Below are positions 1 to 56,795 of a stretch of 56,795 nt of DNA, piece after piece (the first letter of the stretch is position 1; the number at the start of each line of letters is the position of its first letter). The stretch covers positions 1 through 56,795 of the forward strand of contig CAYUJW010000002.1 of NCBI GenBank assembly GCA_964445135.1. The letters run 5' to 3'. The translations under genes and the position numbers were made by a program. A model generated the notes under the pieces. That model worked only from the letters and a program-made list of their open reading frames with translations, had not been told where the DNA came from and did no database searches. This DNA is from an uncultured Gammaproteobacteria bacterium (GTDB taxonomy: Bacteria > Patescibacteriota > Microgenomatia > UBA1406 > GWC2-37-13).

Positions 1-1351
1 TCTCGCTTCCTAATTCTATAATCCCCGACCCTATCACAACTTTCTGGGATTGTGGAAAAAGCGCAAGTGTTGCAAGTGCACTCAAAAATCCGTTCTCTGA
101 ACTGTTGCTTGAATCGTTCAGGACCGTGCTCCCCCCAATTCCGCGGTGGATGGAAAGCTTGCCTTCGATTGCCGATATCTTTGCAATCCCCTCTTCAATC
201 TCATAATTGGTATATCCGTGATCGACACACCATCCAATAACGGGCAAAAGATTTTCGATTGAATGAATGCCCAAGAGATGAGTTTTGATATGTATGCGAC
301 GATCGCCATACGTCACGGTGGCTTGGCTGCCTTGATGTGTGGTGAGCGCGGAGTGCGCCTGAATATCTGCCTGGGCACTCGCGGAATAAGTAATCATACG
401 ACAGCTGGCGCGGGTTTGTATCTCATTTTGAAAGACTGGCTCAAGATGTGCATCAAGCTGGATGTACAGTACAGACGATGGATCGTTGAGATAGTCCAAA
501 ACCTCACTTTCTGTATGAATAAGATTCGACCTGTTTTTATACAAAGATAGATGTTGATTGCCAAATGATGTGATTACCGCGCAGTCTATGGAATCACCAA
601 GCACCGCGCAGGCTTCTGCCACTTCTCCCCTCTTATATCCCCCAACTTCACCAACAAAATACTCGGTATCATCGCGCAAATTCTTGAGAATTGAAAGCGC
701 GATACCAACTGCAGTATTCATATTTTTTTCAGTTTTCCCAATCTTGTGCTTTATGGCAATCATCTGGCTGAGAAACTCTTTGACGCTCGATTTCCCGTAC
801 GTGCCAGACACGACAATCGTCTCAACTGGATGATTGGCGAGGCGCATTTTGGCTTGTTCGATAGAGCTTTTTCGCATAAGATACGCAACGGGCCATGTCA
901 CCAAGACTCCGCAGATCGTGCATATGAGGGAATACAATGCGCATATAATGCCAAGCACAAGGAGTGCACCGACAATAATTGCGGCGGCCAAATACCCCCC
1001 ATCACCTGTGCAAAACAGGAGCGTTGCGGCTGAGTTATTGCAAAGCGGGGCCGCATCATATGAAAAGAGCGCAAGAAGCAGAAGGATGTATGAGATGGAA
1101 ATGAGCCAGATAAAGAGGATGAATGAGATGATGCTAATGAGAATATTGCGCTTGGAAAGAGCTCCTCGACGACCGAGGCTATGGGTAAAAAAGCCCACCC
1201 CCTCCTCCCGCATCTGTGAAAAAAACCGATCAAATCGATATTCTTTTATTTGAAAAAGATAAATAAGCGCTTGCGTGACGACAAGGTGGATAGATAGTAT
1301 CCCAATCCACACTGCAAACAACGTGATCAATGATTGATATGCAGAGTCCAT
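1..1351 (-). CDS. murF: UDP-MurNAc-tripeptide--D-Ala-D-Ala ligase (MurF-like). The 3' end runs off the left edge, and the first ~150 aa form a multi-pass membrane segment.
   Basis: Not in the ORF track because there is no stop inside the window. I translated the minus strand by hand from the ATG at 1351-1349 to position 2 without meeting a stop. Motifs: VVSGTYGKSSVKEF (Mur ligase P-loop), NTAVGIALSIL, FGNQHLSLYK, VLNDSSNSSENG, VIGSGIIELGSE. The ATG overlaps the TGA of the upstream gene by 1 nt. Confidence 0.8.
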   Translation of the reverse strand, partial: MDSAYQSLITLFAVWIGILSIHLVVTQALIYLFQIKEYRFDRFFSQMREEGVGFFTHSLGRRGALSKRNILISIISFILFIWLISISYILLLLALFSYDAAPLCNNSAATLLFCTGDGGYLAAAIIVGALLVLGIICALYSLICTICGVLVTWPVAYLMRKSSIEQAKMRLANHPVETIVVSGTYGKSSVKEFLSQMIAIKHKIGKTEKNMNTAVGIALSILKNLRDDTEYFVGEVGGYKRGEVAEACAVLGDSIDCAVITSFGNQHLSLYKNRSNLIHTESEVLDYLNDPSSVLYIQLDAHLEPVFQNEIQTRASCRMITYSASAQADIQAHSALTTHQGSQATVTYGDRRIHIKTHLLGIHSIENLLPVIGWCVDHGYTNYEIEEGIAKISAIEGKLSIHRGIGGSTVLNDSSNSSENGFLSALATLALFPQSQKVVIGSGIIELGSE

Positions 1352-2136
1352 CATGTGAAGGAAGCAATGTCTGCTACTAATAATTCAGGGTGATGAATGG
1401 GCAGTGCATGTCCCTGCTGGGGATAGATAATGATTTTTGATCCACGAATCAATGAGGTAAGCGGCATTCCATACTGCTCAAGAGGCGTCGCGCGATCGGT
1501 TTCTCCCCACAAGATAAGCGTTGGAGCTGTAATATCTGCCGCAAATGATGTTAGATCAAGTGCCATGATTTTTTTGAAGTTTTGTGCCAAGTGTGGAAAG
1601 CGCGAGATATCAGACTGGGGGTATAGGATTTTATACGCGAGCATCTTGAGCCGAGTAAGTGAGGCGGTGTTGACAAGATGTTGTAATGGAGCAACTACGT
1701 GTTTGAGGAGCACGAGTTTCGACTTTTTGTTCGTTCGCTTATATGAGCTATTACACAAGATGAGCCGATCAATAAGGTCTGGGTGACGTGCGGCAATATA
1801 GATGCCAAGTGCGCCGCCATAGGAGTGTCCAAAGTAGGTATACTGCTTAATGTGAAGCGCTTTCATAACATCTATCACGCACGTCGCATATTCGTGTGTT
1901 CCCCAGCTTTCTGGCGGATATTCACTTGTTCCAAATCCCGGAAGATCAAGAAGGATCGCTTTGTACCCCTGCTTTGAAAGGAGCAAGCCAAGCGGTCGAA
2001 GTGATTCTCGACTGCCGCCCCAACCATGAACGAGCAAGAGTGGACTCCCCTCCCCGATTATCTCAACCTCCACATCAACGGAGCATGCCTGTATCTTCAT
2101 TCCCCCATTATAGAGTGTTTGAGTGCGTATTTGCAC
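1351..2136 (-). CDS. alpha/beta-fold hydrolase
   Basis: LLLVHGWGGS (HG oxyanion motif), GHSYGG (GxSxG nucleophile elbow), C-terminal GHALPIHHPE. The start could instead be the internal Met (MKIQAC). Confidence 0.8.
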   Translation of the reverse strand: MQIRTQTLYNGGMKIQACSVDVEVEIIGEGSPLLLVHGWGGSRESLRPLGLLLSKQGYKAILLDLPGFGTSEYPPESWGTHEYATCVIDVMKALHIKQYTYFGHSYGGALGIYIAARHPDLIDRLILCNSSYKRTNKKSKLVLLKHVVAPLQHLVNTASLTRLKMLAYKILYPQSDISRFPHLAQNFKKIMALDLTSFAADITAPTLILWGETDRATPLEQYGMPLTSLIRGSKIIIYPQQGHALPIHHPELLVADIASFT

Positions 2137-2162
2137 TATTCTGATGAGAAATCAGCTTTTTA

Positions 2163-2834
2163 TTATTTTGAAGTGTATGATTCACGGAGTTGTTTTGCAA
2201 AGTCTTCGATCGATGCAATCTGCATGTTACGCCCATTCAAAAAGAACGATGGTGTGCCCTGCACTCCCCCTTCATTTCCAAGGGCCAAGTCGTCTTGAAC
2301 CACTTTGACAACTGCGTCAGACTTCATGTCTTTGGTAAATGTGTCAGTATCTAACTTGAGGCTTTTTGCGTACTTGATGAATGCGTCAGTTGGATCGCTC
2401 ATCTGACTCCACTCAACTTGCTTGGTGAACAAGACATCTGAATATTCAAAAAACTTGCCCTGTCGGCCTGCTGCTTCTGCCGCATACGAGGCAGCGCGAG
2501 CATTTTTATGAATCGTAAACAGGGGGAAATGACGGTAGACAAATGTCACATTCTTGACGATGTCGTTGTTTGGATGTTCGGGGTTTTCCCAGCTTTTGAG
2601 CTCGGCGTGAAACTGCGCACATGCCGGACACTGTTGATCGCTGTACTCGACTAACACCGCTTTTTTAGAAGGATTCCACTTGATATGATCGCTTGCGCGT
2701 ACTGTTTTTGAGCTTTCAATTACGGTGCCTGACTGAGTGCTTGTCCCAGCTCCGCTGGCATTGTAGACGAGTGCCAAAAACCCAACAATTGCAAAAAATG
2801 AAACGATTGAAATGATGATCGTATTTTTGTTCAT
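2163..2834 (-). CDS. DsbA-like thioredoxin-fold thiol:disulfide oxidoreductase, membrane-anchored
   Basis: N-terminal TM helix, CPAC active-site motif (QQCPACAQFH), C-terminal GTPSFFLNG typical of the DsbA family. Confidence 0.8.
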   Translation of the reverse strand: MNKNTIIISIVSFFAIVGFLALVYNASGAGTSTQSGTVIESSKTVRASDHIKWNPSKKAVLVEYSDQQCPACAQFHAELKSWENPEHPNNDIVKNVTFVYRHFPLFTIHKNARAASYAAEAAGRQGKFFEYSDVLFTKQVEWSQMSDPTDAFIKYAKSLKLDTDTFTKDMKSDAVVKVVQDDLALGNEGGVQGTPSFFLNGRNMQIASIEDFAKQLRESYTSK

Positions 2835-2927
2835 ACAGGCTCTATGATACGCAGATGAGAGGAAAATCTCAAGCGAAGAAATCGTGCGAAAATGGAGGCT
2901 TGATGCAGGGGGCGCGTGCCGAGAGTG

Positions 2928-3584
2928 TTATGGGATGCGGATTTCCACATCACACGCAATGTTGTTGATGTCGCCGAGGATACGAGCGTTTGCATCATAA
3001 ATAGTTTGAGCTTTTGATGCATCGGCATAGAATGCATAGGCAATGCTGCCTAAGGTGTCGCCACATTGAACAACATATGTCATACTTCGTCCTGCTCCCG
3101 TTTGAGGTGGTTGGGCGCCAAATGAGGTGTTGTTGGAGTCGGTGACATACGGCACTTGCTCATACGTTGCGGGCTTTGTTGCACTTTGTTTTTTGGTGAG
3201 TGTTGGTGTGGGCTTTTTTGCTACAACCGCTCCTTTTTTAGCGTTTTGAGTTGGAGTAGGTGTTGTCCTAGTGACTACAGATTTATTGGTGATTGGCTTC
3301 GTGGTTGGGACGCGTGTTGGCCCAACGGTTGGATTTAACAGTCCGCTGGTCTGACTCAAACCAGAATCGTTTGCCGCCTTTTCATCAGTGCGATTGGGGG
3401 CAGCAGCTGATTCGGTGTCAGATGTTCTCTGAAACGTTGCAAATGCATGCAGCAATTGGTTGGTGGCGGCAGCTGGCGAATTGGTGCCATTTTTATGAAA
3501 CAGCAATGCAACTGAAATGGCAATCACGCTAATCATGCAAAGCGCTGTGAGTTTGACGGGGGTTGTAATTGTGTTGGTGTTCAT
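2928..3584 (-). CDS. LysM-domain protein with N-terminal TM anchor and Thr/Pro-rich linker
   Basis: C-terminal YVVQCGDTLGSIAYAFY...IYDANARILGDINNI matches the LysM pattern. I trimmed the start to the ATG (MNTNTI) because the track start is TTG. Confidence 0.75.
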   Translation of the reverse strand: MNTNTITTPVKLTALCMISVIAISVALLFHKNGTNSPAAATNQLLHAFATFQRTSDTESAAAPNRTDEKAANDSGLSQTSGLLNPTVGPTRVPTTKPITNKSVVTRTTPTPTQNAKKGAVVAKKPTPTLTKKQSATKPATYEQVPYVTDSNNTSFGAQPPQTGAGRSMTYVVQCGDTLGSIAYAFYADASKAQTIYDANARILGDINNIACDVEIRIP

Positions 3585-3595
3585 AAGGATCAAGC

Positions 3596-4774
3596 TTAAT
3601 GAGTAATCTCGCGCCCGAGAATTTTGGCTGCGTTGATGAGTCCGCGCAATTGATCAACTGTTGGAACTTGGTGAATGTATGCCTCGCGTTCATTGGTCGA
3701 AACCACTGCTTCGTGCAATTTTTGAGGATTTCTTTTTCCCAGTTCAACGATTGTGTCGACGCCCGATTTTTCAAGCAATTGACCCAATACGCTATCGACA
3801 CCAGGCAAGCGCATCAGATCTGCAACGTTTGCATAGGTTAACAAATCACCCTCTGCAATTTGAGTTTGAGCAGCTAAGCTTTCGCGTTCTTGTGGTGTAT
3901 TTACGTGTTGTAAAAATGTCTCGATATGGGAAATTCCCACTGCATAAAGTGATTGTAAATCATGCTCTGGAATAAAGTGAATAAAATGAAGCGGCGTCAT
4001 ATTCTCTTCGGTTGTTGGGTCAATATGAAGCGGGGTTGCATGCATTGTTTGCTCAGTCATTGGTGTTGTGTTTGTTTCTTGTTGCGGCATGCGCTCATCA
4101 AGTCCGTCAGACACGGGAATCGTGATGAATTGGGCGGTGGTGGATGTGGTTGAATCAGGGGTGTCTTCAAGCACCGTTGGCGCTTCTTCAGTCAGTGGTG
4201 TGGCATTTTCATATACATATGAAGGTTCTGTCACGGCCTGATTGAGTAGCACGTCGTCTGTTGGTTCTGGGGTGTAGTCGCGTGCGATGATGCCATGCAC
4301 GGTAAGCACACCAAACACCCACCCAAAGAGTCCACCAATTAAACCAATGATTGCGCCAAGTGCGCTGAGCGCAAGAGTTGCCATAAGGTTAAAGACGAGC
4401 AGAGAAAATATTCGTGACCCTTCAGAAACAGAGGGAATAAGTTGCGAAAGATAATCTTGAGTCAATATCATGGGAAGTGCGAGGGCAACCAGCACGAGAA
4501 CAAGCGCAGTATACATAACGCTATATAATCCGGTTTTGGCGGCGGCATAAAGGCTATGTGCGGTTTGAAGGCTGAATCGGTATGCCGAGACGGCAGATGT
4601 GGCTCCTGCCACCATAACAACTACTATAAGAAGTATGTCATACCACTCAAATATGGCCTTACTCTGGTAACCAGAATATGGTCTGAGGATGTTTTTCATG
4701 ACAAGCAATATAAGCAGCAGGGCCGCCGTATAGATTGCATTGCTTTGAACAAGTTTTTTGAGTGGCAAAAACAT
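3596..4774 (-). CDS. multi-pass membrane protein with a C-terminal helix-hairpin-helix-like (DUF4332-like) domain
   Basis: About 5 hydrophobic helices in the first 170 aa. The C-terminus LPGVDSVLGQLLEKSGVDTIVELGKRNPQKL resembles DUF4332/HhH. This is recognition only. Confidence 0.5.
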   Translation of the reverse strand: MFLPLKKLVQSNAIYTAALLLILLVMKNILRPYSGYQSKAIFEWYDILLIVVVMVAGATSAVSAYRFSLQTAHSLYAAAKTGLYSVMYTALVLVLVALALPMILTQDYLSQLIPSVSEGSRIFSLLVFNLMATLALSALGAIIGLIGGLFGWVFGVLTVHGIIARDYTPEPTDDVLLNQAVTEPSYVYENATPLTEEAPTVLEDTPDSTTSTTAQFITIPVSDGLDERMPQQETNTTPMTEQTMHATPLHIDPTTEENMTPLHFIHFIPEHDLQSLYAVGISHIETFLQHVNTPQERESLAAQTQIAEGDLLTYANVADLMRLPGVDSVLGQLLEKSGVDTIVELGKRNPQKLHEAVVSTNEREAYIHQVPTVDQLRGLINAAKILGREITH

Positions 4775-4872
4775 AAGAAAAATACCAGAGTAATCTGATG
4801 AAAGTAGTATACACTATGGGCCTAATTTAATCAATCCAGAGCGCGCTTTGGAAGCCCTTGATGAAGCAGCAC

Positions 4873-5622
4873 TTACTCGAGTGCCAAAAGAAGCCACATT
4901 ACCCAAATACCAGCTAGCATTGTTGCAAGTTGAATGAGGCTGCTTCGATGCTTGGTCTGCTTGTGGAGTTCAGGAATCATGTCTGCAGCGGCAATATAGA
5001 TAAAGTTTCCGGCTGCTGCCGCACTGAGGATGAGTGCCCAATTTTCGGCGCGTTCACTCAAAACTACAAACAAGGCAACTCCGAAAAATGCGGTAAGCGC
5101 GGAGAGAAGGTTGTACACCAAGGCGCGAGCTCGAGTGTATCCGCTGTGAATCAACACGCCAAAATTACCAATCTCTTGGGGAATCTCGTGCAGAATGACG
5201 GCCATGGTGGTCGCCAACCCAACGGGCACACTTATGGCAAATGAGGCGGCAATAATCATACCGTCGATCATGTTATGGAGACCATCTCCGGTGAGCGTCA
5301 TGATGCCAAGCGGGTTTGCATGTTGTTCGTCGCAATTATCTTGATGACTATGATGCGCATGGACCCATTTTTCAAGAATAAACGTCGCAACAATTCCTCC
5401 CAAAATCCAGATTGACACATCGGTCCCAAACCCAGCTTCCTCAACAACTTCTGGCAAGAGGTGTAAAAACACATCGCCCAACAAGGCACCAACTGAAAAG
5501 CTTACAAAATATCCAAGCACTCGTTGCATGCGACGACCCAAGGGTATCGTGAGTACACCAACCAAGGATATGAGGCTAACGGCCGCGACGCTCAGGAGCG
5601 TATAAATGAAACTCATTTGCAT
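4873..5622 (-). CDS. ZIP-family divalent metal (zinc) transporter
   Basis: HEIPQEIGNFGVLI signature, a His-rich loop (HAHHSHQDNCDEQH), and about 8 TM helices. Confidence 0.85.
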   Translation of the reverse strand: MQMSFIYTLLSVAAVSLISLVGVLTIPLGRRMQRVLGYFVSFSVGALLGDVFLHLLPEVVEEAGFGTDVSIWILGGIVATFILEKWVHAHHSHQDNCDEQHANPLGIMTLTGDGLHNMIDGMIIAASFAISVPVGLATTMAVILHEIPQEIGNFGVLIHSGYTRARALVYNLLSALTAFFGVALFVVLSERAENWALILSAAAAGNFIYIAAADMIPELHKQTKHRSSLIQLATMLAGIWVMWLLLALE

Positions 5623-5663
5623 ATGGATACATTATAGCACGTACCATATATCACTTTGCAAGC

Positions 5664-6353
5664 TCAAAAAACCCTGTTGCTGGGCCGTCGCTCAGGGGGT
5701 GATGGGTTGAATGTGCTCAAGAATGCCTCAGCTTGGGTAAGATACTGATGCTGCATTGCTTCAAACGTTTCGGGATCTATATCATTTGGGTTAAGAAGTC
5801 GTCGTCGACCGTCATAGAGCACTGCCATTTCTGAACCCGTTTTGCTCGGCTCCTCGGCGATAATCTCAGCGTGCACAGCAACGGATGCGTTGTGAGCGAT
5901 TGCGCATATCAAACGATAGCTTGGATGATCTAATTCACTGACAATTGATGAGGTCACAACTACCGGATTCGTGTCATTTCGACTGTATGTTACTTCACCA
6001 TACTTCCCCCATTCAGGGTTGGTGACCGTTTGCAAAAAAGCGTTGGCACTGGTTGATATGCCAAGTCGCTCAAATAATGCGCGATATTTGGGGTGTGCGG
6101 GGTTGGCTCGGAATTCGGCCGGAACAAGCGTTGCAGATTGTGAGGCAACCAGATCATCATTTGCGTCGCCAAACACATGCACATATGCTCCGGGACATGT
6201 GGTGTCTGCGGGCGTTATGCTTTGTTGACGGATGATTGCCAGCCGATAGTCGCTTGAGGTGCGTGCAAACCGATTCTCCTCTCTGAGATCGCGTTCATGA
6301 TCAAGCGTGGCAATTGTGAGGTTGGTTGGTTGGGGGCGTTCGTGTTGCGACAT
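5664..6353 (-). CDS. hypothetical protein
   Basis: Long ORF with a TATAAT box 11 nt upstream of the ATG. No motif recognised. Confidence 0.5.
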   Translation of the reverse strand: MSQHERPQPTNLTIATLDHERDLREENRFARTSSDYRLAIIRQQSITPADTTCPGAYVHVFGDANDDLVASQSATLVPAEFRANPAHPKYRALFERLGISTSANAFLQTVTNPEWGKYGEVTYSRNDTNPVVVTSSIVSELDHPSYRLICAIAHNASVAVHAEIIAEEPSKTGSEMAVLYDGRRRLLNPNDIDPETFEAMQHQYLTQAEAFLSTFNPSPPERRPSNRVF

Positions 6354-6402
6354 ATTTTGAGTGTATTATACTCCCCGTTTTTCGTAAAATATAGTAATTT
6401 TT

Positions 6403-7020
6403 ATGAGAACATCCTCTATGAATATTTCCACCGTTTTGTCGCACTTTAAAACGCATGATCCCCTCCTCTATTCGTGGGCGATGCGCTGCGATCTTCAACC
6501 GATCATGACCACTGACAATTTGTTTCTTCGCATATGTGACTCAATCATCTCGCAGCAATTGTCAACGAAGGCAGCAGACGCCATACTTGCCCGTTTTGTC
6601 GGCCTATTCCCCCACTCGCTCCCCACAGCCCCCCTCATACTGACTCTTGATCCACAAGCGATCCGGGATGTTGGTATATCATGGGCCAAAGTGCGAAGCT
6701 TAGTGGACTTGGCCGAAACGATCGATGATGGACGACTGGCATTATCTGAGCTTCCCGCCCTTTCTGATGAAGCGGCGATGTTGGCGCTTTGCCAGGTGAA
6801 AGGAATTGGACCATGGACAGCCGAGATGATCATGATGTTTGGCCTCGCACGCCTCGATTTGTATTCGCACGGAGATTTGGGTTTAAGAAAAGGAATGCAG
6901 AAAATATATGAACTCCCCGCTCTTCCCTCGGTTGAAGAAGCTGAAAAAATCACCGCTGTCTGGTCGCCGTACCGCACGTATGGTTGCCGCGTCCTCTGGC
7001 GAAGTCTTGAACTCCCCTAA
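6403..7020 (+). CDS. HhH-GPD superfamily DNA glycosylase (AlkA/3-methyladenine glycosylase II-like)
   Basis: VKGIGPWTAEMIMMFGL (helix-hairpin-helix with GPD loop) followed by SHGDLGLRKG, which carries the candidate catalytic Asp. Confidence 0.8.
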   Translation: MRTSSMNISTVLSHFKTHDPLLYSWAMRCDLQPIMTTDNLFLRICDSIISQQLSTKAADAILARFVGLFPHSLPTAPLILTLDPQAIRDVGISWAKVRSLVDLAETIDDGRLALSELPALSDEAAMLALCQVKGIGPWTAEMIMMFGLARLDLYSHGDLGLRKGMQKIYELPALPSVEEAEKITAVWSPYRTYGCRVLWRSLELP

Positions 7021-7086
7021 GGCATGGGAAACGCACATTGTTGCCGTCTCATGCAAACGCATTGGCCACCAATCGCCACTATTTCG

Positions 7087-7818
7087 CTATTTGCTATCCA
7101 GATACTCGCGCACCATGCGCAAGTAATCAACGCCTTCCTTTTGAAACAGGAGCTTCTGCTCGTCGTTCATGCCTAGCAAGCCATCCATTTCAATTGACCC
7201 GGAAGTCAGCGTGAACCCTATCTCCGTGCTCGTAAAATCCCATCGCTTGTGTGTGAGGGGTATGGCACTTTGTTCAGTGCACAACATAGATCTTTGATCA
7301 AACGAATGGAATTGTCCTGCGTCCCGGGTGACGCGTGTAAACATAAGTGCGCTGTAGATACGGCCCGGTTCGACTTCGCCTATACGAAGTGGCAGCGCTT
7401 CTTCGTGGCTAATACGCTTGAGATCCTCCAAATATTCTTCAACTGATCCGTCCAAGAGTTGGTCAAATCGAGCAGGCGGTGCGGATTCGGGGCGCGCGTT
7501 GAGCTTTTCTTCGCTTGGATAGTCAGGCGGTGAAATTGCGCTGAGCGCATAAATATGCAGGTCTGGATTCCAGTCAAATGTATAGCTTGTCGACTGGTGG
7601 GAAATTGGTTCGCGGGCAATGACTTCAAGCGCCGCCCCCGCCCCTGTAGTGTGGTGTAGCTCCCACACCTGATCACCTACGATTTGGTAATAGACCGATT
7701 TGCAAACAGCAATGCTTTGGTAATCTTCAAACATGCGGTCAACGAGTGTTGCGCCGTCTGATGATAGCTGCGACACGCGCTGCTCATATGTTGGTTGCCG
7801 TGGACAGTGTTCTTTCAT
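7087..7818 (-). CDS. hypothetical protein
   Basis: Long ORF convergent with the glycosylase gene. No motif recognised. Confidence 0.5.
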   Translation of the reverse strand: MKEHCPRQPTYEQRVSQLSSDGATLVDRMFEDYQSIAVCKSVYYQIVGDQVWELHHTTGAGAALEVIAREPISHQSTSYTFDWNPDLHIYALSAISPPDYPSEEKLNARPESAPPARFDQLLDGSVEEYLEDLKRISHEEALPLRIGEVEPGRIYSALMFTRVTRDAGQFHSFDQRSMLCTEQSAIPLTHKRWDFTSTEIGFTLTSGSIEMDGLLGMNDEQKLLFQKEGVDYLRMVREYLDSK

Positions 7819-7944
7819 ACGATAATCCCCAATTTAAGCATTGTAGCACAGTAATCTGGATTAATAAGAGGTGCCACGTGCATGCTCACTTCATGCGCCT
7901 CTCATGATACAATTGCAGGTGTGGGGCATGTGTTGCCCAAAAAA

Positions 7945-8035
7945 GGAGAGGTCGCATAGTTGGTCTAGTGCGCAGACCTGGAAAGTCTGTATCTCAGCAA
8001 TGGGATCGGGGGTTCGAATCCCCCTCTCTCCGCCA
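7945..8035 (+). tRNA. tRNA-Ser (anticodon GGA), long variable arm, CCA encoded
   Basis: Hand fold: acceptor GGAGAGG/TCTCTCC, anticodon stem CAGAC/GTCTG with loop CTGGAAA, variable arm TATCTCAGCAATGGGATC, T arm GGGGG-TTCGAAT-CCCCC, then G-CCA. Confidence 0.9.
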
Positions 8036-8143
8036 GAGTATTAAAGCAAAGTGATGGGATACATAAAATTTGTTTAATTTAAAACCTCAATTAAATAGTC
8101 GCAAAAATTATAATGACGCTTTAATGGGCTGTGATTACTCCCT

Positions 8144-8614
8144 ATGTTTGTAAGACGCGCAAAACCAACAGATAAAGATGCCGTGTTAGTTATGCTTGAT
8201 GAATTTCGAGCAGACTGCATCGAGCAAATTACTGGAAAGCCGAGCGGCTCACACACTGCCCGTGAAGGTGGTACGCATATTTATGAGTCTCTTCTATCTC
8301 GGTCTGATTATTGTATTTTTTTACTAGAAGACTCAATATCTGAGATTGTAGGAGTTCTCACAGGATATCTTTGTCCAATGTTAAGAAGTGGTGAAGTGAG
8401 AGCAGAAATTGAAGAATTCTTTGTGCAAAAAGAGTTTCGAGGGGATGGTAATGCTCAAAAACTTATGGATGCTTTTTTTGATTGGGCAAAAGTTCATCAA
8501 GCTCTAAAGGTTAATTTGGAGTCAGATAATGAACTGCTGAGGGCACATGGTTTTTACAAAAAATATGGTTTTGAAACTAAAGCTCGCAGATTTGTAAAGA
8601 ATATAGACAACTAA
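8144..8614 (+). CDS. GNAT-family N-acetyltransferase
   Basis: Motif A EEFFVQKEFRGDGNAQKLMDAFFDWAK (R/QxxGxG/A) and C-terminal FYKKYGF. Confidence 0.8.
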   Translation: MFVRRAKPTDKDAVLVMLDEFRADCIEQITGKPSGSHTAREGGTHIYESLLSRSDYCIFLLEDSISEIVGVLTGYLCPMLRSGEVRAEIEEFFVQKEFRGDGNAQKLMDAFFDWAKVHQALKVNLESDNELLRAHGFYKKYGFETKARRFVKNIDN

Positions 8615-9008
8615 TTTTGACAACGCACGGGCTTCGAGCATGCGTATTTTATAGCTTTATACAGTTTTCAATACGGTTGTTTTGTCAGGTTTACATCAGG
8701 TAACTCGTCCGCTATACTGAGGGCTCCGGTTTTTCGCACAACCTTTTTTGTACATATAGGTTGCCCAACACAGTCCCCATGAATCCCTGGCACATTCGCC
8801 GCTTCATGAACGCACCGCATTATCGCTGTGCCAACTGACATTTGGGCAGGTGATATACACATACAAACATTGGTTTGTGCACCAAATTTTCACAGCTCAC
8901 GACGAACTTACATCTCGCGGTTGTTCTGTCTCTATTGGTGTGTGTGCGGCATTTGCCAACGGCATGACCGGTTCATTGTCAGTTTCCCAATAATACGAGG
9001 TATATCCT

Positions 9009-10250
9009 ATGAGTGAACGTAATCCAGCTGGTCGATATGACCGCACAAAACAATTATTAACACGTACTGCAGCAGCTGGCGTAATGCTGTGGCCGACGCA
9101 AGCGGCAGCTGCAGAAGCGCAAACATCTTTCCCATACCAGACATCAGTGGTAGACGCAGCTGCGGCGCCATTTGGCGAACAATTGCCAACTGCCTCATTT
9201 GAGCCTCAGGCAGCGCCTGGATATTCAAGCGATCCGGTTGGTCATCTGGATTTTGTTACCCGATTCCCATCAGGTATTGATGGCGTGGCGGCGATTCGTA
9301 TTGCCGGTTGGACCGGCGATCAAGACGCGCCTCAAGGGCCAGGCGAAGTACATTTTTATGAAGGATCAAATTTTGCCGGATCAGCTATTGCCTCAGGCTC
9401 CCGCCCTGATGTGGCAGCTGCTGTGCCAGGTCTGGTCGGAAAAAGCGGCTTTGATGTGGCAATTACGAGTTCGGATCAGGGAGATCAGACGTTTTGCGCG
9501 TATGGCATAGGGACAGGCGGCGGCGCACCATATGTGGGAATTGGTTGCGAAACTGAACATACCGGTGATGCGCCATTTGGCACATTTACGGCGATACAAG
9601 ATGGCGCTCGCGTGTCGGTGTTTGGTGGTGAGATCGATCCGTCACACGCCGGCACTCCCCCAATTGTGGATATTACCGTAAACGGTCAATATGTAGGTGG
9701 AGCAGCCGTTGCCGCTCATGATGAGATGGCGGCGCAGTATCCTGCATATGGAGCGCGCCGTGGATATGAGGCGGTCATTCCGCTCGCGGATGATGCGAGT
9801 GAAGTGTGTGCTGTTGGGATTGGGGTGAATGCGGCTGGCCAATTAGTGCCTGGCGAGGCTGCGACTCTGGGATGCGCTCCCCTTCAGACCCGTCAGGAGC
9901 GCGAGTTTGCCACCCTTCCTGAGGAAACTCAGGTAGCACTTATGGCTCGCAAGTTCTTTCCCGATGTGTCAGGAGTTGAGCAAGTTACTCGATGTGAGTC
10001 GACCAACAACATGAACGCACAAGGTCCATCAGGGGGAAACTACGACTATTTTGGACCGATGCAAGTGGATATGGTGCTGCATGCTGCAAAGTTTGGCGGC
10101 CTTTCGGTTGGTGAGATCAAAGCCATCATGAGTGATGCCACTCACCCGCAATACAAGGGGGTCGTGGAGACATACTTTGCTGTGGCACGACAGATTTATG
10201 AGGGGAATCGTCGCGCTTGGCCAGAGTGTGGAAGGGGTGTATTTTACTAA
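9009..10250 (+). CDS. secreted cell-wall hydrolase: two tandem beta-rich modules plus a C-terminal Rpf-like (transglycosylase-like) domain
   Basis: N-terminal hydrophobic signal-like region. Two repeats of the pattern G..D...I.GW..D...VHFY/VDITV...RPDVAAA/..YPAYG...GF/YE...CA.GIG. The C-terminus RCESTNNMNAQGPSGGNYDYFGPMQVD...AWPECG parallels the Rpf signature CESGGNW..NTGNGxYGGLQF...WPxC. Confidence 0.7.
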   Translation: MSERNPAGRYDRTKQLLTRTAAAGVMLWPTQAAAAEAQTSFPYQTSVVDAAAAPFGEQLPTASFEPQAAPGYSSDPVGHLDFVTRFPSGIDGVAAIRIAGWTGDQDAPQGPGEVHFYEGSNFAGSAIASGSRPDVAAAVPGLVGKSGFDVAITSSDQGDQTFCAYGIGTGGGAPYVGIGCETEHTGDAPFGTFTAIQDGARVSVFGGEIDPSHAGTPPIVDITVNGQYVGGAAVAAHDEMAAQYPAYGARRGYEAVIPLADDASEVCAVGIGVNAAGQLVPGEAATLGCAPLQTRQEREFATLPEETQVALMARKFFPDVSGVEQVTRCESTNNMNAQGPSGGNYDYFGPMQVDMVLHAAKFGGLSVGEIKAIMSDATHPQYKGVVETYFAVARQIYEGNRRAWPECGRGVFY

Positions 10251-10304
10251 ATAATAACCTATAGTATTGACCAATGTGCCCGCCGTGCGCTATAATTGGG
10301 GCTT

Positions 10305-11459
10305 ATGTCAAAAGAACGGAGCCCACAGCATGAGCATGCGCCCCCACTCAGTCGCTTTGATCGCGTCGTAACAACGATTGCCGCGCGTACAGAGACGCTT
10401 CGTGACGCCGTACTATCACATATGGGGAGCGAGGAATCAGAACGTGGTGAGCGCGATATGCAGCCACTTATTGATGCACAAAAAAAATTGCGCGGCGTGA
10501 TGCTTGAGGCGCCATATACACGCGAACTCTATCTGGTTGACCCCACGCTTCGGGCGTTGGCCCGCGCAAACGACCCGCACCTTGCGCAGTTTTTGTCTCA
10601 CACCTATGCGATTGCTTCAGCGGCCGAACTTGTACAACATGGGGCATCCAAGCGCTTGGTGGATCAAGCGACCGCCGAGCATTCACACAAATGGAGGCAG
10701 ACACATGCGATCGATCAGGAGTGGCTCCAGCCCACGACACCAAGCACGGTAGTTGAGGTGATTGTGCGCCAACAAGCAGCAGGTCACGTCCACTTGCTCG
10801 GAGTTGGTGCCGCCTTATATGGCGCCCACCGTCAGCTGCTGCTGAGCGCAGAAGATGGAGTAGAAGGCGTGCCGATGTGGCGCTTGCCGGGCCAAAAACG
10901 GACAGGTTTGTTTGACCGCCCAACGCACGCGCAGACTGAAGCACAGATTGCCGCGCCCTCCCCCACACAATTGACTGATCTAACGTTGATCGTTGGGCCG
11001 CAACAACCACCTCCCCCACCAGGCGCCACAGATATCCCGATGCCCGGCCATATTGTAGTACCAGTGTGGCAAACGCGTGCGGCTGGCGATCGCATACATC
11101 CCTTGGCCCAGACGATTGTTGTTTCGGGGGAAAACACTGCGCAAATACTCAGATCTGAGCAGGCCGCCCATATGGACGTGCTGATTGTTGGTCATGACGG
11201 TCTGCGTAGTGCGCTTGCCGCGCAAGCTGCAGCATATAGCACCATTACATCCCCAACATTTAAGTCGCGTTATGGCGAATTGCCTATTGAGTCAGCGTTT
11301 CCCAAACTTACGCGTATCATGGATCATGTGGATGTACGTACTGCTCAAATCATGTACGCTGCGATGCGTGAAGAAGGAGCGGGGCTCGGGGTTGAGGTGT
11401 ATGATGTGCCTGGGTTGTGTGAGCTGCGTGCCAAAATAAGCACGTGCACTGCTTTCTAA
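10305..11459 (+). CDS. hypothetical cytoplasmic protein (PPPPPG tract)
   Basis: Long ORF. I moved the start from the track TTG (10296) to the ATG at 10305, which lies 8 nt after TATAAT (10291-10296). No motif recognised. Confidence 0.55.
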   Translation: MSKERSPQHEHAPPLSRFDRVVTTIAARTETLRDAVLSHMGSEESERGERDMQPLIDAQKKLRGVMLEAPYTRELYLVDPTLRALARANDPHLAQFLSHTYAIASAAELVQHGASKRLVDQATAEHSHKWRQTHAIDQEWLQPTTPSTVVEVIVRQQAAGHVHLLGVGAALYGAHRQLLLSAEDGVEGVPMWRLPGQKRTGLFDRPTHAQTEAQIAAPSPTQLTDLTLIVGPQQPPPPPGATDIPMPGHIVVPVWQTRAAGDRIHPLAQTIVVSGENTAQILRSEQAAHMDVLIVGHDGLRSALAAQAAAYSTITSPTFKSRYGELPIESAFPKLTRIMDHVDVRTAQIMYAAMREEGAGLGVEVYDVPGLCELRAKISTCTAF

Positions 11460-11480
11460 ATGAACATTCGTTTAAGCGCG

Positions 11481-14400
11481 TTATGCTCCTCCTCCGCTGA
11501 GAGTGTTCCCGACTGCCGCGCCAGCTGCGGCGGCCGCTGCTGCTGTGACTAACAACGCTTTGACGATTGCATCGCGAGTGGCCGGATCAATCTCTTCCCA
11601 CACCCAGTAGGTATCTGTGGACTCAGGCGGCAGGTATTTGGCAATAATGCGATGAACTTCATCAGGATTGGCTTGAATATATTCATGAAGCTGCAGCTGC
11701 TGTGCCAGCGCATCAGGACCAAACTTTCCGCGCTCTGAAGCGATGTGCGCTTCAATGGCCGGGCCGTCTTCAGCAATGATTTTCATGACTTGATCCATGG
11801 TAAGTGGGGGCTGGTTTGCTGTCTCACCTTGTGACTCACGCACTGCATCGCTCAGGCTGGCCGACCCGTCAGGCAATGTGGCGGCGTGTTGTGCAGTTGC
11901 CGCGACAATTGGCCCATCAGACATGGTCATCGCCTCACTCATGTCGGGCGTCACCATGGGCTCGCTCATCGCATCGTGTCCTTCAGGGGTAATTGGGGTC
12001 CCATCAGGGTTATAGTCACTGGGGTTGGTGTATCCAGATGGCGGCACCTCGACGGCATTGTCGCCGCGGCGATCAGGCTCCACCAATGGTTGGGTCATGG
12101 TGTCCCCGGCTTGCACCTCAACGCCATTCCCCTCCCCTGCTGATTCGCTCCCCGCCCCCGCGTCATCCACGCGGTTGAGGTTTTCTGGCGCATCAGGCTC
12201 AGTGGGTGTGAGTGGAGTTGATCGTGGATTTTGCCAGTCGCGAGTGAGCAAAAATGCTTCATAGGCTTGATTGATGAGTATCATGACTTCTGCTCGATCT
12301 TCAAGATTTGCATTGCTCATTTCTCGTTGTCCTTCAAGCCATGCATTGATATTGGCTTCTCCCGCAAGTGCTGCGAGGTTGCGATAGGTGGCAATGATGG
12401 TTGGGTCATCTCCCAATGTGTTGGCGTCTAAGTAGTTGTCTGCACCTTCTATAATGCGCGACTCAATAACATCGTATGTGCGACGAATGGCTTCTGAGCT
12501 ATTGTATGACTCGACTGCCATCTGATCATAGGTTGCAATATCGATGCGACGAAGCGCTCCCTCATGAGCTTCGACCTCATGTCGAATACTGCTGTATTCG
12601 GCCACATCAATTGCCAACAATTCAAGGACTGACGTGTATTGCCCCTTGGCAAGCGCGAGCAATAGATCAGTTTCGTATGCGGTCACATCGTGTGCTGATT
12701 GGCGTTGAATGGCGGCTAATTGCTCCTCATGCGTGTCGGCGGCTTGCGCCTCACGACGAAGGGTGAGCGAAGATTCGGTAACGAGTGAGTTTGCAATTGT
12801 TTGTGTATCAAGCTGTTGTTCAACGAGCGCAATATATATCAATTGGCGCGCTGCATCAGGATGTGTGCTCATGTACATCTGTGCCACGGGGTCCAATATT
12901 TCCTGCGTCATTTTTTCAAACGCTTGCTCGGGGGTGTAGTTTGAAGGAATGGGTGCTTCAAGGCGCGCGGCAAGTTGTGCACGATACTTATCGCCCGCTA
13001 TGGTAATCAAATCGCTATATGATGGAACATTACTGCCCTCAATCTGTGGTCCATATAGTTGGATAAAATTGTTCAGTGATGTGGGTCCCAGGATTTCAAG
13101 GAGCATGTCATACGTTTTTTGCACATCAGGTGGAATAGGCTCTCCATCCATGGCATTTAAGGCAATGATCGTAATATGGTCTGAGGTTGCAAGGTAGGTA
13201 GTTCGCAGGACTTCAAGGGGAGAAAGATTGCCTGTCAGTTCATTCTCCAATAAAATTTCAGGATTCAGCCGCGCCATCAAATCGCGATTGATGTAGACGA
13301 CGTCAGCCACCGCATCGTATGCGGGCATGGAAATGGCGATTGTGCGCGCGATCACGTCTGGATTATTTTGTGCGCTGAGCAAAGCGGTTCGATATGCTTG
13401 AAGTGTTGATTCGCGAATTGTGGTTTGTGTGCGTAAAAAGACAAGAATCTCCTCTTCACTTCCCGCGGTCATGATGCCGACTTCAATACGATTAATATAA
13501 GCTTCATACAGCTTGTTCTGAATGGCAGACGTTGGCTCAAATGAGTATTGCTGCACTATTTCACGCGCGGCCACAGGATTCGTCTGTATAAACATGGCAA
13601 CGACTGGGTCAGTCATCTGTTGCAATATGCGTGCCACTTCGTCCTCTGCTCCCCCGCCCGCAGGACCCATGTTTTCACTTTTATGAATTGATCCTTTGGT
13701 CTGTGTGTAGCGATCAACCTGAGATTGCATTGTCTCACGTGCCAGGCTGTTTAGATCGGCCGACGAAGTTGCGCGATCAAGCAATGCTGCCGCAACCTGT
13801 GGGTCAATTTTCAAAATATCAACAAGATATTGAACACCCTCCTCGTGGGGGCGCGCACTTGCTGAGCGGATCTGGCTTGCATATTGGGCAGTATAGGTGT
13901 CTTTGATTGTCGCGGCGATAGTTGAGGAGTCTGTCGCGCCGCCCTCGAGCAGGTCTTGGATCAGCCGGGAAACAATCATATAACCGGCTGTATCGCGCAT
14001 CAAATATTGCATGGTTGGATCAGTCATGAGGGCATTGATCGTGTTGTGATAGGCTTCGCCCCCGGCGCTTGGCCCATGATTGACGCTTGGTAAATACTGT
14101 TGGATCACGCCGCGTACATGTTCGCTGTTTTGCAAATCAGCAAGCTTTACCTCTGGGTGCTCTTTGAGAATGATAGCCAATTGCGCCATCTCCTCGGCGG
14201 CCAGGCCTGGAAACTGTTCTTGTACGCGCGTCAAAAACTCCACAACTGACACGGCATACAGGAGCTGTTCAACTTCATCAGTTACGCCTGCCGATCGATT
14301 ATGAGTAATCACGCGCTGCGCATAGTGAACTTGCTCATTTGCGGGATAATATTTGCCAGGCATGGGAAGTGCGACGCCTGGTCGAAGCGCTTGAGGATCT

Positions 14401-15725
14401 CCTCCCCATACGGCAATCATCTCGCGTGTTTCGCGCACTAATATTTGATCAAAGAGTTCTGGGGTGATGACAGTTGATGGGTCACTCGGCGTGTCTGAGA
14501 GGCGGTAGAGCTCACCTCTGGCCTGCAGCTCTTCCAGGCGCGCTCGGAGTATGCCCATTGGCACCTCGCCGGTTGCCACACTATGAAGGCGATATCCTTC
14601 TTGAAAGTTTGAGAGGTCATTTGGTGTCAATGCGTCTTCGGGAAGCACCAAAGCGCGGGTGAGCTGGTCGGTAATCTGAACGAAGGTGCCGAATTCTGAG
14701 AGATAAAAGCTGCCGCGCGGATCAAGAACATACCCATCGTAGGTGGTGTGAGCGCCTGTTCCGTAGACTTCTTGTGCGATACGGGTTTTTTCATCGTTGA
14801 GGGCGAGGCGGTTAGCATATTCTGCTTGTGCCAGTCGCGCATCTTGCGCCTCTTGCACTTCTTGGGGAGTTTTCCCCGTGGCAATCTCTACAAGCTTACT
14901 CTCAAATTGATCCATCCCCTGCTGCACTGAGGGCGGCATTCGATCATGGTTGGCCCGCGCAATCGCATATACGACGACTGGGCTTACTCCAACAATCTCA
15001 AGTTTTCGCTTTGCAATAAACTCCCCTACTTGGCGGGCCACTTCTTGTGAGTCGGCGTCCCAAATAAGCAGCGCAATTTGATCAGGTCCAACACTTGCTT
15101 GAAGGGCGCGGATATCAACTGCTGCATCTTGGTCAATCACACGTACTTCGTAGGGCGCATGTGATTGTTCGGTGGCAGCAGGCGCCTCGGCAGCTGCTGG
15201 TTGAGTGGTTTCACTCGGTGTTTGTTGGGGTTGCGTCTGCGCGCTATGCGTGAGACCAAGGTCGGCTTTCAGGCGCGTAGCTTCTGAGACGCTTATGGTG
15301 ACTGGTGTTTCAGGGTTCAGGTTATTTGGGTCGATGGTTGGATTGCGCGCTGCTATGTCCTTCACCAGCATTCCAACAGCTTGCGCCAAGCGTGGGTCTG
15401 CTGCGGTTTGTTCGGGCGTTACGCCTAAGCAGGCGCGGGCCATGTTCATGAGGGTGTCCCCTGGCGCAATAATGTGTGTGGCAATGATCGTATCTGGTGT
15501 GGCGCCGCCGCCAGGTGTGGCCGGCACTTCGGTCATCACGTTGGCAAATGACACTCCACATTGCGTGACTTCCGCTTGGGCGGCAGGAGTGAGCGTTTCA
15601 AATCCGAAGGGGTGTGATTGCTGGGCACCGACTTGCTCGGCCATAAACAATGCGCCGGCTGCCGCGCCAACTGTTACCGCCAGTTCTGCTCGGCGCGTCC
15701 TATGTGGTTGGTGTTCTCGTGTCAT
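11481..15725 (-). CDS. giant (1414 aa) secreted or membrane-anchored protein with an N-terminal LysM-like domain and a largely helical repetitive body
   Basis: N-terminus RTRRAELAVTVGAAAGALFMA (RR plus hydrophobic). HIIAPGDTLMNMARACLGV...NPETPVTISV is LysM-like. A recurring motif appears three times: MTDPTMQYLMRD / MTDPVVAMFIQTNPVAAREIV / ILDPVAQMYMSTHPDAARQLI. There is an acidic Pro-rich linker and an Ala/Gly-rich hydrophobic C-terminus. Confidence 0.75.
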   Translation of the reverse strand: MTREHQPHRTRRAELAVTVGAAAGALFMAEQVGAQQSHPFGFETLTPAAQAEVTQCGVSFANVMTEVPATPGGGATPDTIIATHIIAPGDTLMNMARACLGVTPEQTAADPRLAQAVGMLVKDIAARNPTIDPNNLNPETPVTISVSEATRLKADLGLTHSAQTQPQQTPSETTQPAAAEAPAATEQSHAPYEVRVIDQDAAVDIRALQASVGPDQIALLIWDADSQEVARQVGEFIAKRKLEIVGVSPVVVYAIARANHDRMPPSVQQGMDQFESKLVEIATGKTPQEVQEAQDARLAQAEYANRLALNDEKTRIAQEVYGTGAHTTYDGYVLDPRGSFYLSEFGTFVQITDQLTRALVLPEDALTPNDLSNFQEGYRLHSVATGEVPMGILRARLEELQARGELYRLSDTPSDPSTVITPELFDQILVRETREMIAVWGGDPQALRPGVALPMPGKYYPANEQVHYAQRVITHNRSAGVTDEVEQLLYAVSVVEFLTRVQEQFPGLAAEEMAQLAIILKEHPEVKLADLQNSEHVRGVIQQYLPSVNHGPSAGGEAYHNTINALMTDPTMQYLMRDTAGYMIVSRLIQDLLEGGATDSSTIAATIKDTYTAQYASQIRSASARPHEEGVQYLVDILKIDPQVAAALLDRATSSADLNSLARETMQSQVDRYTQTKGSIHKSENMGPAGGGAEDEVARILQQMTDPVVAMFIQTNPVAAREIVQQYSFEPTSAIQNKLYEAYINRIEVGIMTAGSEEEILVFLRTQTTIRESTLQAYRTALLSAQNNPDVIARTIAISMPAYDAVADVVYINRDLMARLNPEILLENELTGNLSPLEVLRTTYLATSDHITIIALNAMDGEPIPPDVQKTYDMLLEILGPTSLNNFIQLYGPQIEGSNVPSYSDLITIAGDKYRAQLAARLEAPIPSNYTPEQAFEKMTQEILDPVAQMYMSTHPDAARQLIYIALVEQQLDTQTIANSLVTESSLTLRREAQAADTHEEQLAAIQRQSAHDVTAYETDLLLALAKGQYTSVLELLAIDVAEYSSIRHEVEAHEGALRRIDIATYDQMAVESYNSSEAIRRTYDVIESRIIEGADNYLDANTLGDDPTIIATYRNLAALAGEANINAWLEGQREMSNANLEDRAEVMILINQAYEAFLLTRDWQNPRSTPLTPTEPDAPENLNRVDDAGAGSESAGEGNGVEVQAGDTMTQPLVEPDRRGDNAVEVPPSGYTNPSDYNPDGTPITPEGHDAMSEPMVTPDMSEAMTMSDGPIVAATAQHAATLPDGSASLSDAVRESQGETANQPPLTMDQVMKIIAEDGPAIEAHIASERGKFGPDALAQQLQLHEYIQANPDEVHRIIAKYLPPESTDTYWVWEEIDPATRDAIVKALLVTAAAAAAAGAAVGNTLSGGGA

Positions 15726-15771
15726 AAAAAATTAGCCTGATTGAGGCTTTCGGTGAATTATATGCTGCGGC

Positions 15772-16062
15772 TTATTGGTGGCAGACGGCCTCCAAGAGCG
15801 ATTGTTCCCCGGCTGCGTTCATGGTCGCAACATGTGGCGCCAGATATTCGGGCTCACATAAATCAGTGCTCTGCACTGTTGTCGACATATCAATTGGCAT
15901 TCCGGTTTGTTCGATGTGTTGGCGCACTGCGTCAGACAATGAGGCTGTGGGAGGGGTCACTTCTGGTGCGCAGGATGTGGAAAGCGTAAATAATCCAACA
16001 AGTGCCAGGCGTGCGACGAGCTTTGGTGAATGTTCGGGGTTGGATGAATGTATTTCTTTCAT
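15772..16062 (-). CDS. small putative lipoprotein
   Basis: Trimmed to MKEIHSS...LALVGLFTLSTSC (signal peptide with a Cys, lipobox-like). TATACT lies 12 nt upstream. The gene sits immediately upstream of the giant gene on the same strand. Confidence 0.45.
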   Translation of the reverse strand: MKEIHSSNPEHSPKLVARLALVGLFTLSTSCAPEVTPPTASLSDAVRQHIEQTGMPIDMSTTVQSTDLCEPEYLAPHVATMNAAGEQSLLEAVCHQ

Positions 16063-16204
16063 AGTCAGAGCCCCAGTATACAAAAAATAGGCCTTGTATG
16101 CAATACTATAAGACAGGAAAATACCTACTAAATATAAATGTGGAGATGTCAATACGCTGTGTAGACAGCCGCAAGTGAAGAAAGAGTGATTCGCAGCATA
16201 TATT

Positions 16205-16328
16205 GCTATGAGTTTTGTGGGTGAAGATTGTCATGGTGTGTGGTGGCCAGCTCAGGGAGGGCTGGTTTGAAGCATAAGGCGCTTCGCCATGACAATCTTC
16301 GTCAATATCTTTTTTGTTCTTTTTTTTG
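16205..16328 (+). ncRNA. candidate small RNA or orphan intrinsic terminator: 14-bp perfect stem, inner hairpin, then a T-tract
   Basis: The arm gaagattgtcatgg (16223-16236) pairs with ccatgacaatcttc (16287-16300). The inner stem is ccagc/gctgg (16247-16251 / 16261-16265). Downstream is tcttttttgttcttttttttggg. TATATT lies near 16197. No plus-strand CDS sits upstream. Confidence 0.35.
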
Positions 16329-16385
16329 GGTTTTGGGGTATGCGGACATTTCGTCTACATGAGAACGGACTTATTACAAGTAGAA

Positions 16386-16405
16386 GTTGAACGGTCAAGT
16401 TCAAC
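16386..16405. promoter_or_regulatory. palindromic site GTTGAAC-N6-GTTCAAC (operator candidate)
   Basis: Perfect 7-bp arms. The flanks tagaaGTTGA...TCAACAG are shared with the site at 17395-17413. Confidence 0.5.
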
Positions 16406-16463
16406 AGATACTTTTATCCCTTTTGCTTTTTTAAAAAAAGCGCAGTGGACAAAGCGGTGGGCG

Positions 16464-16534
16464 GGATTGTGGGGAGGCCGATATGTAGGCTTCCGCGTCG
16501 TTGTTATGGCAAGCCAAAAGGCTCCCCACAATCC
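16464..16534. repeat. long hairpin (13-bp perfect stem, 45-nt loop)
   Basis: ggattgtggggag (16464-16476) pairs with ctccccacaatcc (16522-16534). Confidence 0.7.
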
Positions 16535-16702
16535 ACACCATCACGGCAATAGTTGGCTACCCGAGGGTGGTCAACGCGCCTGTGGGGCAAAGCCCCCTCA
16601 GTGATCGAGAAGTGATCGAAGCGATCACGGACACGCTTCCATGGCTTATTTCAGCGCAGGACAGCAAAGGCGTAACATATTCGTCACGTTGGATAAATCG
16701 CG

Positions 16703-17356
16703 CTACGGGAGCTGCCAGAACCCAAGCTCTGCGACTCGTGCAGGGAGCTGAGGATTGATTTCATGCAGCTTCTCTCGGAAGCGTGGATCCGTGTTGAACG
16801 CGCCGATTGGCCCGCTCATGTCTGCGGTATACGCTCCGATGTCGATTTGGGTTTTTTTCTTTCCCCCTTTATTACTCCCACTCATGAGAATAAAAATGAG
16901 TGCTAGTACTGCGACTGCGGCGGCGAGCAAAAACATGGCGATAATTGCCAGCAATTTGATCACCTCCCAAATGGCGACGAAAAAGTTTTCATCGTGGCCA
17001 TCGTAGTCTTCAATGTTGCTTGCCCGCCATGAGCTGGTGTTGTAGAATTCTACAACACGAAAAACGATTCCATCGTTCTCAGACACGGCGAACATTTCGC
17101 GCGTGGGGAGCGCGAAGAACGCAAAAAACGTTCCATTGCGTTCGATCCTCGAGATTGTTGGTGCCCAGCGGACTCCAGAAGGAAGCGTTACCGCTTCGCC
17201 TTGGACCGCGTACCCCTTGAGGTACAAGCCAGGAATAGCCTCTCGCCAGTCTGAGGCATCGTTCGTCGAAGCTCCCAATTGACTTGGCAAAGCAGGTGCA
17301 ACGGCCGCTGCGGCTGCAACTCCCATCAAGGAGAGCAATCTTCTTCTACTCAGCAT
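16703..17356 (-). CDS. paralogue A of an uncharacterised signal-peptide/single-TM protein family
   Basis: SRRRLLSLMGVAAAAAV (Tat-like), conserved block VRWAPTISRIERNGTFFAFFALP, TM helix LLAIIAMFLLAAAVAVLALIFIL followed by KGGKKK, and a C-terminal tail ending FWQLP. About 50% identical by eye to 18319..19020 over the ectodomain. Confidence 0.75.
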   Translation of the reverse strand: MLSRRRLLSLMGVAAAAAVAPALPSQLGASTNDASDWREAIPGLYLKGYAVQGEAVTLPSGVRWAPTISRIERNGTFFAFFALPTREMFAVSENDGIVFRVVEFYNTSSWRASNIEDYDGHDENFFVAIWEVIKLLAIIAMFLLAAAVAVLALIFILMSGSNKGGKKKTQIDIGAYTADMSGPIGAFNTDPRFREKLHEINPQLPARVAELGFWQLP

Positions 17357-17394
17357 TCTTCCTTCTTTCGCTTCTTTACATTCTTACGATAGAA

Positions 17395-17413
17395 GTTGAC
17401 CGGAGAGGTCAAC
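17395..17413. promoter_or_regulatory. palindromic site GTTGACC-N5-GGTCAAC about 40 nt upstream of paralogue A (operator overlapping a -35-like TTGACC)
   Basis: Perfect 7-bp arms. On the minus strand TTGACC is followed by TAAGAAT and then the ATG at 17356. Confidence 0.5.
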
Positions 17414-17513
17414 AGGCACACCTCCAGACGGCTTTGCAAGCATTGCGTGCTCACTATCCGCGCCGGATGGTCATGATAATCCCATAGGGATCCTGTTTTA
17501 GTGCGTCAGCCTA

Positions 17514-18260
17514 TTAAAGCTGGACGTATGAGCCGGGCAGTCTGCCAGTCTCGAGCCAGTAGCCGGCGTTGGGGTCGGCCCTCATCTCGCGCCCGAATTC
17601 GGCGTTGTTGCTCGCAAGCCAGCTCATGTCGTGGTGAAACGATTCGTGACCACTCACTTCGTTGGGTCCGAACATCCACATGGCAAGGCCCACGTTGTGC
17701 CACTGGTCGAACTGACCGAGCTCGTTGAGCTTGTCCTTGTCCTTGGGTCGTGGACGGTCCTTCATGATCTGATCGAACTTGTAGTTGAACCAGAGCTTCA
17801 TGATGTAGATGATGACGATCAGCACGAGCGCGATGAGCAGAAGCACTGCAAGAAGCATCAGCGGGTCGTTCCACAAGAAAACGAGAACTTCGATGGCTTT
17901 TGCCACCAAATCAAGTGTGGACATGGTCCACCGGTGGTTTTCCCAGAGGTTTCCAGCGGGAGACCAGACCGAGCCGTCGGCTTCGCTGATTGCCACTTCG
18001 CGGCCGCCGAAGGTGAGGAGCGCATAATAGCGTCCGTCTGCGGGTTGGATGCGTCGCAACGTCGGCTGGTAAAACAATCCGTCGTGCTGGATGGTCGGTC
18101 CCGTGATCACGAGGCCTGCGTGGTAGAGAGCACCGTACATGAAGCGAGGAGTTTCCCCGACTTCAGTTGACGTCGCATGCGCAACGTTCGGAAGCGCGAC
18201 AGCAAGTGCTGCGCCTCCTATGAGACCAAAAAGGCCTCGTCGGCTCATTTGCTGATTCAT
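17514..18260 (-). CDS. paralogue B (divergent) of the same family
   Basis: Trimmed to MNQQMSRRGLFGLIGGAALAVA (twin-arginine-like). It has the same order of parts: block YQPTLRRIQPADGRYYALLTFGG, a TM helix, a basic stretch, and a C-terminal tail NAEFGREMRADPNAGYW. The track start at 18437 would overlap paralogue C. Confidence 0.7.
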   Translation of the reverse strand: MNQQMSRRGLFGLIGGAALAVALPNVAHATSTEVGETPRFMYGALYHAGLVITGPTIQHDGLFYQPTLRRIQPADGRYYALLTFGGREVAISEADGSVWSPAGNLWENHRWTMSTLDLVAKAIEVLVFLWNDPLMLLAVLLLIALVLIVIIYIMKLWFNYKFDQIMKDRPRPKDKDKLNELGQFDQWHNVGLAMWMFGPNEVSGHESFHHDMSWLASNNAEFGREMRADPNAGYWLETGRLPGSYVQL

Positions 18261-18318
18261 GTTTATCATTACCTTTCGTTGGCTAATTGTTTCTGGTTTC
18301 CCGCCAGAATTTTTCCGC

Positions 18319-19020
18319 CTAGGGCATGACCCAGATGCCTTGGTTGGCACCGAGTTCCGTGAGACCTGGATATTGCCGAAGCTCTGCTCGGAAATCGGGC
18401 TCGGCATTGAAGGTCTCCGTGAACCAGGTTGGGTCACGCTTCCACGCGCCGGCCTCGATCTGCGTCTGCTCCATGTTTCGTCGACCCTTGGGGGTCTTCG
18501 GAGCTTTCCAGATCCAGATGAGAATCAAGATCGAGAGCACCACGGCAAACAGCACCGCAAGTGCGATCACGATTTTTACCAGAAGAATGATGAGTTCCGC
18601 CAGCCAAATGCCGTTTTCCGTGGCGTCGGCCAGGGTGGCCGGGTGCCAGGTGGCAGAATTGTAGTAGTCGTTTACCACCCACAAGATGTCATCGTCCTCA
18701 GAGGCTGCCCAGAGGCGGCCGTTCGGAGTGGCGAAGAAAGCGAAATAGCTCCCTCCGCGCTCGATTCGGATGATCGTGGGCGTCCAACGGACTCCATTGG
18801 TGACCACACTGGTCCATTGAACCGGATACCCCGAAAGGTACACGGATGGAATGGCGGACTGCCAGTCGGTTGCAGAAGCAGTGCTCTGCGTGGAAAAAAC
18901 CGAAGACGCGCTGTCTGCGGTTTGGTTAGCAGCGGCGGGGCTGCCGTATGTGGCGACTGCGGGTGCAGTCACCAGCGTCACTGCGCAAAGCAGATGACGT
19001 GGCTTCAATCTTCTGAACAT
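18319..19020 (-). CDS. paralogue C of the same family
   Basis: Signal peptide, block VRWTPTIIRIERGGSYFAFFATP, TM helix, KAPKTPKGRR, and a tail NAEPDFRAELRQYPGL...IWVMP. A strong SD AAGGAGG (complement of 19031-19037) lies 10 nt before the ATG. Confidence 0.75.
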   Translation of the reverse strand: MFRRLKPRHLLCAVTLVTAPAVATYGSPAAANQTADSASSVFSTQSTASATDWQSAIPSVYLSGYPVQWTSVVTNGVRWTPTIIRIERGGSYFAFFATPNGRLWAASEDDDILWVVNDYYNSATWHPATLADATENGIWLAELIILLVKIVIALAVLFAVVLSILILIWIWKAPKTPKGRRNMEQTQIEAGAWKRDPTWFTETFNAEPDFRAELRQYPGLTELGANQGIWVMP

Positions 19021-19115
19021 GATATTGGTGCCTCCTTATGCACCTAGCACAAACTCCCGCTTTGGAGCTGTGCCTTTTTTGAGTCCTCATCCTTGAGGCA
19101 ATTGACCCATCCTTA

Positions 19116-19239
19116 GGTCACTCTGAAAACACACATAGTTTAATGTGGAAATGTGAGAATGTGGAAATATGAAAATGCGACGCAAAATGAATATTACAGT
19201 TACTTTTCGTAATTTTCACATTGTGCTTTCAGAGTGACC
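19116..19239. repeat. inverted repeat (13-bp perfect arms) enclosing an 8-nt microsatellite
   Basis: Arms ggtcactctgaaa (19116-19128) and tttcagagtgacc (19227-19239). Inside are ATGTGGAA ATGTGAGA ATGTGGAA ATATGAAA (19143-19174). Confidence 0.85.
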
Positions 19240-19551
19240 CAAAGTAGTAAATAAATACTATCGGATTAAATGCTTAAGGAATAATGTCCCAAAAGAAGAG
19301 ATAAAAGATATTAATAATTCCCTGATTGTAAATGTTCGTGTTGGGGCATATGAAGATCAATGCAAGCTTGATTTGATAGGCCAAAACACTCAATGCGTAC
19401 GCAGTGCTCGCACCCCCACTTAAGCCATGCAAACCGGCTCAGAGTGAATGCGCGTACAGCATAGGCATACAGCCGATATTATACCATTATTATAGGCTGT
19501 ATTCAAGGCAGCAGCCTTTGAAATAATATGGCTACGGTTATCATGAGCATC

Positions 19552-19719
19552 GTCATCCCCGACCCCGATTAGGGAATCCAGGACGCGTGAGTCGTGCATG
19601 TGGCGCAGGGGCACTGGATTCCCGCTTTCGCGGGAATGACAAAAGGAGGACGGGGAATGACAAAAAAGGGTGGCGGTTGTTGTACACACATCGTCATTCC
19701 CGACTCCGATCGGGAATCC
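19552..19719. repeat. cluster of REP-like palindromic units (GTCATTCCCG-loop-CGGGAATCC)
   Basis: Units at 19552-19579 (gtcatccccgaccccgattagggaatcc), 19616-19640 (ggattcccgctttcgcgggaatgac, opposite orientation) and 19693-19719 (gtcattcccgactccgatcgggaatcc). Confidence 0.85.
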
Positions 19720-19725
19720 AGAATG

Positions 19726-20004
19726 TTAAAGACTTGGATATAAATCAATCCAATTCGGATTATGTTCTTCTATCAACTTGAGTTTCCAAGTCCGATTCCA
19801 TTTCTTGAGCCGCTTCTCTCTTTGTATCGCAGACTCAATTGATTCGTGGGCTTCAAAGTACACGAGAAGATGAGTATGGTACTGTTTTGTAAACCCATCA
19901 TTTATATCGCTTTTGTGCTCATACACGCGGCGTTTAAGATTGTTTGTGACTCCAATATAGAGCGTGCCGTTTCTCTGGCTTGCGAGAATATACATTGCAT
20001 ACAT
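19726..20004 (-). CDS. GIY-YIG nuclease superfamily protein (UPF0213/YhbQ-like)
   Basis: MYILASQRNGTLYIGVTNNLKRRVYEHK...REKRLKKW matches GIY...YIG...R...E. The track N-terminus MSFPRKRESS is translated repeat DNA, so I trimmed to the Met at 20004. Confidence 0.8.
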   Translation of the reverse strand: MYAMYILASQRNGTLYIGVTNNLKRRVYEHKSDINDGFTKQYHTHLLVYFEAHESIESAIQREKRLKKWNRTWKLKLIEEHNPNWIDLYPSL

Positions 20005-20087
20005 GAAGCGTATGATACTGGATTCCCGCTTTCGCGGGAATGACAAAGGGGCTGCGGGAATGACAAATTACCTACGCTATCGTAATT

Positions 20088-20244
20088 CCCCGTTTGGCAG
20101 TACTTTTTCGACTTGGCCAATGCGCCCATGACAGGCGGCCACGCAGGAAAAATACGCCAAACAAAAATATGGCTTGGTGGGTCTGTAATTTTGCACATGG
20201 CAAGGGGGGCACTGGATTCCCGCTTTCGCGGGAATGACAAAGGG
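20088..20244. repeat. copy 1 of a ~155-bp dispersed element ending in the REP-like palindrome
   Basis: Aligns by eye at roughly 85-90% identity with 50416-50570 (shared cccgtttggc.gtactttttcgacttggc...aaaaatacgccaaacaaaaatatggcttgg...ggattcccgctttcgcgggaatgacaaa). A further lone palindrome lies at 20020-20044. Confidence 0.85.
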
Positions 20245-20298
20245 GCTGCGGGAATGATATAGGGGTGCGCGGGCAGGTCCCGACCTTAGCCCATTCCA

Positions 20299-20721
20299 TC
20301 ACTGGGGCGTTGATCCAACCCGCTCGAGTACCCATTTCGTAAACTCGGGAGTGCAGGCCATGGTGGACAGGCGAGACAGTCGGACAAGTGGAAAATCAGC
20401 AAAAAGCCCAGATTCTTTGACCTGACGAAGCGTCACCTGACGATCTGCAGGATAGGTGCAGATATAGCGAACATCGGCCACCCAGCTGATGCCTCGCGGA
20501 TCATTTTCATCTTTTTTCGGAACGCTTACCACTTCCCCCATGCCCACAATTGCCGCCTGGCCTTGTGAGTGATAGATAAACACCCGATCCCCTACTTTCC
20601 AGCTTTTGATCACGGCAATTGCCGTATAGTTATGCACTCCGTCCCAGTGCGTCGTGCCTTCGCGCTTCAAGTCGTCAATCGAATAAGTTTGGGGATCTGT
20701 CTTGGCGAGAAAGTAATTCAT
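20299..20721 (-). CDS. EVE (PUA-like) domain protein
   Basis: MNYFLAKTDPQTYSIDDL...WDGVHNYTAIAVIKSWKVGDRVFIYHS...IVGMGEVVS is the EVE/THYN1-like pattern. Trimmed to the ATG at 20721. Confidence 0.75.
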   Translation of the reverse strand: MNYFLAKTDPQTYSIDDLKREGTTHWDGVHNYTAIAVIKSWKVGDRVFIYHSQGQAAIVGMGEVVSVPKKDENDPRGISWVADVRYICTYPADRQVTLRQVKESGLFADFPLVRLSRLSTMACTPEFTKWVLERVGSTPQ

Positions 20722-20817
20722 GAGAGTTATTGTAGCATCTGCTTTGATGAGTTTGAGGTAAAAAAGGCGGGCTGACTTTATGTCAGCCCGCCAAAGTGCC
20801 AATTGGTATTTTTGTGA

Positions 20818-21453
20818 TTATGCCTTGATAACCACGTCTTTAGTGGCAAAGCGGACTTTTGGCTTTTTGGAATACTCATCTTCATCAGATCGATGACCGA
20901 GTGCCAAGATCACGACTGATGCCGCGCCACGCGCCTTAAGACCGAGAATTTCATCAAATTGCGCCCGGTCAAACCCACCCATTGGCGAATTGTCAATTCC
21001 CATGGTTGAGGCGGTAGTTATCATGGTGCCCAGGGGAATATATACTTGTGAGGTGGCCCAATGAATACGTGCTTGCTCATCCATGCCAGATAGAAACGCC
21101 ATGAGCGCATCCTTAAATCCTGATAAATCATCAGAACTTGTGCCAGTTGCAAGCGCCGTTTCATCAACGAGTTGTTGGGCTAATCCTTCGTCAATATCTG
21201 TGCGACGCGCCAACACCAACAAGTGTGAACATGTCTTAATTTGGGGTTGATTCCACGCAGCGTCTGACAACTTGGCTTTCGTCTCATCGTTTGATACGAC
21301 GATTATTTTCCATGGTTGCAAACCGTACCATGATGGAGCCAGTCTCCCCGCTTCGAGTATCTCATCGAGTTGCTCGGTGGAAATCTTTTTTGTAGAATCA
21401 TATACTTTGACTGCAGCTCGCCATGCGAGTGCGTCGACTGTTTTATTGGACAT
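20818..21453 (-). CDS. nitroreductase-family oxidoreductase
   Basis: RRAVKVYD-type N-terminus (WRAAVKVYDSTKKIS), LAPSWYGLQPWKIIVV, and the C-terminal PMGGFD block. Trimmed to the Met at 21453. Divergent from an HxlR regulator. Confidence 0.8.
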   Translation of the reverse strand: MSNKTVDALAWRAAVKVYDSTKKISTEQLDEILEAGRLAPSWYGLQPWKIIVVSNDETKAKLSDAAWNQPQIKTCSHLLVLARRTDIDEGLAQQLVDETALATGTSSDDLSGFKDALMAFLSGMDEQARIHWATSQVYIPLGTMITTASTMGIDNSPMGGFDRAQFDEILGLKARGAASVVILALGHRSDEDEYSKKPKVRFATKDVVIKA

Positions 21454-21507
21454 AAATAGAGTGGAGTTAAAAATGAATAATGCTATATTTAGTATAGTAC
21501 TATATAT

Positions 21508-21520
21508 TCTATAGTATAAT
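21508..21520 (+). promoter_or_regulatory. leaderless-type promoter TCTATAGTATAAT, 6 nt before the HxlR ATG (21527)
   Basis: Read directly from the sequence. It lies in the divergent intergenic region shared with the nitroreductase gene. Confidence 0.55.
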
Positions 21521-21526
21521 AGAGAC

Positions 21527-21859
21527 ATGTCAATAGACAATAGTCACACATCATGTATTTTGGCGGCCACCCGCATCATCGGAGACAAGTGGAATCCACG
21601 CATTCTGTATGCCCTCTCAATTGGGGCAAATGGGTTTTGTGCCATTCAGCGTGAGCTTGACGGCGTCAATCCTCGCACCTTATCCAATCGCCTAAACGCC
21701 TTGGAGCGCGACCAAATTATCACCAAATCACACGACGAATCCCCCCATAAGACCAGCTACACTCTCACCGAGCAAGGCGCTGCACTGCTGCCAATTCTGA
21801 CACAGATGGCCAGCTGGAGCGCCACCTACCACCCAACAAACAACTCCTCTGGTGTGTGA
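21527..21859 (+). CDS. HxlR-family winged-helix transcriptional regulator
   Basis: CILAATRIIGDKWNPRILYAL...GFCAIQREL.GVNPRTLSNRLNALERDQII is the typical HxlR pattern. Confidence 0.8.
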   Translation: MSIDNSHTSCILAATRIIGDKWNPRILYALSIGANGFCAIQRELDGVNPRTLSNRLNALERDQIITKSHDESPHKTSYTLTEQGAALLPILTQMASWSATYHPTNNSSGV

Positions 21860-21942
21860 TATGGGCGCAGTATTTACTACAGGTCTAATCCAAAGTAATC
21901 ATGAGCACTTCTCATATGGTGCTTTTTCGTCTATAATAGCGC

Positions 21943-23043
21943 ATGACAACAATCTCAAGTCCATTTTTTGATCAACAAGAAATCGATGCAGTCGCCGCAG
22001 TTATGCGCGCGGGCAATATTGTGCAGGGTGAACAATGCAAATCGTTTGAAAAAAGCGTTGCTGATTATTGTGGTAGAAAATATGCAGTTGCCACCTCAAG
22101 CGGGACTACTGCAATGTTGCTTGCTGCTCAAGCCCTTGCGGTCAGCAAAAATAGTAGCTTTATCACTACTCCATTTACATTTGTTGGTACCGTAAATCCA
22201 TTGCTCACCCTTGGCGCGAGACCAATTTTTGTTGATATCAATGAAGATGACTATTGTCTTGATGCGACTCAGATTGAAGATCGATTGTCCGATGATACTG
22301 ATTTGATTATTCCGGTCGATCTCTTTGGACAAGTGTGTCAGATGGACGCAATCATGGATGTGGCCAAACGACACAATCTACTTATTCTTGAGGATGCATG
22401 TCAATCATTTGGAGCAACATACCAAAATAAAAAAGCTGGCGCATTTGGTGATATTGGCGCATTTTCTTTTTATGCTACAAAAACAATTACGACAGCAGAG
22501 GGCGGAATGATTGTGACGGACAATGAGCACTATGCCAATCAAATTCGGGAATATCGAAATCATAATCAGAGTGATTTGGGTGACTACAATTATTTGGGTA
22601 TTGGGGGCAATTATCGAATGACAGATATTGCCGCGGCAATCGGACTAGTTCAGCTTGGTAAAATTGACACCATACTATCCCGACGTCGTGCAAACGCACA
22701 AGTCTATATTCGTGAATTGGCAAATATTGAAGGGATCCACTTACCCCGCACAAATCCAGAAGGTGATCACACATACAATCTTTTTTGTATGCGTGTTGAT
22801 TCTGCACACCGAATTGGTCGCGATGCGTTGGTACAAGTACTTCGCGCAAACTACGTAGAAGCGAAAGTGTATTACCCCCGGGCACTTCATGAATATGCAT
22901 TTATGGCACATTATGGTTATAAAAAGGGCGACTTTCCCGTGGCTGAAAAAGCAGCAAGCGAACTGATTGCGATTCCTGTGCACCCTTCACTTCGTGATGA
23001 AGAAGTGCTGCGCATTGCGGCAATTATTACAGACAACTCATAA
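21943..23043 (+). CDS. DegT/DnrJ/EryC1/StrS-family PLP-dependent (keto-sugar or inosose) aminotransferase
   Basis: FEKSVADYCGRKYAVATSSGTTA, LILEDACQSFGA, and FSFYATKTITTAEGGMIVT with the PLP lysine. Confidence 0.9.
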   Translation: MTTISSPFFDQQEIDAVAAVMRAGNIVQGEQCKSFEKSVADYCGRKYAVATSSGTTAMLLAAQALAVSKNSSFITTPFTFVGTVNPLLTLGARPIFVDINEDDYCLDATQIEDRLSDDTDLIIPVDLFGQVCQMDAIMDVAKRHNLLILEDACQSFGATYQNKKAGAFGDIGAFSFYATKTITTAEGGMIVTDNEHYANQIREYRNHNQSDLGDYNYLGIGGNYRMTDIAAAIGLVQLGKIDTILSRRRANAQVYIRELANIEGIHLPRTNPEGDHTYNLFCMRVDSAHRIGRDALVQVLRANYVEAKVYYPRALHEYAFMAHYGYKKGDFPVAEKAASELIAIPVHPSLRDEEVLRIAAIITDNS

Positions 23044-23044
23044 T

Positions 23045-24022
23045 ATGAAAAATTTAGCATTCATTGGCTGCAATCATATTTTTAAAAAACATAAAGCAGC
23101 AATAGATCAGGTTGAAGGACTTCGAATTATTGCCGTTTCTGATGTTGATGAAAGAGTGCTGAACGAGCAAGTTGAGATGCTTGCTTGCGAAGGCTTCTCT
23201 GATTATCGTGAAATGATTGCAAAGCTTGGCGCAAACATTGATTATGTGGTGATTGCAACTCCAAGCTTTCTGCACTACGAGCAAGCTCAGTATGCGCTGC
23301 GCCACGGTTGTCATGTGCTGCTTGAAAAACCTCCGGCACTTACCTACACAGAATTTCAAAACTTATTGACGGTTGCAAAAGAACACAAGAGACAATTGTA
23401 TTCTGTGTTGCAGCTGCGGTATGACCCGACATTTCTGATTGTTGCGCGCGCCATCCAAGCTGGTCTTATCGGGACAGTCACAGCAACGTCGCTTTCGGTG
23501 CTCTTTCAAAGAGATCGTGCATACTTTGATTCATGGAGATCAGATGTAAAAAAAAGCGGCGGTATTTTGTACGATATCGCCATTCATTATCTTGACTTTT
23601 TGCTCGGCGCTATGGGTGATGAAATTTCATCCTCCGTCACCAAAACCTATTCCCATTTAAATCAAGCAATGTATGATACCGTGCATTCGATTGTTGATTA
23701 TAAAAACGGCGCATCTGGGTCGATCTTTGTGACGGCCGCAGCACAACCTAAGACACTTGGAACCAACCTTACGCTTCTTGGAACGCATGGCAGTATTGTT
23801 TTGGGCGGATTACAGCTTAACTCCATTGAGCGAGTTGAATTTACAAGCGAGGCCAACCGCGCACAATGGGATAAATTGGTGGCCGAGATGAAGGGTGCAA
23901 ATAAGCAAGAACAAAATGCCTTTACGTTGATGTATCGGGACTTGCTGCTTGGACATGGCGTGGAAATTATGAGCGTTGCTCCAGTCATGCGATCGTTGGA
24001 AATAATAACAAACAGCATATGA
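23045..24022 (+). CDS. Gfo/Idh/MocA-family NAD(P)-dependent oxidoreductase
   Basis: N-terminal Rossmann segment LAFIGCNHI and the hallmark VLLEKPPALT (EKP motif). The ATG at 23045 lies 2 nt after the aminotransferase stop. Confidence 0.85.
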   Translation: MKNLAFIGCNHIFKKHKAAIDQVEGLRIIAVSDVDERVLNEQVEMLACEGFSDYREMIAKLGANIDYVVIATPSFLHYEQAQYALRHGCHVLLEKPPALTYTEFQNLLTVAKEHKRQLYSVLQLRYDPTFLIVARAIQAGLIGTVTATSLSVLFQRDRAYFDSWRSDVKKSGGILYDIAIHYLDFLLGAMGDEISSSVTKTYSHLNQAMYDTVHSIVDYKNGASGSIFVTAAAQPKTLGTNLTLLGTHGSIVLGGLQLNSIERVEFTSEANRAQWDKLVAEMKGANKQEQNAFTLMYRDLLLGHGVEIMSVAPVMRSLEIITNSI

Positions 24023-25314
24023 AGAGAATACTCGCGAATGCACAATTTTTTGGTTTTGCTCCAAGCTCGCTTCTGCTGGCCACGCTTGAGGAGCTGACAC
24101 TCACATACCCCAACCAATTTCTGATTGATATCGTGTCAAATGAGCACATTCGCGCACTTTGTGCTTCGCGAAAAAATATGCCATACAATCTTGTTGATTT
24201 GAATGATGTGCCGCTTCTCGACTATCTACTTGAAAGCAGCGCGTGCCTCACATACGATGCATTTCTTTCATATTACGATCCAACGCTCATGCTTTATGCT
24301 TGGTTTTTTGATAAACCACGCATATTGTATGATGGGCTTTTTCATTTTTGGGATGAACAAAGCTTTCGACACACCCTCATGCAAGACGTTGCGCAAGTTG
24401 AGGAATATAAGCGCACACTTGATGTTGGGAAATTGCGAGAATGGCACAATGCGCTTTGGATAAAAAATCCCCACGAAATGCTTTTTGCGGGACACATTTT
24501 TGCAGATGTGCAATTTGCAAGAAAGGCTCCTGATTTAGATCATCGTCTCAGTGAATATCCACAGTTAAAAAAGAAGATAATACCTGTTGGATGTATCATT
24601 CATGCGCCAAAACACCGCCCACTGCCTGAAGTGGAGCGTGATATGATCCTTGTTTCTCTGGGCGGAAGTCTCAATCCTATTGTGACATTTGAGCAGAATA
24701 TATTTTATGCCAAGACGGTTATCAAATTTATAAAGGAAATGTTGCCGCTGCTCTCCCCTCGCCCAGCCACATGCTGCGTGGTGGTGCACCCACTCATTCA
24801 CCAAAGATTGCAAACGGATTTGCCAGATTACGCAGAGATCGATATTGTTTCTTCAGTTGATCAGGATACGTACTTTTCTTGGCTTCAAAAAAGTATCGTG
24901 GCATTTGTCCCACCAAGCTACACAACTCTACAAGAATGCGCATATTTTGAAACTCCCGTTTTTCTTTTGCCAGAGCAAAATGGTGGCCAACCACACTGTT
25001 TCACACTTTTGAGCAAAAGCGGTTATACGACTGAATACAGCATGACGGTTTCTGGCCAACTAGGCACCACGTATGGTGAGTTTGAGGTGCAAGAATTATA
25101 TGCGGATATTGGACGTTTATATGATCAATATAAACAGCGCACACAGATACTGTCACAAATTCGTAATTTTTATACACTCGCAACTGAATCAGAATCACGC
25201 TCCATATTAAACAGTCGGCAAAAGTCGGTTATCTGCCACATGATGGGTGATTTTAATGGCGCAGCAGATATTGCAAACACGATCCACTCGTATCTCTTTT
25301 CCCATCATGAATAA
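24019..25314 (+). CDS. putative GT-B fold glycosyltransferase (GT1/GT28-like C-terminal half)
   Basis: ILVSLGGSLNP and TTLQECAYFETPVFLLPEQNGGQPHCFTLL resemble the GT1/MurG-type donor-binding region (GGS...E...G.P.i..P...Q..N). Overlaps both neighbours by 4-8 nt. Weak recognition only. Confidence 0.5.
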   Translation: MKRILANAQFFGFAPSSLLLATLEELTLTYPNQFLIDIVSNEHIRALCASRKNMPYNLVDLNDVPLLDYLLESSACLTYDAFLSYYDPTLMLYAWFFDKPRILYDGLFHFWDEQSFRHTLMQDVAQVEEYKRTLDVGKLREWHNALWIKNPHEMLFAGHIFADVQFARKAPDLDHRLSEYPQLKKKIIPVGCIIHAPKHRPLPEVERDMILVSLGGSLNPIVTFEQNIFYAKTVIKFIKEMLPLLSPRPATCCVVVHPLIHQRLQTDLPDYAEIDIVSSVDQDTYFSWLQKSIVAFVPPSYTTLQECAYFETPVFLLPEQNGGQPHCFTLLSKSGYTTEYSMTVSGQLGTTYGEFEVQELYADIGRLYDQYKQRTQILSQIRNFYTLATESESRSILNSRQKSVICHMMGDFNGAADIANTIHSYLFSHHE

Positions 25315-26248
25315 TCACTTCGACACATATCTACAGAAAGTTCATTCTCACTCAACCGATAGTGAAGTGGTGATGAAGGTGGCAGCTCATATGATAGGTG
25401 CTGTGCCAAGTGGCATGAAGAGAATTATAAAAGGTGAATCTCATGAGGTGTATGAGGCACAAATGTTTGAATCGAATAAATCATATATCATACGTATTGC
25501 CCCAGAAAGTAGCGCTCACTTTGCATCAGAAAATTGGGCGATGCAGCGGGTCTCACAAGTCGGTGTGCCAGTGCCATCCCCCGTTGCGATTCATGTAGCG
25601 CGTGTGGCAACAACTCAACTTGCATTTTCGCTGTATCCAAAAATACATGGGTATACAGAAGATGTGTGGGGTCCACAATTTGACAACTCTTTGTATAAGG
25701 ATCTGGCGGTTGAAGCAGGCGCATATTTGCGCAAGATTCACTCCGTTTCAACATCCGGTTATGGACCGATAAACGAACATGGTGTGGGCCGCTTTAATAC
25801 GTATTTGGATCGAATAATGAGCGTACTTCAGGACTTAGGTGCATATGAGAGTCATCTTGCAAAGCTTTGCATACAGTTTTATGTTGATCGTGCACATAAG
25901 CTTTCAAACGTACCTGCGCATTTGATTCATGGTGATTATGGACCAAAGCATTTTGTCATCGAGGATGGGGTTATTCGGGGAATTATCGATTGGGAAGGTG
26001 TTGAGTCTGGGCCATATTATATGGATTTTGGACGATGGAGTTATTATTATCAGGACAAATTGCCGCTTGACTGGTTGCTTGAGGGTTACGGCATCACAGA
26101 GGGACAAAGGTCAGAAGTGAATGATCTATTGCCGCTTATTGAGCTGTTTTGGGGCTGCCATTCACTGCTCTATTATTGTCGCCACATGCGCCACGAACAG
26201 GCGATGGAAGATAAACGTAAAATCACAAAGATATTACGAAGTGCTTAG
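25307..26248 (+). CDS. aminoglycoside-phosphotransferase (APH)/kinase-fold protein
   Basis: HLIHGDYGPKHFVI (HGDxxxxN-like catalytic loop) and IIDWEGVESGPYYMDF (IDWE..G....D). Trimmed to the ATG at 25307, which overlaps the upstream stop. Confidence 0.8.
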   Translation: MNNHFDTYLQKVHSHSTDSEVVMKVAAHMIGAVPSGMKRIIKGESHEVYEAQMFESNKSYIIRIAPESSAHFASENWAMQRVSQVGVPVPSPVAIHVARVATTQLAFSLYPKIHGYTEDVWGPQFDNSLYKDLAVEAGAYLRKIHSVSTSGYGPINEHGVGRFNTYLDRIMSVLQDLGAYESHLAKLCIQFYVDRAHKLSNVPAHLIHGDYGPKHFVIEDGVIRGIIDWEGVESGPYYMDFGRWSYYYQDKLPLDWLLEGYGITEGQRSEVNDLLPLIELFWGCHSLLYYCRHMRHEQAMEDKRKITKILRSA

Positions 26249-27955
26249 GTGTTTTTTTGGCTTGATAAGCACATCTTCAAGAACCAAATAATCAATATTG
26301 TTTTCTAAAAAACAAATCATCGCATCTTCTGGTGTGTGTACGATTGGTTCGGCATTATCATTAAATGATGTGTTGAGAATGAGCGGAATGCCAGTCAACG
26401 AGTAAAACTCGTTGATTAAATTGTGATACTTAGGGTTTATTTCTTTGTGCACCGTCTGAAGTCTGCCTGTTTTGTCCTCATGCATGATCTCGCGGACCAG
26501 CTCCTGTTTATCGGTTTTAACCGGCGCAATAAACAGCATGTATGGACTTTCTCGTAATTTTTCAGAGAGCTCGAAATAAACGTGCGCATGTTCAGCAAGC
26601 ACCGATGGAGCAAATGGTCGAAATGATTCTCGCTTTTTAATAATGTGATTAATTCGATCTTTCATTCCAGCTTTTCCAGGATGTGCAAGAATACTTCTGT
26701 TGCCAAGTGCTCGCGGTCCAATTTCACTTTGCCCCTGGTACCATCCAATAATATTTCCCTCAGAAAGTAGCTGTGCAGTAGTTTTTTCTATTGATTCAGG
26801 ATGCATGATCTCAATATCTTTTTGATATTTGTGCAGCACACCTTCTATCGCACTGGTAAATGCGGGGCCAGAATATGGAATGAATGGGTGAGCTGTTCGA
26901 AAAGATTTTTTCTCAAGCATATTTTTGACCCACAATACACCGCCGATTGAAAGGCCACAATCTGAGACCATTGGTGGCACGTGAAGATTGTGAACCTCAC
27001 TTTGTTCAAGAAGATGGGTGTTGCTGACACCATTGAGTGACACTCCACCTGCAAGACACACATTATTAATTCCATATTTTTTTGCTGCATTTTGAATGAT
27101 CTTTGCGATGGTCTGCGAGGTAAATTCTTGTATGCTCAGAACAAGATCGTAGTAGTCTTCAAAGATGTGAGCAAACTCAGCTGGCGGAGTTTTCCCCAAA
27201 TAGGTATGCAACAATGGGCTGGCAAAAGGAATGTCCAGTTGCACAGATAGATAGTTTGCAAGCACCGCATTTCCATTAAAGGTATTTCCAAACATTTGAT
27301 GGAGTTGTGGTGGGTTTTTTTCTGAATCTGCAAATTGTGGAAAATATGAATCGTAGCGCACAAGGTTGTTTAGAAACGGTAAGTATCTTGGTGTTTTGCC
27401 CCAAGCAGTAAGTGCCATAGTTTTTCCTGAATCGTTTGCGCCACTGAATCCGAGCAAAATATTGACCGCTTCCCAGAGTCGCCCAAGTGAAAATTGCGCA
27501 TCCATTTGGTCAATTTGCGTAAGGGTGTCCCCTCTTCCGATTGCCAAGCGTCCACTGAGACCGTCTCCCACATCATCAATTGAAAGCACAAGTGCCTCAT
27601 CAAAATTGGAGGTGTAATAGCTGCTTGCTTGATGCGCCATGTGATGGTCGAGCAACAGGTGTGTTTTGCCCTGTGATAAAGATTCAAAATAATCCTGTAA
27701 TTCGTGTCCGTGAATATGAGTGTTGTGATAATTTTGAGTTCCAACCCAGATATATGTGTCAACAGAATTTGTATCAATTTGCATGGATTGCAAAAGAAGT
27801 TTAAGTGAGTCTGGGTCAGTGAGTCCGGCATACTTTTTTCGCGTCACCCGTTCTGTGGCAAGATATGATAGTGATGTATTGTGTAGATGAGCCACACTCC
27901 CCTCGTGCCAAATTCCGGCCACCGCAACAACTGAATTATGTGTAGTTTGGTTCAT
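26234..27955 (-). CDS. NodU/CmcH/TobZ-family carbamoyltransferase
   Basis: VAGIWHEGSVAHL, LLLDHHMAHQASSYY (HHxAH), CLAGGVSLNG, DKTGRLQTV, LNTSFNDNAEPIV. The ATG at 27955 forms an ATGA overlap with the upstream GT2 stop. Confidence 0.85.
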   Translation of the reverse strand: MNQTTHNSVVAVAGIWHEGSVAHLHNTSLSYLATERVTRKKYAGLTDPDSLKLLLQSMQIDTNSVDTYIWVGTQNYHNTHIHGHELQDYFESLSQGKTHLLLDHHMAHQASSYYTSNFDEALVLSIDDVGDGLSGRLAIGRGDTLTQIDQMDAQFSLGRLWEAVNILLGFSGANDSGKTMALTAWGKTPRYLPFLNNLVRYDSYFPQFADSEKNPPQLHQMFGNTFNGNAVLANYLSVQLDIPFASPLLHTYLGKTPPAEFAHIFEDYYDLVLSIQEFTSQTIAKIIQNAAKKYGINNVCLAGGVSLNGVSNTHLLEQSEVHNLHVPPMVSDCGLSIGGVLWVKNMLEKKSFRTAHPFIPYSGPAFTSAIEGVLHKYQKDIEIMHPESIEKTTAQLLSEGNIIGWYQGQSEIGPRALGNRSILAHPGKAGMKDRINHIIKKRESFRPFAPSVLAEHAHVYFELSEKLRESPYMLFIAPVKTDKQELVREIMHEDKTGRLQTVHKEINPKYHNLINEFYSLTGIPLILNTSFNDNAEPIVHTPEDAMICFLENNIDYLVLEDVLIKPKKHLSTS

Positions 27956-28929
27956 ATCGTTAATTCTTCTTTTGTAATATTCCACCGTTCCAATACGCCA
28001 ACTTTCCCCTGCTCTTTTTGAATACGCGATGCTTCTTCAAGTTGGGCGTAAGATATGTGATTTTCGTGTAAAACTTTCATAAGAAATGAGCGTTGGGTAA
28101 TTTCATCATCCGGGCTCCCATGCGCTGATGTTTGATCCCCAGTTATTCGATATGCATACCCGTTCGTATTTACGGGGAGCATATTCTGGCAATTCTTGCG
28201 ATATCCCTCTGCTGCCAGAAGTAATAATAGTCCAAAGTCATCGTGTGATTTTAAATCAAGTGGCCATCCTCCCACACGAATAATTGCTTGCTTCTTAAAA
28301 GCTCTCAGGCCAATTGCATAGGCAAATACCATAAGATCAAAAAATGAGTATGGTTGAGCAGCTCGTATTTTATACCTATGTGAGCGTTTAGTAAATTGCA
28401 TTTGGTGCATGGGGGTTGGATAAAAATCATTTTCTTCATCAATCCACTGTAAGGTGGCGGGCAGCTTTTCAAGTTCAATTTGGAAAATAATATTTGAGAA
28501 TGCAAAGTCACATTCACTATTGCCAAGCATCGTTTTATACATAAGCGAAGTCGCATGAGGGTCGCAAAGATAGTCATCAGAATCGATAAAAAAGAGGATG
28601 TCGCTTTGTGCCAAATACACGCCCACGTTTTGTGGCAATGCTTCTGATCCGCTATTTTTTTGAAGTCGAGCGAGCGTCATCTTGTCAGAGTGAGGCAATG
28701 ATAATATGGATGACAGGTCGCCTTGTGTTGAGGCATCATCTACGATCACTATTTCATAACTGTGATCACCTACTTGCTGACCAATTGATGCAATAAGCTG
28801 GGGAAGGTGTGCAATGCGATTATATGATGCGACAATTATGCTGAAATCGACTGTATCGCTCCGTTTTGACGTGGCCACTATGTCGACAGCTATAGGATCA
28901 ATTTGGAGCCATGGAATAGAAATATTCAT
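27952..28929 (-). CDS. family-2 glycosyltransferase
   Basis: FSIIVASYNRIAHLPQLIASI, IVIVDDASTQGD, and FFIDSDDYL (DxD). Confidence 0.85.
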   Translation of the reverse strand: MNISIPWLQIDPIAVDIVATSKRSDTVDFSIIVASYNRIAHLPQLIASIGQQVGDHSYEIVIVDDASTQGDLSSILSLPHSDKMTLARLQKNSGSEALPQNVGVYLAQSDILFFIDSDDYLCDPHATSLMYKTMLGNSECDFAFSNIIFQIELEKLPATLQWIDEENDFYPTPMHQMQFTKRSHRYKIRAAQPYSFFDLMVFAYAIGLRAFKKQAIIRVGGWPLDLKSHDDFGLLLLLAAEGYRKNCQNMLPVNTNGYAYRITGDQTSAHGSPDDEITQRSFLMKVLHENHISYAQLEEASRIQKEQGKVGVLERWNITKEELTI

Positions 28930-28935
28930 GAGGCA

Positions 28936-29658
28936 TTATATAATTTTTGCATTTTGTAGTGCTTGGATGAGTTCGTCATACGTAGTGTTTTGAGAGTGCT
29001 CATATAATAAATATTCTGCGGGTTTGTTGGCCAGATCAGGCAGTTGATACGCGCGAATTGATTCAAGCTCAGGCTGGTTGAAATATGAGATGTCAGCCTG
29101 TTTCGTGTGAAGCAGTGAAAGTGCATCCTTCTTTTTCTGTAGAATCTGGGGCGACAGCTTTAATTGGTGTTGTCCGTTTGGGAAAGTATTGTGCACATAT
29201 GTATGTGCATCAGTCTTGTGATAGAGCGCATATTCCAACATCTCTTCAATCGTATGGTGACGGCCGACTATGAGGGATAAAATCTCATGATCAATATGTC
29301 CACCTTCGTACGTTGGAAACACCACGCACGTTGGACGATGGGCAGATAGAATGTTTTCAATTTCACGTGCCATGCTTTCAATATTCAGAAGACTTTTCCC
29401 ATCAGGAATGGCAAGTTCAATGTACTGATCAATGTTTGCAGCGGCACAGACCCTACGTACCTCGCGGTTTAGCTGTATGCGATAATCGGATGGCTTGATG
29501 TCGCGATATGCATTTGGATAGTCAATGGGCGACGGCATATTGTCGGAGGTGCAGACAAGTATTTTTTTGCCACTCTCATTTTGTGCTAAATGCGAAAATG
29601 CACCAAGAAACACATCATCAATATGCGCGCCAAAATATACGGTCACAGAAGGATTCAT
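28936..29658 (-). CDS. PIG-L/LmbE-family N-acetyl-sugar deacetylase
   Basis: VYFGAHIDDVFLG (AHPDDE-like metal site) and EGGHIDHEILS (HxDH). Confidence 0.8.
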   Translation of the reverse strand: MNPSVTVYFGAHIDDVFLGAFSHLAQNESGKKILVCTSDNMPSPIDYPNAYRDIKPSDYRIQLNREVRRVCAAANIDQYIELAIPDGKSLLNIESMAREIENILSAHRPTCVVFPTYEGGHIDHEILSLIVGRHHTIEEMLEYALYHKTDAHTYVHNTFPNGQHQLKLSPQILQKKKDALSLLHTKQADISYFNQPELESIRAYQLPDLANKPAEYLLYEHSQNTTYDELIQALQNAKII

Positions 29659-29688
29659 TGTGGTTGCAAGTATATCACAATCCCCTAC

Positions 29689-30090
29689 TTAGTCGCGGGG
29701 CTTGACGAGCTTTGCGGTTCGCACGATCTTGAGGACTTCTCCATCCGGGCCGGTGAACTCATTTTTTTGAGTCATGTTGGCGTAATGATTGAGATTCTCA
29801 GATAGCAAGGTTTGGAGCTCGCGAAGATCCTCGCTGAGCGAGCGGATTTCGGTTTCGACGGCCTGGACTGCTTCTGTTTTGACGATCTTGTCTTTGGCGG
29901 CGGCTACTTGTCGCTTCACTTCTTTTTGTTGCTCTTCAACTTCTGCGTATCCAGCATCTTGCTCAAATGATTGTTTGAACATCTCTTTTTGTGTTTTTAT
30001 CTTTTCTTGTGTCTTGCGGATATCTACAAGGTAGTCTTTGATCATGGTTTCGAGGTTTAACAGTACCTCAGGTTCGATAGTTGGGTTCAT
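29689..30090 (-). CDS. hypothetical coiled-coil protein
   Basis: Highly charged K/E/Q heptad-like sequence. No motif recognised. Confidence 0.5.
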   Translation of the reverse strand: MNPTIEPEVLLNLETMIKDYLVDIRKTQEKIKTQKEMFKQSFEQDAGYAEVEEQQKEVKRQVAAAKDKIVKTEAVQAVETEIRSLSEDLRELQTLLSENLNHYANMTQKNEFTGPDGEVLKIVRTAKLVKPRD

Positions 30091-30167
30091 ACAATGAATT
30101 GAGAAAATAACTAATGATGAAGTTACAGTATAAGCAGAAAATCAAAAGAGGGCAAGGGGTGTGGGGC

Positions 30168-30320
30168 GAGTTACGAGTTACAAGTTGGTTGGTTACGGGT
30201 TACGGGTTGAGGAGTTACGGGTTACGAGTTAATTGGTTACGGGTTGAGGAGTTACGGGTTACGAGTTAATTGGTTACGGGTTGAGGAGTTACGGGTTACG
30301 AGTTAATTGGTTATGGGGTT
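30168..30320. repeat. tandem array of the 37-bp unit GGTTACGGGTTGAGGAGTTACGGGTTACGAGTTAATT (built from GTTACGR heptamers), about 3 full copies plus partial ends
   Basis: Exact copies at 30235-30271 and 30272-30308. The copy at 30191-30234 carries one extra heptamer. Degenerate copies lie at both ends. Confidence 0.9.
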
Positions 30321-30380
30321 TGTCATGGTAATTGTCATGAAGCGTGACGGGCAAACTCTGTATATTGGCAACATATCTCT

Positions 30381-30797
30381 ATGAGTACAGTAAAACGATT
30401 TGAAGAGTTGGAAATATGGAAGACAAGCATGGTGCTTACCAAAAGAATATATGAACTAACTTCTGTTGGGTCATTTGCTAAAGACTATGGTCTGTGTGAG
30501 CAAATACGTCGTGCGATAATATCTGTAAGCTCAAATATTGTTGAAGGGTTTGAAAAAAACAATAACAACGAGTTTGTACGTTATTTAAAAATATCCAAAG
30601 GATCTTTGGGCGAAGTCAGGAGTCAGCTTTATGCAGCACAGTCAATTGGGTACTTAACTACTCTGGATTATCAGAACATTGATATGCGACTGCAGACGCT
30701 GGCCAAGCAGATAGGTGTTCTGATTCGGTATTTACAAAATGTAAAGAATGCGAGTAGCCAAAAAACTAGCAAACCTTCCAAACTCGAAACCATATAA
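30381..30797 (+). CDS. four-helix-bundle protein (23S rRNA intervening-sequence protein family)
   Basis: FEELEIWKTSMVL...FAKDYGLCEQIRRAIISVSSNIVEGFEKNN..EFVRYLKISKGSLGEVRSQL is the characteristic pattern of this family. Confidence 0.85.
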   Translation: MSTVKRFEELEIWKTSMVLTKRIYELTSVGSFAKDYGLCEQIRRAIISVSSNIVEGFEKNNNNEFVRYLKISKGSLGEVRSQLYAAQSIGYLTTLDYQNIDMRLQTLAKQIGVLIRYLQNVKNASSQKTSKPSKLETI

Positions 30798-31237
30798 CTT
30801 TTACTGATCTCTCCTCTACCCTCAATTGGGTTGGCAATTAAGTGTATAGGTGAGAGGAGGATGGAAGATGAAGAGAAAGATGTGTGCGAAGGCGAATGCC
30901 TGGGCGGTAGAAGGGCGGTGAGGCGCTTCAAACATCAATCAAATCAGAGCTTCCAGCCTAGTGGGATCCTCAAGCGAGAACGTGCTTTTCCTCATGCTAA
31001 AGCGAGGTGCGCAAGTTATTTCGCGAGGTATAATCCCGGCGGATCTTTTTTCGATAGCTCAAAAAGCAGCGTGCAGCGAATAAATCGCGCTTCTGTTTTG
31101 ATGAGAATCTACTAAAAGAAACTCCTCCATGAGGGTTAGGACCTCTATCACAGACCAATTACTGTATCTTCAACCTTGATGGTCAAAGAAACAAATCCCT
31201 TCGGGAGATTCCAGTGTTTGGTCGTTGGACCACACGA

Positions 31238-31426
31238 TCATCGTTTGAAGATGACCGGGTTGCTCGCTGATCGCATTGCTGCATTCAGCGCGGTCCAGGT
31301 CTTGGCTCGTCGTGCGGCCACTTGCGCAGGTGTCCCGTGAGGGCGTACCTGGCTCGTGATGTGTGCTCGTTGAGCACTTCGCAACGTCGAAGCCTTGGTG
31401 CTATCGGTTGTTGGCCAATAGTACAT
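31238..31426 (-). CDS. small basic hypothetical protein (62 aa) on the high-GC island
   Basis: Trimmed to MYYWPTT. AAGGAGGT (complement of 31437-31444) lies 10 nt upstream of the ATG. High GC. No homology recognised. Confidence 0.35.
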   Translation of the reverse strand: MYYWPTTDSTKASTLRSAQRAHITSQVRPHGTPAQVAARRAKTWTALNAAMRSASNPVIFKR

Positions 31427-31623
31427 GGTGGTTTTCACCTCCTTCCATTTCTCTGGAAAAAAGACATTTTTTATAGACCTACCGCAGATCCGCCTTCCAA
31501 TACAAGTCATGTGACCCGTATAAATAGGGAGACCTACAGTCAGGCAGTGTGATTCGCATGTGTTGCGATTCACGTGACGCGGTGGGTGTTGATGGTTTAC
31601 TATCCCATGCAACTACAATCCAT

Positions 31624-31640
31624 TTGACCTGGCTGGTCAA
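31624..31640. promoter_or_regulatory. palindromic site TTGACC-N5-GGTCAA on the second high-GC island
   Basis: Perfect 6-bp arms, and the right flank GGTCAACAG is identical to the 17395 site. It lies between the LPXTG gene and the small ORF. Confidence 0.45.
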
Positions 31641-31748
31641 CAGAGGATCAAAGCAGTGCTCAATCAGAGATCAAGCTCTACTTACAGGTGCAAAACAACC
31701 AGAAATTTCCGCAGATCGGGTACTTCAAAAGTCGTTTGACCAACTTCA

Positions 31749-32594
31749 TCAGTTGACCCTAACGGTGGTGGGGCGTCGCGATGCGAGCGCTCCGTGAATG
31801 GCCAGCACGATGCCAACAACAATTGCCACGAAGACCCAGGGAAGGATCGTCGCAACAGTGGTGTTCAGTCCCGTGAAGGGGAGCTGACACGAGCCGGTCT
31901 CGGCATTCCAGTAGGGGCTGGTGGGCCCACAGGTGGAAACCGTGATGGTCGGCGGGTTGGTGCTCGGCGTCGTCGGAGCCGGCGGCTGCGTGGTCGTGGT
32001 GACCGTGGTGCTGCTGCCTTCGGGCGTGGTCGTCGGCGTCGTCGTGCTCGGCGGTGCGGTCGTGGTCACAGGGACCTTGACTGCTCCACAGAATGCTTCA
32101 ACGGAGCGGTGACCCAGGTCGCGGGGCAGCTCAGGGATGTTGTAGTGGCGGTCACGGTAGTCCGTGGTCGTCGCTCGGTTGCCCTTTGCAGTGCACAGCT
32201 TGGGATCGATGGTGTACGGTTCTTCCGAGCCGTTCATCTGGTCATCCCAGTGCATCATGGCGGTGCGGCCCGCGGGGATCTCGACGCTGGCATTGTAGAG
32301 CCCATTGGTTTGGAACCAAGGAATCAGCTCGGTGCCGTCATCGAGGATGACCGCGAAGTACCCGTCGTACCGTCCGTCTTCAACCAGGTTTCCCAGGATG
32401 TCGACTTGACTTCCCACAAATGCGTGGACTTCAACCTCAACGGTCGTCGTCTTCAGCTCCTGCGGAACGGGGGTCGGGGTGGCGGTCACCGTGGTGGCCG
32501 TCGGGGTGGAGCCGGTGTCGGCGGATGCCGATCCGGCAGATGCTGCGACTCCGAAGAGCGCTGCAGCGATGATGATCATTCCTTTTCTGAACAT
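31749..32594 (-). CDS. LPXTG-type cell-wall-anchored surface protein
   Basis: Signal peptide MFRKGMIIIAAALFGVAASAGSASA, a globular domain, and a Thr/Pro-rich stalk. The C-terminus is LPFTG plus the hydrophobic helix TILPWVFVAIVVGIVLAI plus RRP, a classical sortase sorting signal. A hand count of nt 31981-32040 gives 44/60 G+C. Confidence 0.8.
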   Translation of the reverse strand: MFRKGMIIIAAALFGVAASAGSASADTGSTPTATTVTATPTPVPQELKTTTVEVEVHAFVGSQVDILGNLVEDGRYDGYFAVILDDGTELIPWFQTNGLYNASVEIPAGRTAMMHWDDQMNGSEEPYTIDPKLCTAKGNRATTTDYRDRHYNIPELPRDLGHRSVEAFCGAVKVPVTTTAPPSTTTPTTTPEGSSTTVTTTTQPPAPTTPSTNPPTITVSTCGPTSPYWNAETGSCQLPFTGLNTTVATILPWVFVAIVVGIVLAIHGALASRRPTTVRVN

Positions 32595-33311
32595 GGTGTT
32601 TACTTCCTTCTTGTTAGTAGATGGTGGTATTACGCTTGCTCAGTTTGCCTTGCCTCTTTTTTAAACTCCAAGGTGGAGCCTTTGCCGAGGTTCGACAAGA
32701 TGCGGGTATGACTTTTTTCTTCACCTCCATATGTCCTTTCGCCGCGTTCCTGTGGCCGTACTACATCAACCTCCATGTCGATGCTTTGTATGCGTATCCC
32801 TTTGCATTTTCAGAAAAGAAGTCTCATATTAGTGAGGCTCAATCTTACTCGTGGCCGGGAAGGCACATACGGGACCTAGTAAATAGGGGCCCATTTTTGG
32901 TATGTCTTTTTCCATGGTACGCATCTGCGGCTTTTGGGCAGCAGCATACAACTCAATGAGCGATATCCAAATGAATGAATATCTGAGGCCTTTTTACGGG
33001 TCTCCTCTTTGGGTGTGTGGAATCATGGACACTGTTATACGGATGTCAGGAATCGGTTACGGCAACGGTTATGACCTGCCCGCAGATGCTGCGCATCAAG
33101 CGCTGCAGGCGGGAGCTCGTTTCGGTTTGGTGTGTCGGTTACGGTATAGTGCCTGATGCACGATACCCTTCAACCTTACCCATACCAGCTTCGATACCCT
33201 ATCCGTTACCCTTACCTGGCAATCATATAGCAGTGCCCAATCATCATGTGCACTTGAAAAGAGTGAATATAGTTTAGTCCTAACCCAATTGTTAAGCACC
33301 AACCAAGTTCA

Positions 33312-33343
33312 GTGTGAAAGTGTGAAAATGTGAAAATCACATA
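33312..33343. repeat. 8-nt microsatellite GTGTGAAA GTGTGAAA ATGTGAAA ATCACATA
   Basis: Read directly from the sequence. It is the same word family as the 19143-19174 repeat. Confidence 0.8.
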
Positions 33344-34136
33344 ATCTGCACTGACAACATTTGTATATTTCTATGCAAAAAGAAATAGGTGTTTACTGAA
33401 ATGTGCTGGTATTTTTTGGGATAGTCTATGGCTTAATGAATCTTCAAGCAAGTAGAAGAATCGCAGGCCTATGACTATCGCAATTACTTGGGGGTATTAT
33501 TTTTGGTAATTCCCAAGGAGTGGTGTTTAAAAAATGCTTGTGTTTTAAACAGTGCTCTTTGAGGACTACGGTGGGGTGTCCATGGCGCTATCGTTTTTGA
33601 ACAAGCGAGGCAATCCCCTATTTCTGGTGGTGAGACACCAAATGAAGTGGCCGACACATAAAACGTGAGTTGGATGTGTGGCGTGTGTGAGTCATGATTT
33701 GTTGTAAATGTTCCCCCGTGGTTGGCAGCTACATTGGTGCTATCTGGCAACTCCCCCTGTTGTCATCGCTTCCTTTTGCTGTCTGTATTGAGTACAAGTA
33801 CCCAATACAACATCTATATAGTATCATATTTCACGTCATTAGTCAACCCATAGAAGCATATATGCTATACTAGCTGATTCGTGTATTAAGTAAGCTACAA
33901 AAGGCTATAACGATAAATATGTATGAGAGCTATATAGATATATATGCTTCTTATAGAATACAAATATAGATAACCTATAGTATATAGATTGATGAGGATT
34001 GTGCTCACTCAAACCAGATATATCTATCTCATGCTGAGCTTTCCCATACTATGGGGTAGTATAGGCAGAGTGTTTGGGAGCTGTGTCAAGCACTAAGTAT
34101 CTCGCACTTGGCTTAAAAACCGCTGATGCTCCCGCC

Positions 34137-34808
34137 TTAGTCGGTTTGAACCTCGTGAAACAGATTTCTTGAAGTGTCTATTGTGCAGTGGAGCTGCTCC
34201 CCAATTTCTGTGAGCGCTGCCCGATCGTAATGGTCGAAGGTGGCGGGCCGGAGTTCACGTCCTCGCATAATCTCAGCAGGCAACGAAAGCACTTCTTTGG
34301 CACGCAGATTGCGGATACCGGTAATGAGCGGTTGAGACGCCGTTTGGACAAGAAGGCGTAATTTGCCATTATGAGCCGCATCAAGTATCAGGAGGTTGCG
34401 ATCGATTTCGCCAACCGCAGTAGTTCTTGGGGTGGCGGCAGCCAGTATTGGCGTTATGCTTTCAAGATCAGATGGAAGTTTGGATATGGCAACGAGCCCT
34501 GCGCCAAGCACGTGTGGGTTGAGTTTTACATCGTCATCATATGCGCCCGCTTCTCGGAGGGAGGTTTCGATAAATGCATGTCGTGCCCAATATCTTGCGC
34601 GCTTTGCTTCATTTGTTTCGCTCGGAGTCACTCCACAACGCGCAAGCGCCTGCTCAATTGTCGCTCCTTCTTGAAGTGATGCCAGCAGCTCAAGTGCGCC
34701 ATCATGGCCAAATGGTTGAACGAAGCTGATAAAGCTTGAAAATGGTCGGTCGTAGGACGGCATACTGCGACGCATACGTTCTAGATGTGGTTGTGCTCGT
34801 TCAGTCAT
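34137..34808 (-). CDS. hypothetical protein
   Basis: Long ORF with the conserved promoter CCTATAGTATAAT (complement of 34815-34827) 6 nt from the ATG. No motif recognised. Confidence 0.6.
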   Translation of the reverse strand: MTERAQPHLERMRRSMPSYDRPFSSFISFVQPFGHDGALELLASLQEGATIEQALARCGVTPSETNEAKRARYWARHAFIETSLREAGAYDDDVKLNPHVLGAGLVAISKLPSDLESITPILAAATPRTTAVGEIDRNLLILDAAHNGKLRLLVQTASQPLITGIRNLRAKEVLSLPAEIMRGRELRPATFDHYDRAALTEIGEQLHCTIDTSRNLFHEVQTD

Positions 34809-34814
34809 AGAGTG

Positions 34815-34827
34815 ATTATACTATAGG
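34815..34827 (-). promoter_or_regulatory. leaderless-type promoter CCTATAGTATAAT, 6 nt before the ATG at 34808
   Basis: Reverse complement of attatactatagg. Confidence 0.55.
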
Positions 34828-35000
34828 ACATATATATTTACCAGAGCAGGTATTGGCGAGCTGGAAATAATGAATTCACCCAAGTCCCCCAACTCCGACC
34901 TCGCAGGTCGGACATGGTCAAAATCCCGGGTTTTGCCTTATTTTGCCGGTTTTCAGTTGGCGAGGCACTCGTTATGTGGCGGATGTTATTGGCCTCGTAT

Positions 35001-35036
35001 TTCCAACCGCCCCGCACATATCTTCCAACCGCCCCG
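35001..35036 (+). promoter_or_regulatory. two exact 14-bp direct repeats TTCCAACCGCCCCG spaced 22 nt start to start, immediately upstream of a TTGACT hexamer
   Basis: Copies at 35001-35014 and 35023-35036, about 125 nt upstream of the acyl-ACP desaturase start. Confidence 0.5.
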
Positions 35037-35159
35037 GTTGACTGGCTTCGAAATTACCCAAGTGTTCTTTGTCCACACCCATATTTCATTACTTCGCAAG
35101 CCTGAGAGATATGAAACTCATGTTTTCAGCAATACAAGTGTGTGTTAAAGTATGAGGAT

Positions 35160-36230
35160 ATGGCAAGTAAGGAGCATGAATCGGCACGCATTGAACAAAG
35201 AATTACCCCCCCTGATGTGCTGGCCCATCGCAACGAGCTGGTGCGGAGTCTGGATGATCGCGCGGGTGAGCTGGCGGACAAATATCTGCTCCCTGAAGAA
35301 AAGCTGTGGTTTCCGGATAAATTTATCCCACCCTCGCTTGAGGGAAAGATTGATCTGCGAGACCGGGAAGGTGTGCGTGTGCCACGACTATTGGCGGTCG
35401 TGTTGGTTGGTAATGGAATCACTGAGGATGGACTCTCAATGTTTGAAACGATGCTTAACCGAGCCGAAGGTATGGCAGATGATACCGGAGCAGATGATAC
35501 TGGGCATGCAAAGTGGTCGCGTGGGTGGACTGCTGAGGAGCTTCGTCACGGACGTGTCATTCGAAGCTATTTGGAGTGTGTTCCTACTGTTAATTTGGCA
35601 GCAGTTGATCGGATTCAACATAAGTATATCGCTGGCGGATTTGATCCGGGAATCAGGCGAGATCCGTATCGATTAGTTGTTTACCCATCCATGCAAGAGC
35701 CCGCCACAGAAACGCCGCACAAACGAACAGGACACACGGCCCACGATCACGAACTTCTTGTGCTCGCAAAGACATCAATACAAGTTGGGTCTGATGAAGG
35801 GCGACATGGCAATTACTATGCGGATATGGGGAGAGAGATAATTGCCCTCGATCCGGAGGGGTTTATCGATGAATATCACTATATTGCGCATGAGCGCATG
35901 ATGGTGATGCCGGGGGCAAACATGGACGGATTTGATGTGTTTATGAATGCGGCAATCGCGATGGATATGTACGGTCCGGCAGATTATGTAAAAATTGCGG
36001 CTGATTTGAACAAGCGGTGGGATCTGGAACATTTGAGTCTGTCCGGAGCGGCTGATGAAAAGCGGGAAATATTGCTGAGAAAATACACGCACAGCCGTGC
36101 TGAACGCTTGCGGGAAAAACAAACTGGCCGAAAAAAAGCCGCAGAATCACTTCTTGGCGCACGAATTCCCTGGTTGATGGATCCGGTGATCACCCAAGCC
36201 GATCTGGCCGAAGTTGGCCTGGCTGCTTAA
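35160..36230 (+). CDS. soluble acyl-ACP desaturase family (di-iron, DesA1/DesA2 or plant stearoyl-ACP desaturase type)
   Basis: SRGWTAEELRHGRVIRSYL (EExRH) and VGSDEGRHGNYY (DExRH) are the two di-iron ligand motifs. The track start is GTG at 35142; the first in-frame ATG is 35160. Confidence 0.85.
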   Translation: MASKEHESARIEQRITPPDVLAHRNELVRSLDDRAGELADKYLLPEEKLWFPDKFIPPSLEGKIDLRDREGVRVPRLLAVVLVGNGITEDGLSMFETMLNRAEGMADDTGADDTGHAKWSRGWTAEELRHGRVIRSYLECVPTVNLAAVDRIQHKYIAGGFDPGIRRDPYRLVVYPSMQEPATETPHKRTGHTAHDHELLVLAKTSIQVGSDEGRHGNYYADMGREIIALDPEGFIDEYHYIAHERMMVMPGANMDGFDVFMNAAIAMDMYGPADYVKIAADLNKRWDLEHLSLSGAADEKREILLRKYTHSRAERLREKQTGRKKAAESLLGARIPWLMDPVITQADLAEVGLAA

Positions 36231-37552
36231 GTTGTGTGTCTTGATGCGCGTCGCTGCAGAAGTTCTGGATTGCGCTCGCTTCGAATAGTTTGTACCATGC
36301 GAGTTGCTACGTTTGCCTCATCTGGCCTAAGGCCATATTCGTTTGGCTCAAATCCCCGCCCACTCTCAATTCCAGTGATGCCCGCATGCTCAACTGCTTG
36401 TTCAACAACCGATCCAAAAGGCGCGCTGGAGTTGACGCCTGTTGTGTCACGACGATATGCCGCATCGCCTGGAAAGTCATGATGGTTGCGTTGGTCAAGT
36501 TCGTCATAGGTTACGGCGCGAAACAATCGTTGTACCGGTCCGCTATGTCCATTTGCACCAATTGTGCCGTCATCATTTATCCGAATGTCGTAGGTTGGGC
36601 TCGTCATGGCGCGCAGCAAATCACGATCCCCTTCTCCCTCTTCAGAGTGTCCCATATGTCCGGGCCCATTGACGATCCGACTCCCGCCTGCCACTGTCAA
36701 ACTACCGATGGCGCCAGTTGTCACCACGGCCGTGACAATTCCTTTGAGCGAATAATCTTTGGAAATGGCCATGGTTGCCGCGGTGGCGATGGCGCCGGCC
36801 GCAATCACTTTCTTTTTGGTGCTTGGCCAGGGGCGAGTTGGGTCCTTCGGTTGCAAGTCAGGCGACATAAGCTGCGGATTGCGCTTGTAACACTTGCCAA
36901 TTTCGGCATATCTGCGAGCCGAACCGATCAAGGTTTGTCGTACCCCATTTATTTGCCCTTTTTTATCTGGCCCAATGAGTGCTGGAGAGTGAGGATCAAT
37001 GAGCATATATCCTTCAATCTCATCTTGAGTGTAGCCCTCCCCTTTCCCCTTTTTTGTCATTTCAGGGTAATAATATCGAGGATCTTTGTTGTACAGCAGA
37101 TGATCGAGTTGTTCAGGAGAGTAATCAATTGTTGGTGCCTGGTAGCGATCACCAAGCCTGGTTTGAACCTGCTCTTCGGCAAATCTCCCCAGCTCCACCA
37201 CCTCGTCGCGGGTAAATGTTGGCACAAACGGATCAAGGCCGGCATATTCTGTCGGAACTGGTATATCCTGACTTTCGGCGGCCACAATTGCCCGCTTCAG
37301 ATCTAAAAAGACTTTTCCGTTTACATCCGCCCATTCATGGTGCGTGCGATGAATCTCAGACCAAACCTCAGGAATCGAGCCAATTGATTCTTGCAAAAAG
37401 CGCAGGGCTTTTTCCGCATGTGGCCGGAGCTCAACTGCATGGTGTGTTTTAAATCGATGTGATTCAAGTACCACCGCTGCTCCACGTGCGACGGCAAGAG
37501 TCGCTCCAATTGCACTGCCCACAACGGCCGGATGGGTGAGGTGTTCTTTCAT
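36227..37552 (-). CDS. membrane fatty-acid desaturase-like protein (divergent, with a long insertion)
   Basis: Three His boxes in the canonical order: ESHRFKTHH, SEIHRTHHEWAD, QRNHHDFPGDAAY (compare HRxxxH, HRxHH, HNxHHxFP of acyl-CoA/lipid desaturases). Hydrophobic segments lie at the N-terminus and mid-protein. Confidence 0.6.
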   Translation of the reverse strand: MKEHLTHPAVVGSAIGATLAVARGAAVVLESHRFKTHHAVELRPHAEKALRFLQESIGSIPEVWSEIHRTHHEWADVNGKVFLDLKRAIVAAESQDIPVPTEYAGLDPFVPTFTRDEVVELGRFAEEQVQTRLGDRYQAPTIDYSPEQLDHLLYNKDPRYYYPEMTKKGKGEGYTQDEIEGYMLIDPHSPALIGPDKKGQINGVRQTLIGSARRYAEIGKCYKRNPQLMSPDLQPKDPTRPWPSTKKKVIAAGAIATAATMAISKDYSLKGIVTAVVTTGAIGSLTVAGGSRIVNGPGHMGHSEEGEGDRDLLRAMTSPTYDIRINDDGTIGANGHSGPVQRLFRAVTYDELDQRNHHDFPGDAAYRRDTTGVNSSAPFGSVVEQAVEHAGITGIESGRGFEPNEYGLRPDEANVATRMVQTIRSERNPELLQRRASRHTT

Positions 37553-37607
37553 GGTTGGTACATTGTACCACGGCCTAAATCACTCTGTCTAGTGTGCAAA
37601 AAACATC

Positions 37608-37623
37608 AAACCTATAGTATAAT
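37608..37623 (+). promoter_or_regulatory. leaderless-type promoter AAACCTATAGTATAAT, 8 nt before the sigma-factor ATG
   Basis: TATAAT at 37618-37623, ATG at 37632, no Shine-Dalgarno. The same 14-mer occurs at 39068-39081. Confidence 0.6.
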
Positions 37624-37631
37624 GCGGAAAT

Positions 37632-39032
37632 ATGAACGAGCGAGAAAGAGTCCAGATTGCACAAACACCAGAGGCTGAACACGCTTCCCCATCACTTCTG
37701 TGGGCGCAACAAGACTACCTGTCAGAACTTCTCGCAGCACGCTATCGCAATCCTGACGTCGCCAATTTTGACGAACTTGTACAGCTTAGTGCGCTTCCGC
37801 CTGATCACGCAAGCAAGATGAAAAAGCAGACAAAAGATGCGTTGGGAAAGGACATGGATACGGGCATTATTGATGAGTTTGAAGGGCAACTTCATGAATC
37901 CGGAGCGCCCATGGGGATTGATCCAAAAGATGTTGACTATGATCAATCGTGGCGCACATGCCGCATGCTTGCTAGAAAATTGCGCATGCGCCAGGACTCG
38001 TCTCAGAAAGGGCGCGACCTCAGCCAACTTGACTCATATGGTCACATGAAGTACACGCTTGGAGAACACCACTTACTTGAGCCGGGCGAAGAACATGCGC
38101 TATCTGCCATCATTTGGAGCGCACGATCTCAGTTGTCACTTGCCCGCCCTGATTTGGGGCAGATATTGCGAAGTGGAAGGTATGAAGAGAAGTCAGTTGA
38201 CGCAATTGCAAAGGATTTGGCAGATGAGCCTCACCTGCGACAACTTTTTCAACACTATCGCGAGGCGCTCGATACCCTCACGCTTTATAATCAACGATTG
38301 GCGCTTGGATATCTTGCCACTCGCTCCACATCGGGCGTACGAAGTGAAGAGGTGATGGTTGGGGCACAGCTTGGGTTGCGCCGAGCAGCCGAGCTATATG
38401 ATGCATCGACTGGGCTCAAGTTTTCGACGTTTGCAACTCCATGGTTGCGACAATCTGTAGACCGGGAAGTGGCGCGCGCCGATCTCATACAACTTCCGGC
38501 GCGAGTGCGGGAGCAACGAAGCGTCTTAAACGGGGTAATTGCTGAGATTACTTCGACAATTGGACGCGTGCCAACAGCCGAGGAGATTGCTTTACACATT
38601 GAACAGCTGAAAAAAAATATGGACCGCAATGATTCTGCGCCAAAGCGTTATGACGGCTTAACAGCTGAGGCAATTGCCCGCTTACTGCATGGACCGCGAG
38701 TCGCTGCATCGCTTGATAAGGTGGCTGATGAGGACGATCCAGACTCACGAACATTGTATGAAACAGCGCGCGTGGGCATAACGGATGATGTGGCAATGAT
38801 TGAGGCAGAGCTTGCCCTACGAAGCATGGCGGATAAGGCTGGCTTTACCTCTGAGGAACGAATGGTTTTTAGCGCAATTATGAAGAGCGGTGCATCGCTT
38901 GGCCAAGCTGGGCTTATCCATCTCTTGGAAGAGGAACAAGATTTAAAGCCAAACAGAGCGCGAACGCTTGTGCGCCGCGTTCGGGAAAAGCTTCGCAATT
39001 TAGAAGAGTATGCCGATCTGGTAAATGAGTAA
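37632..39032 (+). CDS. sigma-70 family RNA polymerase sigma factor with full regions 1.2-4 (primary-like)
   Basis: Region 2: GAQLGLRRAAELYDASTGLKFSTFATPWLRQSVDREV. Then LIQLPARVREQ (region 2.4/3.0), GRVPTAEEIA (region 3), and SEERMVFSAIM...RARTLVRRVREKLRN (region 4). Confidence 0.85.
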   Translation: MNERERVQIAQTPEAEHASPSLLWAQQDYLSELLAARYRNPDVANFDELVQLSALPPDHASKMKKQTKDALGKDMDTGIIDEFEGQLHESGAPMGIDPKDVDYDQSWRTCRMLARKLRMRQDSSQKGRDLSQLDSYGHMKYTLGEHHLLEPGEEHALSAIIWSARSQLSLARPDLGQILRSGRYEEKSVDAIAKDLADEPHLRQLFQHYREALDTLTLYNQRLALGYLATRSTSGVRSEEVMVGAQLGLRRAAELYDASTGLKFSTFATPWLRQSVDREVARADLIQLPARVREQRSVLNGVIAEITSTIGRVPTAEEIALHIEQLKKNMDRNDSAPKRYDGLTAEAIARLLHGPRVAASLDKVADEDDPDSRTLYETARVGITDDVAMIEAELALRSMADKAGFTSEERMVFSAIMKSGASLGQAGLIHLLEEEQDLKPNRARTLVRRVREKLRNLEEYADLVNE

Positions 39033-39067
39033 TCTGCGACCCGGTACGTGTTTGTTGTATTCAGAAT

Positions 39068-39083
39068 AAACCTATAGTATACT
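39068..39083 (+). promoter_or_regulatory. leaderless-type promoter AAACCTATAGTATACT, 6 nt before the second sigma ATG
   Basis: TATACT at 39078-39083, ATG at 39090. Confidence 0.6.
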
Positions 39084-39089
39084 TGGTAA

Positions 39090-40361
39090 ATGAAAAAGGA
39101 AGGATACTCTTCGCTGCCTGAAATCAGTAAGCTACGCATTGAGCGCAATCACAAATCACCGTTTGAACACCTTGTTCCACAAGCAGGTGTCCCTTGGAGT
39201 ACTGCTGACTTTTTGATTGAATCTTCGCGCGCCGTCTTGCACCATGGTCCTCTCTCTCTTGATGAAGCGGTACACCTCTGCCCCCTTCCCAAACAGCATG
39301 CTGAAAAAGTAATGCGAGGCATTGGTGAGCTGAATCCAGAGCATAACGGTAAAAAAAGTGCCGCAGCACAGGTGTGGGATGAGTTGTCCAGGGACGCCGT
39401 CTTTGCCCAATGGATGCATCCCGCCTTACACGTTGTTGACCCCGCAGACTATGAAAAATACGCGCAGCATGCACAATCGCTTTATCTGCGATTTACCAAC
39501 CAAGCTGACAATTCCTCACCAATTGCGGCGCTTGGCAAAGGCAATGAATCGGAAAACATGCGTCGAGCGCGCAATCATGAGCTGATTGATGCGAGCGATA
39601 CCTATGCGTTATCGGCCGTGGTGTGGGGTGCACGAAGTGAAGTATCCAAGCATTGTCCGGTGGCTGGCCATGCAATGAGGGCTGGAAAAAGAGCGGAGTT
39701 TGCAAGTGCACCAGATGACAAACAGCCATATTTACAGGCATTACATGAGCAATATACCTGTGCCATTGATGTGCTTGTTGGATCAAGCCAACGGTTGGCA
39801 CGTGATATGGTATTGGGAATGCGTGCACGGCGCAATTATAGTCATGAAGACATGTTTGCAGATGCGCAGTTTGGCCTGCGGCGAGCCGCTGAGCTTTACG
39901 ATGCTTCAATGGGCTATGAATTTTCAACGTTTGCAACCAAGTGGATCCGCCAGGCGGTGGGCCGTGGGTATGAGCGTACAACGAAAGCAGATAAACAGCC
40001 GGTGCGACTCGATGCGCTTGCTCATACGCCAGAAGGTGAAGAGCTTTTAGCAATCGCTGAGCCCAGTTATGTGGAAATTGAGGATATAGGTGCCTCTGGC
40101 GCAATTGCCTCAATGCTCGCCTATTCCCACACGACGCCCTTGATGCGTGAAGGCTCCATTGCAATTATTCGTGATGTTTTGAGTGCAATTCAAGCCGAGC
40201 CAGATGGTACGCACATGCAAGAAATATACGAGCAGCTGGCCGGCAAATATGAGAAAAAGCCAACGGCCATTGCCGCCCTTGCACAGCGTTTCTTCAAGTC
40301 GGTTCGCGAAAATTCAAATCCGAGTGCGGTCCGTCACGAGATACGCATTGCCACCTCATAA
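39090..40361 (+). CDS. sigma-70-like paralogue with a conserved region 2 and degenerate or absent regions 3-4
   Basis: DAQFGLRRAAELYDASMGYEFSTFATKWIRQAVGRG is nearly identical in pattern to the upstream gene, and the N-terminal region is also paralogous (YALSAVVWGARSE vs HALSAIIWSARSQ). No IRxP.H block follows region 2. Confidence 0.7.
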   Translation: MKKEGYSSLPEISKLRIERNHKSPFEHLVPQAGVPWSTADFLIESSRAVLHHGPLSLDEAVHLCPLPKQHAEKVMRGIGELNPEHNGKKSAAAQVWDELSRDAVFAQWMHPALHVVDPADYEKYAQHAQSLYLRFTNQADNSSPIAALGKGNESENMRRARNHELIDASDTYALSAVVWGARSEVSKHCPVAGHAMRAGKRAEFASAPDDKQPYLQALHEQYTCAIDVLVGSSQRLARDMVLGMRARRNYSHEDMFADAQFGLRRAAELYDASMGYEFSTFATKWIRQAVGRGYERTTKADKQPVRLDALAHTPEGEELLAIAEPSYVEIEDIGASGAIASMLAYSHTTPLMREGSIAIIRDVLSAIQAEPDGTHMQEIYEQLAGKYEKKPTAIAALAQRFFKSVRENSNPSAVRHEIRIATS

Positions 40362-40423
40362 TGTGCGCACACTTTATGTCCCATGCCTTGCTGTCGGCGC
40401 GGGGCACGTGATATAGTGATGGT

Positions 40424-41491
40424 ATGAATGATCTGCATCAGAACTTGTCGCGTATTCTGCGTGAACACATCAGTCGTCATGTGATGCCGGGGGCGGTGGT
40501 TGGTGTCATGTCAAAGCATCTTGATACTCCGCTTATTGTGTGTGGTGGCCAGCTGACATATGAAAGTACGGCGCCGAAGGTTGATCAAAACACCGTGTAT
40601 GATGTTGCATCTTTGACCAAAGTTGTTCCGACTTCACTGCTTGCGCTCATGTTTATTGACCAGGGACATATTGAGCTTGACGGTCTCATGACGGATTATC
40701 TTCCCGGGTATCGCGGGGCATATCGTGATGAGATTACCATAAAACACTTACTTTCCTACACCGTTGATTGGGGCATATCAATGTCATCTCTGGTGAACCT
40801 GAAGGCAGATGAGATATACCACACGTTGTATAACGCGACGCCGAAGCAGCCCCCCGGCACCTCAACACGGTACTGCAATGCAACGGCAATTTTATTGGGG
40901 CTTATACTGGAGCGAGTTTCGGGTGTGCGACTTGATCGTTTGGCCCAACAAATGCTCTTTGATCCACTGCACATGAAACGAACCGGCTTTGCACCGTCGG
41001 AGTTTTTGGATATTGAGCAAGATGTAGCCCCAAGCGAGCAATTGCCAGATGGCACGCCGTGCCTGGGTGTTGTGCACGATGAGTCTGCGCGCGCGCTGCA
41101 GAAAGCAGACGTAATTCCCGGTTCAGCTGGGCTGTTTTCCACCGTGCCTGACTTGCTGCAAGTGGTTGGGTTGCTGCTGGATCATGGAGTATATGATGGT
41201 CGTCCCATCCTCTCTGAAGCCGTGATTGAGCACGCCATGAAGCCGGCGTTTGAGGGGTTAAAGCCAGCACCTATGGGATTGGGCTGGTCAGTTGGTCCAA
41301 GTGAAACAGTCGGTCATGTTCCAACATCCGCCGTATATAAAACTGGATTTACCGGATGCTTGATGTATGTTGACGTGGTGGCGGAGCTTGGAGTAGTCGT
41401 GCTTACCAATCACACCTACCCGACCCGTCAGCCAGACTATATGTTGCGCAATCAACTCTTTCAAGAACTATTGGAAACGGTAACTGCCTGA
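40424..41491 (+). CDS. beta-lactamase-fold serine hydrolase (class C/DD-peptidase-like)
   Basis: All three signature motifs are present in order: ASLTK (SxxK), YCN (YxN), KTGFTG (KTG). Confidence 0.85.
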   Translation: MNDLHQNLSRILREHISRHVMPGAVVGVMSKHLDTPLIVCGGQLTYESTAPKVDQNTVYDVASLTKVVPTSLLALMFIDQGHIELDGLMTDYLPGYRGAYRDEITIKHLLSYTVDWGISMSSLVNLKADEIYHTLYNATPKQPPGTSTRYCNATAILLGLILERVSGVRLDRLAQQMLFDPLHMKRTGFAPSEFLDIEQDVAPSEQLPDGTPCLGVVHDESARALQKADVIPGSAGLFSTVPDLLQVVGLLLDHGVYDGRPILSEAVIEHAMKPAFEGLKPAPMGLGWSVGPSETVGHVPTSAVYKTGFTGCLMYVDVVAELGVVVLTNHTYPTRQPDYMLRNQLFQELLETVTA

Positions 41492-41502
41492 TGCGCGCGC
41501 GC

Positions 41503-42522
41503 TCACTTTGCACGGCGCGCGAGCAATTCCCCGGCCATAGTGTGTGTGCGCTTGGCAAATTCCTGCATAGTGTCTTCTGTGGCGACCGCTTGTCCATCAG
41601 CAACGTATGATTGTCCAGGACTGTTTGCCGAACGAAGTGGCCACATACCAAATGCCGTTTCGGCAATACCCATCTTCGATCCCCCCACATCATTTTGAAG
41701 AGTCACTCTGACAAACTTTTCGTCAGCATTTACCCCGAATCCGACCGTGTATATTGGTTGTGTGGGACGTGCACCGCGCACATCGGCGTGTGACAATGCG
41801 AGGTGGTAGGAATGCATCGCCTTCAGGTATGCGTCAACATGAATGAGATAGCTTGCAACCTGCAGGTTATCGGTTGGCAACGGGACATTCATGGTCCACT
41901 GATTAGGCATTTCTTCATGAATGTGCACGCGCGCCTCGGGAAGCATTTCCGCGCTCTGCCTGGCCATATGGCGCGTCACCGGTTCGAGTCTTTCCATTCG
42001 ACATGAGCGCTTTTGTTGTATAAATGTCAAAATTTGCTCATCAGTTACTGAATCAACATGGGTTCGCGACTCGGGGCAAGGCATAGTAAAGCATTGAAAA
42101 TGAAGATTCTTCCAGCCTTGGCTCGACTCAACATTGGGTTCATTTTGAGGGCCCATATTATAGCCTGCCCCTCGTCGATCTGGGTCATCTGCCAAAAAAT
42201 CGTAAGCCACCTCAATCATTTGTGCAATTGATGAGGGATCAAGATTTTGCAGGTCATAATAACTGGGAACTTCGTGATTATGTGCAAATAGGAGAAAGTG
42301 GGCACTCTCCGATTCTTGCGGATTGCAGTAAGGGCTTCCGGCCACTGCTGCCCACAAATTCACATCCGGTTCAAGAGGAATGGAGCCAATAAGTGAGCCT
42401 TCATTTTGCATGATTTCAAACATCACTTCTGGTTGTTGGTTGATGCGAACCTTGTGCTCAGGGGAATAGCCGCTTGGTACGCGGGTCAGTGAAGGAACAA
42501 CAAACTCGCGATGGCTAGACAT
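41503..42522 (-). CDS. hypothetical protein
   Basis: Long ORF. WKNLHFQCF is vaguely HIT/GalT-like, which is not enough for a call. Confidence 0.55.
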   Translation of the reverse strand: MSSHREFVVPSLTRVPSGYSPEHKVRINQQPEVMFEIMQNEGSLIGSIPLEPDVNLWAAVAGSPYCNPQESESAHFLLFAHNHEVPSYYDLQNLDPSSIAQMIEVAYDFLADDPDRRGAGYNMGPQNEPNVESSQGWKNLHFQCFTMPCPESRTHVDSVTDEQILTFIQQKRSCRMERLEPVTRHMARQSAEMLPEARVHIHEEMPNQWTMNVPLPTDNLQVASYLIHVDAYLKAMHSYHLALSHADVRGARPTQPIYTVGFGVNADEKFVRVTLQNDVGGSKMGIAETAFGMWPLRSANSPGQSYVADGQAVATEDTMQEFAKRTHTMAGELLARRAK

Positions 42523-42548
42523 AAGATGTGAAGTGATGCTTTTTTTTA

Positions 42549-42821
42549 TTAAATCCTTAATGGAGATTCTACACCCATTGATTCATAAAGGTGAGTAACA
42601 CCTGTGGGCGCCTCAGCTACAGCTTGTGGCACTTCGGTGGGTGTGGAGGACAGCTCAGTTTGATACTTAGCACGTTGTTGCGCAAGCTGAGCGCTGAGCA
42701 TCCTGTCGAGCACTGTGGGTCCAACATTCCTGACGCAGGACAAAACTTGCTCTGTCGTTGGTGGATTGTGCTCCCGTTCCGTCGGTTGCGGATATTGTGT
42801 AATTGGCCTTTCCTCTTTCAT
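42549..42821 (-). CDS. small hypothetical protein (90 aa)
   Basis: TATACT (complement of 42828-42833) lies 6 nt from the ATG. It sits directly upstream of 41503..42522 on the same strand. Confidence 0.4.
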   Translation of the reverse strand: MKEERPITQYPQPTEREHNPPTTEQVLSCVRNVGPTVLDRMLSAQLAQQRAKYQTELSSTPTEVPQAVAEAPTGVTHLYESMGVESPLRI

Positions 42822-42971
42822 TTACATAGTATAAAACACACGTTTTGGAGTATATTGACAGAACGCTGACATTATTTTACATCTGGTGCACTCATTAGCG
42901 CAATCGACAAAACCTCACAAGAGCCAACGCCAGGTTATTTTCCTCCTTTTTGAATAAGGTAAAATAGAAGT

Positions 42972-43649
42972 ATGTTTCCCCTATCCGATGTAAATATCCG
43001 GCGCACATTTCCGCTGGTAAACTATCTGATTATCATCGCAAACATTGTGGTGTTTTTGCTTGAGCTTGGAGCATATAACACGGACACATTTATCAATACG
43101 TATGCATTTGTCCCTTCTCGTTTTGTGTGGACTGATCCGTCATCGTATGCGCCAATATTGTATGCGATGTTTATGCATGGAAGCCTGATGCATATACTGG
43201 GAAATATGTGGTTTCTGCATGTGTTTGGCGATAATATCGAAGACACATTTGGACATATCAAATACCTACTGTTTTATATAGCTGGCGGGGTCATTGCCGC
43301 ATTTGCCCAGTATGTACTGATGCCCACAACTAGCATTCCCCTTCTTGGTGCATCAGGTGCCGTAGCGGCAGTGGCCGGAGCATATTTTGTATTATTTCGC
43401 AACTCACAGATCAAAACGCTTGTTGCACTCATTGTTATCTGGACTATTGTACGAGTTCCCGCATGGATCATACTCGGCTATTGGTTTCTTATCCAGCTAG
43501 TGTCTGGCTTTGGGTCGCTTGGGCAAGTGGGCAATGCAGATGTAGGTGGGGTTGCTTTTTGGGCACACATTGGAGGATTTGTCTTTGGGTGTGTAGTTGC
43601 GCTCTTGATCAGCAAAACAACTCACTATAATAACAATTATGACGCGTGA
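42972..43649 (+). CDS. rhomboid-family intramembrane serine protease
   Basis: HGSLMHILGNMWFL (HxxxN), GASGAVAAVAGAY (GxSG), AHIGGFVFG (catalytic His). Confidence 0.85.
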   Translation: MFPLSDVNIRRTFPLVNYLIIIANIVVFLLELGAYNTDTFINTYAFVPSRFVWTDPSSYAPILYAMFMHGSLMHILGNMWFLHVFGDNIEDTFGHIKYLLFYIAGGVIAAFAQYVLMPTTSIPLLGASGAVAAVAGAYFVLFRNSQIKTLVALIVIWTIVRVPAWIILGYWFLIQLVSGFGSLGQVGNADVGGVAFWAHIGGFVFGCVVALLISKTTHYNNNYDA

Positions 43650-45622
43650 GTTGAGGCGAAGGTGGTGATGAGCTGGCGTGCGTGATCCTCTTGAAATTGA
43701 TTGTATTGCGATTTGTACTTTTTCGCAAGCTCTGCAAGCTCCGCTTTATTTTTGGCAATAAGTCCCTGATGGTACTTTTCTTCATCCATAATAATGCGCT
43801 TTAGGTCAGAACTTGCGCCAAGCAATGTCTCCATATGTCGCAAGAACTCAAACACTTCGGCGCTGGTGACAATACGTGCGGTCAGAAGTCCAATTCGATT
43901 GGCGACCATATCGTCCTCTGACTTATTGATGAAAGATTTCAGTATTGGCCAATCCTGTGCGACGCGTTGGAGCTGAAAAATACCTTGTCGGAATGATCGT
44001 CTGGATCTCACCTTTCCATTGAGGATATATCCGTTCGTCCCTTCAAATACGTTGGGGTATTCCAACGCATCCTGTTGCATATCCAGCTCGGCGTCAAAAT
44101 TAAAATACGTATCTTGGGATATTCGATTTAATTTGTGAAGCGTGGTGAGTGAGTGTCGCTCGATGTTTATCAGCTCAATCTGCAAGCTTCGTTTGAATAG
44201 GTCAAGATCTTTGATTGATGCAAGTTTTTGATAGAGCGCTCGTTGCTCATTTGACTTTTCGGCGGTGATTGCTCCAATTATTTTCTGGTCAAAGTTTTTA
44301 AATGATTTGTTGTTAAGCGCCTCTTTCTCCGTTTCCAGACGATAAATTTGCTGATTCAATGTCTGTAGTTGATCAAGCGAATCGGGAATGTGAAGCTTGA
44401 GTGCAAGCAAGATGGGGCGAATTGTTGTTCCATTTATAAGCAATGTAAACAAAAAGGCTGACATGGTAAATACCAACATAAGGTCGCGATAGGCATACGT
44501 TTCAGGGATCGAGTACACAAGTACCAATGGAATGACGCCACGCAAACCTCCCCAGTTCAAGATGTGTTGCCACTTCATGGGAATGTTTGGCTCGTCTGCA
44601 AAAAAGCTCATTTTGTTTGAGATAAATGCGCTCAGATAGACGGACACCGCGCGACCCAAGAGTACCGCTACAATGGCGGCAGCCGCTTCTGGGAGTCGGT
44701 TATTAAAGATGCTCAGATCAAGGTTGTAGGTTGCGAAGAAGAATACCAACGAGACGGCGAGGAAGGCAAAGTATTCCCATGCTTCATGGATAAATTCGTG
44801 AACGTCATGTGAGATTTTTGTCTGACCAAGATTGCCCATAACGATTGCGGCAATGACAGTCGATATGACGCCGGAGAGGCCAAACAGCAGCTCGGACAAA
44901 ACAAACGATCCGATAGCTAAAACGACGGTCAGGGTCATTTCAATGAGTCGGTCGCTTTTGACGCGCTCGATGATATTTGAGAAGATGTACCCGACAAATG
45001 CTCCAAACACCATGCTTCCTATGAATATGTATAGAAAGTTTTGAATTGAAGAAAATACCGTTGGCGTATCACCCCCTGTGGCTCCAATAACAAATATCGC
45101 AATGATTCGATATGCAATAACACCCGTTGCATCATTTAACATACTCTCACCATCTGCGAGTAATCCGAGTCGCTTTGGAGCACCAAGCGATTTAAAGAGG
45201 GTGATTACCGCAATAGGATCGGTTGATGAGATGATTGCACCAAACAAAAGCGCCTCTCCCCAGCCTAGACCTAATGCATAGACCAAGACTGCCGCCACGG
45301 TCCCCACCGAAACCATGAGGCCGAATGTAGCCATAAAGGTGATCGTCTTAAACTGAAGCTTAAACTGGTGAATATTGATATGCATTCCCGATTCAAACAG
45401 CAAGAGTGGGAGCAGAAGATGGTAGATGACGCTGTGGGAAATCTCAAAGTGAAGTCCAAGCTCAAATGTATGATCGACCCATTGGAGAAAAAATCCAGCG
45501 ACCAACAGTGCTACGGTATAGGGCAATACTGAGTATTTTTTTGATGCAACCTGCAATACAGATGAAAACAACAGGAAGACGAGTGTGACAAGAAGCGTTA
45601 GTACGACAGTATCAGCATGCAT
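43637..45622 (-). CDS. CPA1-family Na+/H+ (cation/proton) antiporter with a long C-terminal cytoplasmic domain
   Basis: About 12 TM helices and the SSTDPIAVITLF signature (ATDPVAV-like). Trimmed to MHADTVV (ATG at 45622) because the track N-terminus reads through tRNA-Leu. Confidence 0.85.
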   Translation of the reverse strand: MHADTVVLTLLVTLVFLLFSSVLQVASKKYSVLPYTVALLVAGFFLQWVDHTFELGLHFEISHSVIYHLLLPLLLFESGMHINIHQFKLQFKTITFMATFGLMVSVGTVAAVLVYALGLGWGEALLFGAIISSTDPIAVITLFKSLGAPKRLGLLADGESMLNDATGVIAYRIIAIFVIGATGGDTPTVFSSIQNFLYIFIGSMVFGAFVGYIFSNIIERVKSDRLIEMTLTVVLAIGSFVLSELLFGLSGVISTVIAAIVMGNLGQTKISHDVHEFIHEAWEYFAFLAVSLVFFFATYNLDLSIFNNRLPEAAAAIVAVLLGRAVSVYLSAFISNKMSFFADEPNIPMKWQHILNWGGLRGVIPLVLVYSIPETYAYRDLMLVFTMSAFLFTLLINGTTIRPILLALKLHIPDSLDQLQTLNQQIYRLETEKEALNNKSFKNFDQKIIGAITAEKSNEQRALYQKLASIKDLDLFKRSLQIELINIERHSLTTLHKLNRISQDTYFNFDAELDMQQDALEYPNVFEGTNGYILNGKVRSRRSFRQGIFQLQRVAQDWPILKSFINKSEDDMVANRIGLLTARIVTSAEVFEFLRHMETLLGASSDLKRIIMDEEKYHQGLIAKNKAELAELAKKYKSQYNQFQEDHARQLITTFASTHAS

Positions 45623-45778
45623 TGGTTGGTATGTTGGTTCCCTCTTTTCATGCAGTCTATCACCGCATAAATAAATGGGGAAAAGATTATTGTAATCCTC
45701 AGGTTGTAAATATTCAATACCAGCACTTTGCCGTATGTCCGGAGAGAGACGTCTTACTGTGAAGCGTAAAAATATGTG

Positions 45779-45862
45779 TGCCGATGAAGGGACTTGAACC
45801 CCCACACTCTTGCGAGTACTAGTTCCTAAAACTAGCGCGTCTGCCAGTTCCGCCACATCGGC
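45779..45862 (-). tRNA. tRNA-Leu (anticodon TAG), long variable arm, CCA not encoded
   Basis: Hand fold of the reverse complement: acceptor GCCGATG/CATCGGC, anticodon stem CTAGT/ACTAG with loop TTTAGGA, variable arm TACTCGCAAGAGTGT, T loop TTCAAGT. Confidence 0.9.
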
Positions 45863-45977
45863 TTAAACAGCAGCGCATTCAATCCCCCATGCTTTGCTGT
45901 GCAGACAGTCATTATACCATGCACCACGCTCGCATATTCGCGAGAATGCTCATTATATGTATATATACAGGTCGGGA

Positions 45978-46439
45978 TTATTTGTACTCTTTGCGCACCT
46001 GGAAGAGGATATACCATGAAATGAGTAGGCTCAAAAGTGCCCCAAACATGCTTTGGTAAAATATTCCGTACACAAGGGTGACCAGCGTGCTATAAAACAC
46101 CAAGTTCCAGCCCATTTTTTCTCGCTTCAAAAGACGAGGAATAGCAAATGCTTGAATGACCAGGGTGATCAGGGAAAATATGGTTGCAAGCCAATATTGA
46201 CCGATGTTCACGCTTCCCATCCATGCAAATGGGGTAACGAGTGATCCTAATCCCACAGCGCCGAGGATTGTTGGAATGCTGACGATTACGCCAACAAGCA
46301 TAAACCATGGCATGACGGTCACGATGAAGTTCACCACTCCGTCAGGGAGCTGAAATGGGGCCTTTTTGGTAAAGTATGGCGCCACTGTGTCTTCCAGCTG
46401 ACCCAGTGAGTCGGTTAGTGAATTTGTTGAATGCTTCAT
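45978..46439 (-). CDS. hypothetical 4-TM membrane protein
   Basis: Four clear hydrophobic helices. No motif recognised. Confidence 0.55.
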   Translation of the reverse strand: MKHSTNSLTDSLGQLEDTVAPYFTKKAPFQLPDGVVNFIVTVMPWFMLVGVIVSIPTILGAVGLGSLVTPFAWMGSVNIGQYWLATIFSLITLVIQAFAIPRLLKREKMGWNLVFYSTLVTLVYGIFYQSMFGALLSLLISWYILFQVRKEYK

Positions 46440-46551
46440 GAATATAGGTATATCCCATTTGTCCTATTATGTCAATACATCTGCGACAATTTGCTCCCAC
46501 GAATGCCCACTCCTTGTTATTTGTTTAAACGTCGTTTAATATGAATTGTGT

Positions 46552-47520
46552 ATGCAATTGCACGAAGCGATACTCAGATTTCTTGAATACTGCGAGCTTG
46601 ATAAGAACCTTTCTCCAAAGACGGTAAAGATGTACAGTTATTACCTGCATTTTTTCCAAACGTGGATCACCAAGTCCAAAACCGCACCAGCAGCAGATGG
46701 TGAAGAGGCGGTGCGCGCAACGGTCAAGGTTGAAGAAATAGATGAGGAGGATGTGCGACAATTTCGTCTCTACCTGTCTCATCGGTATAAAAATCCTGTC
46801 AAAGGTGAGCTAAAGCGTCAAACACAAAACTATTTCCTCATTGCCCTGCGTTCGTTGTTTCGATTTATGGTAAAGCAAAAATTGTCAGTTCTGGCGCCTG
46901 AGGTTATTGAGCTTGGAAAGACGCGCGATCGAGTGATTAAGCACTTGGAGCCGACACAGCTTGAGGAGCTTTTCAAGAGCGTCTCAACGCGCACAGAACG
47001 TGGAGTGCGCGATCGAACTATTTTGGAAGTGCTTTTTTCAACGGGACTGCGTGTATCTGAATTGACCGCTTTGAGTCGAGATCAGGTGAGCGTGGCAAAT
47101 GGTGAGTTTGGAGTTGTTGGAAAAGGTGGAAAGGCACGCGTTGTCTTTCTCACCAAATCGGCAAAAGAATGGCTGAAAAAATACATGGAGATGAGAACCG
47201 ACCCCTACTCCCCTCTTTTTATCAGGTATCGTGGACCCAAGCCGCCTGAAGGGTTGACGAATGAAAAACTCCGTCTTTCCGTGCGATCTGTAGAGCGGCT
47301 GGTTGACAAGTATCGTAAAAAAGCAGGCATCTTGTTTCGCATCGGCCCCCACGTACTTCGTCATTCATATGCGACCGATTTGCTGACGCATGGGGCAGAC
47401 CTGCGCTCGGTACAGGAGATGTTGGGACACAAAAATATCGCAACAACTCAGATATACACCCATGTAACAAATTTTAGACTGCGCGAAATTCATGAGAAAT
47501 TTCACAGTGGGAATAAATGA
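46552..47520 (+). CDS. XerC/XerD-type tyrosine site-specific recombinase
   Basis: N-terminal SAM-like domain (FLEYCELDKNLSPKTVKMY), RDRTILEVLFSTGLRVSEL, HVLRHSYATDLL, LGHKNIATTQIYTHV (catalytic Tyr). Trimmed to the ATG at 46552. Confidence 0.85.
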   Translation: MQLHEAILRFLEYCELDKNLSPKTVKMYSYYLHFFQTWITKSKTAPAADGEEAVRATVKVEEIDEEDVRQFRLYLSHRYKNPVKGELKRQTQNYFLIALRSLFRFMVKQKLSVLAPEVIELGKTRDRVIKHLEPTQLEELFKSVSTRTERGVRDRTILEVLFSTGLRVSELTALSRDQVSVANGEFGVVGKGGKARVVFLTKSAKEWLKKYMEMRTDPYSPLFIRYRGPKPPEGLTNEKLRLSVRSVERLVDKYRKKAGILFRIGPHVLRHSYATDLLTHGADLRSVQEMLGHKNIATTQIYTHVTNFRLREIHEKFHSGNK

Positions 47521-47541
47521 TGGTGAGGAGATAATTAATGA

Positions 47542-47580
47542 GTTTTTAGTTTTTAGTTTTTAGTTTTAAGGTTTTAAAGT
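47542..47580. repeat. heptamer tandem repeat (GTTTTTA)x3 and degenerate copies
   Basis: gttttta gttttta gttttta gttttaa ggtttta. A related 21-mer gtttttagttttgaggtttga lies at 51600-51620. Confidence 0.8.
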
Positions 47581-47681
47581 TGCAAGGCATGGAGTTAAAG
47601 AAGGTCAGAATTATTATGTTTCAAATTCTGTATCTCGTGCAAAGAAACGTAATCACAGATACAATCTTTTGACCAATTTTC

Positions 47682-49343
47682 ATGAAATCATTTTTTACAC
47701 GATCGACCGTGTGGTTGCTCATTCTTCTATTTGCCGGTTACTTTGGAGTATATAATGTACTTCGATATCAGACACTTCACTCAGCATATTTTGATTTGGG
47801 GATCATGCATCAGACGGTATACAACACATACCGCGCACTAATAACTGGTGAATATGGTCGTATTTTGGAGCTGACTGATCCTCATGGCTCAGTCAATTTT
47901 ATGCGAGCTGCCGTCCACGTTGACTTGGTGATGGCACTTTTTGCTGGGCTTTACTTCATCAACCCATCTCCTGCCACATTGGTTGTGGCACAAGCCGTAA
48001 TTGTGGCGCTTGGCGCCTTGGCTGTCTACAAAATTGCACTGCATTTGTTTGAGCAATATCGCATGAAATACTGGTTGGGTACAACGTTTGCTTTTCTCTA
48101 TCTGATGCATCCGGCGTTGCAGTTTATGACGATCTATGACTTTCACGCCGTGTCAATCGGCACGACCACACTGCTGTTTTTTATTCTGTATTTATTCAAA
48201 AAACGCTACGCGCTGGCAAGCATGTATTTTGTGCTCACCATCCTCAGTAAGGAGCAGGTGGCGCTCACTACCGCGACGTGGGCACTCTATGTAGGATATG
48301 AGGCGCTCACTCGATCGGTTGGTTCGCCGCGCGCACTTCTTTCACATCCAAAAAAACTATTTAAAGCGCTTCTTCGACCCTCGCTTCGCTTCCCCTTATT
48401 TTTTGCGGTCGCAAGTGTGGTTTGGTTTATTTTGGCAGTATTTGTCATCACTCCTTACTATCGAGGCGAAGGACATTTTGCACTTGAGCGCTACGGAAGT
48501 TTTGGCAGTTCGCCCGGCGGGATATTGATTGGAATATTTGTGCGTCCAATGACTATTATTCAAATGCTCGTTGACGCAGAAACCTTACGCTACGTCTTGT
48601 ATTTATTTGGTCCCTATGCATTCCTTCCTTTGTTGAGTCCGCTGACGCTGCTTGTTATGGCTCCTGAGTTTGCAATAAATATGCTTTCCAACAATCCAGC
48701 AATGCGTGGCATCCAGCACCACTACACTGCAATCCTTCATCCGACGTTGATTGTTGGAGCGATGCTTGGTGCGCGACGTCTGCTGGGGTATTTAAGTGAT
48801 GCGATTATCCCCTATCATTTGGCACACACCAAGCACCATCACAATCAGTTCACGCCACTGAAACACGTACACCAAGCTCGCCGAAATACGATATTGAGTA
48901 ATCGCCTCATTCGGGCAATGGGAGTGCTTATTGCAACAATCGTTTGCGTGTTTTTCTCCGCGTGGATTGGTCCGCTCCCCTATTCAATGAATGCAAAAAC
49001 TGAAGCGTTTGAGACTCCAACTGGCCCGCGACAAAAAGTATATGAGTGGCAGTACAAATTGAAAGATGAAAATGTGCGCGTTTCAACGACTACCTCGATT
49101 GCGCCATTTTTCAGTGGGCGTCGATATTACTATTATTTTTCACCCCGTTATGATGATGCAGATTATATTGTTATCATGCCAAGCAACATCACAAAACATG
49201 AGTACGATCCATCTGATTTGGTAACTCCTTACAATGCGCTGAAGAAAGACGCTCGTTTTATGATTATTGATCAGGGTGAAGACTTCGAAGTCTATAAGAA
49301 AAATGCCGCACCACCGCTTGAATATTTACCGCCTGTGCAATAA
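47682..49343 (+). CDS. large polytopic membrane protein, DUF2079-like (putative membrane glycosyltransferase-type)
   Basis: YFDLGIMHQTVYNT near the N-terminus, more than 10 TM helices, and a C-terminal soluble domain. Recognition from memory of DUF2079. Confidence 0.55.
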   Translation: MKSFFTRSTVWLLILLFAGYFGVYNVLRYQTLHSAYFDLGIMHQTVYNTYRALITGEYGRILELTDPHGSVNFMRAAVHVDLVMALFAGLYFINPSPATLVVAQAVIVALGALAVYKIALHLFEQYRMKYWLGTTFAFLYLMHPALQFMTIYDFHAVSIGTTTLLFFILYLFKKRYALASMYFVLTILSKEQVALTTATWALYVGYEALTRSVGSPRALLSHPKKLFKALLRPSLRFPLFFAVASVVWFILAVFVITPYYRGEGHFALERYGSFGSSPGGILIGIFVRPMTIIQMLVDAETLRYVLYLFGPYAFLPLLSPLTLLVMAPEFAINMLSNNPAMRGIQHHYTAILHPTLIVGAMLGARRLLGYLSDAIIPYHLAHTKHHHNQFTPLKHVHQARRNTILSNRLIRAMGVLIATIVCVFFSAWIGPLPYSMNAKTEAFETPTGPRQKVYEWQYKLKDENVRVSTTTSIAPFFSGRRYYYYFSPRYDDADYIVIMPSNITKHEYDPSDLVTPYNALKKDARFMIIDQGEDFEVYKKNAAPPLEYLPPVQ

Positions 49344-49371
49344 CAATGTGGCAGCCCAACTACAAAAATCC

Positions 49372-50340
49372 ATGCAAAAAATCCACTCATCGGCTACTCA
49401 ACTTGCTGCGCGCCACTACAAGATCCTTCCTATACTTGCGCTTCTTTTGACGAATATTATCTGGGGAGCTGCGGCCCCAATTTTTAAATGGGCACTATTG
49501 GATATGCCGCCGTTTACCTTCGCATTTATTCGCTTTGCAATAGCCGGTGGAATACTGTTCCCCTATCTGTTTACGAAGCCCATTCATTTGAGTATGCGGC
49601 AAATGTCGCTGCTTTGTTTTGGCGCATTTATTGGGTTTACGGTTCGTATCAGTATGGTGTATTTGGGACTGCAGCGTTTAAGCAGTATGAACTGGTCGCT
49701 TATTGCATCAATTGGCCCCGTTATGATGTTTTTCGTCTCAATACTGTTTCTGAAAGAGCGTTTTCATGCGCGAAAACTGATTGGTATGTCTCTTGCACTC
49801 ATGGGCGCAGTCGTTGTTATTGTGGGGCCACTTTTGTCAACTGAGGCAGTCGCGGCCACCGCATCGGAGCTTGAAGGGGTGGCGTATGTCGTCATCATGA
49901 TGATTTGCACCGTTATTTACACCCTCCTCCATCGACGAATAAGCGCACATATTGAGCCCATACAATTGATTGCGCTTTCGTTTGTATTTGCAGCAGTAAC
50001 ATTCTTCCCGCTTGCCTTATTTGAGTGGCAAACATACAGTATCACCAGTCTCACATTGCCCGCAGCCATCGGTTTATTTTATGCGGTCGTGTTTGCATCG
50101 CTTATCGCCTACTACTGCTATATCTACGGAATTACACACATTGACGCTCAAGAGATTGGAATCTTTTCTTATGTTGATCCGCTTGCGGCATTTATCGTCG
50201 CCATGCCGCTGCTTCATGAGCAGCCAAGTATATGGACGGGCCTGGGTGCCCTGATTATATTTGGCGGTATCTATCTTTCCGAACGACGTCTTCACATGCG
50301 AGTCAAACGCGAACACCATTCAATTCACCACAGAATGTAG
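49372..50340 (+). CDS. EamA/DMT-superfamily transporter
   Basis: Two 5-TM EamA-like halves (LLTNIIWGAAAPIFKWAL... and ...GALIIFGGIYL). Trimmed to the ATG at 49372. Confidence 0.8.
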   Translation: MQKIHSSATQLAARHYKILPILALLLTNIIWGAAAPIFKWALLDMPPFTFAFIRFAIAGGILFPYLFTKPIHLSMRQMSLLCFGAFIGFTVRISMVYLGLQRLSSMNWSLIASIGPVMMFFVSILFLKERFHARKLIGMSLALMGAVVVIVGPLLSTEAVAATASELEGVAYVVIMMICTVIYTLLHRRISAHIEPIQLIALSFVFAAVTFFPLALFEWQTYSITSLTLPAAIGLFYAVVFASLIAYYCYIYGITHIDAQEIGIFSYVDPLAAFIVAMPLLHEQPSIWTGLGALIIFGGIYLSERRLHMRVKREHHSIHHRM

Positions 50341-50415
50341 GAAGCGGTGAATGGTTTGTAGTATGTAAGTTGCGAAGTTCGTGAATGGTGAAGCTGTATT
50401 TAATGCTCGTTGCTA

Positions 50416-50570
50416 CCCGTTTGGCGGTACTTTTTCGACTTGGCGAATACACCCATACATGGTCGCCACAGAGAAAAATACGCCAAACAAAAATATGGCT
50501 TGGCGGACTGTGATTTTGCACGTGGCGAGGGAGGCGCTGGATTCCCGCTTTCGCGGGAATGACAAAAAAG
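50416..50570. repeat. copy 2 of the ~155-bp dispersed element
   Basis: See copy 1. The palindrome core is at 50539-50563. It lies between the EamA and GT2 genes. Confidence 0.85.
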
Positions 50571-50641
50571 GGTGGCGGGAATGGCAAATTCCTTACCATT
50601 TACCACTTTACTATTTACCGCTTACGATTGGCAAGAATTCT

Positions 50642-51550
50642 CTACCCTTCACTCTTTCGTTTTGGCTGGTTATGAAGATAGACAATAAGTTCGGCGATAA
50701 TGCCGGTCATGATGATTTGAAGTCCGACGATGCTTAAAAAGATACCTGCCAACAACATTGGACGCTTATAAAGCTCAACTCCCATAAAAATTCGCTCCAC
50801 CGTCAAAACGAAGGTAATGATTGTGCCAATCGTAAATGTCACTCCTCCAATTGGACCAAAAAAATGCAGAGGTTTTTGGGCAAACCGAGTAATAAAGTAC
50901 GTGGTGATCGTATCAAAAAATCCATACATCATGCGGAAAAATCCGTATTTTGAAACGCCAAATTCTCGCGGATGGTGGACGACTGGCACTTCGCTTACTC
51001 GAAACCCAAGTCGATGTGCGATAACGGGGACAAATCGGTAATTGTCTCCATAAAATTGAATATGTCCCAACACTTCCCGTCGCATCGCTTTAAATCCACA
51101 GTTGATATCATGAAAAGGAGATCGCAATAATCCCTTCAAAAGGATGGCGTTAAATATCTTGGAGGGCAAGGTTTTATTCAGAGGGTCGTTGCGTTGTTCG
51201 CGCCAGCCATTTACCAAATCATACCCCTCATCCATCTTTGCTAAAAATCGAGGAATGTCGTATGGATCATCTTGCAAATCAGCATCCATGAAAATAATGA
51301 TGTCTCCGCGTGCCGCTTCAAAGCCGACCTCAAGCGCTCGTCCTTTTCCATTTCGTCTTTTTTGCACGATGAGTGTCATGTTTTTTTCTTCCAAGCTCTT
51401 TGAAGATTCGTCAGTTGACCCATCATCTATTGCGATAAGCTCATAGCTCACCTGGAGTTTTTCAAACACCTCATGAAGTTGTTTTTGAAGTGTGGGAAGC
51501 GTCTCGACTTCGTTGTGAAACGGGACAAGGACTGAAACAAGCGGTTTCAT
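50642..51550 (-). CDS. family-2 glycosyltransferase, polyprenyl-phosphate sugar synthase type (GtrB/ArnC/DPM1-like)
   Basis: VSVLVPFHNE, IAIDDGSTD, IIIFMDADLQDDP, and two C-terminal TM helices. Confidence 0.85.
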   Translation of the reverse strand: MKPLVSVLVPFHNEVETLPTLQKQLHEVFEKLQVSYELIAIDDGSTDESSKSLEEKNMTLIVQKRRNGKGRALEVGFEAARGDIIIFMDADLQDDPYDIPRFLAKMDEGYDLVNGWREQRNDPLNKTLPSKIFNAILLKGLLRSPFHDINCGFKAMRREVLGHIQFYGDNYRFVPVIAHRLGFRVSEVPVVHHPREFGVSKYGFFRMMYGFFDTITTYFITRFAQKPLHFFGPIGGVTFTIGTIITFVLTVERIFMGVELYKRPMLLAGIFLSIVGLQIIMTGIIAELIVYLHNQPKRKSEG

Positions 51551-51637
51551 AATTACTGGTAAGTATACAAAACTTTATCTGGCAATGCTCATGGATCTTG
51601 TTTTTAGTTTTGAGGTTTGATACTATGAAAAAGTCCT

Positions 51638-51970
51638 ATGGGAATGATACTGAATTTACTACTGAGCACGCTTGCGGTCATGATGGCTTCATACCTTTTG
51701 CCAGGTGTACAGGTTGCTAGTTTCTTTCAGGCGGTATTGGTGGCGGTGGTATTGGGTATCGTAAATACCGTCATCAAGCCCTTGCTGACTATCCTGACGC
51801 TCCCACTTACCCTGCTTACTCTTGGATTATTTTCGCTGGTGATAAACGGTCTTATGGTGATGCTTGTTGACAATGTATTACCGGGATTTTCAGTCGAAGG
51901 ATTTTTTAATGCGATCATCTTTAGTCTCGTTCTTTCGCTTCTTTCCACATTCTTTAGTCTCCTTAAATAA
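51638..51970 (+). CDS. small 4-TM membrane protein, DUF360 / phage-holin-4_2 family
   Basis: LLSTLAVMMASYLLPGVQV.SF..A...AVVLGIVNTVIKPLL.ILTLPLTLLTLGLF matches the YvlD/DUF360 pattern. Confidence 0.7.
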   Translation: MGMILNLLLSTLAVMMASYLLPGVQVASFFQAVLVAVVLGIVNTVIKPLLTILTLPLTLLTLGLFSLVINGLMVMLVDNVLPGFSVEGFFNAIIFSLVLSLLSTFFSLLK

Positions 51971-52011
51971 CGAGCTCTACAAGCCAGTGCTAGAGATCCT
52001 ACATGTCGTGC

Positions 52012-53394
52012 TTACTGGGTGATTGCGGGGATGGCAAGTGCTGCCGGCTTTGGGGAATTGTCGCTTCGCACTACTCCATAATTGAGTTCGGTATTGAGCT
52101 TGCCGGTTGCTCCGTCGCGGTGCGAATACCAGAAAAACGGTCCTGCCCATGGATAAGTTTTCCACAGAGTGTATGCCTCAACAAGCATGGTTTTCTGCTG
52201 CTCTTCGGTGACACATCGATCTTCATCGCCAGTTGTTGCGCCATCGCCATTATCACATTTTGATTTGCCATCGCCATTTGTGTCTCCGCCTGTTGGTGCC
52301 CCCATCTCGGTTTGCCATATTTGCTTTGCTCCATCGCCGTTCTTTTCCATGATTCCCCGAATGCTGTCGGGTTGACCATTTTGCGCATATGCTTTAGACA
52401 TCTGCTGCCAAACATTGTTGCGATTATCTTGCGATGGCATGGCAGGATAGGTATATGGATGCATGCCAAGCGCATCAAAGTGGCCTTTTGCACCAGCTGC
52501 ATACATAGATTTCAGATAGTTAAGAGGCGCATTTGCACCCAACATATAACAACACAGCCCACCTGTTACAATAATCGTATCGGGATCTGCTGCTTTTGCT
52601 TGAGCGTAGGCTGCTTTGAGATATTTGACGTAAATACGCGCATCAGGTTGTGGTCTCCAAAAATCAGCTAAATTTGGTTCATTCCATATTTCCCACGCAT
52701 CAATGCGCGGAGAGCCCGGCGCATCATTTATACCGTCTGCATCAAAACGCTCAACGAGCATTCCAACATATTCGCCAAAGTCTGCCGCAAATTCTTCCCT
52801 GGGTCCGCACATTGTGCCATATTTGGCAAAGCAACCAGGATCAGCTACCCATTTTGGAGTATAGTCTGGCATCCCGAGCACCTTAAATCCTCGATTGTTT
52901 GCTTCTTTAATTAGATTATCCTGAGAATGTGCATAGGTATGCTTCCCCTGTACTGGCGGATTTGGCTCGTGTTTATACCACGTAAATTCAATTCTCAGCG
53001 CTTTTGCTCCCCATTTTTTCATGTCATCCATTTGTTCAAGCGACGATGAGCTGAATCCAAATAGCTGACCATACGACTTGACGCTGTCAGTTGCGCCTTG
53101 TGCGCTTGCAGTGTTGATCTGATTGTATGCGCTTCGCCACGTAACAAAATCATTGAGCTTCACGTGACCATCTTGATTGGTGTCCCCAATGACGCATGTT
53201 GAACCAGCAGCTGGCGTACGAACGCCCTGATTATAGGCATTTCGCCACGTGGTATAGTCGTCTGAAGTGATATGGTTATCGTGGTTTGCATCCCCCATTG
53301 TGCATGTTGCGGCAGCGCGAGACTCGGCAATGTGAGGCGTGGCAATGAGTCCCATCAGGCAAAACATTACTACGTAGTGTTTGAGTCGTTTCAT
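52012..53394 (-). CDS. secreted clan GH-A glycoside hydrolase (GH5-like) with two N-terminal dockerin-type Ca-binding repeats
   Basis: Signal peptide MKRLKHYVVMFCLMGL. Repeats GDANHDNHITSDDYTTWRNAY and GDTNQDGHVKLNDFVTWRSAY. AWEIWNEPN (acid/base Glu) and IWQTEMG (nucleophile Glu). Trimmed to the ATG at 53394. Confidence 0.7.
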   Translation of the reverse strand: MKRLKHYVVMFCLMGLIATPHIAESRAAATCTMGDANHDNHITSDDYTTWRNAYNQGVRTPAAGSTCVIGDTNQDGHVKLNDFVTWRSAYNQINTASAQGATDSVKSYGQLFGFSSSSLEQMDDMKKWGAKALRIEFTWYKHEPNPPVQGKHTYAHSQDNLIKEANNRGFKVLGMPDYTPKWVADPGCFAKYGTMCGPREEFAADFGEYVGMLVERFDADGINDAPGSPRIDAWEIWNEPNLADFWRPQPDARIYVKYLKAAYAQAKAADPDTIIVTGGLCCYMLGANAPLNYLKSMYAAGAKGHFDALGMHPYTYPAMPSQDNRNNVWQQMSKAYAQNGQPDSIRGIMEKNGDGAKQIWQTEMGAPTGGDTNGDGKSKCDNGDGATTGDEDRCVTEEQQKTMLVEAYTLWKTYPWAGPFFWYSHRDGATGKLNTELNYGVVRSDNSPKPAALAIPAITQ

Positions 53395-53437
53395 ATGTGC
53401 ATATTCATCCAACCCTCCCCCCGAGTTGTATGACAAA

Positions 53438-54451
53438 TTATTCCCAGCCCTTTGGGTGTGCGCGATAAAATGCGGCTAGTGCTTGAATGCTTTGTTCTAT
53501 GGTATGTGTGGCTTTCCAGCCAAGTTCATCTCGGGCGCGGTCGGCATTTGCATATATTTGAGGAATCTCACCGGTGCGCCTTGATTGGGCAGGGCTTGTT
53601 GGAAAGTCTGCGCCAAGCACTTTTTTAACCATGTTCACGATCTCCAGTACGCTTACTCCCTGTCCACTTCCCAGGTTAAACACATTTGATTTGTCGCTCT
53701 CCTCAAGATGTTTAAATGCGGCAACGTGTCCGCGCGCGAGGTCCACGACATTTATGAAGTCGCGTACTGGACTGCCATCTGGGGTATCAACCGGTTGATA
53801 GTTAAACTCAAAGGGACGAATCCCCAAAGCACCTTTTACGGCGTTTTGCATCAGTCCAAACGTCTCAATCTTTGCATCCCCCAATGTGCCATCATCGCTT
53901 GCGCCACATACATTAAAGTAGCGCAAAGACATATATTTCATTTTGTCTAATCGGTCATACCACATGAGCAGCTCCTCACACATTTTCTTTGTCTGTCCAT
54001 AGGCGCTTGAGACTTCCTTCAGTGGTTCTGATTCAGAGACCGGCAGCGACTTGATGTCGCCATATACGGTGCAACTACTGGAGAAAATGAATCGCTTTAT
54101 CTTGTGATCGATTGCGCTGTGGAGGAGTTTTTGAGTACCAATCACATTGTTGGAAAAGTATTTTTCCGGAACAAGCATACTTTCGCCAACATCAAGCAGT
54201 GCGGCAAAGTGCAAAATACCTTCAATCTGAGGCTCTTTTTCCATCACGTCTGCTGCCCCATCATGTGTGAGATCGCATGTGTAGATGGGAAGATTATCTG
54301 CCCCATATTTGGATTGCAATAGTTCAAGCGGTTGTTTGAATCCTTGCGAAAAGTTGTCAACCGCCACGACACGATATCCGGCCGCAAGCAACACATCAAC
54401 AGTGTTGCTACCGATGTATCCACCAGCCCCAGTCACCATAAGAGTTTGCAT
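53438..54451 (-). CDS. galE: UDP-glucose 4-epimerase
   Basis: VTGAGGYIGSNTVDVLL (GxxGxxG), SSSCTVYG, YGQTK (YxxxK), and a length of 337 aa. Confidence 0.9.
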   Translation of the reverse strand: MQTLMVTGAGGYIGSNTVDVLLAAGYRVVAVDNFSQGFKQPLELLQSKYGADNLPIYTCDLTHDGAADVMEKEPQIEGILHFAALLDVGESMLVPEKYFSNNVIGTQKLLHSAIDHKIKRFIFSSSCTVYGDIKSLPVSESEPLKEVSSAYGQTKKMCEELLMWYDRLDKMKYMSLRYFNVCGASDDGTLGDAKIETFGLMQNAVKGALGIRPFEFNYQPVDTPDGSPVRDFINVVDLARGHVAAFKHLEESDKSNVFNLGSGQGVSVLEIVNMVKKVLGADFPTSPAQSRRTGEIPQIYANADRARDELGWKATHTIEQSIQALAAFYRAHPKGWE

Positions 54452-54548
54452 ATAAATCCCATTGTACCCTATTTTATTTTTCGCTCAAAGCAAGAAGTTG
54501 TTGCTATGTACGCAATTTGCGCAAACGTACGATATACTACTTTCGATC

Positions 54549-55502
54549 ATGAAAGAGAGAGCTCCTCACCTGGACCGACCGTACAATAAAATGCGACGTA
54601 TATATGGCCTGCTCGCAACTTCTTTGCTCCTCACTTCCCAGACCCAAGCGGCCGCCTCAACTGACAATCAGTTGCCTGCTGCGCACAATTTCCCCACTGT
54701 CGCCGAGCACAATTGGATATATGCCCAACAAGCACAATTGCAAGCCAGCCACTCCTCATCTTCTCCAAGCGACAATCGTTTGCAGGCAGTAATTGTCGGG
54801 CAAGACGAAGCTGATATGTACAGTAGCCAGCTTGTCCAGCTGTCAACTGGGCCGTCGTGGGATGGTTTGGTTGAGGAAGCATGTGGCTCATCAAGCAACG
54901 CCGTTTCAGTCTGCGATGTGCAGCTGACAGAGATGTCCGGCCAGCATGAAAAATCAGACACTATTGAGCAAACGGTCGTTGAATCACCAAGTCACGATCG
55001 CACACTTGCGCCTGATCAAAAGTGGAAGGTTGCACTTGATTTGGCGCGTGCCGCCTGCCCAAGTGGCACGTTGTTCGTTGGTGATTTTGAGGTTCGGGCA
55101 CAATATGGAGAGGATACTGATCGCCGATTGGGATATACCGATGTGTCGACTCGAGAAATAGTTATAGATGTGCGACCTGCTCAGCGAGCCGTTGACGTTG
55201 CAATTACCTATTTGCATGAGGCAAACCATGAACAAGATGTGGTGGGGCGCATTGATCGCGCGAGGTGGATACGGACTTTGGGACTTGCGGAGGATGTGGA
55301 GTGGTATATACCAGGTGGTCAGATCATGTCGCCTGCAGAGTCGCTTGCTGTGTTGACCTCCGTGGCGCTTATTGGAAAGCCGACATTTGAGGATTCATTG
55401 CAAAATAGCGGGTATGCACCGAGCCCGGCAGTTGTGGAGCTTGTGGCGCATGCCACCCCCCAGCAGTTGCAAACTGTTCGTGCGCTCTCCGGATGTGTGT
55501 AA
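54549..55502 (+). CDS. secreted hypothetical protein with an HExxH motif (possible zinc metallopeptidase)
   Basis: Signal-like MRRIYGLLATSLLLTSQTQAAAS and ITYLHEANHEQD (HExxH). The start is uncertain (54549 or 54591). Confidence 0.45.
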   Translation: MKERAPHLDRPYNKMRRIYGLLATSLLLTSQTQAAASTDNQLPAAHNFPTVAEHNWIYAQQAQLQASHSSSSPSDNRLQAVIVGQDEADMYSSQLVQLSTGPSWDGLVEEACGSSSNAVSVCDVQLTEMSGQHEKSDTIEQTVVESPSHDRTLAPDQKWKVALDLARAACPSGTLFVGDFEVRAQYGEDTDRRLGYTDVSTREIVIDVRPAQRAVDVAITYLHEANHEQDVVGRIDRARWIRTLGLAEDVEWYIPGGQIMSPAESLAVLTSVALIGKPTFEDSLQNSGYAPSPAVVELVAHATPQQLQTVRALSGCV

Positions 55503-55607
55503 ATCGCGCACTCTCCACCTGATACATAACTAGCATTTATGCAGCGCATCGACCTTCATATTTGTCCCGTTTTTCAAATGAACCACTATACTGTACAATA
55601 GACCATT

Positions 55608-56363
55608 ATGAACGAAACAGTTGCCGCCATCATCTTGTCGGGGGGCCGTGGAACACGGCTAAACTCGACAGAAGTGAATAAAGTCACACTTCCCTTTCAA
55701 GGAAAGCCCATCATCTCTTATGGTGTTGAGCTGATGAGTCAGCTTGCTTCGCAGGTCGTGATTGTGGTTGGTGCGTTTGAAGAAAGTGTGCGCACGACGG
55801 TTGCCAATCCGGATATCATTTTTGCAAAGCAGCCCGAACAGCTCGGCACCGGTCATGCTGCCCAAATTGGTTTTCAGGCACTTTCTGAGAATCCTCCCTC
55901 CCTTGTGCTTGTGGGGTATGGTGACCACCTTATGTTCTATCAGCCAGAGCGTATACGAACACTTATTGAAAAACACCTGTCCCAGCACGCAGCAATCTCA
56001 TTTGTGACCACCATTCACCAAAATCCTGATGAGCTCGCGTGGGGTCGAGTTGAGCGAGATGCGCAAGGGCGCGTGCTCGACATTATTGAACATAAGGATG
56101 CGACTGAGCTGCAGCGAAAAATCACCGAGCTGAATGCGGGTTTTTATTGTTTTTCGTATGATTTTCTCAAAGAATATATTGGGCAAATTCAGCAATCAAC
56201 CGTGACGGGAGAATATTATTTGACTGATTTGATCAAAATTGCCAGTGTTCATGAGCTCACCATCCTCGCGGTCCCCTTTCCTTTTGAAGAAGTTGGCATT
56301 GGTATAAATAGTCAACATGAGCTTGATGAAAGTCAGCATCTTTATGCCGCTTCACATGACTAG
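55608..56363 (+). CDS. sugar-1-phosphate nucleotidylyltransferase, GlmU N-terminal-domain-like (no acetyltransferase domain)
   Basis: AAIILSGGRGTRL (GxGTR), QLGTGHAAQIG, LVGYGDHLMF, TELNAGFYCF. Confidence 0.8.
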   Translation: MNETVAAIILSGGRGTRLNSTEVNKVTLPFQGKPIISYGVELMSQLASQVVIVVGAFEESVRTTVANPDIIFAKQPEQLGTGHAAQIGFQALSENPPSLVLVGYGDHLMFYQPERIRTLIEKHLSQHAAISFVTTIHQNPDELAWGRVERDAQGRVLDIIEHKDATELQRKITELNAGFYCFSYDFLKEYIGQIQQSTVTGEYYLTDLIKIASVHELTILAVPFPFEEVGIGINSQHELDESQHLYAASHD

Positions 56364-56448
56364 TTGAGGTCATTTGCGCTTGTGCATATGTTGCAGTTGA
56401 AATATGGTTTTCATTTCCTTATAGTGAGTGATAGTCACCTTTGAACAT

Positions 56449-56795
56449 ATGAATATCCAGCCCACTGTAACCGCAACCGCAATCCCCCCAATGCAGCCTA
56501 AAAAAAAGCGCACGTGGAGTATTCTGGGCGCGCTTGCCGTGGTTGGGCTCGTTTTTGGAATCGGAGCCGGAGTATTTGTTGCGTCAAAGCCAACACGCCT
56601 TGCGTCTCAAGCGGCAACTCCTGCCGGAACGGTGATGACGTTTAATTTTAATACTCCAGTATTTAACAATAAGAACAAAAAAACACTCCTCAAGTCGCAG
56701 GCAGTACCTGCACAGTACATCGGCAAGTCATGTAGCATAACGGTCGTTTCGCGAAACAATGAGAGCGTACATAATGACAATAACCTCATTTTTGA
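56449..56795 (+). CDS. N-terminally TM-anchored hypothetical protein; the 3' end runs off the right edge
   Basis: Not in the track because it has no stop. Hand translation from the ATG at 56449: MNIQPTVTATAIPPMQPKKKRTWSILGALAVVGLVFGIGAGVFVASKP..., open to the end of the window. Confidence 0.5.
   Translation, partial: MNIQPTVTATAIPPMQPKKKRTWSILGALAVVGLVFGIGAGVFVASKPTRLASQAATPAGTVMTFNFNTPVFNNKNKKTLLKSQAVPAQYIGKSCSITVVSRNNESVHNDNNLIF

Follow-up and report, generated by a model that had tools for sequence, protein, structure and literature searches.

Gene cassettes for abundant envelope proteins carry long structured 5' untranslated regions, as in S-layer genes and ompA, and a Shine-Dalgarno (SD)-like stabiliser, the STAB-SD, is known from B. 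thuringiensis cry3A. Proteins of the HybO, HyaA and FdnH type in E. coli, which are exported by the Tat system and anchored by a C-terminal tail, were reportedly described by Hatzixanthis, Palmer and Sargent in 2003. Here we analyse a 56,795-nt stretch of DNA (called the window when its whole length is meant) in which an array of three genes, A, B and C, combines features of both kinds of system (Table 1). The reading we favour, and regard as reasonably probable, is that the array is a vertically inherited, lineage-restricted operon for highly expressed envelope proteins of type-I topology (N-out, C-in) that form A/C-B hetero-oligomers, and not a foreign island.

Table 1. Positions of the array genes, their upstream elements and selected neighbours in the window
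Feature	Coordinates	Strand	Description
Paralogue A	18319..19020	-	233 aa; A-type subfamily; GC3 0.69
Paralogue B	17514..18260	-	248 aa; B-type subfamily; GC3 0.71
Paralogue C	16703..17356	-	217 aa; C-type branch of A/C clade; GC3 0.57
Array promoter, sigma-70-type, near-consensus	19477..19506	-	TTGAAT, 17 nt, TG-n-TATAAT; contains the 20-mer CCTATAATAATGGTATAATA
Predicted 5' leader, ~450 nt	19021..19476	-	Placed from the promoter position; four-genome alignment
Long hairpin P1	19111..19244	-	GGGTCACTCT ... AGAGTGACC; MFE z-score -7.6
Invariant box after P1	19103-19115	-	TAAGGATGGGTCA
Small SD hairpin	19027..19044	-	GGTGC-ATAAGGAG-GCACC; presents AAGGAGG
Small downstream neighbour, 96 aa	15772..16062	-	Weak lipoprotein-like signal (STSC); part of syntenic block
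Giant secreted protein, 1414 aa	11481..15725	-	Conserved downstream neighbour; ordinary codon usage; GC3 0.50
LPFTG protein gene, 281 aa	31749-32594		Sortase-type signal; family-like codon signature

A preliminary description of this DNA had proposed three tandem minus-strand paralogues that share one layout, and both proposals are borne out. The open reading frames lie where they had been placed, and BLASTP confirms their relatedness, with 38% identity between A and C (E 2e-36) and weaker matches of B to C (E 5e-7) and of A to B (E 7e-5). Pairs of paralogues are 24-39% identical, and profile matches to relatives reach E values of 1e-60 to 1e-93. Judged by these sequence comparisons, A, B and C are paralogous beyond chance. 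Each protein has an N-terminal RR segment of moderate hydrophobicity (h-regions of 1.6-2.6 on the Kyte-Doolittle scale), a beta-rich ectodomain of ~100 amino acids, a single strong transmembrane (TM) helix (Kyte-Doolittle 3.1-3.5), 3-5 Lys or Arg residues within the 15 positions after this helix, and a tail of 61-95 amino acids. In A, the RR signal peptide is followed by a Ser/Thr-rich linker, the ectodomain at residues ~50-130, the TM helix at ~150-168 and the K/R cluster. The tail of A (65 amino acids) ends in GIWVMP and that of C in GFWQLP, as expected from the proposed W..P terminus, whereas the tail of B (95 amino acids, with the conserved blocks DQWHN...F.HDMSWLA...YWLETG) has six further residues after W..P. 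Similarly, an ectodomain motif ascribed to all three proteins is exact in A and C but only partial in B.

The signal of B contains SRRGLF, which conforms to the Tat consensus; that of C contains SRRRLL, and the whole peptide is nearly identical to the signal peptide of L018_1. The N-terminus of A has FRRLKP only, without the Tat consensus. Among family members, 10 of 26 match the Tat-type pattern [STN]RR.[FLIV][FLIVA], and the Pfam TAT_signal model matches one of 20 (E 0.11); no tat genes were found within the window. For all three proteins, topology prediction yields one strong C-terminal-proximal helix followed by the K/R cluster, which under the positive-inside rule places the N-terminal domain outside. 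AF2 predictions made from five sequences were poor (pLDDT 49), and those from 20 sequences were usable (pLDDT 72). In the model of A, the ectodomain has pLDDT values of 83-92, and besides the TM helix there are three helices in the tail, at ~80-86.

Candidate assignments for this fold were considered and set aside. A Kelch/Reg_prop beta-propeller is suggested by a match to the SAKe designer propeller with an E value of 6e-10, but this value is made up of six identical 5.5-bit matches, each with an i-E of ~150. Reg_prop of Pfam matches two of 20 members at E 0.06-0.12, short of the cut-off, and Foldseek finds no propeller. An anti-sigma factor reading was dropped, the topology being reversed and the ZAS motif absent. 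When the N-terminal half of the ectodomain was aligned with its C-terminal half by hhalign, no internal repeat was detected.

Matches to known families or folds were accepted at the curated threshold or better, or at a Foldseek E<=0.001. Searches of Pfam, NCBIfam, PADLOC and PHROGs with A, B, C and the neighbouring proteins gave none above threshold, and Foldseek searches gave best E values of 0.57 (PDB) and 0.19 (BFVD), which are not matches. PDB sequence profiles returned only a weak match to the MelC1 Tat signal and the SAKe artefact. Hence the earlier statement that no domain is recognised agrees with profile searches, structure prediction and Foldseek alike; the family is previously undescribed and matches no known domain or solved fold. 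The label 'surface or signalling module' is a reasonable one for an exported, membrane-anchored and unrecognised family.

Among 5.8 billion proteins the family accounts for five clusters, and among 1.84 billion representatives for 19; one GTDB species genome and one metagenome contig were found to carry it. No homologues were found beyond this narrow contig set, including in the 1.84 billion representatives. Viral contigs gave no family matches, and neither a B-only search nor an ectodomain-only profile added relatives. Ten more contigs from the organism of the window show identities of 99.85% or more. Orthologues of A are 85% (P0001) and 56% (P0005) identical to it. The counterparts of A at the related loci L001 and L004 are 56% and 40% identical, compared with 63-88% for neighbouring proteins, and A therefore diverges faster than its surroundings.

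Gene order is common to the window, L001 and L004, and runs HxlR, nitroreductase, EVE, array, small ORF(s) and giant protein; both relatives thus have the array, too, in the slot that follows EVE and precedes the small-ORF/giant-protein pair. Array copy numbers across three genomes are 2, 3 and 6. In L001 and L004, the small ORFs correspond to the 96-amino-acid protein by position alone, as no similarity in sequence was detected. The giant protein is 35% identical over 794 amino acids to a 1744-amino-acid protein of L004, and its LysM match is sub-threshold. At locus L016, the promoter, leader and gene stay together despite different neighbours. Of all clusters, only the window, L001, L004 and L016 have a recoverable context exceeding a few kb, and all four sit in contigs of one mid-GC kind; the remaining contigs are too short to judge. 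A GIY-YIG gene with repeats at 19.6-20.3 kb represents a separate insertion upstream of the array promoter. A palindromic repeat has weak matches to assorted Proteobacteria.

In a neighbour-joining (NJ) tree, each of A, B and C belongs to a different one of three deep subfamilies that are also represented in other genomes, which indicates that the duplications are old; the local amplification originally suggested, if recent, does not agree with this pattern. B-type orthologues are present at L001, L004, L017, L018 and L019. Paralogue C is basal to the A-type clade, apart from L018_1/L020_1 and L015, and a monophyletic C-type clade was not recovered in this tree. Every locus with enough sequence has at least one A/C-type and at least one B-type gene.

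The array promoter matches the consensus at 10 of 12 positions, in addition to the TG, and occurs once in the window. In L001, L004 and L016 alike, the first family gene has a single copy of the same motif upstream, and the CCTATA..TATAAT style of the promoter is the lineage's own. Conserved blocks of the leader include AATCAGGGAA (~19319-19332), and over the final ~115 nt the identity to L001 is ~90%, compared with only 74% for the coding sequence. Motif searches show that the leader motifs are unique per locus, and Rfam returned no bacterial family for the leader, even at E<=10. The long hairpin P1 has a counterpart in L004 with an MFE z-score of -7.7, and RNAalifold on four genomes yields a P1 helix of ~24 pairs with changes on both sides at ~10. 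An SD-like UAAGGA box located ~85 nt upstream of the start is partly paired in P1. Instead of a leader, this ~450-nt region might form an RNA of its own or act as a palindrome at the DNA level.

The strong AAGGAGG attributed earlier to paralogue C does exist, but it resides upstream of A (19031-19037), 10 nt ahead of the ATG, and C has GAAGGAAG. In L004, the stem of the small hairpin reads GACGC/GCGTC, so that by direct reading two stem positions differ and pairing is kept; for the same stem, RNAalifold records one compensatory and one one-sided change. All listed family genes but one have a recognisable SD, the exception being B of the window with GAAAGG only. Most other genes look leaderless, as had been observed, with an SD-like core in only five of 39, and many have a TATAAT-like box that precedes the start codon by 6-12 nt. 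There is a terminator-like site at the array, and the next gene is 640 nt away. The array appears to be among the few leadered, SD-dependent operons of its lineage and is probably highly expressed. The leaderless genes, together with the LPFTG-type sorting signal encoded nearby, point to a monoderm-like lineage. As conserved elements, the promoter and leader provide a concrete, testable cis-regulatory element.

The high-GC island reported in this region stands out by GC3, but plain G+C is equally high at 9-12.5 kb and 31.5-32.5 kb; the local G+C of the array is 0.53-0.58, compared with a window mean of 0.48. Of the supporting counts, 41/60 for nt 17521-17580 and 34/60 at position 12001 are correct, whereas lines of the 24-26 kb region range over 19-32 rather than 18-25. 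Other genes of the window have GC3 values of 0.26-0.60 when the 281-amino-acid LPFTG gene is left out, against which the values for A, B and C can be compared (Table 1). Across the window, L001 and L004, family genes have GC3 values of 0.69-0.83 (window C, 0.57), compared with 0.38-0.59 for flanking genes, and the family G+C excess in L004 is larger although its background is lower.

This excess is selective. In family genes, NNC is preferred over NNT at two-fold sites with z-scores of 2.8-5.9, while four-fold GC3 reaches only 0.9-2.4, and for B the C/(C+T) ratio at two-fold sites is 0.86. Family and background frequencies in the window differ strongly for TTC (68 versus 17%), TAC (71 versus 31), AAC (77 versus 38) and ATC (74 versus 30), and differ little for GCA (33 versus 42), GGA (30 versus 31), CGA (29 versus 28) and GAA (56 versus 58). 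Even AGA is used more by family genes, both in the window (16 versus 10) and in L004 (18 versus 11), where the shift is more extreme (TTC, 93 versus 14; TAC, 97 versus 31). The intergenic spacers inside the array are not GC-rich (0.41-0.54), and the unrelated, single-copy LPFTG gene has the same codon signature. Because the NNC shift is selective, AGA, GCA, GGA and CGA are kept and the spacers are ordinary, these findings suggest codon adaptation and not high-GC donor DNA. By the codon-shift pattern alone, the G+C excess most likely reflects adaptation for strong expression. When a few genes are strongly codon-adapted, a local G+C 'island' can arise without foreign DNA, and comparing two-fold with four-fold sites, together with rare codons such as AGA, can tell adaptation from import.

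It had been proposed that the array is a genomic island of horizontal origin, possibly taken from a high-GC actinobacterium and multiplied in place afterwards. The locally raised G+C, the Ala-rich, Tat-like signal peptides and the lack of homology to the rest of the window are in keeping with this proposal, yet we give it, read as a recent event, hardly any credence. The same locus, synteny and G+C excess recur in relatives down to 40% protein identity, including L004, where the excess is larger on a lower background, and the horizontal-transfer reading fails on this account. Instead of a donor-like composition, codon-usage statistics show a codon-specific shift, with AGA, GCA and GGA retained and spacers that are not GC-rich. 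The borders of 16.7-19.0 kb carry neither an integrase or tRNA gene nor direct repeats, the search for a donor lineage gave no homologue outside the narrow contig set, and A, B and C belong to old subfamilies. Also unlikely, to a lesser degree, is an origin by ancestral acquisition, in which an ancestor of the lineage gained the operon with its promoter and leader from a donor outside it, followed by vertical descent and codon optimisation. Such an event would agree with the joint movement of promoter, leader and gene even at L016, and with a leadered, SD-dependent operon in otherwise leaderless genomes. However, no donor homologues are known, the promoter is in the style of the lineage, and for everything observable today this scenario largely overlaps with a vertically inherited operon.

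A further alternative, in which GC3 would rise independently of expression, is GC-biased gene conversion or a recombination hot spot in a tandem array under diversifying selection. Tandem paralogues with rapid protein divergence and the somewhat elevated four-fold GC3 are compatible with such a process, and the N-terminal linker motif TN/SVETDSSAS..PQS, which A- and B-type paralogues have in common within a genome, hints at exchange. We nonetheless consider it improbable, since two-fold Y-ending codons show a much stronger bias than four-fold sites do, AGA becomes more frequent, the spacers keep their ordinary composition and the LPFTG gene shows the same signature as a single copy. At 24-39% identity between paralogues, recent conversion is not visible either. 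In our view it is very improbable that the small membrane proteins act as immunity or accessory components of a polymorphic-toxin-like system with the giant protein as its toxin. An array of variable copy number beside a secreted protein of 1414-1744 amino acids, both evolving fast, would fit such a system. However, domain searches returned no toxin, Rhs, LXG or CDI module, and PADLOC gave no matches; the array, which is placed upstream, has a promoter and a terminator-like site to itself and is separated from the next gene by 640 nt; the C-terminal 740 amino acids of the giant protein are conserved and not polymorphic; and the two differ strongly in codon usage.

If the array is a vertically inherited operon, as we favour, its products would be exported through their N-terminal RR signal peptides, which resemble Tat signals in B and C, that of A being Sec-like or ambiguous, and would be anchored in the cytoplasmic membrane by the one C-terminal-proximal TM helix. 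This arrangement would expose an aromatic-rich beta domain of ~100 amino acids outside and a conserved tail of 60-95 amino acids inside. The near-consensus promoter, the long, stable and structured leader, an SD for each gene and strong codon adaptation would together give high output, with codon adaptation producing the local G+C excess. The array products may then form A/C-B hetero-oligomers, which is the weakest step and has the co-occurrence of A/C-type and B-type genes as its sole basis. The fast-evolving ectodomains might touch the cell wall, a glycan or a partner cell, and the tails, especially the His/Trp-rich tail of B, might dock a cytoplasmic partner. The giant protein is an unlikely stoichiometric partner of the array products because its codon usage is ordinary. 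Slow evolution is usual for highly expressed genes, and the fast, surface-antigen-like evolution of the family proteins stands in tension with the high expression proposed here.

A more far-reaching possibility, which we regard as quite doubtful, is an abundant envelope complex of a new kind. Small single-pass subunits of the A/C and B types would join through blade-like beta ectodomains into a membrane-anchored hetero-oligomer, whose synthesis would be governed by an undescribed leader RNA through competition between P1 and a GACC-loop-GGUC hairpin. If true, such a complex could be a main surface determinant, for attachment or for phage/host recognition, in a largely leaderless, monoderm-like lineage. 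Irrespective of this possibility, with a confidently predicted ectodomain, an unmatched fold, a poorly known lineage and probably high expression, the family is a good candidate for a major surface component.

Compared with the described systems, the predicted topology of the family resembles that of HybO, HyaA and FdnH in having a folded domain outside, a single C-terminal-proximal TM helix and, in B, C and some other members, an N-terminal signal of twin-arginine type. Unlike in those proteins, however, the tail is long (55-100 amino acids) and conserved rather than a short stub, A lacks the consensus, and the ectodomain, having no conserved Cys or His, offers no redox cofactor site. Sortase LPXTG substrates of monoderms likewise have a signal peptide, an extracellular domain, a hydrophobic helix and a Lys/Arg cluster in this order, but the family has no LPXTG before the helix, and the 55-100 conserved residues beyond the basic cluster suggest a permanent membrane anchor instead of a sorting signal. 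As with Sulfolobus SlaA/SlaB, the gene for a small type-I membrane protein adjoins that for a secreted protein of >1400 amino acids, although here the giant protein is ordinary in codon usage and has a promoter region of its own, and there is no sequence or fold similarity. The S-layer, ompA and cry3A cassettes are not related to the array in sequence, and P1 is located away from the predicted 5' end with UAAGGA partly paired in it. Nevertheless, the array resembles these cassettes in its strong promoter, its leader with a stable hairpin (z -7.6), its UAAGGA box, its true SD and its codon bias.

Genes A, B and C form a tandem minus-strand array (table), and their products, judged by pairwise protein comparison, are homologous to one another (A-C, 38% identity across 193 aa, E = 2e-36; B-C, E = 5e-7; A-B, E = 7e-5). 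The preliminary description of this DNA placed the three genes correctly, and the shared plan that it gave for them (RR signal, ectodomain, one transmembrane helix, Lys/Arg cluster, tail) is borne out. Each protein starts with a mildly hydrophobic segment carrying RR, continues with ~100 extracytoplasmic residues and a single strongly hydrophobic helix (both predicted), and ends, after 3-5 Lys/Arg within the 15 residues that follow the helix, in a C-terminal tail of 61-95 aa. The ectodomain motif proposed for all three fits A and C exactly and B more loosely. Tat-consensus motifs (SRRGLF and SRRRLL) occur in B and C and in 10 of 26 family members; A has no such consensus. The family alignment reveals no conserved Cys or His in the ectodomain, where the near-invariant positions are Y61, G64, G76, R85, A105, E108 and W125, and the tail of B carries conserved His/Trp/Asp blocks (DQWHN, GH, F..DM.WLA, WL.TG).

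Searches with Pfam, NCBIfam, PADLOC and PHROG models gave no match, in keeping with the early impression that no known domain is present, and the trio is not a member of any curated family tested. Among 5.8 billion proteins, a word-indexed search turned up 5 clusters; exhaustive profile searching with HMMER across 1.84 billion representatives yielded 19 clusters (16 at E <= 1e-10). Pattern scanning of 185,579 species genomes located a single locus (L004), and a scan of JGI metagenomes a single contig (L017). The family was absent from the viral contigs scanned, and an ectodomain-only profile recovered no additional relatives.

Structure prediction followed by Foldseek had also been proposed. 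The AF2 model (20-sequence alignment, mean pLDDT 72) has one helix and then six short strands in ectodomain residues ~60-130 (pLDDT 83-92), an unbroken helix at 130-172 that is predicted to span the membrane, and three short helices in the tail (pLDDT ~80-86). Foldseek with this model returned nothing significant (best E 0.57 in PDB, 0.19 in BFVD). An ectodomain profile matched SAKe designer Kelch propellers among PDB sequences at an apparent E of 6e-10; this was rejected as homology, being the sum of six identical 5.5-bit matches, each with i-E ~150. Designed proteins with perfectly identical repeats can thus reach whole-sequence E-values near 1e-9 from six 5.5-bit copies and be mistaken for homologues. 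Because the SAKe match is a repeat artefact, Pfam Reg_prop is detected weakly (2 of 20 family members, E 0.06-0.12) and a search for internal repeats in the ectodomain found none, the likeness to a propeller blade is only a lead.

Most genes in the window had been described as leaderless. Because an SD-like core precedes only 5 of 39 genes, and many have a TATAAT-like box, often inside CCTATAGTATAAT, placed 6-12 nt ahead of the start codon (for example at starts in 4873-5622 and at 21527, 21943, 34808, 37632, 39090, 54451 and 55608), transcription indeed appears predominantly leaderless. The loci of relatives L001, L004 and L016 show the same pattern. A recognisable SD of its own precedes every listed family gene except window B, which has only GAAAGG. 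The AAGGAGG motif previously assigned to C does exist, but it belongs to the first gene, A; the SD region of C is GAAGGAAG.

Upstream of A lie a near-consensus promoter and an inferred structured leader (table). The promoter 20-mer CCTATAATAATGGTATAATA occurs once in the window. In each of L001, L004 and L016 the motif CCTATANNAATGGTATAATA is found a single time ahead of the first family gene; the L016 copy is identical, and the family protein there is barely recognisable (E 1e-4). In four diverged genomes the first family gene is thus preceded by a conserved promoter and a structured leader of ~300-450 nt. Leader folding energy is well below that of shuffled controls (z -7.6). In the long hairpin P1, ~24 pairs could be aligned and ~10 show compensatory changes on both sides (for example GGTCACT/AGTGACC versus GGTCGCT/AGCGACC and GGTTACT/AGTAACC), and the SD hairpin stem changes from GGTGC/GCACC in the window to GACGC/GCGTC in L004. 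Over the final ~115 nt upstream of the ATG, window and L001 share ~90% identity, compared with 74% for coding sequence. A compact GACC-UNCG-GGUC version is present in L015 and L019. The leader matches no Rfam family. This region looks like a dedicated cassette for high-output or regulated expression, with a leader that may stabilise the mRNA or act as a regulatory RNA.

Coordinates of the array, its upstream elements and nearby features (window positions unless a relative's locus is named)
Feature	Position	Strand	Description
A	18319-19020	-	233-aa ORF
B	17514-18260	-	248-aa ORF
C	16703-17356	-	217-aa ORF
Array promoter	19506-19478	-	TTGAAT, 17 nt, TG-n-TATAAT; upstream of A
Inferred leader	19021-19506 region	-	~450 nt; promoter and structured leader upstream of A
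Promoter and leader, L001	9519-10000		
Promoter and leader, L004	7278-7712		
Promoter and leader, L016	9690-10000		
Conserved leader block			AATCAGGGAA
Long hairpin P1	19244-19111	-	leader element
Invariant box	19103-19115		TAAGGATGGGTCA; leader element
Small hairpin	19044-19027	-	leader element; SD in loop
GIY-YIG gene	19726-20046		small; flanked by repeat copies
Palindromic repeat	19608-19664, 20017-20067, 20206-20257, 50416-50596		CTGGATTCCCGCTTTCGCGGGAATGACAAA
Giant protein	11481-15725	-	1414 aa; sub-threshold LysM, Ala-rich hydrophobic C-terminus
Small ORF	15772-16062	-	lipoprotein-like
Two proteins	9009-11459	+	413 and 387 aa; no family match
LPFTG protein	31749-32594	-	281 aa, Thr/Pro-rich; LPFTG motif, TM helix and basic tail (sortase-type signal)
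Non-coding stretch before LPFTG gene	32595-33500		~900 nt; 83% identical to L001, blocks >95% (L001 3560-5332 corresponds to gene and stretch together)
Second conserved stretch	30809-31579		79% identical to L001 5678-6441; downstream of the LPXTG gene
Sigma-70-like proteins	37632-39032, 39090-40361	+	466 and 423 aa, tandem
tRNA-Leu(TAG)	45778-45862	-	
Na+/H+ exchanger ORF	43637-45856		739 aa as listed

The array had been interpreted as an island acquired horizontally from a high-GC actinobacterium and then amplified locally. Neither step is supported. Homologues with the same synteny and G+C excess occur in the related loci L001 and L004, the very outcome that the preliminary description had named as speaking against its reading. 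In L001, HxlR is followed by nitroreductase, EVE, one A-type and one B-type gene, two small ORFs and the giant protein. The L004 block opens with DegT and runs through HxlR, nitroreductase, EVE, five A-type genes and one B-type gene to a small ORF and the orthologue (1744 aa) of the giant protein. The window has the same syntenic block, with the GIY-YIG gene and palindromic repeats lying between EVE and the array promoter; these are not at that position in L001 or L004 and look like an insertion. The repeat is weakly similar to proteobacterial dRS3-like elements. A neighbour-joining tree of the family has two clades, A/C and B. Because window A falls among the A-types of other genomes and window B among their B-types, and C branches basal to the A-types with the C-types L018_1, L020_1 and L015 (which do not form one clade), A, B and C are, on the evidence of this tree, old subfamilies and not the product of recent local amplification. 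An A-type expansion specific to the L004 lineage did occur. Every locus with enough sequence (window, L001, L004, L017, L018, L019) has at least one A/C-type and at least one B-type gene.

The G+C counts quoted for the island are confirmed, and the array is a compositional outlier in one respect: its plain G+C (0.52-0.58) is equalled in the window at 9-12.5 kb and 31.5-32.5 kb, whereas its GC3 stands out (A 0.69, B 0.71, C 0.57, versus 0.26-0.60 in other genes). The one other GC3 outlier in the window, the LPFTG surface protein gene (0.76), has the same extreme codon signature. Family genes reach 0.69-0.73 in L001 and 0.71-0.83 in L004, compared with 0.38-0.59 for their neighbours. At two-fold sites, C/(C+T) is 0.72 in A, 0.86 in B and 0.59 in C against a mean of 0.36 +/- 0.085 for other genes (z 2.8-5.9), while four-fold GC3 deviates by only z 0.9-2.4. 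Sharply raised codons are TTC, TAC, AAC, ATC, GAC, AAG and CAG; GCA, GGA, CGA and GAA are nearly unchanged, and AGA is up. The shift in L004 follows the same pattern and is more extreme. Spacers separating the paralogues have a G+C of 0.41-0.54.

Genes from an actinobacterium of 65-70% GC almost lack AGA, GCA and GGA. Moreover, an imported signature should decay over the observed divergence, yet the signature peaks in the genome whose background is lowest. Recent transfer from Actinobacteria is therefore contradicted by this codon-selective shift, as it is by the shared locus in L001 and L004 and by the old subfamilies. GC-biased gene conversion as the source of the GC3 excess agrees poorly with the difference between two-fold and four-fold sites, with the increase in AGA and with spacers of ordinary G+C. 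Acquisition of the operon long ago by the ancestor of the lineage, a less probable reading, is compatible with everything seen. We conclude that the G+C 'island' reflects codon adaptation, because the shift is codon-selective, AGA, GCA and GGA are kept, spacers are ordinary and the excess is strongest where the background is lowest; we infer that this adaptation is tied to high expression. A toxin-immunity reading of the array has no domain behind it, and a separate promoter serves the array.

For proteins of the window, identity to the L001 and L004 counterparts, respectively, is 88% and 83% for EVE, 75% and 70% for nitroreductase, 66% and 68% for HxlR, 56% and 40% for A, 44% and 32% for B, and 33-40% (three segments) and 35% for the giant protein; DegT is 63% identical to that of L004. 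Surface proteins that are exposed and abundant typically pair such rapid divergence with a strong codon bias. Ten further contigs from this organism show 99.85% identity or more and carry no population signal.

Several neighbouring loci were also noted. The giant protein, the lipoprotein-like ORF and the 413- and 387-aa proteins form a lineage-specific secreted-protein block adjoining the array, with high GC1 (0.65-0.68) and ordinary GC3. The non-coding stretch before the LPFTG gene is better conserved between the window and L001 than most coding sequence, with no Rfam match and no convincing ORF, and the second conserved stretch contains only a doubtful 124-aa ORF. The sigma-70-like proteins have long N-terminal extensions, only region 2 is detected in them, and their syntenic homologue in L001 (1-2208) has 638 aa. 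The tRNA-Leu overlaps the 5' end of the exchanger ORF, and the true start of that gene must lie further downstream. The nearby LPFTG sorting signal, the leaderless genes and, on L016, a T4SS-pilin gene of CPR type (PF18895) speak for a lineage that is monoderm-like or belongs to a candidate phylum; the 'uncultured Gammaproteobacteria bacterium' label of the L004 record (CAZOFT010000010.1) may be wrong.

As read from sequence, A, B and C are probably a highly expressed orphan envelope-protein operon with an unusual conserved leader, and the surface module suggested earlier is plausible once its actinobacterial source and recent amplification are set aside. The proteins would be exported, by a Tat-like route for B and C, anchored in the membrane N-out and C-in, and produced in large amounts. 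They may act as A/C-B hetero-complexes, with variable ectodomains facing the wall or environment and conserved tails that would bind something cytoplasmic. The trio represents a new protein family. In their predicted working, these proteins come closest to Tat or Sec tail-anchored envelope proteins. Unlike sortase substrates, they have no LPXTG and carry a long tail after the helix, and their expression cassette resembles those of abundant proteins of the S-layer or OmpA type.

Follow-up and report, generated by a model that had tools for sequence, protein, structure and literature searches.

Organisation of the gene cluster

The stretch of DNA analysed here (56,795 nucleotides from an uncultured gammaproteobacterium, hereafter the window) carries at 21943-29658 seven tightly linked genes that form two convergent, translationally coupled operons, and all seven open reading frames were recovered where an earlier sequence-only reading had placed them. 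Start codons were picked by comparison with orthologues. The features are as follows:

21909..21937, plus strand: promoter-like site TTCTCA-17-TATAAT, a few bases 5' of the g1 ATG (weak consensus match)
21943..23043, plus strand: g1, DegT/DnrJ/EryC1-type PLP sugar aminotransferase, 366 aa (Pfam PF01041, 4e-115)
23045..24022, plus strand: g2, Gfo/Idh/MocA NAD-dependent sugar 3-dehydrogenase-like protein, 325 aa (Pfam PF01408, PF22725, PF02894)
24019..25314, plus strand: g3, GT-B-fold protein, 431 aa (AlphaFold model and Foldseek)
25307..26248, plus strand: g4, APH-fold small-molecule kinase, 313 aa (Pfam PF01636, 3e-19)
26234..27955, minus strand: g5, NodU/CmcH/TobZ-family carbamoyltransferase, 573 aa (Pfam PF16861, Carbam_trans_N, 2e-68; PF02543, Carbam_trans_C, 3e-31)
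27952..28929, minus strand: g6, soluble GT2 (GT-A) glycosyltransferase, 325 aa (Pfam PF00535, 2e-12, and PF10111)
28936..29658, minus strand: g7, PIG-L/LmbE-family de-N-acetylase, 240 aa (Pfam PF02585, 1e-12)

The plus operon runs from the aminotransferase g1 through g2 and g3 to the kinase g4, and the minus operon from the deacetylase g7 through g6 to the carbamoyltransferase g5. The g2 start was set at ATG 23045, from orthologue lengths of 325-326 aa (the longest open reading frame begins at TTG 22967), that of g4 at ATG 25307 (longest frame from GTG 25247) and that of g5 at ATG 27955 (longest frame from GTG 27985). With these starts, 1 nt separates g1 from g2 and 6 nt separate g7 from g6, ATGA overlaps join g2 to g3 and g6 to g5, g3 runs 8 nt into g4, and the converging g4 and g5 overlap by 15 nt at their 3' ends. 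The promoter-like site matches the consensus at 10 of 12 positions and, since the region holds 34 such sites against 21 expected, is suggestive only.

Six of the seven families assigned by the sequence-only reading were borne out by Pfam (DegT_DnrJ_EryC1, GFO_IDH_MocA N and C, APH, Carbam_trans_N/C, Glycos_transf_2 and PIG-L), and the remaining one by structure prediction. No hydrophobic or membrane segment is predicted in any of the seven proteins and, as had been stated, the block contains no Wzx/Wzy flippase or polymerase, NDP-sugar dehydratase or 2-DOI synthase.

Conservation, gene neighbourhoods and base composition

The comparison of synteny across relatives that had been proposed showed all seven genes, in identical order and orientation, in two further lineages (L001/L007 and L004; 48-86% protein identity), both of which keep the window's flanks and one of which is a 'Gammaproteobacteria' MAG; the arrangement is therefore not a matter of chance. 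The flanks of these gammaproteobacterial-type loci consist of an EVE-domain gene, a nitroreductase, HxlR and a small coiled-coil protein. Six of the seven genes recur in the divergent locus L024, from which the kinase is absent, and four of the seven in L022/L023; these divergent loci carry a co-operonic Apt/Hpt-like phosphoribosyltransferase (PRTase) and no recognisable kinase.

Homologues of g3 and g6-type GT2 genes adjoin each other in seven distant loci (about six distinct contigs), often with DegT and PIG-L genes and once with a carbamoyltransferase. The pair recurs in Peribacteria/Patescibacteria; its neighbours in Peribacteria include several DegT, rSAM-SPASM, B12-rSAM, formyltransferase, methyltransferase and GlmS genes, and no membrane proteins. 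Elsewhere, g3 homologues have as neighbours two Nuc_deoxyrib_tr genes, a PRTase, Ham1 and GalT/Ap4A-phosphorylase-like genes (the latter in L008 and L030), and in L005 a GT9 heptosyltransferase-like gene, a GT2 and a GFO gene. A gene for an APH-fold kinase lies beside g3 or its homologue in the window, in L020/L021 and in L008, three contexts that are independent of one another.

The absence of flippase, polymerase, dehydratase and DOI synthase genes extends to the surroundings, over about 10 kb on each side in more than 10 related loci: none of these loci has a multi-pass membrane protein beside the cluster, and no flippase, polymerase, transporter or other multi-pass membrane ORF was found within several kb in any locus. 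Likewise, neither a scaffold gene (2-DOI synthase, inositol-phosphate synthase or base-releasing hydrolase) nor an exporter or pathway regulator was found in or beside the window's cluster.

The GC content of the block is 42.7% against 47.7% for the window, and GC3 is 0.33-0.42 in all seven genes, lower than in the remaining 39 ORFs, where it averages 0.48 (Mann-Whitney p = 1e-4). The low GC is seen in all three lineages carrying the seven genes, in agreement with the earlier proposal of a low-GC, possibly acquired block, whose spot counts (25/60 at 24181-24240 and 18/60 at 26281-26340) were exact.

The amination pair and the aminocyclitol and thiol hypotheses

The aminotransferase g1 has the PLP-lysine motif SFYATK...AEGG, and in the PDB it matches 7b0d best (8e-70), ahead of perosamine synthetases (6e-65) and WbpE (1e-49); it scores under every NCBIfam equivalog cut-off, and is 63%, 72% and 44% identical to its orthologues in L001, L004 and L024, respectively. 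The dehydrogenase g2 carries EKP and DxxxH motifs and matches the WlbA UDP-GlcNAcA 3-dehydrogenases (3q2i, 1e-33; 3q2k, 5e-30) from end to end, with about a third of its residues identical; WbpB follows at about 1e-19 to 1e-20 and inositol dehydrogenases at only about 1e-15, so that a nucleotide-sugar substrate is favoured over a cyclitol. The amination logic of a dehydrogenase paired with an aminotransferase, as put forward previously, holds, but the inositol or cyclitol substrate considered with it is weakened. Such adjoining genes are also found in the WbpB/WbpE, WlbA/WlbC and GnnA/GnnB UDP-HexNAc(A) pairs; however, g1 is not closest to WbpE, and the cluster has no N-acetyltransferase, epimerase or O-antigen machinery downstream.

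The specific products envisaged by the sequence-only reading, either an aminoglycoside of the classical aminocyclitol type or a thiol like mycothiol or bacillithiol, appear very unlikely. Every family except GT2, six in all, has a counterpart in kanamycin and tobramycin clusters (TobZ, TobN/KanN, TobM1/M2, TobD2/S2, aph), where an LmbE-type deacetylase follows the transfer of GlcNAc and where an O-carbamoyltransferase and an APH kinase also occur; 7b0d is deposited as a glutamine-scyllo-inositol transaminase, and the modelled fold of g4 most resembles that of APH(4)-Ia, a kinase acting on a cyclitol hydroxyl. Against this, the window's ORFs include no 2-DOI synthase, inositol-phosphate synthase, cysteine ligase or GT4 transferase of the MshA/BshA/KanM type, the cluster has neither cyclitol genes nor an exporter, its GT-B protein is not GT4 and is accompanied by an extra soluble GT2, and g2 is much nearer to UDP-sugar 3-dehydrogenases. 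The 2-deoxystreptamine version fails. The logic of mycothiol, bacillithiol and GPI synthesis (a GT-B GlcNAc transferase, then a PIG-L/LmbE deacetylase) is echoed by the co-inheritance of GT-B and PIG-L genes across distant phyla, but the thiol version fails too, for want of a cysteine ligase and of a GT4 MshA/BshA and because g7 reaches 26 bits against a BshB1 equivalog cut-off of 182.

The GT-B protein and the kinase

The g3 protein has no Pfam or NCBIfam match and belongs to a family undescribed so far, of which a word-indexed search found only 5 relatives and an exhaustive profile search 341 representative clusters. Its AF2 model (pLDDT 84, pTM 0.82) has a GT-B fold according to Foldseek, so the earlier label 'GT-B-like' was right; the matches at 1e-11 to 1e-13 are UDP-GlcNAc 2-epimerases and the GT1 enzymes SpnG, CalG, OleD, GtfB and plant UGTs. 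Weak Pfam matches among family members are to Glyco_trans_1_3 (the best, 9e-6), Epimerase_2 (6 of 27 members) and Glyco_tran_28_C. The conserved SLGGS loop and PEQNGGQP motif resemble GT1/GT28 donor-binding motifs, and g3 is most likely a GT1/GT28-like glycosyltransferase, although it may instead act on nucleotide sugars as an epimerase or hydrolase.

The model of g4 (pLDDT 90.7) is closest to APH(4)-Ia (TM 0.73-0.81), followed by APH(2'') and macrolide kinases, and WaaP, NahK and MTR kinases are absent from its top 50 Foldseek matches; the predicted structure is thus nearest to hygromycin and gentamicin kinases, consistent with the aminoglycoside-type kinase proposed earlier. There is no variation in the catalytic aspartates of HGD and IDWE, and a His replaces the usual Asn within a conserved HGD(Y/F)GPKH motif. 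The nearest relatives beyond its lineage come from a DPANN archaeon, at 34%, and from Saccharibacteria, at about 28%, and precomputed Kdo/WaaP-family matches occur on some members of its clade.

An epimerase-like g3 would fit a module for sugar activation or salvage, in which g3 would be a hydrolysing or epimerising UDP-HexNAc enzyme (NeuC/GNE-like), g4 would phosphorylate the released sugar and the other enzymes would remodel an amino sugar feeding unlinked pathways. The UDP-GlcNAc 2-epimerases and Epimerase_2 matches, a family HP/NP motif resembling the epimerase 'HxNP' motif, the three contexts with an adjoining kinase, the 8-nt g3/g4 overlap and the GalT/Ap4A-phosphorylase-like neighbours are consistent with such a module. 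We nevertheless consider it improbable: the conserved motifs and the best weak Pfam match point to a transferase, the kinase is dispensable in L024 and its fold is nearest to those of antibiotic kinases, not of anomeric sugar kinases, and the carbamoyltransferase, GT2 and deacetylase would be left without a role.

Carbamoyltransferase, GT2 and deacetylase

The carbamoyltransferase g5 has HHxAH and GPRALGNRS motifs and is as far from TobZ as from 7xb6, NovN, GdmN and rhizobial enzymes, at about 33% identity and 1e-61 to 1e-68; the NodU/CmcH/TobZ family assignment stands, but g5 shows no special likeness to TobZ. Just five clusters (at 90% identity), the window's own among them, make up its clade, all at 48% identity or above, and the next relatives are at most 39% identical. 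The GT2 protein g6 has VVDD and DSDD motifs together with a subfamily-specific NSGSEALPQN motif common to the GT2 adjoining g3 homologues in Peribacteria loci; it is closest to TarS, TarP and EpsD-type enzymes, its sole PDB matches being to TarS and TarP, in their N-terminal domains. The orthologues of g7 share its AHIDD and GGHIDHE zinc-ligand motifs, and in the PDB g7 weakly matches 2ixd and BshB. Characterised PIG-L/LmbE enzymes use small GlcNAc-glycosides (MshB, BshB, BtrD/KanN, TunE, GlcNAc-PI), a point in favour of a small-glycoside product.

Comparison with envelope glycan clusters

LPS and O-antigen loci are typically GC-poor, as is this block, and most Gram-negative clusters combining glycosyltransferases with sugar tailoring serve the envelope, a prior that counts against a free small molecule. 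A housekeeping precedent with the same families, overlooked by the sequence-only reading, exists in the Pseudomonas LPS core. There, wapO (carbamoyltransferase), wapH (glycosyltransferase), PA5003 and dnpA (PIG-L) form one transcription unit, and the core-OS cluster also encodes the kinases WaaP, WapP, WapQ, PA5006 and PA4998 and a GalN transferase; its enzymes act at the cytoplasmic face, with no Wzx flippase or Wzy polymerase, but msbA and waaL are present (PMC8005017, PMC6048251). The window's cluster resembles PA5001-PA5010 (wapO, wapH, PA5003, dnpA/PA5002, PA5006, wapQ/P, waaP, wapG) at the level of families in its carbamoyltransferase, glycosyltransferase and PIG-L genes; the Pseudomonas set also has neighbouring sugar kinases and a GT-B transferase, and its host is a gammaproteobacterium.

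The cluster may accordingly decorate the cell envelope, a possibility that we regard as the main rival and only somewhat less probable than a small-molecule product. Under this hypothesis g3 and g6 would extend lipid A-core at the cytoplasmic face (or another envelope glycan in CPR relatives) from donors including a 3-amino sugar that the g2/g1 pair produces, while g7 would de-N-acetylate a HexNAc, g5 carbamoylate and g4 phosphorylate; export by unlinked MsbA/Lpt machinery would make a flippase in the cluster unnecessary. Besides the precedent and the base composition, the Gammaproteobacteria label of the relatives, the proximity of g2 to the LPS-sugar 3-dehydrogenases WlbA and WbpB and of g6 to TarS, TarP and EpsD-type enzymes, the GT9-like, GT2 and GFO genes of L005, the Kdo/WaaP-family matches in part of the g4 clade and the lack of an exporter, regulator or scaffold gene are all in its favour.

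Several observations argue in the other direction. The Pseudomonas set sits among waaC, waaF, waaP, msbA, waaL and hldE, whereas no waa, lpx, msbA, waaL or heptose gene was found in the window or within about 10 kb of the cluster in any gammaproteobacterial-type locus, the flanks being those listed above; the Pseudomonas set also lacks the DegT/GFO amination pair, and DnpA is a membrane-associated protein of 473 aa (PMC6048251), unlike the soluble g7. The fold of g4 is APH(4)-like and not WaaP-like, g5 is isolated beyond its five-member clade, the nearest out-of-lineage relatives of g3, g4 and g6 are in CPR/DPANN organisms, which are without LPS, and the PRTase of the divergent operons has no part in core assembly.

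Taken together, the families, the amination logic, the low GC and the kinase of the earlier interpretation were upheld, and its cyclitol, thiol and TobZ specificities were weakened or unsupported; given these points and the Pseudomonas precedent, small-molecule and envelope products are both still candidates.

A proposed small-glycoside pathway

The reading that we tentatively prefer (probability about 0.45) is that the seven genes encode a self-contained cytoplasmic pathway to an aminoglycoside-like or hexosyl-nucleoside-like small amino-sugar glycoside, the acceptor being encoded elsewhere. It draws on what is directly observed: the enzyme families with intact catalytic motifs, the translationally coupled operons, their co-inheritance, the absence of membrane components and the distinct composition. 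To these are added the APH(4)-Ia/APH(2'')-like model of g4 and the nucleobase- and nucleotide-handling neighbours of g3 homologues. The resemblance to gougerotin/blasticidin-type hexopyranosyl-nucleoside and puromycin aminonucleoside pathways (a glycosyltransferase, a dehydrogenase and an aminotransferase) is one of logic only: in gougerotin, such a trio (gouA/F/H) yields the 4-amino-CGA core (PMC12835213). Relatives of g3 adjoin PF05014 base-releasing or -transferring enzymes and the Apt/Hpt-like PRTase, but PF05014, PRTase and peptide-ligation genes are absent from the window's own cluster. The missing scaffold gene, exporter and regulator, the LPS-sugar enzymes nearest to g2, the GT9-like gene of L005 and the possible epimerase or hydrolase role of g3 count against this glycoside pathway.

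From these data we infer the substrates, the sequence of reactions, the type of acceptor and a free soluble product. g2 would oxidise a sugar hydroxyl, most likely at C3 of a UDP-HexNAc-type substrate, and g1 would transaminate the ketone to an amine; g3, as a novel GT1/GT28-like GT-B enzyme, and the soluble g6 would then add one sugar each. Removal of the N-acetyl group from a HexNAc residue by g7 would provide a second amine, g5 would carbamoylate a hydroxyl with carbamoyl phosphate and ATP, and phosphorylation of the glycoside by g4 would be either part of the pathway or a means of self-protection. If this reading is true, the predicted product would be a small sugar compound that has been aminated, de-acetylated, carbamoylated and phosphorylated.

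Organisation of the cluster

Positions 21943-29658 hold seven large ORFs with almost no intergenic DNA, which together form a real, conserved and functionally coherent sugar-tailoring cluster. Their families are as follows.

Genes of the cluster at 21943-29658
g1, plus strand: aminotransferase (DegT_DnrJ_EryC1, PF01041, Pfam 4e-115)
g2, plus strand: dehydrogenase (N- and C-terminal GFO_IDH_MocA domains, Pfam)
g3, plus strand: GT-B protein of 431 aa, without Pfam or NCBIfam match
g4, plus strand: APH-fold kinase (APH, Pfam 3e-19)
g5, minus strand: NodU/CmcH carbamoyltransferase (Carbam_trans_N and Carbam_trans_C, Pfam)
g6, minus strand: GT2 glycosyltransferase (Glycos_transf_2, Pfam)
g7, minus strand: PIG-L/LmbE deacetylase (PIG-L, Pfam)

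With start codons picked against orthologues, g1 and g2 are separated by 1 nt, g2 and g3 share an ATGA overlap and g3 and g4 overlap by 8 nt; on the other strand, g7 lies 6 nt from g6 and g6 and g5 share a second ATGA overlap, while the 3' ends of g4 and g5 converge and share 15 nt. The block therefore consists of two convergent, translationally coupled operons, one of which (g7-g6-g5, co-directional) unites a carbamoyltransferase, a glycosyltransferase and a PIG-L deacetylase. The sequence-only reading had proposed this anatomy, which the ORF listing and the junctions bear out, and Pfam agrees with its family labels for six of the seven genes; none of the seven proteins reaches an NCBIfam equivalog cut-off. 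Catalytic motifs are intact in six of them: the PLP lysine of g1, EKP and DxxxH of g2, HGD and IDWE of g4, HHxAH and GPRALGNRS of g5, DD and DSDD of g6, and AHxDD and HxDH of g7. A hydropathy scan of the seven proteins gave no hydrophobic segment, and the whole unit is a compact 7.7 kb of soluble enzymes.

The amination pair

The dehydrogenase g2 aligns at full length, over 265 residues, with the UDP-GlcNAcA 3-dehydrogenases WlbA (3q2i, 1e-33; 3q2k, 5e-30), compared with about 1e-19 to 1e-20 for WbpB and about 1e-15 for solved inositol dehydrogenases, and it scores 93 bits on the IolG model, the cut-off of which is 355. Because WlbA is closer than the inositol dehydrogenases, oxidation at C3 of a nucleotide sugar is favoured for g2. 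A WlbA-like 3-dehydrogenase one nucleotide away from a DegT aminotransferase matches the UDP-HexNAc(A) 3-amination pair, and g2 and g1 share the adjacent-pair layout of WbpB/WbpE, WlbA/WlbC and GnnA/GnnB. Among solved structures, g1 is nearest to 7b0d, which was deposited as a glutamine-scyllo-inositol transaminase (8e-70), followed by perosamine synthetases (6e-65), with WbpE and BtrR-type enzymes farther off. A search for published work on this combination of families, or on 7B0D, gave nothing relevant.

A Pse/Leg nonulosonic-acid pathway was also considered and rejected: PseC is the top NCBIfam match of g1, yet its 299 bits fall short of the cut-off of 423, and PseB/PseI and synthase genes are absent.

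The GT-B protein

The AlphaFold model of g3, built on six sequences (pLDDT 84, pTM 0.82), has a GT-B fold by comparison with PDB structures. Its best matches are UDP-GlcNAc 2-epimerases, GT1 enzymes (SpnG, CalG2/4, OleD, GtfB, YojK and plant UGTs) and MshA, with 10-16% identity and E values near 1e-11 to 1e-13. Against PDB sequences, a profile made from 27 members of the family reached just E = 0.02 at best, and a tie to solved structures by sequence profile was dropped on that account. Weak matches within the family are to Glyco_trans_1_3 (6/27, best 9e-6), Epimerase_2 (6/27) and Glyco_tran_28_C (3/27). An SLGGS loop and a PEQNGGQP motif are conserved, which we take to resemble donor-binding elements of GT1/GT28 enzymes. 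We read g3 as a probable glycosyltransferase of an undescribed family, the alternative being an epimerase or hydrolase.

The family is small: a word-indexed search of 5.8 billion proteins gave 5 relatives, and 341 clusters came from an exhaustive profile search run against 1.84 billion representatives. A plasmid or phage origin was rejected, as tblastn with the g3 protein found no match among 72,556 plasmids and 50,697 phage records.

The kinase, the carbamoyltransferase and the GT2 enzyme

Relatives of g4 are few, the nearest outside the lineage being from a DPANN archaeon (34%) and from Saccharibacteria (about 28%), and they share with it the unusual motif HGD(Y/F)GPKH. The g4 model (pLDDT 90.7) is closest in fold to the hygromycin B kinase APH(4)-Ia (TM 0.73-0.81), with APH(2'') and macrolide kinases next; its top 50 structural matches include no WaaP, NahK or MTR kinase. 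Counting that of the window, just five sequence clusters make up the clade of g5 (identity of at least 48%), and all other sequences stand at 39% or less. As g5 is equidistant from 7xb6, NovN, GdmN and TobZ, at about 33% identity, which is also its identity to rhizobial and Streptomyces plasmid enzymes, its placement in a characterised clade was dropped. Neither the kinase nor the carbamoyltransferase, which had been proposed to act in aminoglycoside-type tailoring, groups with enzymes of known housekeeping function or with a known antibiotic clade.

The 325-aa GT2 enzyme g6 is soluble, and a polyprenyl-phosphate role of the ArnC/GtrB type was rejected because no hydrophobic segment is predicted. 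A Nod-factor set (NodC/NodB/NodU) does not fit either: g6 scores 16 bits on the NodC model and g5 144 bits on the NodU model (cut-off 1000), and the deacetylase of that set is of the CE4 type, whereas g7 is a PIG-L enzyme.

Conservation, relatives and composition

Among the loci recovered from other contigs (L001 to L030, carrying cluster genes or g3 homologues), the seven-gene block recurs in two further lineages. Its flanks are shared as well: EVE-domain, nitroreductase and HxlR genes border one end, and the genes for a 133-aa coiled-coil protein and a 23S-IVS protein border the other. Block proteins are 57-86% identical to those of the window in L004 and 48-71% identical in L001/L007, with identical proteins in L002 and L003; the L007 record is labelled 'uncultured Gammaproteobacteria'. 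The coiled-coil gene (29689-30090, same strand as g7 and upstream of it, 30-nt gap) is 98% identical in L004 and 87% in L001, compared with 50-86% for cluster genes, and has a higher GC3 (0.53) than they do. It has the look of a core gene bordering the island, and one promoter may serve both it and the minus-strand operon. Just beyond the cluster, between this gene and the 23S-IVS protein gene, an intergenic 37-bp tandem repeat (30167-30317; 3.2 copies, 98% matches) is made up of GGTTACG-like sub-repeats.

The block has 42.7% GC and a mean GC3 of 0.38, against 49% and 0.48 for the other 39 ORFs (p = 1e-4), and the low GC content already noticed in the sequence-only reading holds in L001 (43.9% against 52-56%) and L004 (43.8% against about 49%). 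This compositionally distinct island therefore predates the divergence of these lineages. An ancient horizontal acquisition would fit this composition and the CPR/DPANN affinities of g3, g4 and g6. As LPS loci are typically low in GC too, composition does not separate a free product from an envelope glycan.

Partial versions of the module are more widespread. In L024, a PRTase-PIG-L-GT2-carbamoyltransferase operon converges on DegT-GFO-g3 without a kinase, and in L022/L023 the same four genes converge on g3 and a 280-aa unknown protein; the PRTase is Apt/Hpt-like, below cut-offs. The gene order is GT2-carbamoyltransferase-g3 in L015. Peribacteria/Patescibacteria contigs carry g3 homologues (25-29% identity) directly followed by a GT2 that shares the distinctive motif NSGSEALPQN with g6, and most of these loci have a DegT gene ahead of the pair and a PIG-L gene near. 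Further neighbours there are a formyltransferase, epimerase/dehydratases, a methyltransferase, two further DegT genes, rSAM-SPASM, B12-rSAM, Ham1 and GlmS. Other g3 homologues occur with an APH kinase (L020, L008), PF05014 nucleoside deoxyribosyltransferase-like genes (clear in L026/L027, weak in L008), a GalT/Ap4A-phosphorylase-like gene (L008, L030) or, in one case (L005), a GT9-like gene. A broad metagenome scan for more loci returned just 8.

Two arrangements recur among these relatives. In Peribacteria/Patescibacteria, soluble-enzyme clusters of about 15 kb surround g3/GT2 (L009 5802-21055; L013 4189-19132; L011 321-11317) and hold three DegT, two rSAM-SPASM, B12-rSAM, formyltransferase, epimerase/dehydratase, methyltransferase, PIG-L and Ham1 genes, with GlmS near; this looks like an elaborate amino-sugar pathway of CPR bacteria that merits separate study. 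The second is a recurrent block (L008 99-4435; L020 1015-4473; L030 10001-13427) of a g3 homologue, in some cases an APH kinase, a weakly Nuc_deoxyrib_tr-like protein of about 195 aa, a peptidyl-tRNA hydrolase and a GalT/Ap4A-phosphorylase-like protein, a synteny hinting that the g3 family is connected with the chemistry of nucleotides or nucleosides.

Other features of the window

A second glycan-related group (47682-56363) comprises a DUF2079 membrane protein with 8 hydrophobic segments, an EamA transporter, a GT2 (PF00535, 1e-29), a 110-aa four-TM protein (Phage_holin_4_2/PF04020), a GH5-like hydrolase, an NAD epimerase/dehydratase, an unknown ORF and an NTP transferase, and includes the window's sole NDP-sugar dehydratase-family gene. 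It was treated as separate from the cluster, lying 18 kb off with a different composition, and the loci of relatives end short of it. ORF blocks of higher GC (52-60%) at 9009-19047, 31749-32711 and 36227-37552, which include a 1414-aa protein, form the compositional extreme opposite to the cluster and have no Pfam match at all. In two tandem paralogue-like genes (37632-40361; 466 and 423 aa), the sole domain is sigma-70 region-2, placed near the C-terminal half; the long N-terminal stretches before it give no domain match. A GNAT acetyltransferase gene (7945-8614; 38% GC, GC3 0.255) directly downstream of tRNA-Ser(GGA) could represent a small insertion at that tRNA. Finally, tRNA-Leu(TAG) (45778-45862) overlaps the 5' end of the longest Na+/H+ exchanger ORF (43637-45856, same strand), and the true start of the exchanger is thus farther downstream.

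Nature of the product

The chemical steps are well supported: amination of a sugar via a keto intermediate, two glycosyl transfers, de-N-acetylation, carbamoylation and phosphorylation. The cyclitol or thiol-glycoside meaning that the sequence-only reading gave them proved too specific. Among window ORFs of at least 150 aa there is no DHQ-synthase-type Pfam match that could represent a 2-deoxy-scyllo-inosose synthase, and none in the related loci; no inositol-phosphate synthase was found in the window, which also holds no cysteine ligase (MshC/BshC) and no GT4 MshA/BshA. A PIG-L enzyme is present, as is the LmbE-type deacetylase that acts after a GT4 GlcNAc transferase in 2-deoxystreptamine clusters; its GT-B partner here has no GT4 signature and is GT1/GT28/epimerase-like. 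With g7 at 26 bits on the BshB1 model (cut-off 182.5) and g2 UDP-sugar-like, the cyclitol and thiol versions rank lowest of the four readings and are highly improbable; that the cluster serves sugar activation or salvage is also improbable.

We favour a free amino-sugar glycoside, with a probability of about 0.45. Several points favour a free molecule: all the enzymes are soluble; none of the lineages has an envelope or export gene linked to the module, which is also present in organisms that lack LPS; the fold of g4 is antibiotic-kinase-like; and relatives link the module to radical-SAM and nucleobase- or nucleotide-handling genes. Characterised PIG-L enzymes act on small GlcNAc-glycosides, which points the same way. 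So does the 4-amino-CGA core of gougerotin, made by the same three enzyme types, a glycosyltransferase, a dehydrogenase and an aminotransferase (PMC12835213). The absence of a scaffold gene, an exporter and a regulator weakens this reading. So does the fact that sugar-tailoring clusters of this sort usually serve the envelope.

Tailoring of the envelope, LPS core or another glycan, is the chief alternative and a serious, if less favoured, possibility. It has a direct precedent in the Pseudomonas core-oligosaccharide cluster, in which wapO (carbamoyltransferase), wapH (glycosyltransferase), PA5003 and dnpA (PIG-L) form one transcription unit adjoining several sugar kinases (PMC8005017, PMC6048251), a unit that g7-g6-g5 mirrors at family level only. 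Against it, waaC, waaF, waaP, msbA and waaL were not found in the window or the related loci, and g5 is distant from everything outside its own clade. Pfam detects no Wzx/Wzy, ABC exporter or initiating phosphoglycosyltransferase in the flanks, such as an O-antigen, capsule or teichoic-acid locus would carry. Routine placement of the set in O-antigen, teichoic-acid or S-layer loci beside flippases, which the sequence-only reading had named as a ground for refutation, is likewise not seen: multi-pass membrane ORFs are missing for several kb around the cluster in the window, L001, L004, L009-L011, L013, L015, L016 and L022-L024.

A narrower form of the free-glycoside reading, which we regard as rather unlikely, would make the product an undescribed bioactive cationic glycoside, aminoglycoside- or hexosyl-nucleoside-like, built by the new GT-B enzyme and bearing a 3-amino sugar, a free hexosamine amine, an O-carbamoyl group and a phosphate. 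Its pathway would be common to the gammaproteobacterial lineage and ultra-small CPR/DPANN organisms, horizontally gained by the gammaproteobacteria, and the APH(4)-like kinase would be self-protective.

The cluster is notable for its uncharacterised GT-B family and for an unusual phyletic pattern, an uncultured gammaproteobacterial lineage together with CPR/DPANN. If the product is an LPS-core decoration, the cluster would be a portable low-GC cassette installing amino, carbamoyl and phosphate groups, charge-modifying decorations that matter for outer-membrane stability and cationic-peptide resistance. If it is free, the cluster would extend aminoglycoside- or nucleoside-type chemistry beyond actinomycetes and bacilli, through a pathway without a canonical cyclitol synthase, the core GT-B/GT2 pair of which recurs in Peribacteria/Patescibacteria, groups in which, to our knowledge, little specialised metabolism has been described. 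A free product would also point to what the GT-B family does, which spans about 340 sequence clusters and has no Pfam model.
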